A DNA stretch of 64,000 nt, taken from contig OZ024761.1 in assembly GCA_964016885.1 (NCBI GenBank), positions 3,844,001 to 3,908,000 on the forward strand, given 5' to 3'. The notes beneath the pieces are model-generated. The model was not told the origin of the DNA. It did not search any database and was given only the letters and a program-made list of their open reading frames with translations. The stretch's first letter is position 1; every line of letters begins with the position of its first letter. Made by a program: the position numbers and the translations under genes. Source of the DNA: Eledone cirrhosa (taxonomy: Eukaryota). Positions 1-64,000 of the stretch are shown here, piece after piece.

Positions 1-920
1 TCCGTCTTGTTCCTATCCCTTGCTAATTCCTGACTAAAACCTATCGATTCTATTCTAATTGCTCTCTTAAGAGAGCTCCACCACCTGTTGTTGACAATTG
101 CCCCTGTCAAATTCTGCTTAACTAACGTGCTAATCCGTTTACTGTAAGCTTTGCTTCTCGGTAAGGACAAGTTCAGCTTCCAGTAACCGGGTCCCTGTCT
201 ATGGGTTCTATCAAGGTTGGCTATGCAGGTCACTAACTTGTGATCCGAATAGTCAACCATGAACATTTTTGGACAGCTAAATGTGTCCCTATCGTTCTCT
301 CTAACTAGGACCCTATCTAGGTACGACCTAGATGTTCCACTGCGATTGGTCCACGTCCATAGTGGTACAGTCGGAAAATCTAGTCGATATCTATCGGCCA
401 GGTCAAATCGGCCGATTAACCTTTTGAGGCTTTTACACCCCCCTCTATTGGCACATGCCCCTACATAGTCCCAACGTGCATCCAGGATACCATTCCAGTC
501 CCCCACTAAAAGCAAGGAGCGGGACGTTCCCAGAAAAGTTTCCAGACGTTGGAAGTATTCCGGCCGCGCTGCCCAAAAAGGGGCGTACACAGCTATTAGT
601 CTAAGGGCTCCACTTTCACTACTGCCGACGTCTAAAACCACCAGTCGACCCTCCGGGTCCAGGTGCACCTTCTGTATGGCGAGGCCCAGGTGTTTTCGCA
701 GCAGAACGACAACTCCACCCCCACCCCCCGGTTGACAGAGAGATGCGAAGATCTCAAAGTCGTCGAAGAGGGGCGCCAGTTGGTGCTCGCTGCTGATCCT
801 GGACTCGCAAATAGCCATTACATCCATTCTATGTGACCTGAGATCGTTTAAAAGTTTGCCTTGTTTCCAAGACAGTCCCAGGCCACGTACATTCAGAAAC
901 CCAACTCTTATATCAGCCAT
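1..920 (-). CDS. LINE ORF2 N-terminus (AP endonuclease domain), runs off the window
   Basis: Translated by hand with no stop: MADIRVGFLNVRGL...ICESR...DPEGRLVV...IAVYAP...LVGDWN...WTW...SRSYLDRVLV...SDH...GPGYWKLN. Confidence 0.92.
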   Translation of the reverse strand, partial: MADIRVGFLNVRGLGLSWKQGKLLNDLRSHRMDVMAICESRISSEHQLAPLFDDFEIFASLCQPGGGGGVVVLLRKHLGLAIQKVHLDPEGRLVVLDVGSSESGALRLIAVYAPFWAARPEYFQRLETFLGTSRSLLLVGDWNGILDARWDYVGACANRGGCKSLKRLIGRFDLADRYRLDFPTVPLWTWTNRSGTSRSYLDRVLVRENDRDTFSCPKMFMVDYSDHKLVTCIANLDRTHRQGPGYWKLNLSLPRSKAYSKRISTLVKQNLTGAIVNNRWWSSLKRAIRIESIGFSQELARDRNKT

Positions 921-941
921 GTTGGTTAAAAGAGGAAGGAC

Positions 942-2684
942 CTACCTGTTCGGCTCCTGAGGAGCAGGTTGCACAATATCCATGGGCGTATTGGAGGGGT
1001 TGTTTGGTGGGGTGTTGTTCTGTGGTGGAGTGGGGGTGTTTGGTGAGGTGTGGGTGGGGAAACGTTTCAAGAGGACGCGGTTATAGGGTCGAGTACATGT
1101 TTTCCCCACGTCCTCAGGAAAGTTCTCTCTTAGTTTTGCATAGGTGTCCATTGGGAGTCTTATCATTTTTAAATGCGGTTTGTTGGCCGCGCTTGCAAAG
1201 AATTGTCCTTCAGTTTCCACCAAAGGGTCTTTGTGTATTGTTTTTACTAGTTCTTTGTTATTTGTGTTAATGTATGTATACTGTTTTATTTGTGTTGTGT
1301 TTGTTTGTTGTTCTTGTGTGTGCTTACGTTTTGTTGTATGTGTTATGTTTTGGGGTGGGGCGGATTTTGTTTGTTCTGTTTGTTTTGTTTTTGTTGGTGG
1401 TTGTGTGTTTGTTTCGTTTATGTTCGAGTGGTGCTTTCTTTTTTTCCTTTTTACAGGTTGGAAGGGTTCCCCCTCTTCGTCACTAGGTGCCGTTTCCGCT
1501 GGGTCCTCGTCCGTGCTGTCGGGTAGTGGTGTATTTTGGGGTTTTGTTGTATTTGTGTGTGTTTTGGGAGTTGTTTTGGGTGGGGCCGTGTCTTGTGTTA
1601 TTTTTCCCTGTTGTTTTTGTTGTTGTTGTGGTGGTGGTGGTGGAGGTGGTGGTGGTGGTGGTGGTGGCGGTGGTGGTGTGTGGGGTGTAGGCAAAAGAGC
1701 CTTTTTTTTTGTCAATTGAGGACAAGCAGCCCTTAGATGACCCCTGCTTGAACAGTAGTAACATATGGGCCTCCTACCCTCGGCTGAAATATATATAAAT
1801 GTTTCTCCATCGAGGGACACCCTCTGTGGTATTCTAGCGATTCGTTCTGGTCTCATTTGGACCAGAACCTCCACGCTCAAACCGCCGAAAACGTCTGTGG
1901 TGACTTCTCCTACTGAGAGGATTCCGTCCTCGTCTTCTAAAAATCCTGTTAGTACCCAGGAAATGCATGCATTTGGCCGGATTCCGGAGACCCTTATCTT
2001 CTGCGTTCTTTTCCCTAAATATGTGGGGAAAAATGTATATATCTTGGAAACAATTGGTGCCACAGAGTATTTCCTGGCCGTCAATTGATCCTTCATTAGG
2101 ACCGTTATATTCCCATAGAGTGGTCCTTTTTGTATGAACGATATATCACTCCACACATTTTTTAGGACCAGCTCAATCTCTTTTTGGGATAATTGAGTTG
2201 GTTTCCTTGTTATGTTGGAAATTGTTCTGAAAGATATCGTTCTTAGCGTCGTGTCTCTTTTGATTTCTTGTGGGGAGGTGATTGTGAAGTCTCCTCCTTC
2301 TTTGAAAGTTACATACTGTTTCGCTTCCTTCATCTTTTCTCTCAGAGTTGTAATGTCCAGTTGCTTGCAGGTTTGTGTTTTCCGGACCGCCTGTGCAAAG
2401 GAGGTACCAGTAGTGGGTTCACTTTGTTTGGTGTTATCGTTATTTTTTCCTTGGTTGGTGTTGTGACTATTGCTGTTATTGTTGTTGATGTTTTTGTCTG
2501 CGTTTATGTGACTTTCTGGGTTTTCACCCATTTCTACAAATTTTTCTTTTAATTCCGTGTTCCATGTTTCTTTTGCAGAAGTGAGGAGGGAAGACTTAGA
2601 GCCTTGTGCTTCTAGCTTCTCTGTATCACCTTTCTTAGGGGGCGTGGCTTTCACGTTAGGATGAGATGTGAAAATTCCGTCCAT
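942..2684 (-). CDS. LINE ORF1 (Gag-like nucleic acid-binding protein with a CCHC zinc knuckle)
   Basis: CYYCSSRGHLRAAC knuckle, Pro/Thr/Gln-rich low-complexity tail, basic KRKKRK; first ATG at 2684 (frame open from 2777). Confidence 0.85.
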   Translation of the reverse strand: MDGIFTSHPNVKATPPKKGDTEKLEAQGSKSSLLTSAKETWNTELKEKFVEMGENPESHINADKNINNNNSNSHNTNQGKNNDNTKQSEPTTGTSFAQAVRKTQTCKQLDITTLREKMKEAKQYVTFKEGGDFTITSPQEIKRDTTLRTISFRTISNITRKPTQLSQKEIELVLKNVWSDISFIQKGPLYGNITVLMKDQLTARKYSVAPIVSKIYTFFPTYLGKRTQKIRVSGIRPNACISWVLTGFLEDEDGILSVGEVTTDVFGGLSVEVLVQMRPERIARIPQRVSLDGETFIYISAEGRRPICYYCSSRGHLRAACPQLTKKKALLPTPHTPPPPPPPPPPPPPPPPQQQQKQQGKITQDTAPPKTTPKTHTNTTKPQNTPLPDSTDEDPAETAPSDEEGEPFQPVKRKKRKHHSNINETNTQPPTKTKQTEQTKSAPPQNITHTTKRKHTQEQQTNTTQIKQYTYINTNNKELVKTIHKDPLVETEGQFFASAANKPHLKMIRLPMDTYAKLRENFPEDVGKTCTRPYNRVLLKRFPTHTSPNTPTPPQNNTPPNNPSNTPMDIVQPAPQEPNR

Positions 2685-2895
2685 TTCTATTAGTTTGCCG
2701 TAATAAATTTTTAACTGGAAAATTCGCCCCAAAAAGGGGCGAAAATGAATAAACTCAAAGTTTGACGACCAAGGCAAGGGGTTAACGTATATTACAGTAT
2801 AAAAAAATTAATCAAAACTCACTTTTTGAGTAAGTAAATCCGACTCGGTAGCCGAGCTTGTTCACACACGTCAACACACGTCTCTCGTATACGAG

Positions 2896-4625
2896 ATGTT
2901 ATGTGAGATATTATGTGAGGTAAAGCCTTTACTGTGAAAATACAATAGTATATATAGAGTAATGTAAATGTTATGTGAGATATTATGTGAGGTGAAACCT
3001 TTACTGTGAAAATATAATCATAATCTATAAAGCTCAGTGTATGGACATGCTCCTTTGTTAGAGAAATCTACGATATAGAATTTCTTCAATTGAAATTTAC
3101 AATTCAGTATTCGAAATAGCTTTGATTGCGTCTTGGCACAGATAATTTTTTCAATTTCACCCACAATTACGCAAAAAATAGATAAAACTCAATATTTTAC
3201 GATTTTTCTCTCTCATTACCATTCAAAATCTATACAACTTCATACTTTCTGCTACTTTCTCTTTCCAAGCTTGATGGTGATACTGTCCGTTTTACTCTCT
3301 CATATCATCTGCCTACCTCTATCTACAACCCACACATTTTGCTACTTTCTCTTTTATACTTCAAACTTATTGATTTATTTCCAAACGCATACAAACACAC
3401 ACTCACTTCAAATGATAAAAAAACATTTAAAGCAATTAAACAACGTGCAGGATTTATAACCACACTAACTTTAAGTTGCTTCAAACTTAATGATTTATTT
3501 ACAAACACATACAAACACACACTCACATAAATTGCTAAAAAAAAATTTAAAGTAATTAAACAACGTGCGGGATTTATAACCACAAATACACGACTATTCA
3601 TTAACAACATTTAAAGCAATTAAACAACGTGCGTGATTGCCGAAGAGAGAGAGAGAAGAGAGTGAGAGAGAGAGAGAGAGAGAGAGAACGTTTATTATTA
3701 CATAAAGTACCAGTAATGTACTGGGTATTTGCTGGCCTTGTGCCAAAAAAGTAGAAACAATTATTACATTTCATACAAAACGACAATTATTCAAAAGCAA
3801 CAGATACATTTATTCAACAACAAGCGATAAATCTTTTTTAAAACCTCTCAACGAACGTGGATTCTTACAGACTTTGAGTCGAATCGGTTTGAAATTGTGC
3901 AAATGTATAAACATGGAACATGTGCACACACACAACAACAACAATCTGCCTTTTATAGATAATGCTAAACAATAATATCCTCTATGAGGTCACCACTCCC
4001 TACTGTCTTAAATTTAGAAAACACATATCCTCTATGAGGTTACTAAACCTGCTAGAAACAGCAGCTAACTCTCCCCCATATCACACCCCTCCCTACTGTC
4101 TTAAATTTAGAAAACTTATCTTCTATGAGGTCACTAAACCTGCTAGAAACAGCAGCTAACTCTCCCCCATATCACACCACTCCCTACTGTCTTAAATTTA
4201 GAAAACACATGTCCTCTATGAGGTCACTAAACCTGCTAGAAACAACAGCTAACTCTCCCTCATATCACAACCCTCCCTACTGTCTTAAATTTAGAAAACA
4301 CACAGGCAACCATGCAGAACAACTCCATCGCAGCTCTGTTGTTCGGCTGGCATCGTCTACGCGTGTGTTGCGCAAGTACTGTGAAACAATAAATTTCAAC
4401 ACTTTTTTGCACAGAGATAATATCCATAGGCGAAACTATAATTGTCACTGCTGGCGCAGCTCCTGCTTCCAGGTCTGCAATTCATTCACCCAGTGCCTGG
4501 CAGACAAAAAAGTGCTGCCATAAAATGGGTGGTGCAACCTAACTTTGGTAACTTAATGACCCCGAGCAACGCCGGGCTTTAATGCTAGTAGTATATATAG
4601 AGTAATGTAAATGGTAAAGAGTTAA
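2896..4625 (+). mobile_element. piggyBac-like MITE carrying the 72-bp repeat, truncated by the Tx1 LINE and split by a Helitron
   Basis: 72-bp units at 2896-3017 resume exactly at 4589 and end GTAAATGGTAAAGAG-TTAA. Confidence 0.75.
3018..4588 (+). mobile_element. Non-autonomous Helitron
   Basis: Starts A|TC and ends with the CCCGAGCAACGCCGGG hairpin plus CTAG|T; removing it restores the 72-bp unit with no TSD; contains internal ~118-bp and ~89-bp tandem duplications. Confidence 0.8.
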
Positions 4626-4844
4626 AGGTTTCCTATTTAAATCAAACCTTCCAACCAAATTTGATATAAGAACGATATGTTAAGTTACTATTGTAGTAAT
4701 GAAATAATTAATAATTATAGCAAATCTCACAAAATTCTTTAACTGTTCTAAATTAGCTCTGGTTTTATGAAAGAAAATGCCACCCATTTTAAAGGGCTCC
4801 TATTTATATTGAAACCTTCCAATAAAATTTAATATGAGAACTAT

Positions 4845-5202
4845 AAGGGTCTTTGGAGTAACATTACTCAATCAAGTACGTAGCTCGGAGATGAGAGAGT
4901 CACTCCAGGTAGAACTGCTACTTCTTTGAATTGAGAGATCACAGCTCTGATACTATGGACATGTGGTTAGAATATCTCAGGAAAGAATCTCTGGACAGAT
5001 TTTATGGGGAAAACCAACTGGCCGGAGAACCAGGGGTAGACCCCGAGCAAGATGGTTGGATAACATCCATGAGCTTGGCTGGTCTTGTTTGTGGATCCAG
5101 CCAGATCAGTTGGAGACGGTTGCTTCTGACAGGACCCGCTGGAAGGAGTGTTTGAGGACTCTGCCTCCACGACCCTCTCAAGAATAAGTGGGTGAAGAAG
5201 AA
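4845..5202 (+). mobile_element. RTE-like LINE 3' fragment, family B with a (GAA)n tail; other copies at ~22555-22760(-), 24340-24510(-), 24530-25050(+), 31265-31480(-)
   Basis: [37 protein letters not shown], a typical RT C-terminus. Confidence 0.75.
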
Positions 5203-5232
5203 CTATATATTGAGATATTATTTTAGTAATAA

Positions 5233-5660
5233 AGGGCGGTGGATTGGCAGTATCAGTAGAACGTCAGACACCATGCTTTGCAGCATAGTGTTACGCCCCT
5301 TTACAGTTTGAGTTCAAATCCTGCTGAGGTTAACTTTGCCTTTCATCCATACGGGGTTAATAAAATAAAGCACCAGTAATGTACTGGGGTTGATTTAATC
5401 AACTTTCCCCAACCCCCAAAATTACTGGCCTTGTGCCTTTACTAGAAATCATTATTTTAGTAATGACGGTGGATTGGCAGTATCGGTAGAGGGTCGGACG
5501 CCATGCTTTGCAGCAAAGAGTTACGGCCCTTTATGCTCTGAGTTCAAATCCCGCCGAAGTTAACTTTGCCTTTCATCCTTACGGGGTCGATAAAATAAAG
5601 TACCAGTAATACACTGGGATAATTGCTGGCCTTGTGCCAAAAGTAGAAACAATTATTTTA
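5233..5660 (+). mobile_element. Two tandem tRNA-derived SINEs (family 1); more copies at 16965-17165(-), 21300-21495(+), 22403-22512(+), 44487-44870(- x2), 46088-46196(+)
   Basis: A box TGGCAGTATCGG, B box GAGTTCAAATCC, conserved core GCCTTTCATCCTTACGGGGTCGATAAAATAAAGTACCAG (Nin/Deu-like). Confidence 0.8.
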
Positions 5661-5945
5661 GTAATGAAATCATCAATAATGTTAGTAAATCCCTCAAAAT
5701 TAGTCCCTCAACATTAATTAATTGAAATAGTGTATTTCATTAGAAATAATAATGAGAGTTAAAAAACTTCTCAATTCTATGTTGGACTTTCCATGTAGCA
5801 TTCTTCCATGTAGCATTTTTTCCATGTAGCATTCTTTCATGTAGGTTTTTCCATTTAGATTTTTTTGTTCTTTATCCTTTCCCATTCTGTTTGGAAATGT
5901 ATTTTATTTTTAATTCCTTGGAGTTTCCTGTTCCTGTTTCCCTAG

Positions 5946-6115
5946 GTCCATATTGGAATCTCTGGTTTTGTAAGAGAAGGTGACAGTATGGTTGGAATAC
6001 CAAATGTCACCATTCATATCCATGGAAACACACACAATGTTACGACTTCTACTTTTGGAGACTTCTGGCGCCTCTTGCTTCCTGGCACATACGATGTCAC
6101 CTTTAGTGCACCCGG
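5946..6115 (+). CDS. CPD: CPD exon a (170 bp): transthyretin-like subdomain of the upstream CP domain
   Basis: cctag|GTC...CCCGG|gtaag; [57 protein letters not shown]. Confidence 0.92.
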
Positions 6116-6155
6116 GTAAGTTCCTTGCTTTTTGTTTGGTTGGTATCATGAAGTG

Positions 6156-6231
<76 letters not shown>

Positions 6232-9200
6232 GAGGGGGAGATCAAAAAGTTCGCGGAACTTTTCAGAAATTATTCTATTTTTCAAAAAATATGATTTACC
6301 TTCAATTTATTTTTCTACAAAGTTGCCATCCAGGTCAATACACTTCAAAAGCCCTAAAAAGCTGGAAAAAAATGAAGTTTTTCACCTAATGCAGGCGCTA
6401 GGCCATAACAAAGTTGGATTTTCTTTGCTCACGGTATGAAGAAGAGACTGACTAATACATAGTTACAATTTCAAGGAAATCAATCTGACATAACGCTTCA
6501 AAAACCCCCAAAAAGCTGGAAAAAGGGCAGTTTTTCACCTAATGCAGGCCCTAGGGGATCAAAAAGTTAAATTTTTTATGTGCATAACACTCCCTGAAAT
6601 ATAAGTAATACACATGTAAAGTTTGAAAAAGATCCGGTTGGGTACTTCTTGGGTTTCACACACACACATACACACATACATACATCCTTCCTCACTTTTA
6701 TATATATACATATATAGATTAAAATAACAATTTAAGCAAAGAATCGTTGCTTTCACCCTTAACGGGATCTTCTGAAACTAAAAACATCAATCTGTGAACG
6801 CAGAAGTAAATATTTCGAAAAACGTTGCAACCGAAGGAAAACAGGAAGACGATACTTTGGTTCGTGAAGATGTTCCATGGCAATGAACGGATAATAGCGA
6901 ACATAATATGTCATCAATGTTCGTCAGAATGTCGTAATGCAGACAGCCAGGCATACAGACAGATATTATAAGAGCGCGACAGAGATTGATAACCGGCGCC
7001 TAACACCCCTTTAACAACAGAAAATTGAAAAATAAAAGCTGTATTTAATATCTTTAGACCACAATGAATATATAAATGCAAGTTTGAAGTCAATTGGAGT
7101 AGAAATGTGGATTTGCATAGACTTTGCAAAAATGAGGATACACACAGACAACTACAGTTTTATATATATAGATATTGTATTTTCACAGTAAAGGCTTTAC
7201 CTCACATAATACCTCACATAACATTTACATTACTCTATATATACTATTGTATTTTCACAGTAAAGGCTTTCCCTCACATAATATCTCACATAACATTTAC
7301 ATTAATCTATATATACTATTGTATTTTCACAGTAAAGGCTTTCCCTCACATAATATCTCACATAACATTTACATTACTCTATATATACTATTGTATTTTC
7401 ACAGTAAAGGCTTTACCTCACATATCTCACATAACATTTACATTACTCTATATATACTATTGTATTTTCACAGTAAAGGCTTTACCTCACATAATATCTC
7501 ACATAATATCAAATCTACGAGATTTTGATATTATTTATTTTGAACAATACGTTAACATAAGTATGAGTGGTTGGTTACAGCCGGTTTGAACAGATATGGC
7601 CAGTTTAAATGCTAAAGTGTTAAAAGTTTAATTTCTATTTGTTTAGGTATAAAAGTGTGACATACACAGATGTAACTGTACCACACGGGGACAGTGTGAG
7701 GACTGTGGTAAAACTTTGGACATCAAGGAAGGACAATTCTAGAAGGTAAGGGTCCATATTGTGACATTTAGGGCCACCAACACCAACACTACACCACCAC
7801 CACTAACACTACATCACCACCACCACCACCACCACCAACACTACATCACCACCACCACCACCACCACCACCAACACTACACCACCACCAACACTACCCCC
7901 CCCCCCCCCCCTTCCACCACCACCACCTCAAGAACAACAACAACCATAATTAAGTCCAAACCACCCAAAATTAAGTCCTTTATAATATTCTTTGTTGAAA
8001 TAATTGGTGACAAGTATTTTTCTTCTAATTAGCGTCAAGTGGTAATTACTTAACTGGTGTTATTGTGGTGTTCCCTCACCTCCTGCACCGCCACCCCTTA
8101 CCATTAACATGACTACTGCCAACACCATCACCACCACCACCGACACCACTACACCATCACCACCACACCAACACAACCAACAACACCAGCACCACTACAC
8201 CATCACCACCACACCACCACAACCAACAACACCATCATCACCACCATCACCACCGATACCACCATCACTACACCATCACACCACCACCACGACATCACCA
8301 CCACCACTATGCCATCACCACACCACCACAACCAACAACACCACCACCACCACCACCACCACATCACCACCACCACCACATCACCACCACCACTATACCA
8401 TCACCACCACACCACCATAACCAACAACACCACCACTATACCATCACCACCACCTACCACCCCTACCCACCACACCACCACACCACCACCACATCACCAC
8501 CACCACCAGTCACCTTATCATCATCATCATCATCATCAGTAGTAGGCTCGTTACACTAAAAGGTTCACCCAGTGCAGTACTATATATTCATATTAAAAAC
8601 TAGCAGTAAAGCCCGGCGTTGCTCGGGGCTGCTCAGTTAAAGTTACAATATTAAGTTCTTTTCTTGGCTTAAAAACTGTAGAGTCTACAGTGTAGACTTT
8701 CATGTGGTACTTTTGATTAATATTCCCTCAACCAACAGTGTACCTTATGAAGTTAAGAAAACAACCATAACCCGAATGTTAAAACAAAAGAGGATGCTGG
8801 GGATAAAACTGCACTGGTAATCTATTAACAAAAATCGAAAATGTAAACACTGCAACACTTGTCTCAGAGAAAAACATCAGCATAACCAAACTATCAGTTA
8901 TTTTGAAACAAAGAAATTGGATGGACATGAAAAACAAAAAAAAAATGCGTTATCTGTCTGTCATTTAAAATCATTGCTTCTAAATGAAAATCTCATAAGG
9001 CTTTATTCGAGATTATATATATAGATCAATGCTTTTTTTACAAAATATTTGCTTATTTTACGGTGTATTCAAATAGGCTTGTTTTCAAGTAAAAATATTG
9101 TTTTAAAAGACTTTTTAATTGAAATGAAGCAAAATGGAAGCTTAATGTTGAAACTTCGAACTCTTGAATTTTGCAGGTTAAAATTTTACTGGTCCGAAAA

Positions 9201-9613
9201 CTGTTCACGTATTTTTGTACTTTTGCACGCGCCTTATATTCGTAACGTAAATAGATAGACAGAATGACGCCATAAAAGGGAAATAACTCGTCTCTCATCT
9301 CTATACATTTGAACTGAAAAATCAATACATTACAAATTCGAATTTTGCACTTGGCGTGGGTCGATTTGAAAATTTTTTGACCAATCTCTCTGCCAGACCT
9401 TCATCTATAAGTGTAGCAATTTCACCGAAATTTGAACGTATGGTTTAGGAGGAGATGTGTGCCGACCGTTTTAGTAGACAGACAGACAACCTCAGTTTTA
9501 TATATATAGATAAAATTAGAATTTTATTTCTTAACCAAGCACAGCTGATACATAAATGTAAGTATGCACACGTACACACACTCACACACACACTCACATA
9601 TATATATATACAT

Positions 9614-9678
<65 letters not shown>

Positions 9679-10486
9679 TATATACACATATATATATACA
9701 CACACACACAATCAAAAGGTTGTGAGTTCAATTCTCAGACTGGGTGATGTGTTGTTTCCTTGAGCAAGAGACTTTATTTCACATTGCTCCAGTTTACTCA
9801 GCTGTAGAAATGAGATGATAGGGACTGGGGTCCCTATCATTCCACTGCAAAGTGGTAGTGGAGGTGCGACGACAACAAAGCACCCAGCCCACACTGTAAA
9901 GTGGACGTGTAGGTGCCACAGCAAAAAAAGCACCCAGCACTCTCCGTAAATGAGGTTGGTGTTAGGAAGTGCATCCAGCTGTAGAAATCAAGCCAGAATC
10001 AGTTCCCATCCCACCCTTGCAAGCAGCGAAAAGCGGACGTAAAATGATGATGATGATGATGATGATATTAAATAAATGGAAACTATATCTATAAAACCAT
10101 ATTTATTCTATTATATATATTTCAAGGGTACCAAAACTTTGTTACGCTCTCATCAGATAAAACACAAAGTTTGTTTTATAAATATTGACATAACCAAGAA
10201 AAAATACCTTAACTGTTCAAATTTTTCCTGGATAGGAACCGTTAAGGTATTTTTTCCTGGTTATGTCAATATTTATAAAACAAACTTTGTATTTTATCTG
10301 ATGAGAGCGTACCAAAGTTTTGGTACCCTTGAAATATATATAATAGAATAAATATGGTTTTATAAATATAGTTTCCATTTATTTAATATCATTGAACATT
10401 ATACTCCTGAAAAGCTGTTGAGTGCTCTGAATCAGTTATAAACATTTATATTTGTTGAATTTCCAACAAATTGAATATCCCTTTTG

Positions 10487-10538
<52 letters not shown>

Positions 10539-10838
10539 GTGTTGGATGCTTAAAGCGTCCATATGCGGTAGGCCGTATGAGCACTCAATGCCCTCGTAGA
10601 GCAGAGTATGATATCACAGAAAAAAGAGAATCAGTGTTGCGACGAAACATATATATATGTATGTAAAAGGTAAACAGAAATAACAACACAATCGGTACAG
10701 TATATGGAAGGTATATATTAGGTTAACGATTGATATAGCAGGAAGAGGGTCTTAACGTTTCGGACGCTAGTCCTTCATCAGAAGAAAGAATGAGAAAGAA
10801 GATAGATTGAGGGGACGGGCAGGGTGGGGTTGGAAAAA

Positions 10839-10891
<53 letters not shown>

Positions 10892-13800
10892 TATCATCAT
10901 CATCATCATCATCACCGTTTTACGTCCGTTCTTCCACGCTAGCATGGGTTAGACGGGTTGTCCTGTTGTGGGCAGTGTCTGGTCGGCTGACCATGCCTTG
11001 CTCATACAGGAACTGATCTGGCTTGATTTCTACAGCTGGATGCCCTTCCTAACACCAACCTCATTTACAGTGAGTGCTGGGTGCTTTTTCGTGGCGCCTA
11101 CACGTCCACTTTACAGTGTGGGCTGGGTGCTTTTTTGCCGTGGCACCTCCACGACCACCTTGCAGTGGGAGGGTGTCGGAGCATATTGTCTATATCCTTC
11201 AACTTGTACCCATGGGAGGTTGGGTACTCTGTATTACTGCGTGACGCCAGAAGTCACGGTCGTGTGTCATTGCCTTTGAGAGGTGTAATTGGGTAAGGTC
11301 GGCTTTTATCACCTCATCCCAGGTCATCTTGGGTCTCCCCACTCTGCGGTTTCCATCAACTTCTAGTGCTCTGCACCTTTTTATGCAGCTGACATCCTTC
11401 ATACGCATCACATGTCCATACCAGCGCAACTGCCTCTCCTGCACACAGCATTTGATTCCACTTATGCTCAGTCTCTCTCTCAATTCATTTATGCTTTGTC
11501 GTTCACGTATATTACTGTTACACATCCATCGGAGCATGCAGGCTTCGTTTCTCTCTAATCTACGTAAGTCTTCCACCTTCAGCGCCCAGGTCTCACTACC
11601 ATACAACATTGCTGTTCGGATACACGCATCATACAGTCTGTCTTTCATTCTGAGGGAGAAGCCTTTTGCAGCTAGCAGTGGTAGTAGTTCCCTAAACTTC
11701 TTCCATCCCGTTCTTACCGTAGTTATTGTACTTTCTGAACACCCACCTCCGCTGCTAATTCGGTCACCTAGGTAGCAGAAGCTGTCTACTGTTTCTACAG
11801 AGCCCTCCCAGAGATTGGTGGTACTTGTTTCCTGTGGCTGTTTGCTGCTTGCTGTCCCAGCACAGCTTCTACATGTGAAGCCTACATTCTTAATTAAGCT
11901 TCCTGAGATACCGCTACATCTCTTGTGTACCCATTGTTTGCATTTGGGGCAGAGAATGGAGTTCCTACCTACACCTTTCCTACATACTGAGCAAGGCCAT
12001 TTCCCTGAGGGGATCTGGGTTCTGCTTTCTCGTCTACTTACAAGGACCTTAGTCTTTGTCATGTTGACTTTGAGACCCTTTCTTTCTAGTCCTATATATA
12101 TATATATATATATACAAATAGTAATAATAATAAATTTGAAGACTAAAATCCAAAGAGGGCTCGATAAGGATAAATATGTATCAAATATATAAGAACCGTA
12201 GAGCAAATATTTATTAAATACTAATATATATATATATATATATATATATTAGATAGATAGATAAATTCTGATAAAGATAAATTCACCTCCCGCTGCAGGA
12301 CGAGAATGCAAGGACCCCTCTTTATTTCAGACATGGATGACCAACATAATTCCGTCTCCCACACCCCTCCCTGCCCCTCCAACCCATCCATCCCACCCTC
12401 CCAACTTCAGAGTTGGTACCATGAACGTAGCCACATTGAAAGGTCGCTCAAATGAGGTTGTAGAGATGCTTGAATGTAAAGAAGTTGATGTTTGTTGTAT
12501 TCAAGAGACTAGGTAGAGAGGAGGGGGGGGGGGTCTGCCAGATTCATCGTGGGTAAAAAACGATGCTATAAACTTTTCTGGGTGGAAAATGACAATGGAC
12601 TGGGTGGTGTAGGAATTATGTTAGCTGAAAAATGGGTAGATAAGGTAATTGACGTAAATAGAGTAAATGACAGAATATTTAAAATAAGGCTAGTTCTAAA
12701 TAGAACTACCATGACAATAATATCCGTTTATGCACCCCAATCTGGTCTACCTGACGTTATAAAGGACAGGTTCTATGAGATGCTAATGCACACTACCTCC
12801 CAAATAACCAACAGCGACTACTTAATTATTGCTGGCGATCTAAACGGCCACGTTGGACAACATAGTGATGGCTATGATGGAATCTATGGAGGCTATGGGG
12901 TTGGAAATAGAAATGAAGAGGGCTTCAGAATCCTGGAATTCTGTGACACTAATAACCTAACTATCTGTAACACAAACTTCAAAACACGAGAAAACCACTT
13001 GATTACCTATAGATCAGGGGAACACGCCAGCCAGATAGATTATATCCTTACTAGAAGACGGGACAAAGTGTCTGTTGTAAACACTAAATCTCTCCCCTGT
13101 GAAGAATGCACCTCCCAACATAGCCTAGTAGTTAGTGACCTCACAGCCAGGAATAGATGAACTCGATGACAGAGGAGGCCTACCTTGAGGAGAAGAATAT
13201 GGAAGTTGAAGGACCCCATAGCCAGTGACAAATTTAAAAGCTTATTACTTGATGCCTTTGACAATAAGGAAGAGCAATTAGAGACGTACGATATAGAGGA
13301 ACAGTGGCAATTCTTGAAAGTGAACCTGCTGAAAGCAACGGATGAAATCTGTGGCTGGAGCAGACCTATTGGCAGGAGGAGAGTAACTTGGTGGTGGAAC
13401 AGTAAGGTGGAGGAGACAATCAAGGCCAAAAAACAGGCTTGGAAAGCATGGTAGGATGGCGGAAGTAGAGAGCACTATCAAGTGGCCAGGAGAGAAGCTA
13501 GGAGACAATTGTACCTTGCAAAAAGGGAAGCAGAGGATAGAAAGTTCAAGCATGTTCTACAATGTGAGGAACAAAAATGTGAGGTGTTCAGGATTGCTAG
13601 ACAATGTGTCAAGGAAAACCATGATATTGTCGGGGAGAAGTGTGTCCGTAATGATAACGGTGTAATTGCTATCATTGATACTGATAAGATAGCCTGGAAG
13701 TGTCACTACGAGAGACTATTAAATGAGGAGAATAAGTGGGAAAAAGATAGTCTGCTCCAAATTGATCCAATAGAAGGACCAGCGGTGCAAGTTAAAGGTA

Positions 13801-16450
13801 GTATAATAAGTAAGGCAATCAAAGATATGAAGACAGGCAAGGCAGCTGGGCCTTCGGAGATAGTTGCTGAGATGCTGAAGGCATCTGGAATGGTGGGACA
13901 TGCTATGGTCACCCGTATAGTTAAGCAACACAGAATGGGGTCATACCAAAAGACTGGCATAGCAGCATCATCATTAACTGCTACAAGGGTAAAGGGGATG
14001 CTCTAGATAGGGGAAACTATAGAGGCATTAAGTTAGTTGACCAGGTCGTGAAGGTCACAGAAAGAGTTATAGCACAACTAATCAGAGAGCGAATTGATCT
14101 AGATGAAATGCAGTTTGGGTTTGTGTCAGGTAAAAGTACCACAGACGCTCTTTTCCTTGTATGACAACTACAAGAGAAGTACCTAGCTAAAAGTAAACCC
14201 CTCTACTTAGTTTTTGTAGACCTGGAGAAAGCCTTTGACAGAGTCCCCCACTCTATTATCTGGTGGGCTCTTAGAAAACTAGGTGTAGATGAATGGCTTG
14301 TGAGAACTATACAAGCTATGTATAATGAAACAGTCAGTAAGGTTAGAATTAAGAATGAATATTGTGAAGAATTTAGTGTAAAAGTTGGCGTTCATCAAGG
14401 CTCTGTCCTTAGCCCCCTCCTATTTATTATTACCTTTCAGGCTATATCAAAGAAGTTCAAGACCGGCTGCCCATGGGAACTTCTATACGCAGATGATCTA
14501 ACTCTCATAGCTGAATCTATGAGAAGAAATTCCAAAAGTACAGTAGAAGAAATTCTGAAAGTACAGTAGCCAGAGTCAGAACGGGATGAAAAAAGTTGAG
14601 AGAGCTTATACTGCTGTTGGCCACAAAAGGTTTCTCTCTAAAAATGAAAGGCGGATTGCATGATGCCTGTATACGAACAGCAATGCTACATGGCAGTGAA
14701 ACATGGGCATTATGCGCAGAGGACCTGTCAGACTGGAAAGGAACGAAGCATGCATGCTCCGTTGGGTGTGTAATAGTAATATACGTGAACGGCAAAGCGT
14801 AAATGAACTAAGTGAGAAATTAGGAATAAGAGGGATCAGATGCTGTTTACTTGAGAGAAGACTACGTTGGTATGGCCACATGATACGCATGAAAGACGAC
14901 AGCTGTATAAAAAAGTGCAGGGCAATCAAAATTGATGGTAGTTATGGAGTAGGTAGACCCAGAAAAACCTGGGACGATCTGATAAATTCTGACCTTACAC
15001 ACTTGCACCTCTCTAAGACAATGTCACTGGACCGAGATCTTTGGCGCTACGCAGTAATACAGAAGACCCGCCTTGCCTATGTACAAAGCGAAACCTACAG
15101 TCATTAGGCACCTCTTAACTAAATATACACCCCAATCCACTACCCCTACCCTATCCTCCCACTCCCACCATCACCACCCTCTCTCTCTGTAAAGTTGGTA
15201 CCGCAACATCCAGTCCAAATAAATGAGATAATGAGATCGAGATCGTGTAGGTGTCACAACAAAAAAAAACATACAGTCCACGCTGTAATGTGGCCGGGTA
15301 GGTAACACAGTAAAAAGTTCCCAGTCCACACTGTAAATGTGGTTAGTGTTAGGAAGGGCATCCAGACGTAGAAAACCTGCCAGATAGTCCTATATGAGCG
15401 AGACATGGTCACCCGACCAACCTTGCCTCAAGTGGGACAACTCCCATCTAACCCATTCTAGCGCGGAAGATGGATGTTAAACGAAGATGATGATGATGAC
15501 ACACGTACATATATACATATATATATATGTATGTATGGGTTATATCAAACATTAATAATAATGTTCGATTCGTTTGTAAACAAATGACCTAATTAGAAGC
15601 TGTGTCAGTGACCGATCATCACCTGTTAGTTCAACACTGGCATTGAGGAACAATCAACAAGTTTCTGGGTCATTACCCTTCATCAGGACTGTATATCTCT
15701 GCCAGTCTGTTGAACGGTTGAAAATATATAGTATTTCCTGAAGTACACATCAGCTGAGTAGCCTCATTTGCATACCGAGTGAGTTATGACTGTGTGGTAC
15801 CCTGGGTCTTCAGTCCCACTGTGAGGTACCCTGGGTATATTCTACCCTACCTCCAGTGTGGTACCCTGGGTATCTACCCTACCTCCAGTCCCACTGTGTG
15901 GTACCCTGGGTATCTTCTGCTCTACCTTCAGTTCCAGACTGGTACTAGCTGTTGAATGGCAAGGGCAGAGCTGTCAGGATCAGACACTTTATAATATATA
16001 TATATATATACTAGCAGAATGACTCGGCGTTGCTCGGGATTTGCTCTAGGGTTCTTATATATTTGATATATATTTATCCTTATCGAGCCTCGTGAAATAA
16101 ATACGTTTGTTTATATTTTGTTATTGTGTATGCAAAAATATCTGTACACGAATATATAATTATATATATATGTAATAAACAACATAAGATGATTATTTCA
16201 TTTACCAGTGGTTTCTTGAAAGCAAATAAATCTGCTTTCAGTAGTCAGAATGAAAAAATCCTGGTGTTTTTATTGAATGTGGATTTGAAAAACAAAAATA
16301 TTAGAAATATGACAGTGAGGCTGAAGGAAGAAGAAAAAAAGATAATAAATATAAAAGTATATAAACACACACACACACATACACACATATATATACACAC
16401 ATATATATATATATAAATATACATACACATACACATAAATACACAAATAC

Positions 16451-16484
<34 letters not shown>

Positions 16485-16787
16485 ATATATATATATATAA
16501 CATATACATATATATATATATAATTATAAAAATAAATAAATAAAGATAAATAAACGAATATAATGCATATACTAAAGTAAGCAGTCACATCACCTTACAC
16601 AGACAAAATACATATACATGAAATCAAAATAATAAATAAATAAAAGTAAAATATAAAGTCAAATATAAAAATTAAAAAATATTTATTTATTTTTATAATT
16701 ATTTATATATATGTATATATATATATGTATATATGTATGTGTGTGTATTTATATATATATATGTATATATCTATATATATATCTATA

Positions 16788-16820
<33 letters not shown>

Positions 16821-19800
16821 GTTCTTTAGGTTGTTTTGGAAGCCTCAACAATGCAGATGGGTAATTCTCCGGGTAACAGCATCCGGTGGTGAAGAGAGAG
16901 ATGTAAGGGAGTGTAGAACGAGATGTATAGTGTGTAGAGGAACGTAGGAAAGAGTGTAAAAAATAAAAATAATTGTTTCTACTTTTGGCACAAAGCCTAC
17001 CGATTACCCAGTACATTACTGGTACTTTATTTTATCGACCCCGTAAGTATGAAAGGCAAAGTTAACCTCGGCGAGATTTGAACTCAGAATGGCAAGGGGC
17101 GTAACTCTATGCATCAAAGCATGGCGTCCGACCCTCTACCGATACTGCCAATCCACCGCCCTAGAATTAATAATTGTTTCTACTTTTGGTACAAGGCCAG
17201 CAACTATAGAGTTACCTTGGGAGAGATTTAATTGTCCCTATATATTTCGGATTCATATCCATCAACTGGGGGATTTTCCAGGGTGGGGGAAGGTTATCTG
17301 TCAGATAGGAGTGATACGTGTCCTCTGCTGTTCGTTGTTTTGAATATCTGAGGTATTCAGCAGAGCGCGCCCGCGCGAAATGGGATCGGTCAAACAGAGG
17401 TCGGCGGCCGAAATAGTTCTTTTAATTGTGGGAGTGGGGTGGCGTTAGCTGTCAATCCATTGTATTATCTGCCCGTGCTGGTTTCAGTATTGGCAGTGTT
17501 GAATAGTGTCTGGTGGGGGTAGTATTCTCTACCTGTTTGGTGAATGTTAATGTATGTGTGTGTGTGTGTGTGTTGTTGTCTCGCTTGTGTGTGTGGGTGT
17601 GCGTGTGTTGTTGCCTTGTTTGTTTAAACCAACCACCTCATTTCACTTCTCTCGGATCGGTTATTTATTTGTGGCTCTAGGCGTTTGATCCAAAGTGCTT
17701 CCTTGATTCGTAATGTGCGATGTTTTGTTCCGTCGCTAGCACTGTAACAATGGGCCTTCCGCCTTTGTTTCCACATTTGGTTATGTGTTTCCGGAAAGAC
17801 GAGTCCCTGGTGTTAATGTGCTCCTTGATCCGGATGTGTAGCGGCCGGATTGTGCTACAAGTAGTGGTTGCACTTGTTGCATTCTATCTTATACACGACG
17901 TATGTGCGTAGGCAACAGTTCGTATGGCGCATCGGGCAGTTTCTGAGAGAGCACGCGTCAGTCGGTTTCCCGGGTTTCCTGGAGAAGCATCTTCGCAGGG
18001 AGGGGCCCAAGTGGGCCAGGTGGATGTCGAGGGCCTCCCTCCGTATAGCCCTGCGGATAGCGTTGTTGGTATTCTCGCCAGGTGTGGTATTTTAAGGAAG
18101 CATTTGTCTTGGGTGTTTCTCTGCCTCTTGCGTCTGGTGTCTCTTATTTTGTTTGTGCGTGAGGCAGGGTACCCATTCGTCTCCAGCACTTTGAGGAATC
18201 GCTTGGTATGGGTGACACCACTCGCGGGATCGCTGCATCTGTTTTTAATTCGCGTGATCTCATTCGTGATGTACCCTCTTTTAGCACTGTTAGGGAGGGC
18301 AGACTTGTAGTGGACGAACAGGTCCCTGCAGGCTGCCTTGCGGTAGAAGTTGGTGTGGATCCCTCCCTGTTCCATGATGTTGATTCGGAAGTCGAGAAGG
18401 GCAAGTGACCCATCGTCGCTGGGGTGTTCAACAATGAAATCAATGTTCTCTTCCATGTTGTTGAACGTCTCATAGATTCTGTTTTTTACGTTCTTTCCTA
18501 CGTTCTTCTACACACTAATTCACTTACATCTCTCTCTTCACCACTGGATCTTGTTACCCGGAGAATTACCCATGTGCATTGTTGAGGCTTCCAAAACGAC
18601 CTAAAGAAAATATATCTTATTATTCCACAATATTTCAAGCAAACTTCAATACTCTCATATATATATATCTGTATTTGTGTATTTATGTGTATGTGCATGT
18701 ATATTTATATATATATATATACATACATATATATATATAGTTTTTGTGTGTTGTGTGCTGTGTATTTGGGCTGCACATGCGTTATATCTGGTTTTGTGTG
18801 TGTTTTTATTTATTTATCTATATGTTTATTTACTTGTCACTAGTTATTTGTTTGTTCTATCTGTGTGTGTCTGGTTTATTTTATTATGTGGACTCCTGAA
18901 GATATGTCAAACAAATACCTCGTATGTATCGTGGTAAGGCCCACCTATACATGTAGGTCTCTACATATGTAGAGTAAAGATATGTTTTAAGTATAACTTG
19001 CTTCTTTTTCTATTGATATATATATACCCCACTCCCCACTGACATATATATATATATGTATATATATATGTCAGGGGTCTGAGCTGAAATCTAGAGGGTA
19101 GCAAAATGAACTCCTTAACCCTTTAGTATTTAAACCAGCCTATCTGCTCAGAATTCTCTCCTCTTTCTGTTCAAACCAGTTGTAACTGGCTACTCATACT
19201 AGGGTATTGTACTCAAAATAAATAATATCAAAATCTCATAGTTTCGATAGTATGTGAGGTAAAGCCTTTACTGTGAAAATACAATAGTATATATAGAGTA
19301 ATGTAAATGTTATGTGGGATATTATGTGAGGTAAAGCCTTTACTGTGAAAATACGATAGTATATATAGTGTAATGTAAATGTTATGTGAGATATTATGTG
19401 AGGTAAAGCCTTTACTGTGAAAATGCAATAGTATATATAGAGTAATGTAAATGTTATGTGAGATATTATGTGAGGTAAAGTCTTTATTGTGAAAATACAA
19501 TAGTATATATAGAGTAATGTAAATGTTATGTGAGATATTATGTGAGGTAAAGCCTTTACTGTGAAAATACAATAGTATATATAGAGTAATGTAAATGTTA
19601 TGTGAGATATTATGTGAGGTAAAGCCTTTACCATGAAAATACAATAGTATATATAGAGTAATGTAAATGTTATGTGAGATATTATGTGAGGTAAAGCCTT
19701 TACCATGAAAATACAATAGTATATATAGAGTAATGTAAATGTTATGTGAGATATTATGTGAGGTAAAGCCTTTACCATGAAAATACAATAGTATATATAG

Positions 19801-22800
19801 AGTAATGTAAATGTTATGTGAGATATTATGTGAGGTAAAGCCTTTACCATGAAAATACAATAGTATATATAGAGTAATGTAAATGTTATGTGAGATATTA
19901 TGTGAGGTAAAGCCTTTACTGTGAAAATACAATAGTATATATAGAGTAATGTAAATGTTATGTGAGATATTATGTGAGGTAAAGCCTTTACTGTGAAAAT
20001 ACAATAGTATATATAGAGTAATGTAAATGTTATGTGAGATATTATGTGAGGTAAAGCCTTTACCATGAAAATACAATAGTATATATAGAGTAATGTAAAT
20101 GTTATGTGAGATATTATGTGAGGTAAAGCCTTTACCATGAAAATACAATAGTATATATAGAGTAATGTAAATGTTATGTGAGATATTATGTGAGGTAAAG
20201 CCTTTACTGTGAAAATACAATAGTATATATAGAGTAATGTAAATGTTATGTGAGATATTATGTGAGGTAAAGCCTTTACCATGAAAATACAATAGTATAT
20301 ATAGAGTAATGTAAATGTTATGTGAGATATTATGTGAGGTAAAGCCTTTACCATGAAAATACCAAAGTATATATAGAGTAATGTAAATGTTATGTGAGAT
20401 ATTATGTGAGGTAAAGCCTTTACTGTGAAAATACAATAGTATATATAGAGTAATGTAAATGTTATGTGAGATATTATGTGAGGTAAAGCCTTTACTGTGA
20501 AAATACAATAGTATATATAGAGTAATGTAAATGTTATGTGAGATATTATGTGAGGTAAAGCCTTTACTGTGAAAATACAATAGTATATATAGAGTAATGT
20601 AAATGTTATGTGAGATATTATGTGAGGTAAAGCCTTTACCATGAAAATACAATAGTATATATAGAGTAATGTAAATGTTATGTGAGGTAAAGCCTTTACT
20701 GTGAAAATACAATAGTATATATAGAGTAATGTAAATGGTGTGAGATATTATGTGAGGTAAAGCCTTTACTGTGAAAATACAATAGTATATATAGAGTAAT
20801 GTAAATGGTAAATGGTTAACTACATATTTTTGTTTGTTTGTTTTTGCAGTGATATCAGTCGAACAGAGACCTTAACCACAAAACAAAGATCTTTACCTAT
20901 AGCTGAGTCACAACCAGGAAATATACAATGGCTCCTTGATGAAATTCACAAGCTGGAGATTACACACACCCGTCACAAGCTGCAGTTTCGAGAGCCGACC
21001 ATATTTGAGTACCATCACTTCAATGACCTTGAAAATGTTCTCAACACCATTGTCAGCATGTGTCCTCATATTACACATCTTTACTCTGTGGGCAAGTCAG
21101 TTGAGAAGAGGGACCTTTGGGTGCTAGAAATCACCCAGGACCCAGGTATTCATAAACCAGGTGAGATTTAGCAGAAAATATTGAAAAAAAAATGTCTTTG
21201 TTTTCTTCAGATGTTTATAGTATCTTTATTGGTGGAGAGATTGTTGGGAAAATGTGCAGTAATATCTCTTACCATTCCGACCCTCTACCGATACTGCCAA
21301 AGGGGGTGGATTGGCAGTATCGGTAGAGGGTCGGACACCATGCTTTGCAGCAAAGAGTTATGGCCCTTTACGGTCTGAGTTCAAATCCCGCCGAGGTTAA
21401 CTATGCCTTTCATCCTTACGGGGGTCGATAAAATAAAGCACCAGTAATACACTGGGGTAAGTGCTGGCCTTGTGCTAAAAGTAGAAACAATTATCTCTTA
21501 ACATTCTGTAAAGATTCAGTAGAAAATATCTAAAAACAATAAAGCCTGTTTGTTAATTCAAATGTTTATAGTATCTTAACCAATGGACATTGTGAAAATT
21601 TGCAATATTAGATTACAGACTTTCATTTTTAATGTGATGAGGTAAGAGTGCTGTTTTCTACAAGAATATCTCACTAGTGAGGTTTCATGTCATACAGGGT
21701 GTTTGGAGTTAAAGTACTCAATATCTCACTAGTGAGGTTTCATGTCATACAGGGTGTTTGGAGTTAAAGTACTCAATATCTCACTAGTGAGGTTTCATGT
21801 CATACAGGGTGTTTGGAGTTAAAGTACTCAATATCTCACTAGTGAGGTTTCATGTCATACAGGGTGTTTGGAGTTAAAGTACTCAATATCTCACTAGTGA
21901 GGTTTAATGTCCTACAGGGTGTTTGGAGTTAAAGTACTCAATATCTCACTAGTGAGGTTTCATGTCATACAGGGTGTTTGGAGTTAAAGTACTCAATATC
22001 TCACTAGTGAGGTTTCATGTCATACAGGGTGTTTGGAGTTAAAGTACTCAATATCTCACTAGTGAGGTTTAATGTCATACAGGGTGTTTGGAGTTAAAGT
22101 ACTCAATATCTCACTAGTGAGGTTTAATGTCATACAGGGTGTTTGGAGTTAAAGTACTCAATATCTCACTAGTGAGGTTTAATGTCATACAGGGTGTTTG
22201 GAGTTAAAGTACTCAATATCTCACTAGTGAGGTTTCATGTCATACAGGGTGTTTGGAGTTAAAGTACTCAATATCTCACTAGTGAGGTTTAATGTCATAC
22301 AGGGTGTTTGGAGTTAAAGTACTCAAATCTAAATTCAAACTTTAGACAGATGATGTTAGAGTGGAGTAGTTAATATAATTACTTTATATTACTACTAAAG
22401 TTAAATCCCGCCGAGGTTAACTTTGCCTTTCATCCTTACGGGGTCGATAAAATAAAGTACCAGTAATACACTGGGTAATTGCTGGCCTTGTTCCTAACGT
22501 AGAAACAATTACTAAGTTAAAGTAAAGAGTAGTAAATTAACTAAATCGTTAGAGCTTCTTCTTCTTCATCGTGAGAGGGTCGTGGGGGAAGAGTCTTCAA
22601 ACACTCCCTCCAGTGGGTCCTGTCAGAAGCAACCCTCTCCAACTGATCTGGCTGGATCCCCAAGAGTGGCCAGTAAAACTCGTGGATGTTATCCAACCAT
22701 CTTGATCAGGGTCTACCCCTGGGTCTCTTGCTGGTTCCCTTGCCCATAAAATCTGTCCATTGTTGCAGAACTGAGAAGATATAATTAGTTCCACAAGATG

Positions 22801-25800
22801 GTTAAGTGAAAGAATCACAACCAGAACTGTAAAGCTCACCATATTGGTATTTACAAAGAGACACCGATGCCCTTCCATGAATGGTGTTGACAGGAAGTAT
22901 TTGAGGAATCTGTGGTTTGCTCGAATCGTTAGTTGCAGCACTGAGTTATGACTCTTTACATTCTGTACAAAGTCATCTAAACCTACGTAGGTATGAGTTA
23001 TAACAACAACAATATGATAGGAATTGGGGGCCCCTATTGTTAAAAAACTTGAAAGACCTACTATGAGATACAACCTTGTTTTGAGGCTAGCTAAATTTAC
23101 ATAAGAGCTATAACAACATTATATATATATGTATATAATAAGACTGAGGGCCCTATCATTAAATCATCCAAGAAACTTATGAATTACATGAGGCCAGCTA
23201 AACCTACATAGGTGTGAGCTGAACTGGGCCCTATCATTAAAATACTAGAAAAATCTTCTATGGGATACAACCTTGTAGGAGGCCAGCTAAACCTACATAG
23301 GTGTGAGCTGAACTGGGTCCTATCATTAAAATACTAGAGAAATCTTCTATGAGATACAACCTTGTAGGAGGCCAGCTAAACCTACATAGGTGTGAGCTGA
23401 ACTGGGCCCTATCATTAAAATACTAGAGAAATCTTCTATGGGATACAACCTTGTAGGAGGCCAGCTAAACCTACATAGGTGTGAGCTGAACTGGGCCCTA
23501 TCATTAAAATACTAGAGAAATCTTCTATGAGATACAACCTTGTAGGAGGCCAGCTAAACCTACATAGGTGTGAGCTGAACTGGGCCCTATCATTAAAATA
23601 CTAGAGAAATATTCTATGGGATACAACCTTGTAGGAGGCCAGCTAAACTTACATAGGTGTGAGCTGAACTGGGCCCTATCATTAAAATACTAGAGAAATC
23701 TTCTATGAGATACAACCTTGTAGGAGGCCAGCTAAACCTACATAGGTGTGAGCTGAACTGGGCCCTATCATTAAAATACTAGAGAAATCTTCTATGAGAT
23801 ACAACCTTGTAGGAGGCCAGCTAAACCTACATAGGTGTGAGCTGAACTGGGCCCTATCATTAAAATACTAGAGAAATATTCTATGGGATACAACCTTGTA
23901 GGAGGCCAGCTAAACTTACATTACTGAAGGCTGTAAATTTAATTTTTCTTCTTTTATTTTGTTTTGTAGGCAAGCCAGAGTTTCGGTACATTGCTAACAT
24001 GCATGGTAATGAAGTAGTTGGTCGAGAAATGCTGTTGCTTTTGGCACAGCTTCTCTGTGAGAACTACGGCAGCAATTCTCTGTTGACAAGTTTGGTGAAC
24101 ACAATCAGGATCCATATAATGCCCTCCATGAACCCAGATGGTTTTGAAATGGCCACAACAGGTCTGTCTTGCAGAAATCTCTATATTTTTGTTGTTTATT
24201 TTTTTGTCCTTTACTTGTTCTTTTTAATTTATCATGTTGGGGCAGGTGTGTGAGCGTGGGGTGTTTGCATGTGTGGGTTGTTTTAGTATGGGTGTGCCTG
24301 TGAGGGGTTGAAATAGGTGTAGCATAGATGAGTGTATCTTCGTCTTCGCCACTTATTTCTGAGAGAGCCGTGGGGGTAGAGTCCTCAACCACTCCCTCCA
24401 GTGGGTCCTGTCAGAAGCAACCGTCTCCAACTGATCCGGCTGGATCTCCAAGCAAGACCAACTAAGCTCTTGGATGTTATCCAACCATCTTGCTCGGGGT
24501 CTACCCCTGGTGCAGTAATGTGCCAACTTCGGCATTCAGTAATCTGAAGAAGGGAGGTAGGTGTAAAAGTCAAACTCGGTGTCTTTAATTTGGTTTTCAT
24601 GCCAACCCTTACCTTTGGCCATGAATCTTTGGTAATGACCGAAAGAATATGATCACAAATACAAGCGGCCGAAACGGGGGATTCCTCCAAAGAGTCTTTG
24701 GAGTAACAGTACTCAATAGTGTGTATAGCTTGGAGATGAGAGAGTCACTCCAGGTAGAGCCGCTACTTGTCTGAATTGAGAGATCACAACTCCCATACTA
24801 TGGACATGTGGTTAGAATGTCTCAGGAAAGAATCGCTGGACAGATTTTATGGGCGAAATCAACAGGTAGAGGTCCCAGAGGTAGATCCTGAGTAAGATGG
24901 TTGGATAACATCCATGAGCTTGGCTGGTCTCACTTGGGGATCCAGCTGGATCAGTTGAAGGCAGCTGCTTCTGACAGGACCCGCTGGAAGGAGTGTTGGA
25001 GGTATCTGTCTCCATGACCCTCTCAGGAATAAGTGGATGAAGAAGAAGAAAATTACTATCTTCAGCCAGCATTTAACCCTTTACCATTTACATTACTCTA
25101 TATTGTATAATTGTATTTTCATGGTAAAGGCTTTACCTCACATAATATCGAATATATGAGATTTTGATATCATTTATTTTGAGAATAATACCTTAACATC
25201 AGTATGAGTGGCTGGTTATGGTCAGTTTGAACAGAAAGAGGTGAGAGAATTCTGGCTGGATATGACTGGTTTGAAAGCTAAAGAATTAACGCTCTCATGA
25301 CTATATTTCAAATGAGATATACTCTATTTACTTAATGAAAACCTCTGAGGAACTTATTATAACTATAAATTATTTCATTACTAAAATCATAACCCATGGT
25401 ATGGTTCTTATATAAACATTATGTTGTAAGATTTTAATTTAAATGACTCTTTAACCCAAACAAGGGTCGGCTGAAAAGTTCATATGCTGACCAAGATACT
25501 CTCATGAAATGACCAAATGTAGTTTATTTGTCAACATAATCCCTGGAAAGTAACGATGCAGTTATTAATATGTGCTGAAATTAATGCATGCAAGATTCCA
25601 TATAGGTCAGCCTGTGAACTTTTCAACGAACCCTCATATTTCTAATGAAATACTTTCATCATTGTCATCATCATCATCATCATTTAATGTCTATCTTCCA
25701 CGCTAGCATGGGTTTAGACGGGAATTGTCCCACTTGAGGCAAGATTGGTCGGGTGACCGTGTCTCGCTCATATAGAACTGTATCTGGCAGGTTTTCTATG

Positions 25801-27240
25801 GCTGGATGCCCTTCCTAACACCAACCACATTTACAGTGTGGACTGGGAGCTTTTTACTGTGTTTCCTACACGACCACATTACAGTGTGTACTGTGTGTTT
25901 TTTTGTCGTGACACCAACACAACCTCATTAGTTTGGACTGGATGTTGTGGTACCAACATAACTTTATAGAGAAAGGGTGGTGTTGGTAGAAGTGGGAGGA
26001 CAGAGTTGTATAGTGGGTTGGGTGTGTTTGGTTTGGAGGGGCCTACTGACTGTAGGTTAACTTCGGACATAGGGAAGGCGGGTCTTCTGTAATACTGCAA
26101 TTTCAATTCATTTATTGAGAATTTTGAAGATAGTAACTTAACATATTGTTCTTATATAAAATTATATTAGAAACATTTAAATTTAAATAGAAACCCTTTA
26201 AAATAGAGCAGTTTTGCTCCATAGAATCAGAGCCAGTTCTGGGTGGATTCATATCAAAAGGGTTAAATAGAAACCCTTTAAAATGGGTGGTTGTGTTCCA
26301 TAGGACAAGATCCAGTTTTAGCTGGGTTGCTATCAAAAGGTTTAATTTGTTATCAAAAGGTTTAATTTGTTTTTTTCCCTAAATAACATTTTCTAATATT
26401 CTAATTAAAAAAATCTTTATTTTTTCCCCCCTCAAACAGGATTTCAAAGTTACATCAAGGGCCGAGCTAATGCAAATGACGAGGATTTGAATCGGAATTT
26501 TCCAGATCAATTTGACCAGGAATCTGTTCAAAGATTGTTTGAGCCCGAGACAGTCGCTGTGATGGCCTGGTTTAAGTCGTTACCATTTGTACTATCAGCC
26601 AATTTACACGGGGGCTCATTGGTTGCTTCCTACCCCTTTGATAGTTCTCCAAGTAAAAAAAATAAATACAGCAAGGCACCAGATGACAAAGTCTTCATAA
26701 TGTTGGCCAAATCTTATTCATTCGTATGTATACTTTTGTTTTGTTTTGGATTTCAACTCTGTCTACTGAAGAATATTAGGAATGGAGCCAGTGGTGAATG
26801 TTATGGAACGGAATGGTTGCATTTCAGGGGAGGATGAAAGGGACTGGCTAAGAAGATAATGATATATGTATATGTATATATATATAAATGTAAGTATGTA
26901 TGTATACGTACATACATATATGTATACAGACGTACAGTAGCGCCTGGCCGACTGAACTCACTTGATATGCAAATTAGGCTGCTCAGCCGTTAATTTTCAT
27001 AAGGAAAGTATATACTTTCAGACGTTCAACCATCTGGCAGAAAGGTATACGGTGCTGACGATAGCTAACAAGCTTGAAACTAGTACATCGTTCCTGTGTC
27101 AGTGTTGAACAAAAAGGTGACGTGGTTGCCTGAACACTGTACGGCGTAAATCAGGCTGTTCGTTTGTTTACAAACGAACAAAGCGAACATTATAATAAAT
27201 GTTCGGTAAACTGATACGTGCATATATATATGTGTGCCTG

Positions 27241-27285
<45 letters not shown>

Positions 27286-27395
27286 GCTACTGTACGTCTG
27301 TATACATATATGTATGTACGTATACATACATACTTACATTTAAGTAAGTGCCGTACTAAGAGTGAGAAATGAAATTTCGTTTCATTCTATTCCAT

Positions 27396-27429
<34 letters not shown>

Positions 27430-28196
27430 GTTATACTTTGGGAGGGTCATGTTGCCAATAAGAAACACATGCACCAGTTGCTTTCACTTGAATTTATTAT
27501 AAATTAAATTTATAAATTTAAGAATTTATAAATTTCCGGTTGGTTGGTTCCACAACCAGCCGATTGTTCATATATTGTCAAAGTTCTTTCGTCACACATT
27601 CTGTGACCTCTTCAGTGACTGGGGATTCTTTTCTTTGTTTTTGTGCCTCTCACACACATAGAACAAACAACCAACCAGTAACATGTAAATAAACAAATAA
27701 ATAAACAAATAAATAAACAAATATAAACACACACAGACACCCGGATGTAACACATGCGCAAACTAAGCACGCAACACACACAAAAACAAGATGGCGTAAG
27801 ACAGAACAAAGGAGAGGCACAAAAACAAAGAAAAGAATCCCCAGTCACTGAAGAGGTCACAGAATGTGTGACGAAAGAACTTTGACAATATATGAACAAT
27901 CGTCTGGTTGTGGAACCAACCAACCGGAAATTTATAAATTCCTAAATTTATAAATTTTATTTATAATAAATTGAAGTGAAAGCAACTGGTGCATGTGTTT
28001 CTTATTGGCAACATGACCCTCCCAAAGTATAACAATATGGGTTTCAACACATGTTTTCAGATAAAGAATCTTGCTAAACAAATTCAGAAACGAAATATAT
28101 ATGTATATTATCTTCTTAGCCAGTCCCTTTCATCCTTCCCCCACAATGCAACCATTCCGTTCCATAACAATTACCACTGGCTCCTCCATATATATA

Positions 28197-28227
<31 letters not shown>

Positions 28228-28925
28228 GTATCATCATCATCATCGTTTAACGTCCATCTTGGGTTTGGACGGGAATTTTCCCACTTGAGGCAAGATTGGT
28301 TGTCTTGCTCGTATAGGACTGTCTCGTGGGTTTTCTACGGCTGGATGCCCTTCCTAACACCAACCACGTTTACTGTGTGGACTGGGAGGTTTTTACCGTG
28401 TTACCTACATGGCCACATTACAGCATGGACTGTGTGTTTTTTTGTTGTGACACCTACACGACCTCATTTGTTTCGGACTGGATGTTGTGGTACCAACATA
28501 ACTTTACATTGGAAGGGGTGGTGTGGATGGGGTGGGGGTAGTGGGACAGGGTGTATTTTTGTTAGAGGTGCCTACTGACTGTAGGTTTCGCTTTGTATAT
28601 ATATATATAGTTATGTAATAAACAACATAAGGCAATTATTTCATTTACCAGTGGTTTCTTAAAAGCAAAAAAATTTTGCTTTCAATCATCAGAATGAAAA
28701 AATCCTGGTGTATTTATTAGCGTAGGTTTTTAAAATCCAACGCTAATAAATACACCAGGATTCTTTCATTCTGATGATTGAAAGCAAAATTTTTTTGCTT
28801 TTAAGAAACCACTGGTAAATTAAATAATTGCCTTATAATGTTGTTTATTACATAACTATTAAGCTCTGTTACCTACATAGAGCACTCTTTTTTCCTGGAC
28901 TTTTCCGACGGAATTACTTCATATG

Positions 28926-28977
<52 letters not shown>

Positions 28978-29376
28978 TATATATATATGGGTAATTTTTA
29001 CCTAATTATGTATGGTTGACCGTATATTTAATTAATTTCCATGTGCTGTTGAAATGTTGGGTAAATATTCTATAGCGGTTTCGAAAGGTTGTGAGTTCAA
29101 TTCTCAGACCGGGTGATGTGTTGTTTCCTTGAGCAAGACACTTTATTTTACATTGCTCCAGTTTACTCAGCTGTAGAAATGAGATGATAGGGACTGGGGT
29201 CCCTATCATTCCACTGCAAAGTGGTCGTGGAGGTGCGATGGCAAAAAAGCACCCAGCACTCACTGTAAATGAGGTTGGTGTTAGGAAGGGCATCCAGCTG
29301 TAGAAATCAAGCCAGAATCAGTTCCCGTCCCACCCTTGCAAGCAGGGAAAATGGGACGTAATATGAAATGATGATG

Positions 29377-29467
<91 letters not shown>

Positions 29468-29700
29468 TAGAAAGTGAACAACACAAACAACTACTCCATT
29501 ACCAAAGGTTCCAATATATGTCTGGATCGTTATAACATCTCTGTCTGATGAACGATCCAGACGTATATTATTATTGTCTGGGATCCAGAAACCTTTGGTA
29601 ATGGAGTAGTTATATTTTATGTTGTCCACTTTCTAATTAAATAGCTCTGTTCTATACATAGAGCACTCTTTTCTCCTTTGCTTTTCCTTTGGAATTACCT

Positions 29701-29751
<51 letters not shown>

Positions 29752-30221
29752 GTGCATATTCCACAGGTGGTATGGCACATGATTATGATATTCTCAGGCA
29801 TGACATCCTTAATATAATTTTGGTACTATGGCTCCTAGTATTTATTAGTAGAGCTTATTATGTTGAAAGGTATCGGCTGTTATTTCTAGCTGTCGATAAC
29901 CCTAAGCCACTAGTGTGATGGCAGAGCGATGTGTTTTTTTAAAACCGCATGTGCTTTTCAGCGTTATCTCCTGATTTGCTTTTAGTGTGTAATCATAGAT
30001 AATTAAATCTTCTCCTTTGCTAATGATCCAAGATTTGACATCTTTCATTCACCGATTAATGGTGAAATATATTTCTTCAATAGAATATATACAAAGGAGA
30101 TTAATCATTATTGCAAGGTGTCTATATTCTAAGTTCTTGTTAATTTTTTATTTGTTACCTCCATAACTATGTGTGTTTATACTCTTTACAAATTATCCCC
30201 TGTAATTGTTTGATGTGTTTA

Positions 30222-30254
<33 letters not shown>

Positions 30255-31873
30255 CGGAAGATGTCTGTCTGTGTGTGTGTATGATTTTTATGCATTTCCA
30301 CATTTCTCTACCGATTTTGATGATTTTTTTTCCAATGTGCTCCAAATTTACCAACGATGGTCAACGCGTAATAAACTTTGTCAAAAATTTCCTGTTTCTA
30401 TGAAAAAAATCGCTAAAACTAAATACATGCTGTAACCCTCTCTCTTACACGCTTATTCACTCTCTCTACTACTCAACAGCGACATAAACTTTGAAAACTA
30501 AGCAACACATCATTTTATACAACAACATACATAGTCATAATGCTCTCTCCGTCGCTCTTCTCTCTCTCTATAATAGATCATTCCCCCTCTCTATAATTTA
30601 ACTGCTTTACTCTCTTCATGCTTTGAGGTTTAACACACCTCCCTATTGTTTCTTAGCTTTACTCTCTCCATCGCTCTTCCCTCTCTCTATAATAGATTAT
30701 TCTCCCTCTCTATAATTTAACTGCTTTACTCTCTCTGTCGCACTTCACTCTCCATATGACAACACTGTTTTACACACCTCCCTATAGTTTCTTAGCTTTA
30801 CTCTCTCCATCGCTCTTCCTTCTCTCTATAATAGATTATTCCCCCTCTCTATAATTTAACTGCTGGGGGAGTCATTGGAGTTCCGTATTGACATACAGCT
30901 TTTCTGGGGTATTTTAAATCGGCTTATTACAAATAACAACCCGCAAAATAACACTTCATATAACAGATTAATGCTATAGACATATGAATCGGAATGTTTA
31001 AATTAGTTATTGTTTACGACTTTCATTGGTTAAATATTAATATGACAACACACATAGTGTTGTACTTCTGGCAATTCTGCCGAATACACTGCCAAGGATG
31101 AACCTTTTCACCTCGGCGTCAGATATCCCGTTCGATTTCCGGTGAACCCAATTCCCGGTGAGACCATGTTTTGCCATGTCCATTAACAAGTCACAAGGGA
31201 AAACATTGTCGGTGGTGGGCATCCATTTGGGGGAGCCATGCTTTTCCCATATCCAACTTTATGACATTCTAACCACATGCTTGTAGTATCACAGCTGTGA
31301 TATCTCAATTCAAAGATTCTTTCCTGAGACAGTCTAACCACATGTCTGTAGTATCAGAGCTGTGATCTCTCAATTCAGAGATTCTTTCCTCAGACATTCT
31401 AACCACATGTCTGTAGTATCAGAGCTGTGATCTCTCAATTCAGAGATTCTTTTCTGAGACATTCTAATCACATGTAGGGAGCAGGAATGGACTTTTTGCT
31501 TACACTCCTCAAGGGATGACATGCAATATCTTCTACAAAGAGGTGCTATAGATGTTGGTGCAGGTGTTGGAGGTGTTGGATCTATGCCGCCTGGAAAACT
31601 ATTTCCTGGTAGTGTCACCCATGGCGGACAGATCTGACACCCAGCGGCATCAGGGCCACCATCTTGCAACTTTGGTCTGCTAAATTCACTATTTGAAGAT
31701 TATTAACCCATCATTAATTGTCCAAAATGCTAATTGGTTCGTAACTTTTAATAACCGGTTCAACTGCTTTATGCACTTAATTGATAAGCTTATTCGCTTT
31801 CAAACCACGTTTACCTGTATGTAACTTTTCATAGCAAATGAACAAACCCGAGCAACGCCGGGCTAAACTGCTA

Positions 31874-31918
<45 letters not shown>

Positions 31919-34718
31919 CATCCTACTTTTAATTTAATATAAATGCTTGGATTTACTACTTGGAATTTTTTAGCATATTCTACAGGTGGTAAGGCACATG
32001 ATTCTGATATTCTCATCATTGTTTAACATCCATCTTCCACACTTGGACGGTTTTGTTCCATTTGAGGCCAGATTGGTCGGGAGACCGTGTTTTCTATGGT
32101 TGGATGCCCTTCCTAACACCAACCACATTTACAGTGTGGACTGGGAGCCTTTTTACAATGTCTCCTACACGACCACCTTACAGTGTAGACAGGGTGCCTT
32201 TTTAACGTGTCTCCTACACGACCACCTTACAGTGTAGACTGGGTGCTTTTTGCCGTGTCACCGACATAGTGGACAGAAATGGGAGGATGGGGTAGGGTGT
32301 GTGGGGTGTATATTGGGTTAAGAGGTACCTACTGACTGTAGGTTTAAATTTGTATGCAAGAGAAGGCGGGTCTTCTGTATAACTGCATAGCACCAAAGAT
32401 CTCAATCCAGTGTCATTGTCTTAGAGAGGAGTAAGTGAGCAAAGTCAGTTTTTATCACCTCGTCCCAGGTTTTTCTTGGTCTACCCACTCTGTAGCTTCC
32501 ATCAATTTTGATCACTCTGCACTTTTTTATACAGCTGTTGTCCTTCATATGCATCACATGACCACACCAACGCAATTTCCTCTCCAGAACACAACATTTG
32601 ATACCTCTTATGCTTAGTCTCGCCCTCAATCTATAAATTTTCAGTTTATTTGTTTATTGTCAAAGCTCTTTCGTCACATACTGTGACCAATTTATTATTT
32701 TGAAGAGAGGGTGTTTTGCCAGAGAGGTATGGTGAGGGGGTGGTAGGTGAGAGGGAAAGAAGGCGGGTGTTGGGAGGGCAATAGGGAGAGAGCTGTTTTA
32801 CAGATGTGGGTGAGGGCAGCTTGGATCAGGGTTGAGGGATATCCACACTGGATGAAGCGGGAGGTCATTTGAAGGGATTGGGTCTCGAAATCATGGTCCT
32901 GGTTACAGAGCCGACGGTGAGTATTGTCAACAGAGAGAAGTCAAGAAATTGGACTGAAGAGTTGGAGACAGCAGGGGTGAAAGTGAGGGCAGGATGGAAA
33001 GACTGGACAAAAGAAAGAAAAGAATCGAGCTGTTCGTGGGAGAGAGAGGTAGCGTTGATACAATCATTGATGTAATGGCCGTATAGCTCAGGGGTCGGAC
33101 CAGTGTACTGGGTGAAGATGAGGGCCTCAATGTAGACAACGAACAAGTTGATGGAGTTACATTCTTGTACCCATGGTTACCCCAAATACCTGTTGGTAAA
33201 ACTCTCCGGAAAAGTTATTGAACACTCTGGGGGGTAGATATCTTGTCTTTAAAGCGTTGAAATATCCGAAACCCCCAGTAGACAACTGATGAGGACCCCC
33301 CCCCCCCCCCTACACCTCATTCTTGTTTTCTTTTTATTCTCATTCCATTTTTAAGCCTATATATATATATATAGGAAAATGTTCAAGACCCCGACGGCAG
33401 AGCTCAAGTTGTTTCGATGGCTATTACCCACTCTACTACCCTAAGTATTGAGTACTCTGGTGCGTTATGGTCCACCTGGTTTCTTACCACACTTCCTTTG
33501 TTATATATATATATCTATCTATCTATCTAAGGCGGGTAAAATTCCCGAGATCCATGGGCGAGTTCTCTCCAGCGGTCTCTGTCCCTCATTATCGATGCCA
33601 TGTCCTGCGTCTCCAACAGACCAGTGTCTGTCCTTAGGGCATCAACATACGTTAACCTTGGTCTTCCTCTTCTAGTGTGTCCATGTAGGGGCTCCCAAAG
33701 GAGCACTGAGTGCAATGTCAACTCTGGATGTCGGTGAGCATGTCCAGCTAACCTCAGTCTCCTCTGTGTCACTTCGTAGAGACCTGAAAATCCGCCTCTT
33801 CATTGCTGTAGTGGAGTCTGTGCTGCTGTATGGGTCTGAGACTTGGACACTGACCAAGAAACTCACTCAGATGGTGGATGGGTGCTACACGAGAATGCTG
33901 AGGATGGCTCTGAACATTAATCAGTATACACTGAGGATGAAGAACTCAGAGCTGTATGGGAGCATCCCAAAAGTCAGCTCAAAAGATATATATATATATA
34001 TATATCATCATCATCGTTTAACGTCCATCTTCCACCCTTGCATGGGTTTGGATGGGAGTTTTCCCACTTGAGGCAAGATTTGTTGTCCTGCTCGTATAGG
34101 ACTGTCTGCCGGGTTTTCTACGGCTGGGTGCCCTTCCCAACACCAACCACATTTACAGTGTGGACTGGGAGGTTTTTACCGTGTTACCTACACGGCCACA
34201 TTACAGCGTGGACTGTGTGTTTTTTTTGTCGTGACACCTACACAACCTCATTTGTTTCGGACTGGATGTTGTGGTACAAACATAATTTCACATTTAAGGG
34301 GGTAGTGTGGATGGGGTGGGGGTAGTGGTACGGAGGTGTATTTTTTTAGAGATGCCTACTGACTGTAGTAGGTTTCGCTTTGTACTTAGGCAAAGCGGGT
34401 CTTCTGTATGACTGTGTAGCGCCAAAGATCTCGGTCCAGTGACATTGTCTTGGAGAGGTGTAAGTGTGTGAGGTCGGAATTTATCAAGTCATCCCAGGTT
34501 TTTCTGGGTCTGCCTACTCCGTGGCTACCGTCTATTTTTATCGCCCTGCACTTTTTTATACAGCTGTCGTCTTTCATGCGCATCACGTGACCATACCAAC
34601 GTAGTCTTCTCTCGAGTAAACAACATCTGATCCGTCTTATTTCTAATTTCTCCCTTAGTACGTTTATGCTTTGCCGTTCACGTATATTACTATTATATTT
34701 ACATATACATATATATGT

Positions 34719-34752
<34 letters not shown>

Positions 34753-34755
34753 ATT

Positions 34756-34800
<45 letters not shown>

Positions 34801-35350
34801 TAAAATAACAGGAGGCTGGACTGGTATAATTCCTTAAAGGTTTATTATACTATGAACATTTCAATGACCGTGTTCAGTATGAATCCGGTGACATCATCAG
34901 GTATTCGAAATTTAACAAGGGAATATAATCCATGGGGCTGAAAAGGCAGGGACATGAATGCTGCCACACATTTAGCAGTTTCTAGTCTTTGAAGGCGGCC
35001 GGCCAGACTAGAAACTGCTAAATGTGTGGCCGCCTTCTTGTCTCTCTGCCTCTTCAGCCCCATGGATTATTTTCCCTTGTTAAATTTCGAATACCTGATG
35101 ATGTCACTGGATTCATACTGAACCCGGTCATTGAAATGTTCATAGTATAATAAACATTTAAGGAATTACACCAGTCCAGCCTCCTGTTATCTTATAATAA
35201 TTAACTCCGTACTCGCACCACCAACAACACAAACGAAGACGAGTGAGTTGCATTATGTCGAGTTCTCTCCCTAATATTACATCAAGCTTGACCATACGGA
35301 ATGACCAGTTCTATCCAGTGGTGAACCAACAAACCTAAATGAATATATAC

Positions 35351-35399
<49 letters not shown>

Positions 35400-35544
35400 A
35401 GCCAATACATCTGTTTTCCATTCCAGGCCCATAAAAAGATGTACAAAGGTCAGAAGTGTCAAGCACATTCAGAGGAATTTCCTGATGGTATAACTAATGG
35501 CGCTGCATGGTATAGTTTAACAGGTCAGTACATCTCTCTCTCTC

Positions 35545-35607
<63 letters not shown>

Positions 35608-38600
35608 AGGGCGGGTAAAATTCCCGAGATCCATGGACGAGTTCTCTCCAGCGGTCTCTGTCCCTCATTATCGCTGCCATGTCCTGTGTCTCCAACAGAC
35701 CAGTGTCTGTCCTTAGGGCATCAACATACGTTAGTCTTGGTCTTCCTCTTCCAGTGTGTCCATGTAGAGGCTCCCACAGGAGCACTGAGTGCAATGTCAA
35801 CTCTGGATGTCGGTGAGCATGTCCAGCTAACCTCAGTCTCCTCTGTGTCACTTTTGACCTGACTTTTGGGAGGCTCCCATACAGCTCTGAGTTTTTCATC
35901 CTCAGTGTATACATGAACATATATATATATATATATATAGTGTTATATTTGGGGATGTTCGTTTTGCCAATAGAAAGAGACACATGTATCATATAATTTT
36001 CACTTTATCTTTATTATTCCTTACTCATTTGTTTATCAAAGTTCTTTTGTCACACATTCTGTGACCTCCTCAATGATTATCTGTTATGTGTCTCCTCTTT
36101 TTGCTGTTCCTAAACTTCCACTCTATCTTGTTTTGGTTTGTTTTGTGTCTGCATGCGTTTGTGGGTTTGTATGGTTGGCTGTTTTGCTGTTTGTGTCCAT
36201 ATATATATATTTATCATCATTGTTTAACACCCATTTTCCATGCTTGTCGAGAGATAAGTCTGGCCAGAATTGATCACACAGTACCTTGCTCCGATGGGAC
36301 TGTAAATTTGGCCACGGTTTTTACAGCTGGATGCCCTTCCTAACACCAACCACATTTACAATCTGGAACTGGATGGCACTGCTATGAGAGGAGGTACAGT
36401 TCAGTTGGTTGCACTGAAACCTTCACACAGTGGAACCCTAGTTTAGGAGCCCGGAACTGGTTGGCACTGCTATGGGGGTCTGGCCACGCCAAACCCTTTT
36501 CACAGCAGAACCATAGTTTGGGTGCCGAAACCACATTTACACTGTGGAAGTGGATGGCACTGTTATGAGGAGGGACAGGCCAGCTGGCTGTGCTGAACCC
36601 TTTTCACATCAGAACCATAGTTAATAGCATCTGGGACGGTAGGCTACACCCTAACTTCTCTTGTAAACCAAGTAATACAGAATGGTGTCAACTGTTACAA
36701 GGGTGATGGAGCTGCCCTAGGTCATGAAAGTTACAGAGTCATCGCACAACTGATTAGAGAACGTATACATCTAGACGAGATGCAGTTTGGATTTGTAGCA
36801 AGAAAAAGCACCAGCGATGCCCTATTCCTTGTGAAGCAAATGTAGAAGTACTTGGCTAAAAGCAAGCCACTCTACCTAGCATTCAGGTCATCGCTCCTGG
36901 GTGCCCTTCTGTTGATATTTTTAACCACAAGGATATCAGACTCTTGTTGCGTATATACAGGTGGAGTTTAAGATTGGAGCGGTCTAGTGTTTACCTGTGG
37001 GTGTCACATTAACCCATTGCCATTTACATTACTTTATATATACTATTGTATTTTCACAGTAAAGGCTTTACCTCACATAATATCTCACATAACATTTACA
37101 TTACTCTATATATACTATTGTATTTTCACAGTAAAGACTTTACCTCGCATAATATCTCACATAACATTTACATTACTCTATATATATACTATGGTATTTT
37201 CATGGTAAAAGCTTTACCTGACATAACATTGAATTTATGAGATTTTGATATTCATTTTGAGAACAATACCTTAACATCAGTATGAGTGGTCAGTTACGGC
37301 CGGTTTGAAATGAAAAAGGTGAGAGAATTTTGGCCGGATATAGCCAGTTTAAATGGGTTAAGACATATCTTATCACCTTTGTTAATTAAGACATATCTTA
37401 TCATCTTTGTTAATTGATACAGACATATCTTACCTTTGTTAATTAAGACACATCTTATCACCTTTGTTAATTAATACAGGTGGAATGCAGGACTGGAGCT
37501 ATCTCAATACAAACTGTTTTGGAATCACCATTGAGTTAAGTTGTGATAAATATCCAAACGCTTCAAAACTCCGAGATTATTGGGAAGACAATAAATACTC
37601 CTTGCTGGTATACATGGCTCAAGTAAGTACTCCTTGTTGGTATACATGGCTCAAGTAGGTACTCCTTGTTGGTATACATGGCTCAAGTAAGTACTCCTTG
37701 TTGGTATACATGGCTCAAGTAAGTACTCCTTGTTGGTATACATGGCTCAAGTAGGTACTCCTTGTTGGTATACATGGCTCAAGTAAGTACTCCTTGCTGG
37801 TATACATGGCTCAAGTAAGTACTCCTTGTTGGTATACATGGCTCAAGTAAGTACTCCTTGTTGGTATACATGGCTCAAGTAGGTACTCCTTGTTGGTATA
37901 CATGGCTCAAGTAAGTACTCCTTGCTGGTATACATGGCTCAAGTAAGTACTCCTTGTTGGTATACATGGCTCAAGTAGGTACTCCTTGTTGGTATACATG
38001 GCTCAAGTAGGTACTCCTTGTTGGTATACATGGCTCAAGTAGGTACTCCTTGTTGGTATACATGGCTCAAGTAAGTACTCCTTGCTGGTATACATGGCTC
38101 AAGTAAGTACTCCTTGTTGGTATACATGGCTCAAGTAGGTACTCCTTGTTGGTATACATGGCTCAAGTAGGTACTCCTTGTTGGTATACATGGCCCAAGT
38201 AAGTACTCCTTGCTGGTATACATGGCTCAAGTAAGTACTCCTTGTTGGTATACATGGCTCAAGTAGGTACTCCTTGCTGGTATACATGGCTCAAGTAAGT
38301 ACTCCTTGTTGGTATACATGGCTCAAGTAGGTACTCCTTGCTGGTATACATGGCTCAAGTAGGTACTCCTTGCTGGTATACATGGCTCAAGTAGGTACTC
38401 CTTGTTGGTATACATGGCTCAAGTAGGTACTCCTTGTTGGTATACATGGCTCAAGTAAGTACTCCTTGTTGGTATACATGGCTCAAGTAGGTACTCCTTG
38501 CTGGTATACATGGCTCAAGTAAGTACTCCTTGTTGGTATACATGGCTCAAGTAGGTACTCCTTGCTGGTATACATGGCTCAAGTAAGTACTCCTTGCTGG

Positions 38601-41223
38601 TATACATGGCTCAAGTAAGTAATCCTTGTTGGTATACATGGCTCAAGTAAGTACTCCTTGTTGGTATACATGGCTCAAGTAGGTACTCCTTGTTGGTATA
38701 CATGGCTCAAGTAGGTACTCCTTGTTGGTATACATGGCTCAAGTAAGTACTCCTTGTTGGTATACATGGCTCAAGTAGGTACTCCTTGCTGGTATACATG
38801 GCTCAAGTAGGTACTCCTTGCTGGTATACATGGCTCAAGTAGGTACTCCTTGTTGGTATACATGGCTCAAGTAGGTACTCCTTGTTGGTATACATGGCTC
38901 AAGTAAGTACTCCTTGCTGGTATACATGGCTCAAGTAGGTACTCCTTGCTGGTATACATGGCTCAAGTAGGTACTCCTTGTTGGTATACATGGCTCAAGT
39001 AGGTACTCCTTGTTGGTATACATGGCTCAAGTAAGTACTCCTTGTTGGTATACATGGCTCAAGTAAGTACTCCTTGTTGGTATACATGGCTCAAGTAGGT
39101 ACTCCTTGCTGGTATACATGGCTCAAGTAAGTACTCCTTGTTGGTATACATGGCTCAAGTAAGTACTCCTTGCTGGTATACATGGCTCAAGTAAGTACTC
39201 CTTGCTGGTATACATGGCTCAAGTAAGTAATCCTTGTTGGTATACATGGCTCAAGTAAGTACTCCTTGTTGGTATACATGGCTCAAGTAGGTACTCCTTG
39301 TTGGTATACATGGCTCAAGTAGGTACTCCTTGTTGGTATACATGGCTCAAGTAAGTACTCCTTGTTGGTATACATGGCTCAAGTAGGTACTCCTTGTTGG
39401 TATACATGGCTCAAGTAGGTACTCCTTGTTGGTATACATGGCTCAAGTAAGTACTCCTTGCTGGTATACATGGCTCAAGTAAGTAATCCTTGTTGGTATA
39501 CATGGCTCAAGTAAGTACTCCTTGTTGGTATACATGGCTCAAGTAGGTACTCCTTGTTGGTATACATGGCTCAAGTAAGTACTCCTTGTTGGTATACATG
39601 GCTCAAGTAAGTACTCCTTGTTGGTATACATGGCTCAAGTAGGTACTCTTTGTTGGTATACATGGCTCAAGTAAGTACTCCTTGCTGGTATACATGGCTC
39701 AAGTAAGTACTCCTTGCTGGTATACATGGCTCAAGTAAGTACTCCTTGTTGGTATACATGGCTCAAGTAGGTACTCCTTGTTGGTATACATGGCTCAAGT
39801 AAGTACTCCTTGTTGGTATACATGGTTCAAGTAAGTACTCCTTGCTGGTATACATGGCTCAAGTAAGTACTCCTTGTTGGTATACATGGCTCAAGTAGGT
39901 ACTCGTTTCTTGTGTGTTTGTAAAGGGAGTGTATATGTGTGCATGTGTGTGTGTGTGTTTGTAAAGGGAGTATATATGTGTGTATGTGTGTGTCGATCTA
40001 CAAACTACAGCCATCACTCACAATCGAGTATAACGTGGTAGTATGTTTTATGCTTTCACTAAGGGTTTTAGGTTCCCATGCTAGCAGATACCTCCTTCCT
40101 CTCTTGATCCAGCGGAACATCTGGAATGTGATAACTGGGAGGGGAAAGAGGAGGTTGCACCAATATTGGACTGGAACTGTCTTTATTGACCCTCAAAAGG
40201 ATGAAACAGAAATTGGACTTTGGCAGGATTTGAACTCAGAATGTAGAGATAAGGAACAAATATTCAGCACTCTAATAACTCTGCTGAATCGATTGCTTAA
40301 TGTATATCATCATCATCATCGTCCATCTTCCACGGTAGCATGGGTTAGACGGTTTTGTTCCATTTGATGCAGGAATGGTTGGGAGACCGTGTCTCGCTCA
40401 TACGGAAGCGTCTCTGGCAGGTTTTCTATGGTTGGATGCCCTTCCTAACACCAACCACATTTATAGTGTGGACTGTTGTGTATATATGACAAATGGAGAG
40501 ATGCTGTGCTGAAAAGGACCCATCCCACCCTTGCAAGCAAGGAAAAGCGGACGTAAAATGATTTTGATGATGGTGATGATTATATGGGTTGGCTAGAGTA
40601 GCCCTGTGTGTATACAGGACTAACACCAGTCTTGTTAGTGGTGTAGTGGGGTGGCGTGAGAACCCCCTCAACCATCATCAAACTATCACACAACCCTTTT
40701 CTCTTTCATTTACATAGAACTTCAACCCAAGGAAATAACAACTGGCAAGGTACAAAATTCAGGACTGCCACTTTCAATGTTGGGACCCTGAAAGGGTGAA
40801 ATAGTGGAGCTGCTAGAGAGGAGAGAAGTCGATATATACAGGAGGTGAGATGGAAGGGGGGGGGGGGGGGGGGGTGCCTCAGCAAGACTACTGCAGAGAT
40901 ATAAGCTTTACTGAATAGGAAATAATGATAGGGTAGGTGATGTAGGCACCTTACTAGCTGAGAAATGGATAGAGAAGGTGATAGAAGTACTTAGAGTAAG
41001 AATTATCAAGCTTAGAATAGCTGTAGGAAATAGAGTGGTGACAATTATGCTGAATCTCCCTGAGAATTACATTTCACCATACACATGCAGAATCTCCCAT
41101 CAATTGAAGAATGGATGGAATTTAGAATAACTAATTTCTATATTACATGTTTTGTTTTCTTCTCATATATAAGGGCCACTTTCACCCCCAGGCAATGCTG
41201 GGTACCTCTGGTCGCATGCATAC

Positions 41224-41256
<33 letters not shown>

Positions 41257-44200
41257 TATTCTATCTCTATTTATCTACATCTATCTACACACACACATAT
41301 ATATATTCATACATACATGTGGTCTCACTCTCTCACTCTCTCTCTCTTACTCTCTCTCACTCTCTCACTCTTTCTCTCTCTCTCTCTGTATATATATATA
41401 TATATATATGGAGGTACATGGCTTAGTGGTTAGAGCATTGGGCTTGCAATCGCAATGTTGCGAGTTCAATTCTCGGACTGGGTGATGTGTTGTTTTCTTT
41501 GAGCAAGACACTTTATTTTATATTGCTCCAGTTTACTCAGCTGTAGAAATGAGATCATTCCACTGTAAAGTGGTCGTGTAGGCGCCACGGAAAAAAGCAC
41601 CCAGCACTCACTGTAAATGAGGTTGGTGTTAGGAAGGGCATCCAGCTGTAGAAGTCAAGCCAGAATCGGTTCCCATCCCACCCTTGCAAGCAGGGAAAAG
41701 TGGACGTAAAATGAAATGATGATGATATATATATATATATATATATATGTATATCATCATCATCATTTTACATCTGCTTTTCCCTGCTTGCAAGGGTGGG
41801 ATGGGTCCTCTTCAGCACAGCATCTCTCCATTTGTCATCTCCTCCATGTGCTTTAGCAATTTGAGGCCAGCTCTCACCACCTCTACTGGGTTTTCTTGGC
41901 ACTTCTTCACCCAGCGGTCATCCTCAATACGCATCACATGTCCATACAAACGCAGTTTTCTCTCCCGCACACTACAACTTATCCCTCTTATACACAGTTT
42001 CTCTCTCAACTCATCCAAGCTTGGTCGTTCACGCACATTGACATTGCAGATCCAACAGAGCATGCTTGCTTCATTTCTCTCCAGCCGTCACATACCCTCC
42101 GCAGTTGCTGCCCATGTCTCACTACCATAGAGCATCGCGCATCTCACACAGGCATCATATAACCAGCCTTTCATTTGTAGGGAGAAACCCTACGTTGTCA
42201 ACAGAAGAAGCAGCTCTCTAAACTTCTTCCATCCTGTCCTTATTCTAGATACTATGGCCTCGGAGCACCCTCCTCCCTTGCTAATCTGATCACCTAGGTA
42301 TTGGAAGCTATCAACCACCTCTATAGATCCTACTTGCATTTGAAAAATGTGCCTATCACTGACACTTCTACTATCAATTTTCCCTGAACATCTACTACAT
42401 ATGGAGTTTTCCCTACCTGTTAGTTTGCCTGCTATCCCACTACATTTCTTGTGTACCCAAGATCTGCATTGTGTACATTTTATAGAATTTATGCCAACTC
42501 CTTTCCTACTTATTGAACATAGCCATTTCCCTGAGTTTTGTCCTCTTTGCTACTCCTCAACACTTTTGTTTTAGCTAGGTTCACTCTCAGTCCTCTTGAT
42601 TCCAACTGCTGTTTCCATAACCAGAATTTATTCTCTAGCTCCTCTACTGATTCTGCTATAAGAACCAGATCGTCAGCATAGAGAAGTTCCCATGGACAGC
42701 CAGTCTTAAACTCCTCTGTTATGGCTTGGAGGACTATAATGAATAAGAGTGGGCTGAGGACCGAACCTTGATGAACTTCTACTTGTATCTGGAATTCCTC
42801 ACTAAACTCCATTCCTACTCTGACTTTACTGACAGTACCCCTGTACATAGCTTGCACAGTCCTCACAAACCATTCCTCAACACTTAGTTTCCTTAGGGAC
42901 TACCAAATGACAGATCAGGGTACCCTATCAAAGGCCTTCTCTAGGTCAACAAAAGCTAAGTATAGTGGCTTATTTTTCTCTAAGAACCTCTCTTCTAGTT
43001 GTCTCACTAAGAAGAGGGCATCTGTTGTACTTTCCCCAGGCACAAAACACAAACATCTCATCTAATTTGACCCTTTCTCTAATTGGTTGTGCTAATATCC
43101 TTTCTACCACTTTCATAACCTGATCCATCAGTTTTTATACCCCTATAATTGCTCCTCTCCAGAGCATCCCCTTTACCTTTGTAGCAATTTATGAGAATAC
43201 TGCTGCACCAGTCTTTGGGTATGACACCGCCATATATAGCCTGATTGACTATGCGTGCAACCAGCTTAGTACCTACTTCTCCTGATGCCTTCAGCATCTC
43301 AGCAACTATCCCCGACGATCCAGCTGCCTTACCACTTTTCATTTCTTTAATTGCTTCTTTGACCCTATAAGTCATCAACCTCAATAGCTGGTCCCTCTGT
43401 TGGGACTACTGGGGATAATTTCTCTCTCTCCCATTCGTTCTCCACATTCATCAGTCTCTCATAATGACATTTCCTGACCTCTTTTTCCTGAGCATCAGTG
43501 AGACTAAGTACACTGGCATCATTTCGGACACACTTATCTCCAACAACATCCTGATTTACACTGACACACTGCCTTGCAATGCGGAACAACTACATTATAT
43601 ATATAATCAGAATTAAAAGAGGGAAAATCAAGTAACACTCATTAAATAAGTTTATTCCCTTACAACTGTTTCAAGTGCCAAATTTTCAGAGTAGTAATTC
43701 AAAATCAAACGGCCGGAATCTGACCGTTTAACCAGAATTTGCCCACACATATATTTGTACAACTTTGTCAGAACAAATAAACGTACTTTAATAAGATTGT
43801 CAGCTTAAAATAAACTTACATCAAGCATTTAAGAACAACCCCTTTCACAGATAATACAAATGCTGAAATGGAGAGTAAGGATTTTCATCTTGTAATTTAT
43901 GGAGAGACATGTCTGACGCCATCTTGGAAAAATTTCAAAATTATATTATTATTTAAAGGGAGATAATAAACCAAGGTAAGATAATTTGTACGAATAAAGT
44001 ACAGAAATTAAAACAGAGGAGATTGGATCATCATCATCATCGTTTAACGTCCATCTTCCACGCTAGCATGGGTTAGACGGGAATTGTCCCATTTGAGGCA
44101 AGATTGGTCGAGTGACCGTGTCTCACTCGTATAGGACTACCTGGCAGGTTTTCTATGGCTGGATGCCCTTCCTAACACCAACCACATTTACAGTGTGGAC

Positions 44201-46663
44201 TGAGAGCCTTTTTACTGTGTCTCCTACACAACCACTTTACAGTGTGAACTGGGTGCTTTTTGTCATGTTTCCTACATGACCACTTTACAGTGTGGACTAG
44301 GAACCTTTTTACCATGTCCCCTACATGACCACTTTACAGTAGTGGGTTGGGTGTATGTTTGGTTTGGAGGGGCCTACTGACTAGGTTAACTTTGCACATC
44401 AAAATTGATTGTTAAGGAGTACCTATACATTATTTAAGTATAACTAATCCTTATGTCAAAACAAAAATAGCCTTGTTAAGTAGAATTAATAATTATTTCT
44501 ACTTTAGGTACAAGGCCAGCAATTACCCAGTGCATTACTGGTACTTTATTTTATTGACCCTGTAAGGATGAAAGGCAAAGTTAACCTCAGTGCGAGTTGA
44601 ACACAGACTGTAAAGAGACGTAACTCTGTGCTGGAAAGCATTGCGTCAGACCCTCTACTGATACTGCCAATCCACCGCCCTAGAATTAATAATTGTTTCT
44701 ACCTTTGGTACAAGGCCAGCAATTACCCAGTGCATTACTGGTACTTTATTTTATCGACCCCGTAAGGATGAAAGGCAAAGTTAACCTCGGCGGGATTTGA
44801 ACTCAGACCATAAAGGGCCGTAACTCTTTTCTGCAAAGCATGGAGTCTAACCCTTTACCGATACTTCCAATGAGTTCTGGATGTATTAAGATGTTAAGAA
44901 CCTCCTTTCTATGTGGCCAAAGTCTGAATGATTCCTTTTGTAGAATATGGCACCTCTTAACCAAAAATATACCCCCAACCCACTACCCCTACCCCCACCC
45001 CCATCTACACCACCCCTTCCTCTGTAAAGTTATGTTGGTACCACAACATCCAGTCCAAACTAAAGAGGTTGTGTAGGTGTCACAACAAAAAAATACACAG
45101 TCCACGCTGTAATGTGGCCGTGTAGGTAACACGGTAAAAAGCTCCCAGTCCACACTGTAAACGTGGTTGGTGTTAGGAAGGGCATCCAGCCATAGAAAAC
45201 CTGCCAGATAGTCCTATACGAGTGAGACACGGTCTCCCGACCAATCTTGCCTCATGTAGGACAATTCCCATCTAAACCCATGCTAGCGGAGAAGAGAGAC
45301 ATTAAATGATGATGATGAATTCTGTATGTCTACTTTATTAATTAAAACGCAATCACATATATAAGAGAATAGTGTATATGTATAATTTAATGGTTTACAT
45401 GTATAATCTAATGGTTTATATGTATAATTTAATGGCTTACATGTATAATTTAACGGTTTATATGTATAATTTAATGGCTTACATGTATAATTTAATGTTT
45501 TATATGTAACTAGCAGAGGTACCCGGCGTTGCTCGGGTATTAAATACCAGTTATGTATACCATTTATGTCAATACTTCAGTGCTGCTTCGAAAACTATAC
45601 TTTTACAAAATCATCGGCTTTTTCCAAAAGAGGGTTCCTGCCCTCAGGGGTCCCCTACTCAATATGTGCCAATTCTGAGAGTTCACATTCATCTGTAGAA
45701 CAAACGTAGCCCACGTGTCAAGTTTTGTGAAAATCGGTTGTGAACTCCAAAAGTTATGACGTTTTGTTGCATTGCACTGCAGTGCTTCAGTCGACTCCAA
45801 GGAAGTGGTTAAAGTGGTTAAAGGGGTTATCTGCCGGGAGGCCCTATAATCAATATCTGGAAAAATGAAAGTGCCCATGACCATCCGGAGTACATAAGTA
45901 ACCTATGTCTAAAGTTTGGTGAAAATACTGTAGAAATGCATAAGGTTTACACACACACGCGCGTGTATGTATTTGTGTGTGTGTATGTATTTGTGTGTGC
46001 GCATGTATGTGTATGTCCGTCGGCGCATACGTATGTACTGGCCTAAATCTTCACTATTTACTTTTACTATTTTAAGGCAAAGTTAAAATCCCGTCGAGCT
46101 TAACTTTGCCTTTCATCCTTACGGGGTCGATAAAATAAAGTACCAGTAATGTACTGGGTAATTGCTGGCCTTGTGCCAAAAGTAGAAACAATTATTTTAA
46201 TAACCTCTGTCATTTTCGTTTACAATTTTATTTACATCATTCTTAAACTCCGGGGCTGGAAATCATTCTGTTATTTTAAATTGTTAAATAGAATATTAGT
46301 CTAACAACTCCATTTACACCATAAACTTGGTCTTGTCTTTGCATGAAATTGTTCTTCTCACTCCACATAACGACGTATTATCCTCGCTTTTTTTCTGTTC
46401 ATTACTAGGGAACGTCTTCACGAACCAACATATCGTCTTTCTGTTTTCCTTCGGTTGCAACGTTTCTCGAAATATTTAATTCTGCGTTCACAGATTGAAT
46501 TTATTAGTTTAAGAAGATCCCGTTAATGTTGAAAGCAGCGATTCTTTGCTTAAACTTTCTTTCTTTCTCAACTCCTCTCTCTCACTCACTCATACCCCCC
46601 TCTCTCTCTTCTTCCTACAGAATGGAGAACAATAAAGAACGCGCAGATCTCTTTCTCTCTCTT

Positions 46664-46696
<33 letters not shown>

Positions 46697-48037
46697 ACCA
46701 GCGTTCGTCGCCATTCTCTCTCTCTGTCTCTCTATCTGATTATCTTGTACCTCTCTCTGTATAACGACCTATCTCACTCTCTCTCTCTACATCTCCCTTT
46801 CTCTCTTTAGATGTATATGTGTGTGTGTCATATATATATATATAGAAAGAGAGAGTTGCAACATGTATGTAGTTTCATAGATTTTTGAGGGTATAAACAG
46901 AGCATATAAATAAAGTTACAGTAGAATAACATAACAAATATATTTTAAATATATACATAAACTACAATATTAAAGACCATGTAAAGGAAGGGGTGAACAA
47001 CGGAGCCAACACCAGAGCAAAGGTCAGCAACGTCGCGAGTACTGGGAAACCTCTCTAATTTTGAGGCAAGCCAGCACACTGGCAGCGTTGCCTCGGGTGA
47101 TGGCGAGGCTGATGCACTGAAATATTGTTTTAAAAGACTTTTTAATGGAAATGAAGCAAAATGGAAGCTTAATGTTGAAACTTCGAACTCATGAATTTTG
47201 CAGGTTAAAATTTCGCTGGCCCGGAAACTGTACGCGTATTTTGTTCGATAAACAAATGACGCCATAAAAGGGAAATAACTCGTCTCTCACCTTTATTTAT
47301 ACATTTGAACTGAAAAATAAATACATTACAAATTCGAATTTTGCACTTGGCGTGGGTCGATTTGAAAATTTTTTTGACCAATGTCTCTGCCAGACCTTCA
47401 TCTATAAATGTAGCAATTTCACCGAAATTTGAACGTATGGTTTAGGAGGAGATGTATGCCGACCGTTTTAGTAGACAGACAGACAGACAACCTCAGTTTT
47501 ATATATATAGATTTACAAGACATATGAGAGTAATGTAACAGATATGAAACTATAGCCACTAATATTTACATAAGAGTATAGTTAATGACCCTAACTTAGA
47601 CAATCCCCAGGGAACCCTTTGATTAAAATGGAATATATGTAAGAAACCAAATGGGCATGAGCCCAACACATGTGTCAAGTTTCATCAAGATTGGTTTGGT
47701 AGTTTTTAAGATTTAGGTTCACAAACAAACAGACAGAAATTGCCATTTATGTGTATAGATATATATGATAGATATATGTTTGTTGTATTGTAGGTCCATA
47801 AAGGTGTCCATGGTTTTGTCCAAGACAAAGCTACTGGTCAGTTCCTGTCTGATGTCCAGATAACAGTGTCTGGAATTGACCATGATGTTGTCACTGCTAA
47901 AGATGGAGACTATTGGAGACTTCTGCTACCCCATGACTATCAAATTACTGCTTCAAAATCTGGGTATCTTCTCTTCTTTCTAGCAATCTCTCTCAGTTTC
48001 TTTACATGTCTCTGTCTGTCTGTCTGTCTGTCAGCCA

Positions 48038-48068
<31 letters not shown>

Positions 48069-48140
48069 GCTCTGTCTCTCTCTGTCAGCCTGCCTGTCTG
48101 CCAGCCTGTCTGTCTGTCTCTCTCTCTCTCTGTCTGTCTC

Positions 48141-48171
<31 letters not shown>

Positions 48172-48388
48172 GTCAGTCTGTCTGTCTGTCTGTCTGTCAG
48201 CCAGTCTGTCTGTCTGTCTGTCTGTCTGTCGCTCTGTCTCTCTCTGTCAGCCTGTCTGTTTGTCTGTCTCTCTCTCTGTCAGTCAGTCTGTCTGTCTGTC
48301 TGTCTGCCAGTATGTCTGTCTGCCAGTATGTCTGTCAGCCTGTCTGTCTGTCTGTCTCTCTGTCTGTCTCTCTGTCTGTCTCTCTGTC

Positions 48389-48419
<31 letters not shown>

Positions 48420-51400
48420 GTCAGTCAGTCTGTCTGTCTGTCTGTCTGTCTGCCAGTATGTCTGTCAGCCTGTCTGTCTGTCTGTCTGTCAGTCTGTCTC
48501 TCTGTCTGTCTGTCTGTCAGTCTGTCTCTCTCTCTGTCTCTCTCTCTCTCTCTCTCTGTCAGTCAGTCTGTCTCTCTCTCTGTCTGTCTGTCAGTGAGTC
48601 TGTCTCTCTGTCTGTCAGTCAGTTTGACTCTCTCTGTCTCTCTCTCTCTGTCTGTCTGTCAGTCTGTCTCTCTGTCTGTCTGTCTGTCAGTCTGTCTCTC
48701 TCTGTCTCTGTCTGTCTGTCTGTCTGCCAGCCAGTCTGTCTCTCTGCTTAGTGGGGTGGTCTACTGTTATCTTAATGCTCTGGTGGATGGAGTTAGCTAT
48801 TTGCTGCATCTTCTCCATGGTGCTAACTTCTAGTTCTGATTCATGGGGCAGTTTTAAAACACTTATATGTATACAGCTACATTGGAGTGAAAAACTTTAA
48901 TTCTATTTTCAGTCTAAGCCGGCCTGGCAGCTCCATATACAAATGAGGTTAATCAGCCCATGTACATAAAAACTATGTTTTTGCCTGTATCAGATTGCAA
49001 CAGAGAAGGGGAAGCATTATCTAACAGCCACAAGCCAGAAATGATAATTGATATTTATCGTCTGCTACCTTTGCTGGAATCCGCTAGATGGCGTTAGCTG
49101 TCAGCTTCCAAAATTCATAGCTAAAAGGCTTTCAAATGTTTATTCGTAAACATACTGTACATCATTAGATATACAAAATTCACATACTTATCATCATCAT
49201 CATCATCATTGTTTAGCTGATCAGACTTGAAGAGTTCTAGTCTCTTGTGATGAAATCTCTTTCTGAACTGCCTCAAAACCTCTACATAGTAGTGTTGACT
49301 ATCTGGCTGTGGGGGACCCAGTGGATGTAGATGATGCCCTTGCTGTCAAAGAATGAGATCGCCATGAGCTTCCCAGTGGAACTGCTTTACCTGGCTTTCT
49401 TCGGTCTTGGTGAGTCAGAATGTTTCCACTGGGCAAGGTTTCTCTCTAAAAATGAAAGGCAGATTGTATGATGCCTGTATACGAACAGCAATGTTACATG
49501 GCAGTAAGACATGGGCATTGTCTGCAGAGGACCTGCGCAGACTGGAAAGGAACGAAGCATGCATGCTCCGCTGGATGTGTAATAGTAATATACGTGAACG
49601 GCAAAGCATAAATGAACTAAGTGAGAAATTAGGAATAAGAGGAATCAGATGCCATTTACTCGAGAGAAGACTACGTTGGTATGGTCACGTGATGCGCATG
49701 AAAGACGACAAACTGTAGAAAAAAGTGCTGGGCGATCAAAATTGATGAAAATTACGGAATAGGTAGACCCAGAAAAACCTGGGACGATCTGATAAATTCC
49801 GACCTTACACACTTACACCTCTCCAAGACAATGTCACTGGACCGAGATCTTTGGCACTACGCAGTAATACAGAAGACTCGCCTTGCCTATGTACAAAGCG
49901 AAACCTACAGTCAGTAGGCACCTCTTAACCAAATATACACCCCAATCCACTACCCCTACCCTATCCTCCCACTCCCACCAACACCACCCTCTCTCTGTAA
50001 AGTTGGTACCACAACATCCAGTCCAAATAAATGAGATAATGAGATCGAGATTGTGTAGGTGTCACAACAAAATACACCCAGTCCACGCTGTAATGTGGCC
50101 GTGTAGGTGTCACAACAAAACACACCCAGTCCACACTGTAATGTGGCCGTGTAGGTGTCACAACAAAACACACACAGTCCACGCTGTAATGGGGCCGTGT
50201 AGGTGTCACAACAAAACACACAATCCACGCTGTAATGTGGCCATGTAGGTAACACGGTAAAAAGTTCCCAGTTCCACACTGTAAATGTGGTTGGTGTTAG
50301 GAAGGGCATCCAGCCATAGAAAACCTGCCAGATAGTCCTATACAAGCAAGACATGGTCACCCGACCAACCTTGCCTCAAATTGGGACAACTCCCGTCCAA
50401 CCCATGCTAGGGTGGAAGATGGACGTTAAACGATGATGATGGGCACTCTGTTTCTTGGTCTCTGGATCATAACAGTAGACCCAGCCCTCGTCACAGCTTA
50501 CTAAAAACTCAAGGACACTTGGATTCAAAGCAATCCACTCAACCATCTCCCTGCTGTCATCAACACACCTCTGCCTTTCATCTTCATTGAGCACCCTCGG
50601 AACAAACTTTGCGCATGTTCAGATTGTCATGAATGACTGTGCACAGAGCTCTCAGCCACTTCAAATCATTTAGCAAGTGTCAGAAGAGATGCATGATGGT
50701 CCTTGTTCAGAAATTTGCAAATTTTGTCGACCAACTGTGTCATCCTGATGTCTCTCTCCCTACTACACCTCTCATCATCCCTAACCTATTCCCTGATTCC
50801 CTGTCCTCCTAGAACAGCTTGTGCCAGCAGCAGAAATCTGTCGTCCAGCTCCTGAAAGTTACTCTGTCATCAGTTCTGACCATTTTATAGGGTTCTGCAG
50901 CATTTTTACCCAGCTTGACACAAACATTTATTGCATATCGAACCTCCAAGTTGTCATGTCCTGACTGTAGAACCAGTCAGCTGTGACAAAACGTGTTTGA
51001 CCCATAGTGTTTAAAGTGCTGTTGTGCCCCAAACCTTCAGACTGGATAAAAAGAAATTTGGCATGTAAACTTATAATAACCACATCAAAGATGTATTAGA
51101 TCAGGGGTGTGCAACATAATCCATTGGTGGGCCACTTTTGAACATTGGAACAACTATTAGGGCCATTAATATTTATTTGCAAGCAGGAATAAGCAGACGT
51201 AAAATGATGATGATGATGATATTCCAAAGATTCACCACAACTTCTTTCCATAACATGGAATAGGTCAACTGGGAAATTATAACACACATAACCCTATCAG
51301 TGAAGCCCTTTAGTATAGGTCAACTGGGAAACTATAACACACATATCCCTATCAGAGTGAAGCCCTTTAGTATAGGTCAACTGGGAAATTATAACACACA

Positions 51401-52754
51401 TAACCCTATCAGTGAAGCCTAAAGGGCTTCACTGATAGGGTTATGTATAGGTCAACTGGGAAACTATAACACACATAACCCTATCAGTGAAGCCCTTTAG
51501 TATAGGTCAACTGGGAAATTATAACACACATAACCCTATCAGTGAATCCCTTTAGTATAGGTCAACTGGGAAACTATAACACACATAACCCTATCAGTGA
51601 AGCCCTTTAGTATAGGTCAACTGGGAAACTATAACACACATATCTCTATCAGTGAAGCCCTTTAGTATAGGTCAACTGGGAAATTATAACACACATAACC
51701 CTATCAGTGAAGCCCTTTAGTATAAGTCAACTGGGAAACTATAACACACATAACCCTATCAGTGAAGCCCTTTAGTATAGGTCAACTGGGAAATTATAAC
51801 ACACATAACCCTATCAGTGAAGCCCTTTAGTATAGGTCAACTGGGAAATTATAACACACATAACCCTATCAGTGAATCCCTTTAGTATAGGTCAACTGGG
51901 AAACTATAACACACATAACCCTATCAGTGAAGCCCTTTAGTATAGGTCAACTGGGAAACTATAACACACATATCCCTATCAGTGAAGCCCTTTAGTATAG
52001 GTCAACTGGGAAACTATAACACACATAACCCTATCAGTGAAACCCTTTAGTATAAGTCAACTGGGAAACTATAACACACATAACCCTATCAGTGAAGCCC
52101 TTTAGTATAGGTCAACTGGGAAACTATAACACACATATCCCTATCAGTGAAACCCTTTAGTATAGGTCAACTGGGAAATTATAACACACATAACCCTATC
52201 AGTGAAACCCTTTAGTATAAGTCAACTGGGAAACTATAACACACATAACCCTATTAGTGAAGCCCTTTAGTATAGGTCAACTGGGAAACTATAACACACA
52301 TATCCCTATCAGTGAAACCCTTTAGTATAGGTCAACTGGGAAATTATAACACACATAACCCTATCAGTGAAGCCCTTTAGTATAGGTCAACTGGGAAACT
52401 ATAACACACATATCCCTATCAGTGAAACCCTTTAGTATAGGTCAACTGGGAAATTATAACACACATAACCCTATCAGTGAAGCCCTTTAGTATAGGTCAA
52501 CTGGGAAATTATAACACACATAACCCTATCAGTGAAGCCCTTTAGTATAGGTCAACTAACAAAAGTATTACGGTTATAAAAAAATTTCTAAATAAGCCTA
52601 CAAGGTAAAAATTTAAAATGGTCATCGCGGGCCACTCTGACTGGTCTGGCAGGCCGGATTGTGGCCCGTGGGCCACCTGTTGCATGCCCTTGGTTTAGAG
52701 TGACAGTTACATAAGTGCCTGGAAAGAATGTCTCAAAACCTCCTGACTCTACCT

Positions 52755-52792
<38 letters not shown>

Positions 52793-54009
52793 TTTATTTC
52801 TATTGTAGTTATATACCAGAGTCATCCTGGGTGAAAGTCCTTGAAGGGGCCGCTGTGGTCCTCAATTTCACCTTGACAGTTAACTCTAGTGCTGGGCTGT
52901 TGAATGATACAGAATTCCTCCTACGTAAGAGTATGAAGAGTATGAAGAGCAGCAACAACAGCAGCTACCTGCTGCTGCAGGACATTCGTCATTACCTGCA
53001 GGGGTTGGCAGGTTTCAACAACGACATCATGGCATACAAGGAGGACTTGGAATTAGGGTCGACCCTCATGGAGGTCCACATGAGGGCCAAGAGCAGCACA
53101 GAGAACTCTGCGGGTTTAAGAAAACCCAGGGTGGCCCTCATGGCTAACATTAATGGGGACGAGCCCGTCACCACTGAGATCTTGATGAGGCTCATTAAAC
53201 ATTTGCATATCGGTAAGTTCTGTGGTGGTGGTGGTGGCGGTGGTGTGGTGGTGATGTTGGTGGTGGTGTGGTGATGGTGGGGTAGGGGGGTGTTAGTATG
53301 GTGGTGGTGGTGGTGGGGGGGGGGGGGGGTTTAGTATTATGGTGGAGGTGGTAGTGGTGGTGTTGGTGTGGTGGTAGTATGGTGGTGGTGGTGGTGTTCG
53401 TGGTAGTGGTGGTGGTGAGGTGGAGGTGGTAGCGGTGGTGGTGTGGTGGGGTTGGTAGTGGTGGTAGTGGTGATGGTGGTGGTGTGTGTGTGGGGGGGGG
53501 GGGGGGTAGTATGGTGGTGGTGGTAGTAGTATTATGGTGGTGATGGTAGTGGTGGTGCTGGAGTGATGGTAGTATGGTGGTGGTGGTGTGGTGGTGTAGT
53601 AGTGGTGATGGCAGTGATGGTGGTGGGGGATGTAGTGGTGGTGGTGATGGGGGATGTAGTGGTGGTGTTGGTAGTGGGGGATGTAGTGGTGGTGGTGGTG
53701 AAGGAACGAAAGTCTCTTTCTCTATGTATCTATTTTTTGGCTCTCTCTAACTCCTCTCTCACTCTCTCTCTCACTCTCTCCCCCTATCTCTCTCTCCTCC
53801 TCTCTCCCCCTCTATCACTCTACCCCCTCCCCCAACACTATATACACCACACTGTACTGACACTATAAATTCCTGTTCAAGAATGGGTTAAAACTTAAAA
53901 AAACCCTGACATTAACATATTAACATATCATATTTCTTGTGTAGTCTCTCTCTCTCTCTCTCTAACTCTCTCTTTCTCTCTCTATCTCTCTTTCTTTCTC
54001 TCTCACTCC

Positions 54010-54044
<35 letters not shown>

Positions 54045-54148
54045 AAAGTTAATCATATATATGCCAAAGATGGCATGGGCTGGTTCTTATATATATATAT
54101 ATAGTTACAACCTCATTTATATATCATATGTATATATCATATGTATAT

Positions 54149-54204
<56 letters not shown>

Positions 54205-54502
54205 CAACCTCATTTATATATCATATGTATATATATATGTGTGTATATATATATATATATAATATAAGATCAAAAGATGGTTAAAGGAGTTCCATGTATT
54301 TTATTATGCGCATTTCAAAAATAAATATCATCATGCAATAATATTTGTGTTTTCATCAGATAAAACAGGAGAACATGATATGAAGGCCAAAAAACACTTG
54401 TGGATAGTGCAGTTTCAAATCAACATATAGTCCTACAAACTGTAGAGTGCTTCTTATCCGATATCTGCATTGCTTTATTGTACTACAATAAAACTCACCT
54501 CC

Positions 54503-54568
<66 letters not shown>

Positions 54569-54745
54569 GGAGGTGAGTTTTATTGTAGTACAATAAAGCA
54601 ATGCAGATATTGGATAAGAAGCACTCTACAGTTTGTGGGACTGGAGTATGCATAATATAAGATCAAAAGATCCTTTAACCATCTTTTGATCTTATATATA
54701 TATATATATATAGTTACAACCTCATTTATATATCATATGTATATA

Positions 54746-54801
<56 letters not shown>

Positions 54802-55486
54802 AATAACAGGAGGCTGGACTGGTGTAATTCCTTCAAGGTTTATTATACAACATTTCAATGACTGGGTTCAGTATGAATCCGGTGACATCATCAGGTATTC
54901 AAAATTTAACAAAGGAAAATAATCCATGGGGCTGAAGAGGCAGAGAGACAAGAAGGCGGCCACACATTTAGCAGTTTCTAGTTTGGTTGACTGCATTCAA
55001 GTATATAAATATATATAAATAATAATAATAATGAAATTATTGTGTACAGTGCTCAGGTGCACTACAACTCATCAAAGGTGCATGTATAGTACATAGAATA
55101 ATGTACAAATGTCAGGAAAATGAACAGTGTATGAGTCATGATATAATAACAATAACAATAATGAAATATTGTGTACAGTGCCCAGGTGCACCACAACCCA
55201 TCAAAAAAGTACATGTACAGTACATAGGGCAATGCACAAACATCAGTAAAATGAACAGTGCACGAGTCATGATACACACATGTGTGCATGTGTATGGAAG
55301 GGGCACATCAGGTGTAGTTTTGGCGTATTTCGGGAAGCATGAGTGTCTTAAAGGATGCAGTGTCTCGGCAGCTAACAATTGACGCAGGCAGTATATATAT
55401 ATAAGCAGTGAGTTATTTAATTTGTTGATTATTCAACAAATTAAATTTATAACAGATTAGAAGCACTCAAAATATTTCTTCTGGAG

Positions 55487-55539
<53 letters not shown>

Positions 55540-55609
55540 AATATACTCTTCTTTATATATAATCATCATGCTCATTTGACATCTGCTTTCCCTGCTAGTA
55601 TATATATAT

Positions 55610-55655
<46 letters not shown>

Positions 55656-58600
55656 TCATCATTATCATACGTCCGCTTTTCCCTGCTTGCAAGGGTGGGA
55701 CGGGTCTTATTCAGCACAGCATCTCTCCACTCGTCACGGTCCCTCGTCATCTCCACCGTGAGCTTCAATGATCTGAGGTCTGTTCTCACCACCTCCGCCC
55801 ATGTTTTTCGTGGTCTACCTCTACCACGTCTTCCTTCAACTGGCATTTCCTGGCACTTCTTCACCCATCGGTCATCCTCCATGCGCATCACATGTCCATA
55901 CCACCTCAGTCTCCTCTCCCGTACACTACATTCTATCCCTCTCAGACACTGTTTCTCTCTCAACACATTTATGCTGGGTCGTTCACGCACATTTACATTG
56001 CACATCCAACGGAGCATGCTTGCCTCATTTCTCTCCCGCCGTCGCATATCCTCTGCGGTTGCTGCCCATGTCTCACTACCATGCAGCATCGCGCTCCTCA
56101 CACAGGCATCATACAACCGGCCTTTCGTACGCAGGGAGAAACCCTTCTTCGTCAACAGAGGAAGCAGCTCCCTAAACTTCTTCCAACCCATCCTTATTCT
56201 AGATACTATGGCCTCGGAACACCCTCCTCCCATGCTAATCTGATCTCCTAGGTACCGGTAGCTATCCACCACTTCTATAGCGCCCTCTCGCATTTGAAAG
56301 ATGTGTATATAAGATGTGTATATATATATATATACACACACAAATATATACTACATTGTTATACTTCATTATATTCACTGGATTTTCTTCTCTCAATTTG
56401 TGAAAGGTTATAGAGACAATGACCCAGACATAAAGAACTTGCTGGAAAATGTTGACATCTTCATATATCCAGTGTTAAACTTGGAGTTGCTCCACAACAC
56501 CAACAACCCTAGAGCCTGCTTAGCTCAGAACCAACAGCATCTTTCTTCCAATACTAACCTCAGAAGGGTAAGTGGGGCACATTTCTCAAATATCCTTGGG
56601 TTGAAGTTGTAATATATCCAGGAAAATATTATATGAAAAACGAGTAACTTATCTACAAAACCTCAGTTTAAAATATATGATATACTCTAAATATATGGTA
56701 CACAGTAAATGTTGTATGTAAAATGGAGATGTGACTTATACATTGGACCTATAAAACCTCAGTTTAAAATATATGGTATACTCTAAATATATGGTACACA
56801 GTAAATGTTGTATGTAAAATGGAGATGTGACTTATACACAGGACCTATAAAACCTCAGTTTAAAATATATGGTATACTCTAAATATATGGTACACAGTAA
56901 ATGTTGTATGTAAAATGGAGATGTGACTTATATACAGGACCTATAAAACCTCAGTTTAAAATATATGGTATACTCTAAATATATGGTACACAGTAAATGT
57001 TGTATGTAAAATGGAGATGTGACTTATACACAGGACCTATGAAACCTCAGTTTAAAATATATGGTATACTCTAAATATATGGTACACAGTAAATGTTGTA
57101 TGTAAAATGGAGATCTGACTTATACACAGGACCTATAAAACCTCAGTTTAAAATATATGGTATACTGTAAATCATCATCACCATCATCATCATCGTTTAA
57201 TGTCTATCTTCCACACTAGCATGGGTTGGACGGTTTTGTCCCACTTGAGGCAAGATTGGTCGGGTGACCATGTCTTGCTTGTACAGAACTGTCCCGAGCA
57301 GGTTTTCTACAGCTGGATGCCCTTCCTAACCAACCTCATTTACAGTGTGGACTGGGAGCATTTTTACCGTGTCTCCTACATGACCACTTTACAGTGTGAA
57401 CTGGGTACTTTTTGTTGTGACACCTACACAACCACTTTACAGTGTGGACTGGGTACTTTTTGTTGTGACTCTTACACAACCACTTTACAGTATGGACTGG
57501 GTAATTTTTGTTGTGACACCTACACAACCACTTTACAGTGTGGACTGGGTACTTTTTGTTGTGACACCTACATGACCACTTTACAGTATGAACTGGGTGA
57601 TTTTTGTTGTGACACCTACACAACCACTTTACAGTGTGGACTGGGTACTTTTTGTTGTGACACCTACACAACCACTTTACAATGTGGACTGAGTACTTTT
57701 TGTTGTGACATCTACACAACCACTTTACAGTGTGGACTGGGTGACTTTTGTTGTGACACCTACACAACCATTTTACAGTGTGGGCTGGCTACTTTTTGTT
57801 GTGACACCTACACTACCACTTTACAGTGTGGGCTGGGTACTTTTTGTTGTGACACCTACACTACCACTTTACAGTGTGGACTGGGTACTTTTTGTTGTGA
57901 CACCTACACAACCACTTTACAGTGTGGACTGGGTGATTTTTGTTGTGACATCTACACAACCACTTTACAGTGTGGGCTGGGTGATTTTTGTTGTGACACC
58001 TACACAACCACTTTACAGTGTGGGCTGGGTGATTTTTGTTGTGACATCTACACAACCACTTTACAGTGTGGACTGGGTGATTTTTGTTGTGACATCTACA
58101 CAACCACTTTACAGTGTGGGCTGGGTGATTTTTGTTGTGACACCTACACAACCACTTTACAGTGTGGACTGGGTACTTTTTGTTGTGACACCTACATAAC
58201 CACTTTACAATGGATGGAAATGGGAGGATGGAGTAGGGTGTATTGTGTGGGGGTGTATATTTGGTTAAGAGGTCCCTACTGACTAGGTTTAAGTTTGTAT
58301 GCAAGAGAAGGTGGGTCTTCTGTACAACTGCATGGCACCAAAGATTTAAATTATAAATTAAATATAAAGACATCAAAGAAATAGTAAATAAGAAGAGATT
58401 TTTAACTGAGGACATGAACAAAGAGACAGCAGTACTAATGTACTGAACTGAAAATATATCTTATTGGAAATGTCTTGCTATAAAGCCACTCTTACAATAC
58501 AACTTTAATTCTAGAACCAGGTGGTAAATTACTATATAGTTATATAGATTTACTGTATATATAGTTGTATAGATTTACTGTATATATAGTTGTATAGATT

Positions 58601-61600
58601 TACTGTATATATAGTTGTATAGATTTACTGTATATATAGTTATATAGATTTACTGTATATATAGTTGTATAGATTTACTGCATATACAGTAGTATACATA
58701 TAGTTGTATAGATTTACTGTATATATAGTTGTATAGATTTACTGTATATATAGTTGTATAGATTTACTGTATATATAGTTGTATAGATTTACTGCATATA
58801 CAGTAGTATACATATAGTTGTATAGATTTACTGTATATATAGTTGTATAGATTTACTGTATATATAGTTGTATAGATTTACTGCATATACAGTAGTATAC
58901 ATATAGTTGTATAGATTTACTGTATATATAGTTGTATAGATTTACTGTATATATAGTTGTATAGATTTACTGCATATACAGTAGTATACATATAGTTGTA
59001 TAGATTTACTGTATATATAGTTGTATAGATTTACTGTATATATAGTTGTATAGATTTACTGTATATATAGTTGTATAGATTTACTGCATATACAGTAGTA
59101 TACATATAGTTGTATAGATTTACTGTATATATAGTTGTATAGATTTACTGTATATATAGTTGTATAGATTTACTGTATATATAGTTGTATAGATTTACTG
59201 CATATACAGTAGTATACATATAGTTGTATAGATTTACTGTATATATAGTTGTATAGATTTACTGTATATATAGTTGTATAGATTTACTGTATATATAGTT
59301 GTATAGATTTACTGTATATATAGTTGTATACATTTGCTGTATATATAGTTGTATAGATTAACTGTATATAGAGTAGTATACATATAGTTGTATAGATTTA
59401 CTGTAAATATAGTTGTATACATTTGTTGTATATATAGTTGTATACATTTACTGTATATATAGTTGTATACATTTGCTGTATATATAGTTGTATACATTTG
59501 CTGTATATATAGTTGTATACATTTGCTGTATATATAGTTGTATACATTTGCTGTATATATAGTTGTATACATTTGCTGTATATATAGTTGTATACATTTG
59601 CTATATATATAGTTGTATACATTTGCTGTATATATAGTTGTATACATTTACTGTATATATAGTTGTATACATTTGCTGTATATATAGTTGTATACATTTG
59701 CTGTATATATAGTTGTATACATTTGCTGTATATATAGTTGTATACATTTGCTGTATATATAGTTGTATACATTTGCTGTATATATAGTTGTATACATTTG
59801 TTGTATATATAGTTGTATACATTTGCTGTATATATAGTTGTATACATTTGCTGTATATATAGTTGTATACATTTGCTGTATATATAGTTGTATACATTTG
59901 CTGTATATATAGTTGTATACATTTGCTGTATATATAGTTGTATACATTTGCTGTATATATAGTTGTATACATTTGCTGTATATATAGTTGTATACATTTG
60001 CTGTATATATAGTAGTATACATATAGTTGTATATATAGTTGTATACATTTACTGTATATACAGTAGTATACATATAGTTGTATAGATTTACTGTATATAT
60101 AGTTGTATACATTTGCTGTATATATAGTTGTATACATTTACTGTATATACAGTAGTATACATATAGTTGTATAGATTTACTGTATATATCAGTAGGCACC
60201 TCTTAACCAAATATACACCCCAACCCCCTACCCCTACTCCATCCTCCCACTTCCACCCACACCACCCTTTCTCTGTAAAGTTATGTTGGTACCACAGAAC
60301 ATCCAGTCCACACTAAAGAGGGTGTGTAGGTGTCACGACAAAAAGCACAATGTCCACAGTGTAAAGTGGTCGTATAGCAGACAGCAAAAAGGCTCCCAGT
60401 CCACAGTGTAAAGTGGTCGTGTAGGAGACAGCAAAAAGACTCCCAGTCCACAGTGTAAAGTGGTCGTATAGGAGACAGCAAAAAGGCTCCCAGTCCACAG
60501 TGTAAAGTGGTCGTATAGGAGACAGCAAAAAGGCTCCCAGTCCACAGTGTAAAGTGGTCGTATAGGAGACAGCAAAAAGGCTCCCAGTCCACAGTGTAAA
60601 GTGGTCGTATAGGAGACAGCAAAAAGGCTCCCAGTCCACAGTGTAAAGTGGTCGTATAGCAGACAGCAAAAAGGCTCCCAGTCCACAGTGTAAAGTGGTC
60701 GTATAGCAGACAGCAAAAAGGCTCCCAGTCCACAGTGTAAAGTGGTCGTATAGGAGACAGCAAAAAGGCTCCCAGTCCACAGTGTAAAGTGGTCGTATAG
60801 GAGACAGCAAAAAGGCTCCCAGTCCACAGTGTAAAGTGGTCGTATAGCAGACAGCAAAAAGGCTCCCAGTCCACAGTGTAAAGTGGTCGTATAGCAGACA
60901 GCAAAAAGGCTCCCAGTCCACAGTGTAAAGTGGTCGTATAGCAGACAGCAAAAAGGCTCCCAGTCCACAGTGTAAAGTGGTCGTATAGCAGACAGCAAAA
61001 AGGCTCCCAGTCCACAGTGTAAAGTGGTCGTATAGGAGACAGCAAAAAGGCTCCCAGTCCACAGTGTAAAGTGGTCGTATAGCAGACAGCAAAAAGGCTC
61101 CCAGTCCACAGTGTAAAGTGGTCGTATAGCAGACAGCAAAAAGGCTCCCAGTCCACAGTGTAAAGTGGTCGTATAGCAGACAGCAAAAAGGCTCCCAGTC
61201 CACACTGTAAAGTGGTCGTATAGCAGACAGCAAAAAGGCTCCCAGTCCACAGTGTAAAGTGGTCGTATAGCAGACAGCAAAAAGGCTCCCAGTCCACAGT
61301 GTAAAGTGGTCGTATAGCAGACAGCAAAAAGGCTCCCAGTCCACAGTGTAAAGTGGTCATGTAGGAGACAGCAAAAAGGCTCCCAGTCCACAGTGTAAAG
61401 TGGTCGTATAGCAGACAGCAAAAAGGCTCCCAGTCCACAGTGTAAAGTGGTCGTATAGCAGACAGCAAAAAGGCTCCCAGTCCACAGTGTAAAGTGGTCG
61501 TATAGCAGACAGCAAAAAGGCTCCCAGTCCACAGTGTAAAGTGGTCATGCAGGCGACAGCAAAAAAGCTCCCAGTCCACAGTGTAAAGTGGTCGTATAGC

Positions 61601-62067
61601 AGACAGCAAAAAGGCTCCCAGTCCACAGTGTAAAGTGGTCGTATAGGAGACAGCAAAAAGGCTCCCAGTCCACAGTGTAAAGTGGTCGTGTAGGAGACAG
61701 CAAAAAGGCTCCCAGTCCACAGTGTAAAGTGGTCATGCAGGCGACAGCAAAAAAGCTCCCAGTCCACAGTGTAAAGTGGTCATGTAGGAGACAGCAAAAA
61801 GGCTCCCAGTCCACAGTGTAAAGTGGTCGTGCAGGTAAGACGGTAAAAAGGCTCCCAGTCCACAGTTTAAAGTGGTCGTGTAGGTAAGACGGTAAAAAGG
61901 CTCCCAGTCCACAGTGTAAATATGGTTGGTGTTAGGAAAGGCATCCAGCTGTAGAAAACCTGCCAGACAGTCCTCCCCGAGCGAGAAACGGTCACCCAAT
62001 CAATCTTGCCTCAAGTGGGACAATTCCCGTCTAACCCATGCTAGCGTAGAAGATAGACATTAAACGA

Positions 62068-62104
<37 letters not shown>

Positions 62105-63192
62105 TTATTATGTGTCTGTTCTATGTTTATGTATTTTTCTCTTCAATTTTCAGAGTAGAACCATTAAACATTTGTTGATGAAAATATTCAGCAGAAATCA
62201 TTTCAGTGAGGCTCTGAGTGTTGAAGCTGGCGGTAAAACTGTAGAGTGAGTGTTACTACTGCTTCTTACTCCTTCCTCCTTCCTTCTCATCCTCCTTCCC
62301 CCCCCCCCCCCCCTCCTCATCCTCCTCCTCCTACTACTACTACTACTACTACTTATCATCATCATTTACCACCTATTTTCCCTACAGACCAAGTCAGCCC
62401 TCAATCGGAGCTATTGTCCTCTCATCTTGTTTATTGCAGAGTGGACTGGGTGTCTTTATCATCTTGCCAACACTATCACCCACCTACCTACCTACCTACC
62501 CCTACCTACCTATCCACCTACCACTACCTACCCACCTACCTACCCATCCACCCACCCAACTACCTACCTACCCACCTACCTACACACCCACTTACCCACC
62601 TACCTACCTACCTAACCCATCTACCCACCCATCTACCCACCCACCTACCTACCCACCTAACTACCTACCTACCTACCTAACTCATCTACCCACCCATCTG
62701 CCCACCTACCTACCCACCTACCCACCTACCCACCTACCTACTTACCTACCTACCTACCTACCGACTTACCTACCTACCTAACTACCTGCCTACCTACCTG
62801 TCTGCCTACCAACCTACTTACCTACCTACCTACTTACCTACCTACCCACCTACCCACCTACCCACCTACCTACCTACATACCTACCTACCCACCCATCTA
62901 CCCACCTACCTACCTACCCACCTACCTACCTACCCTACCCTACCCCCTGCCTGTCCCATTACTCCAGTTAATTCACCAATGTAATTCTCTATTGTCCAGT
63001 CTACCATTGACCAGTACCACCCTAGCTAAGTACAGCGAGATGGAGCGCTCCCTCTTCCTCTTACTCACCAATGTCATCTCACACAATATTCCACACAACT
63101 ACACAGAGAAACGGTGTCAAGTGAAGGAATCGCACCTGAAACGGCCAGCCTCTGCTTTCAGCGATGTCTTTGATAACTATGGTACTTATACG
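5946..63192 (+). CDS. CPD: Carboxypeptidase D (M14 N/E subfamily, multidomain), partial spliced gene with 12 exons in window; both ends lie outside the window
   Basis: All 12 exons have AG/GT boundaries and join in frame (exon-end phases 2,2,1,1,0,1,0,2,1,0,2,0). Motifs: [49 protein letters not shown], two transthyretin-like GD(F/Y)WRLLLP repeats, and a degenerate downstream domain. Confidence 0.92.
7173..7623 (-). mobile_element. piggyBac-like MITE with ~4.5 copies of the 72-bp unit
   Basis: Same body as 25077-25285; ends TTTAAATGCTAAAGTG-TTAA; the other end is cut by a Helitron-type 5' terminus at 7172. Confidence 0.75.
7647..7745 (+). CDS. CPD: CPD exon b (99 bp): end of the transthyretin-like subdomain and linker
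   Basis: tttag|G TAT AAA...AGA AG|gtaag; [32 protein letters not shown]; phases match both neighbours. Confidence 0.8.
7775..8540. repeat. (CAC)n-rich low-complexity tracts
   Basis: Degenerate CAC/CCA repeats at 7775-7945 and 8100-8540. Confidence 0.9.
8600..9510 (-). mobile_element. Non-autonomous Helitron
   Basis: Minus-strand 5' end TCTATATATATAAAACTGAGGTTGTCTGTC; 3' hairpin plus CTAG; ~400 bp shared with 47115-47511. Confidence 0.78.
10062..10392. repeat. Foldback inverted repeat (~155-bp arms) with a hammerhead motif in each arm
   Basis: Arms are reverse complements around a ~17-nt loop. Confidence 0.9.
10290..10350 (+). ncRNA. Type I hammerhead ribozyme motif (mirror copy at ~10104-10161 on the - strand)
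   Basis: Stem I tattttat/atagaata; CTGATGA; stem II gtaccaaa/tttggtac; GAAA; short stem III; AUA cleavage triplet. Confidence 0.7.
10751..10784 (-). ncRNA. Minimal type I hammerhead ribozyme motif
   Basis: cttCTGATGAaGGACtagcGTCCGAAAcgTTaag. Confidence 0.7.
10893..12090 (-). mobile_element. RTE-clade LINE 3' half (family A): RT C-terminus, 3'UTR and (TGA)n tail
   Basis: [11 protein letters not shown]...FCYLGD...MLYGSETW...LRWYGHVMR...GRPKMTW. Confidence 0.9.
12290..15498 (+). mobile_element. Near full-length degraded RTE-clade LINE (endonuclease plus RT pseudogene)
   Basis: [26 protein letters not shown]; [27 protein letters not shown]; multiple stops and frameshifts; (GAT)n tail. Confidence 0.92.
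15652..15690 (-). ncRNA. Minimal type I hammerhead ribozyme motif
   Basis: agtcCTGATGAaGGGTaatgACCCaGAAActtgTTgatt. Confidence 0.7.
16820..18610 (-). mobile_element. Penelope-like element remnant (RT thumb plus GIY-YIG endonuclease) with ~130-bp inverted terminal repeats
   Basis: LALLDFRI...[25 protein letters not shown]; frameshifted [10 protein letters not shown]...[12 protein letters not shown]...[17 protein letters not shown]; 16820-16960 is the reverse complement of 18480-18610. Confidence 0.85.
19115..20819 (+). mobile_element. piggyBac-like MITE with ~21 tandem copies of a 72-bp unit
   Basis: TTAA-CCCTTTAGTATTTAAA...TGTAAATGGTAAATGG-TTAA; array at ~19253-20805. Confidence 0.85.
20850..21160 (+). 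CDS. CPD: CPD exon c (311 bp): linker and start of the active CP domain
   Basis: ttgcag|T...CCAG|gtgag; [13 protein letters not shown]...[28 protein letters not shown]. Confidence 0.93.
21666..22326. repeat. 55-bp tandem array, ~12 copies
   Basis: Unit atatctcactagtgaggtttcatgtcatacagggtgtttggagttaaagtactca. Confidence 0.95.
23190..23921. repeat. 89-bp tandem array, ~8 copies, with diverged copies upstream from ~22975
   Basis: Unit gaggccagctaaacctacataggtgtgagctgaactgggccctatc...caaccttgtag. Confidence 0.95.
23970..24161 (+). CDS. CPD: CPD exon d (192 bp): HxxE zinc-binding motif
   Basis: tgtag|GC...ACAG|gtctgt; [19 protein letters not shown]...[13 protein letters not shown]. Confidence 0.95.
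25073..25289 (-). mobile_element. piggyBac-like MITE, monomeric form (209 bp, no array)
   Basis: TTAA-CCCTTTACCATTTACA...TTTGAAAGCTAAAGAA-TTAA. Confidence 0.8.
25461..25636. mobile_element. Mariner-type MITE
   Basis: Imperfect ~32-bp TIRs caagggtcggctgaaaagttcatatgctgacc / ggtcagcctgtgaacttttcaacgaaccctca. Confidence 0.6.
26440..26723 (+). CDS. CPD: CPD exon e (284 bp): substrate-binding NR and third zinc ligand
   Basis: aacag|GA...TTC|gtatgt; [18 protein letters not shown]...[10 protein letters not shown]...[19 protein letters not shown]. Confidence 0.95.
27051..27089 (+). ncRNA. Minimal type I hammerhead ribozyme motif in a dispersed repeat (26935-27200, related in reverse to 15530-15790)
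   Basis: ggtgCTGACGAtAGCTaacaAGCTtGAAActagTAcatc; GUA triplet. Confidence 0.72.
27427..28037. repeat. Inverted repeat (~225-bp arms, ~160-bp spacer), Penelope pLTR-like; related partial copies at ~32625-32690 and 35940-36130
   Basis: Arms are reverse complements; each carries a hammerhead motif. Confidence 0.88.
27844..27886 (+). ncRNA. Minimal type I hammerhead ribozyme motif (mirror copy at 27577-27619 on the - strand)
   Basis: gtcaCTGAAGAgGTCACAgaatgTGTGACGAAAgaacTTtgac. Confidence 0.7.
28608..28859. repeat. Foldback inverted repeat (~120-bp arms); a single arm also occurs at ~16170-16285
   Basis: Arms are reverse complements; contain a collapsed CTGATGAttGAAA. Confidence 0.88.
29466..29638. 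repeat. Imperfect nested inverted repeat (Penelope-like remnant)
   Basis: aactactccattaccaaaggtt / aacctttggtaatggagtagtt; inner tctggatcgtt / aacgatccaga. Confidence 0.75.
30222..31874 (+). mobile_element. Helitron deletion derivative retaining a PIF1-helicase fragment
   Basis: A|TCTATATA 5' end; hairpin plus CTAG|T 3' end; 31089-31262 reads LPRMNL...[45 protein letters not shown]. Confidence 0.85.
32015..32630 (-). mobile_element. RTE family A 3' fragment; similar fragments at 25665-26100(-), 28230-28595(-), 34004-34695(-), 40305-40480(-), 44028-44400(-), 44945-45318(+)
   Basis: LRWCGHVM...[10 protein letters not shown] plus the shared 3'UTR. Confidence 0.85.
32865..33230 (-). pseudogene. 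Penelope-like reverse transcriptase fragment
   Basis: [12 protein letters not shown]...YINDC (degenerate YIDD)...FHPALTFT...VQFLD. Confidence 0.75.
33510..33985. mobile_element. RTE-like LINE (family C) 3' fragment with a 5' inversion; colinear copy at 35606-35910(-)
   Basis: 33527-33774 on - ([11 protein letters not shown]...) fused to 33775-33985 on + (...LLYGSETW...PKVSSK). Confidence 0.85.
34800..35196. repeat. Foldback inverted repeat (~190-bp arms) with hammerheads; a single arm also occurs at 54797-54983
   Basis: Arms are reverse complements; flanked by (TA)n. Confidence 0.9.
35091..35148 (+). ncRNA. Type I hammerhead motif with an extended stem II (copies at 34847-34904 and ~54845-54898 on the - strand)
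   Basis: atacCTGATGA-(bulged stem II)-GAAAtgttcaTAgtat; stem III ATG/CAT; AUA triplet. Confidence 0.62.
35427..35523 (+). CDS. CPD: CPD exon f (97 bp)
   Basis: ttccag|GCC...ACAG|gtcagt; [32 protein letters not shown]. Confidence 0.93.
37009..37360 (-). mobile_element. piggyBac-like MITE with ~3 copies of the 72-bp unit
   Basis: TTAA-CCCATTGCCATTTACA...TTTAAATGGG-TTAA. Confidence 0.78.
37480..37622 (+). CDS. CPD: CPD exon g (143 bp): catalytic Glu
   Basis: tacag|GT...CAA|gtaagt; [47 protein letters not shown]. Confidence 0.95.
37596..39904 (+). repeat. 32-bp minisatellite (~72 copies) made of the last 27 nt of exon g plus the splice donor
   Basis: Unit TACTCCTTGYTGGTATACATGGCTCAA|GTARG. 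Confidence 0.97.
41408..41725 (+). mobile_element. tRNA-derived SINE (family 2) with an RTE-LINE-derived tail; 5'-truncated copies at 9712-10065 and 29083-29378
   Basis: A box TGGCTTAGTGG, B box GAGTTCAATTC, core TGAGCAAGACACTTTATTT, tail GGTTGGTGTTAGGAAGGGCATCCAG plus (TGA)n shared with the RTE 3'UTR. Confidence 0.8.
41752..43590 (-). mobile_element. RTE-clade LINE RT fragment (degraded); an endonuclease fragment also occurs at ~40740-41050(+)
   Basis: [44 protein letters not shown]. Confidence 0.9.
45510..47511 (-). mobile_element. Mosaic non-autonomous Helitron
   Basis: Same termini as 8600-9510; internal 46410-46555 matches 6730-6880 in reverse. Confidence 0.75.
47794..47963 (+). CDS. 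CPD: CPD exon h (170 bp): transthyretin-like subdomain of the active domain
   Basis: tgtag|GTC...TCTGG|gtatct; [15 protein letters not shown]...[21 protein letters not shown]; same length and phases as exon a. Confidence 0.93.
48008..48745. repeat. (TCTG)n/(TC)n compound microsatellite
   Basis: Visible directly in the sequence. Confidence 0.95.
49430..50441 (+). mobile_element. RTE family A 3' fragment, very similar to 14625-15498
   Basis: [23 protein letters not shown]...; 3'UTR with extra 47/48-bp units; (GAT)n tail. Confidence 0.9.
50442..50960 (-). pseudogene. Mariner transposase remnant
   Basis: [17 protein letters not shown] (HTH) and [11 protein letters not shown]...[20 protein letters not shown] (first catalytic Asp region). 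Confidence 0.8.
51102..52692. mobile_element. Probable hAT (Charlie-like) MITE enclosing a 55-bp array
   Basis: Termini CAGGGGTGTGCAAC / GTTGCATGCCCTTG, subterminal GCGGGCC/GGCCCG motifs, diverged 8-bp flanks tattagat / gtttagag. Confidence 0.55.
51260..52557. repeat. 55-bp tandem array, ~23 copies
   Basis: Unit taggtcaactgggaaaYtataacacacataaccctatcagtgaagccctttagta. Confidence 0.95.
52809..53212 (+). CDS. CPD: CPD exon i (404 bp): linker and start of the degenerate CP-like domain
   Basis: tgtag|T...ATCG|gtaagt; [10 protein letters not shown]...VLNFTL...[28 protein letters not shown]. Confidence 0.88.
53220..53700. repeat. (GGT)n-rich tract
   Basis: Visible directly in the sequence. Confidence 0.9.
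54298..54366 (-). ncRNA. Type I hammerhead ribozyme motif
   Basis: Stem I gttttat/ataaaat; CTGATGA; AU-rich stem II; GAAAtgcgcaTA; AUA triplet. Confidence 0.68.
54429..54643. repeat. Near-perfect palindrome with a (TA)n centre
   Basis: ~75-bp unique arms plus self-complementary (TA)n. Confidence 0.9.
55651..56300 (-). mobile_element. RTE-clade LINE 3' fragment with an uninterrupted frame
   Basis: YRYLGD...MLHGSETW...LRWYGHVMR...GRGRPRKTW; (TGA)n tail. Confidence 0.9.
56407..56567 (+). CDS. CPD: CPD exon j (161 bp)
   Basis: gaaag|GT...AGG|gtaagt; [24 protein letters not shown], homologous to [14 protein letters not shown] in exon d. Confidence 0.85.
56653..57170. repeat. 96-bp tandem array, ~5.4 copies
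   Basis: Unit ctataaaacctcagtttaaaatatatggtatactct...gacttatacacaggac. Confidence 0.93.
57172..58345 (-). mobile_element. RTE 3' end with a 48-bp unit expanded ~17-fold
   Basis: Family A 3'UTR flanks; unit actttacagtgtggactgggtactttttgttgtgacacctacacaacc. Confidence 0.9.
58530..60190. repeat. 25-bp AT-rich minisatellite with interspersed 39-bp variants
   Basis: tagatttactgtatatatagttgta, switching to tacatttgctgtatatatagttgta near 59330. Confidence 0.95.
60190..62071 (+). mobile_element. RTE 3' end with a 47-bp unit expanded ~33-fold
   Basis: Family A 3'UTR flanks; unit cagtccacagtgtaaagtggtcgtatagSagacagcaaaaaggctcc. Confidence 0.9.
62154..62245 (+). CDS. CPD: CPD exon k (92 bp)
   Basis: tttcag|AGT...GTAGA|gtgagt; [30 protein letters not shown], a degenerate counterpart of [10 protein letters not shown]. 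Confidence 0.75.
62478..62948. repeat. (CCTA/CCCA)n microsatellite
   Basis: Visible directly in the sequence. Confidence 0.93.
63000..63192 (+). CDS. CPD: CPD exon l (193 bp)
   Basis: tccag|T...ACG|gtaggt; [22 protein letters not shown]...[14 protein letters not shown]; in phase with exon k. Confidence 0.75.
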
Positions 63193-64000
63193 GTAGGTCT
63201 TTGATAACTATGGTACTTATACGGTAGGTCTTTGATAACTATGGTACTTATACGGTAGGTCTTTGATAACTATGGTACTTATACAGTAGGTCTTTGATAA
63301 CTATGGTACTTATATGGTAGGTCTTTGATAACTATGGTTCTTATACGGTAGGTCTTTGATAACTATGGTACTTATACGGTAGGTCTTTGATAACTATGGT
63401 ACTTATACGGTAGGTCTTTGATAACTATGGTACTTATACGGTAGGTCTTTGATAACTATGGTACTTATATGGTAGGTCTTTGATAACTATGGTACTTATA
63501 CGGTAGGTCTTTGATAACTATGGTACTTATACGGTAGGTCCTTGATAACTATGGTACTTATACGGTAGGTCCTTGGTAACTATGGTACTTATACGGTAGG
63601 TCTTTGATAACTATGGTTCTTATACGGTAGGACCTTGATAACTATGGTACTTATACGGTAGGTCTTTGATAACTATGGTACTTATACGGTAGGTGTTTGG
63701 TAACTATGGTACTTATACGGTAGGTCTTTGATAACTATGGTACTTATACGGTAGGTCTTTGATAACTATGGTACTTATACGGTAGGTCCTTGATAACTAT
63801 GGTACTTATACGGTAGGTCCTTGATAACTATGGTACTTATACGGTAGGTCTTTGGTAACTATGGTACTTATACGGTAGGTCTTTGATAACTATGGTACTT
63901 ATACGGTAGGACCTTGATAACTATGGTACTTATACGGTAGGTCTTTGATAACTATGGTACTTATACGGTAGGTCTTTGATAACTATGGTACTTATACGGT
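63166..64000 (+). repeat. 31-bp minisatellite (at least 27 copies, runs off the window) made of the last 27 nt of exon l plus the splice donor
   Basis: Unit GTCTTTGATAACTATGGTACTTATACG|GTAG, followed by GT of the next unit. Confidence 0.96.

Follow-up and report, generated by a model that had tools for sequence, protein, structure and literature searches.

A minisatellite that reiterates a 5′ splice site of carboxypeptidase D in Eledone cirrhosa, probably a tolerated passenger

Minisatellites that reiterate a 5′ splice site (donor) constitute a published class in which, according to passages of the reports concerned, the first donor dominates (PMC1557585, PMC3087553). The human F7 gene, for example, carries a 37-bp VNTR in intron 7 with experimental evidence for both its length polymorphism and a scanning mechanism (Borensztajn et al. 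2006, PMC1557585, in part). Boundary duplications known as "mirage" minisatellites, for which haplotype and somatic length instability have been shown, are described in passages on amphioxus Adh3, troponin C, the globins BflGb6/9 and PGBD5 (PMC3087553, PMC3902484). In human ABCA7, an isoform one unit longer, resulting from a 25-bp VNTR in intron 18, amounted to about 2% and was constant with array length, while skipping of the next exon varied with length (De Roeck et al. 2018, PMC5954066, in part). Here, we describe an array of this kind at a carboxypeptidase D (CPD) donor of Eledone cirrhosa, in a 64,000-nucleotide stretch of DNA (the window). The array exhibits all four properties tested for donor-spanning minisatellites (F7 IVS7 type/amphioxus mirage) and is one more example of the published class, in a mollusc. 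Its features and those of the surrounding gene are as follows.

35427..35523, + strand: previous exon, joined to 37480 in a contig of run X1
37358..37479, + strand: short repeat of 28/57 bp, ending at the acceptor of exon 37480-37622
37480..37622, + strand: CPD exon of 143 nt, end of catalytic domain II (GMQDW...ITIELSC...YSLLVYMAQ), by homology and an X1 contig with 0 differences
37596..39904, + strand: minisatellite with 72 copies of a 32-bp unit, ending in a 5-nt TACTC stub; unit 1 crosses the exon/intron junction
37620..37628, + strand: donor 1, CAA/GTAAGT, the only donor seen in use (spliced X1 contig)
37623..47793, + strand: host intron, 10.2 kb, phase 0
37656..37658, + strand: in-frame TAG in unit 2, ending the frame for donors 3-72
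47794..47963, + strand: next exon of 170 nt, joined to donor 1 (homology, X1 contig); encodes the start of the CarboxypepD_reg subdomain (VHKG...)
63000..63192, + strand: putative exon of CPD domain III (homology); the second array was seeded by its end
63166..64000, + strand: a second donor array of the CPD gene; at least 27 units, each 31 bp long (27 exonic nt plus GTAG)

Tandem Peptidase_M14 and CarboxypepD_reg units, collinear with those of named CPD proteins, identify the predicted host gene as carboxypeptidase D (M14B). A 12-exon model passing through donor 1 has an open frame of 772 aa and is 70.4% identical over 777 columns to residues 375-1142 of Octopus bimaculoides carboxypeptidase D (P0004), the N- and C-termini falling beyond the window. 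The exon preceding the array aligns with the end of Pfam Peptidase_M14 and with domain II of duck CPD (1h8l, chain positions 252-297), and the Glu of its ELSC is presumably the catalytic base. Homology, the open 772-aa model and the spliced contig agree that the boundary at 37622/37623 is authentic, and homology and the same contig likewise identify acceptor 47794 as the real partner of donor 1. A homologously placed intron (acceptor 5945/5946) interrupts the domain-I repeat of CPD, so the host intron is probably older than the array. Tandem duplication of an AG/GT proto-splice site, in which the last unit would supply the acceptor, was rejected as the origin of the intron, given that the acceptor used lies 7.9 kb past the array and that domain I carries an intron at the corresponding position. 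The acceptor recurs within the short repeat upstream of the exon, 57 nt before the real one (AG at 37421-37422), where X1 had no depth.

Counting confirmed that the CPD exon/intron junction has been amplified into 72 tandem 5′ splice sites (preliminarily described as about 72). The full units occupy 37596-39899, followed by the 5-bp stub, and their donors lie at 37623+32n (last at 39895), with a spacing of exactly 32 bp in 71/71 cases. As had been described, each unit consists of the 27 terminal nucleotides of exon 37480-37622 (YSLLVYMAQ) plus GTARG. Units are arranged head to tail with 96% matches, and their length is within the 10-100 bp used to define donor-spanning minisatellites. The unit pattern matched 72 times in the window, always within the array, and 0 times in each of 100 shuffles. 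Six of the 32 unit positions vary. The two main variable sites are those previously noted, donor +4 (A in 39 units, G in 33) and a C/T site at position -18 that is synonymous in the exon frame (T in 50, C in 22), and there are also four rare ones. Every pairing of the two common variants (four in total) is found among the units, and units 33, 52 and 60 share one rare variant. The order of variants revealed no higher-order structure beyond that of shuffles (the longest repeated run, 7, was reached in 226/1,000). The donor GT, earlier reported as kept in the copies read, is intact in 72/72 units, although this is expected by chance (P = 0.66) and thus gives no sign of selection on GT. Predicted pairing of the 72 donors with U1 ranges from -6.7 to -7.0 kcal/mol, which is mid-range among the gene's 12 donors (-3.8 to -11.4). 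A hairpin that hides downstream donors or drives slippage was rejected as a candidate, as none of the nine folds computed for the array (5 RNA and 4 DNA) beat shuffles (z -0.53 to +1.04 in 9/9).

Donor use was assessed using contigs from public sequencing runs, compared with positions 37300-37675, i.e., up to the third unit. A 3,257-nt contig from run X1, at a depth of 12, matches 37476-37624 with 0 differences, and its loose ends correspond to the exons at 35490 and 47796, so that the previous exon, exon 37480-37622 and the exon at 47794 are linked via donor 1 (the joint to 47794 is deduced from the letters of the loose end rather than from a joint row). The type of X1 is unrecorded, and it is treated as transcript-derived only because this contig joins three exons. 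Depth was 0 on 37625-37675 (units 2-3), and no downstream-donor or intron-retaining contig was seen in X1 at this depth, from contigs that drop rare forms and in a setting where nonsense-mediated decay (NMD) would hide leaky products. The first donor is hence the main mRNA donor, according to one contig at depth 12, with minor downstream use possible. This sole junction agrees with the earlier proposal that the spliceosome is obliged to pick the site lying furthest upstream, and partially answers the suggested count of donors joined to acceptor 47794: donor 1 is joined, in a single run at low depth. As 39 of the 72 donors share the 9-mer of donor 1, which is not stronger than they are, position must decide the choice. 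Donor 1 has C at position -18, whereas donors 2-6 have T, and this synonymous difference distinguishes them within one junction read, making leak to downstream donors easy to count.

The consequences of such leak were computed by joining each of the 72 donors to acceptor 47794, which corroborated the initial reading of the frame. Only donor 1 leaves it open; with donor 2 the next exon is read for 70 nt before a stop, and the remaining 70/72 (donors 3-72) end at the TAG at 37656-37658. Skipping either flanking exon (143 or 170 nt) would also shift the frame.

It is extremely unlikely that the array is an assembly artefact, being absent or much shorter in the animal, because depths in the DNA-like run X2 fit roughly 70-85 copies. 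Evidence on array length consists of the depths of X2 contigs, which cannot resolve alleles: the unique flank had a depth of 2.96, and the three array contigs shown had depths of 73.5, 37.7 and 32, near the 64.2, 31.8 and 26.6 predicted from assembled unit counts. Contigs were matched by mismatch count, depth is not itself a copy number, and X2 is possibly the assembly's own sample. Also contrary to an artefact, differences between units fall at defined sites, and the contig of the 5′ flank stops at 37625, where a repeat graph should branch. Depth in the RAD runs X5 and X6 was confined to 5/29 bins, all on a dispersed repeat (37300-37364), leaving exon and array uncovered.

Overall, we consider it likely that the minisatellite was born by slippage duplication at an exon/intron microhomology across the CPD donor and persists as a near-neutral passenger. 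The anatomy, the effects on the frame, the use of donor 1 in one run and the presence of multiple copies in contigs built from reads are observed; beyond them, this explanation includes several putative steps. Birth may have involved misalignment between the exonic TACTC and a TACTC just after the donor. The microhomology seed suggested in the preliminary description fits the sequence in that the 3′ stub is identical to the unit start and 8/9 letters agree if extended leftwards, although only an ancestral allele could demonstrate it. Growth by slippage or unequal exchange is suggested by the occurrence of all four variant combinations and the recurrence of the rare variant. The first donor may be chosen by position, via exon definition or co-transcriptional first-come commitment, as in human F7, while leak to donors 2-72 would give premature stops and NMD. 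Survivorship could also contribute: a donor-seeded array would spare the upstream exon and its donor and hence be tolerated, while an exon-internal seed would break the frame. Persistence as a passenger is plausible because the transcript seen uses the first donor and the remaining 71 copies are spliced out along with the intron. Neutrality is nonetheless not guaranteed, since 6-16 and CBS use further donors, and ABCA7 array length tracks expression and skipping (passages of PMC1557585, PMC5954066).

Two functional alternatives were weighed against a passenger. The array could be a length-dependent splicing modifier, with donor 1 dominant but array length shifting leak to donors 2-3 or skipping of flanking exons, thereby altering CPD dose via NMD. 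The premature stops from all 71 downstream donors and the frameshifts from exon skipping would allow this, and there are precedents in the lower expression and exon 19 skipping that correlate with ABCA7 VNTR length (PMC5954066, in part) and in the two further donors used in CBS and 6-16 (PMC1557585, in part). However, X1 contained no such junction, and neither this nor the length-independent use of the second ABCA7 donor (about 2%; same passages) lends support to the copy-number rheostat envisaged earlier. Moreover, downstream sites in F7 constructs failed to compete even at a consensus value of 91 (PMC1557585, in part). A modifier is therefore unlikely.

Far less probable still is a selected device yielding a soluble, anchor-less CPD or titrating U1 snRNP. 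Insects do have short CPD forms lacking a transmembrane segment, although those described in the passages available have one CP domain (bioRxiv 10.64898/2026.08.05.742955); a literature search for short Aplysia CPD forms returned no paper. Here, the protein would be cut off immediately before the CarboxypepD_reg subdomain of domain II and would acquire an out-of-frame tail, and several further junctions follow the stops. With no downstream-donor or intron-retaining contig among those retained in X1, the purposeful truncation proposed at the outset is unsupported. The array does offer 72 U1-pairing sites, but they are of middling strength, their GT is conserved at chance level, and the class precedent is dominance of the first donor, leaving the suggested U1 sponge without backing. 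Furthermore, the 72 sites are transient and intronic and belong to a single gene of modest coverage, and they would be negligible relative to U1, which is present at about a million copies per mammalian cell.

Units of the second array each rebuild a GT donor, mostly ACG/GTAGGT, and the array continues past the window end. Homology suggests that its donor is in use, while a protein search with its exon returned 0/11 candidates at E ≤0.001. Altogether, 14 arrays with a period of at least 20 cover 12,836 of 64,000 bp, and with minisatellites making up about 20% of the window an occasional donor-spanning array would be expected (0.19 donor-spanning seeds expected at random; P = 0.16 for at least one). 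Amplification of 2/12 donors exceeds a uniform null (P = 0.013, unconditioned), with P about 0.16 for one further amplified donor given selection of the first array. Because five of the 12 other arrays lie no more than 150 bp from an exon (P about 0.002), the seeding of arrays is perhaps not uniform. Two amplified donors with exactly 27 exonic bases each, and one duplicated acceptor, point the same way. It is nevertheless quite doubtful that exon edges in this cephalopod genome are hot spots of minisatellite birth rather than simply tolerated places, where transcription- or splicing-linked slippage repeatedly makes donor arrays; were this true, some donor arrays could tune gene dose by length. 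This clustering is the only lead that could make the case more notable.

Literature searches found no cephalopod report of a donor-spanning minisatellite and, among the papers listed, nothing relevant on octopus or cephalopod intronic minisatellites, and passages of PMC10078293 do not discuss donor-spanning arrays. The value of the locus is modest, as a natural test, in a mollusc, of how the first donor is chosen and a reminder that donor arrays can mislead spliced aligners and gene models; what is new is the second donor array in the same gene and the proximity of other arrays to exons. Among known systems (each compared from passages of its report), human F7 resembles the CPD array in that its first unit spans the exon/intron boundary, its tandem donors are identical and only the most upstream is used; however, it has 5-9 copies and 4 exonic nt, whereas the CPD array has 72 and 27 (PMC1557585). 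Human 6-16 (25 pseudo-sites), CBS IVS13 (15-20 repeats), LMNB2 and PDGF likewise have a minisatellite-reiterated donor. In LMNB2 and PDGF, splicing is confined to the authentic donor, as seen for CPD, while in 6-16 and CBS it extends to the two donors that follow, for which CPD showed no equivalent at low depth (PMC1557585). The ABCA7 VNTR also starts at a donor, and use of its second donor causes a frameshift and premature stop, as computed for CPD, but its unit starts at GT and excludes exon sequence (PMC5954066). Amphioxus mirages are, like the CPD array, tandemly duplicated exon/intron boundaries of an invertebrate, with several per gene or genome; their units are 10-160 bp, they reportedly do not disturb splicing, and the globins have fewer copies (3-6 for BflGb6) than the molluscan array (PMC3087553).

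The array in the carboxypeptidase D (CPD) gene (37596..39904, forward strand) is real, and the preliminary description of its anatomy is correct. Each 32-bp unit consists of the final 27 nt of the exon at 37480..37622 plus GTARG, and the claimed run of about 72 tandem 5′ splice sites holds: the array has 72 donor GTs, at positions 37623+32n and exactly 32 bp apart in 71 of 71 gaps, and the unit pattern had 72 matches in the window, all within the array, with none in 100 shuffles. Six of the 32 unit positions vary, the main ones being, as described, donor +4 (A in 39 units, G in 33) and a C/T site at position -18 (37605 in unit 1; T in 50, C in 22), which is synonymous in the exon frame. The donor +4 variant leaves the donor valid. 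All four combinations of these two occur among units; the pair may descend from old alleles that unequal exchange has mixed, or be a product of chance. The four remaining sites hold rare variants, one of them common to units 33, 52, and 60. At its 3′ end, the array closes with a 5-nt stub of the same letters as the unit start.

Among 13 named homologues of the exon, the closest by identity was carboxypeptidase D from Octopus bimaculoides, at 85% across 47 aa. This protein was used to map 12 exons within the window; joined via donor 1, they give 772 stop-free codons with 70.4% identity to its residues 375-1142, which makes an octopod the probable source of the DNA. The glutamate of the exon's ELSC motif is presumably the catalytic base of domain II. 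In domain terms (CPD layout from excerpts of PMC11266112), the exon corresponds to the tail of Peptidase_M14 and aligns with duck CPD domain II, and the exon at 47794 starts the CarboxypepD_reg subdomain. The equivalent site in domain I also has an intron (VHIG at 5946 vs VHKG at 47794), so the host intron is probably much older than the array.

Over all 72 donors, only donor 1 keeps an open frame, in line with the original claim: donor 2 shifts the frame to a stop 70 nt inside the next exon; for the remaining 70 donors, the stop is the TAG at 37656-37658. All of these stops lie 5′ of further exon junctions; hence, downstream-donor products would probably be subject to NMD. Any such product would be without the domain-II regulatory subdomain, domain III, and the anchor, a cut that differs from that of the short insect CPD forms with one CP domain, as excerpted from bioRxiv 10.64898/2026.08.05.742955.

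Four of seven listed sequencing runs contained the gene (all from one study, none recorded as RNA) and were compared over 37300-37675: X1 (treated as transcript-derived), X2 (DNA-like), and X5 and X6 (RAD), the last two giving no cover of the locus. One 3,257-nt X1 contig of depth 12 covers 37476-37624 with no differences, and its loose ends map to 35490, in the previous exon, and to 47796, in the next, indicating a spliced molecule that joins donor 1 to acceptor 47794. Depth is uniform at 12 across the exon and 0 on 37625-37675. The expectation that the spliceosome picks the most upstream donor is thus borne out by the sole junction seen into 47794 (one run, depth 12). Neither a downstream donor nor an intron-retaining contig was seen over 37300-37675 among the X1 rows listed, in one run at low depth, where contigs lose rare forms and NMD would deplete leak products.

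That the array is an assembly artefact is scarcely credible. The X2 unique-flank contig (depth 2.96) ends at 37625, where a repeat graph should branch, and three X2 array contigs among those listed have depths of 73.5, 37.7, and 32, against 64.2, 31.8, and 26.6 predicted from assembled unit counts for classes with equal mismatch numbers. The ratios of 1.14-1.20 imply roughly 70-85 copies, a crude figure, as depth is no true copy number, from a run that is possibly the assembly's own sample. It is also very unlikely that the array is a selected device. GT is intact in the copies, as had been noted, but this is no sign of function, since the chance of sparing both letters is 0.66 given six variable sites in 32. 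Variant order did not exceed shuffles, and nine folds gave z between -0.53 and +1.04. Pairing with the 5′ end of U1 (A-type donors -7.0, G-type donors -6.7) was middling among the gene's 12 donors; none of these four properties yielded a sign of function. As 39 of 72 donors match donor 1 over nine bases, position rather than strength must decide donor choice. A length-dependent modifier is improbable, though less so than a selected device; in human ABCA7, as excerpted from PMC5954066, skipping of the next exon depends on length, whereas second-donor use (~2%) does not.

Fourteen arrays (period at least 20, at least 4 copies; author-selected from 112 repeat rows), two donor-spanning ones among them, fill 20% of the window. 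Repeats of note are as follows.

Repeats and exon edges in the window
63166-64000, past the window end: second donor array, with a 31-bp unit repeated at least 27 times, each copy being the last 27 nt of a CPD domain-III exon plus GTAG
37358-37479: 28/57-bp repeat that runs up to the exon 37480 acceptor and carries a copy of it 57 nt upstream
7163-7506, 19246-20807, 23190-23921, 37358-37478, and 56653-57172: minisatellites 2-141 bp from CPD exons
7163-7506, 19246-20807, and 37021-37226, also near 2500, 4500, and 25000, both strands: dispersed 72-bp satellite family
50053-50250, 57331-58209, and 60352-61920: 47-49-bp arrays grown from a dispersed interspersed element

Uniform seed placement predicts 0.19 donor-spanning arrays (P = 0.16 for at least one, 0.013 for at least two), and two were observed. 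The exonic share is exactly 27 nt in both; in the second, GT is intact in 27/27 units and a stop falls in the fourth codon beyond its donor 1. Its first donor is predicted from homology to be used, and its downstream donors would bring an immediate stop. Because the 28/57-bp repeat, which has no X1 depth, ends at its acceptor, exon 37480 is bordered by repeats on both sides. With the two donor arrays left out, 5 of 12 arrays are no more than 150 bp away from an exon (P about 0.002), and the median array-exon distance is 243 vs 1308 bp (P = 0.0005), under a naive uniform null that takes no account of transposon fill in intron middles and for arrays of one gene, five of them in two dispersed families, with thresholds set after looking. 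This clustering is a lead, not a result, and preferential seeding at exon edges is unlikely.

The 72-bp family also contains a 547-aa stop-free frame (19228-20871, minus strand), which is mere repeat translation, and the element behind the 47-49-bp arrays occurs at least a dozen times in the window. Translations of fragments at 55595-56350 (minus), 41812-43589, 49368-49718, 33527-33799, and 35606-36004 are reminiscent of a LINE reverse-transcriptase end.

The CPD array is thus probably a slippage-born, donor-spanning minisatellite, a tolerated passenger of which the first donor is taken. Slippage or unequal exchange between the exon TACTC and the intron TACTC may have duplicated 32 bp across the donor; for this proposed microhomology seed, the matching stub is observed and the seeding itself is conjectural. 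The duplication would have left the upstream exon and its donor untouched. Further exchange may then have expanded and shuffled the array, as suggested by the four variant combinations and the rare variant that units 33, 52, and 60 have in common. Leak to downstream donors would be cleared by NMD.

The array belongs to an already published class, and within it is most likely a tolerated passenger. Human F7 has the same tandem donor architecture and, in the excerpted account, uses only its first donor (PMC1557585), as seen for CPD in one run's contigs; in CPD the choice is probably made by position, as in F7. The same excerpt lists this architecture for 6-16 and CBS, where the next two donors are used besides the first, and for LMNB2 and PDGF, where only the first is. 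Amphioxus mirages, minisatellites that duplicate exon/intron boundaries, leave splicing undisturbed according to excerpts of PMC3087553 and PMC3902484.
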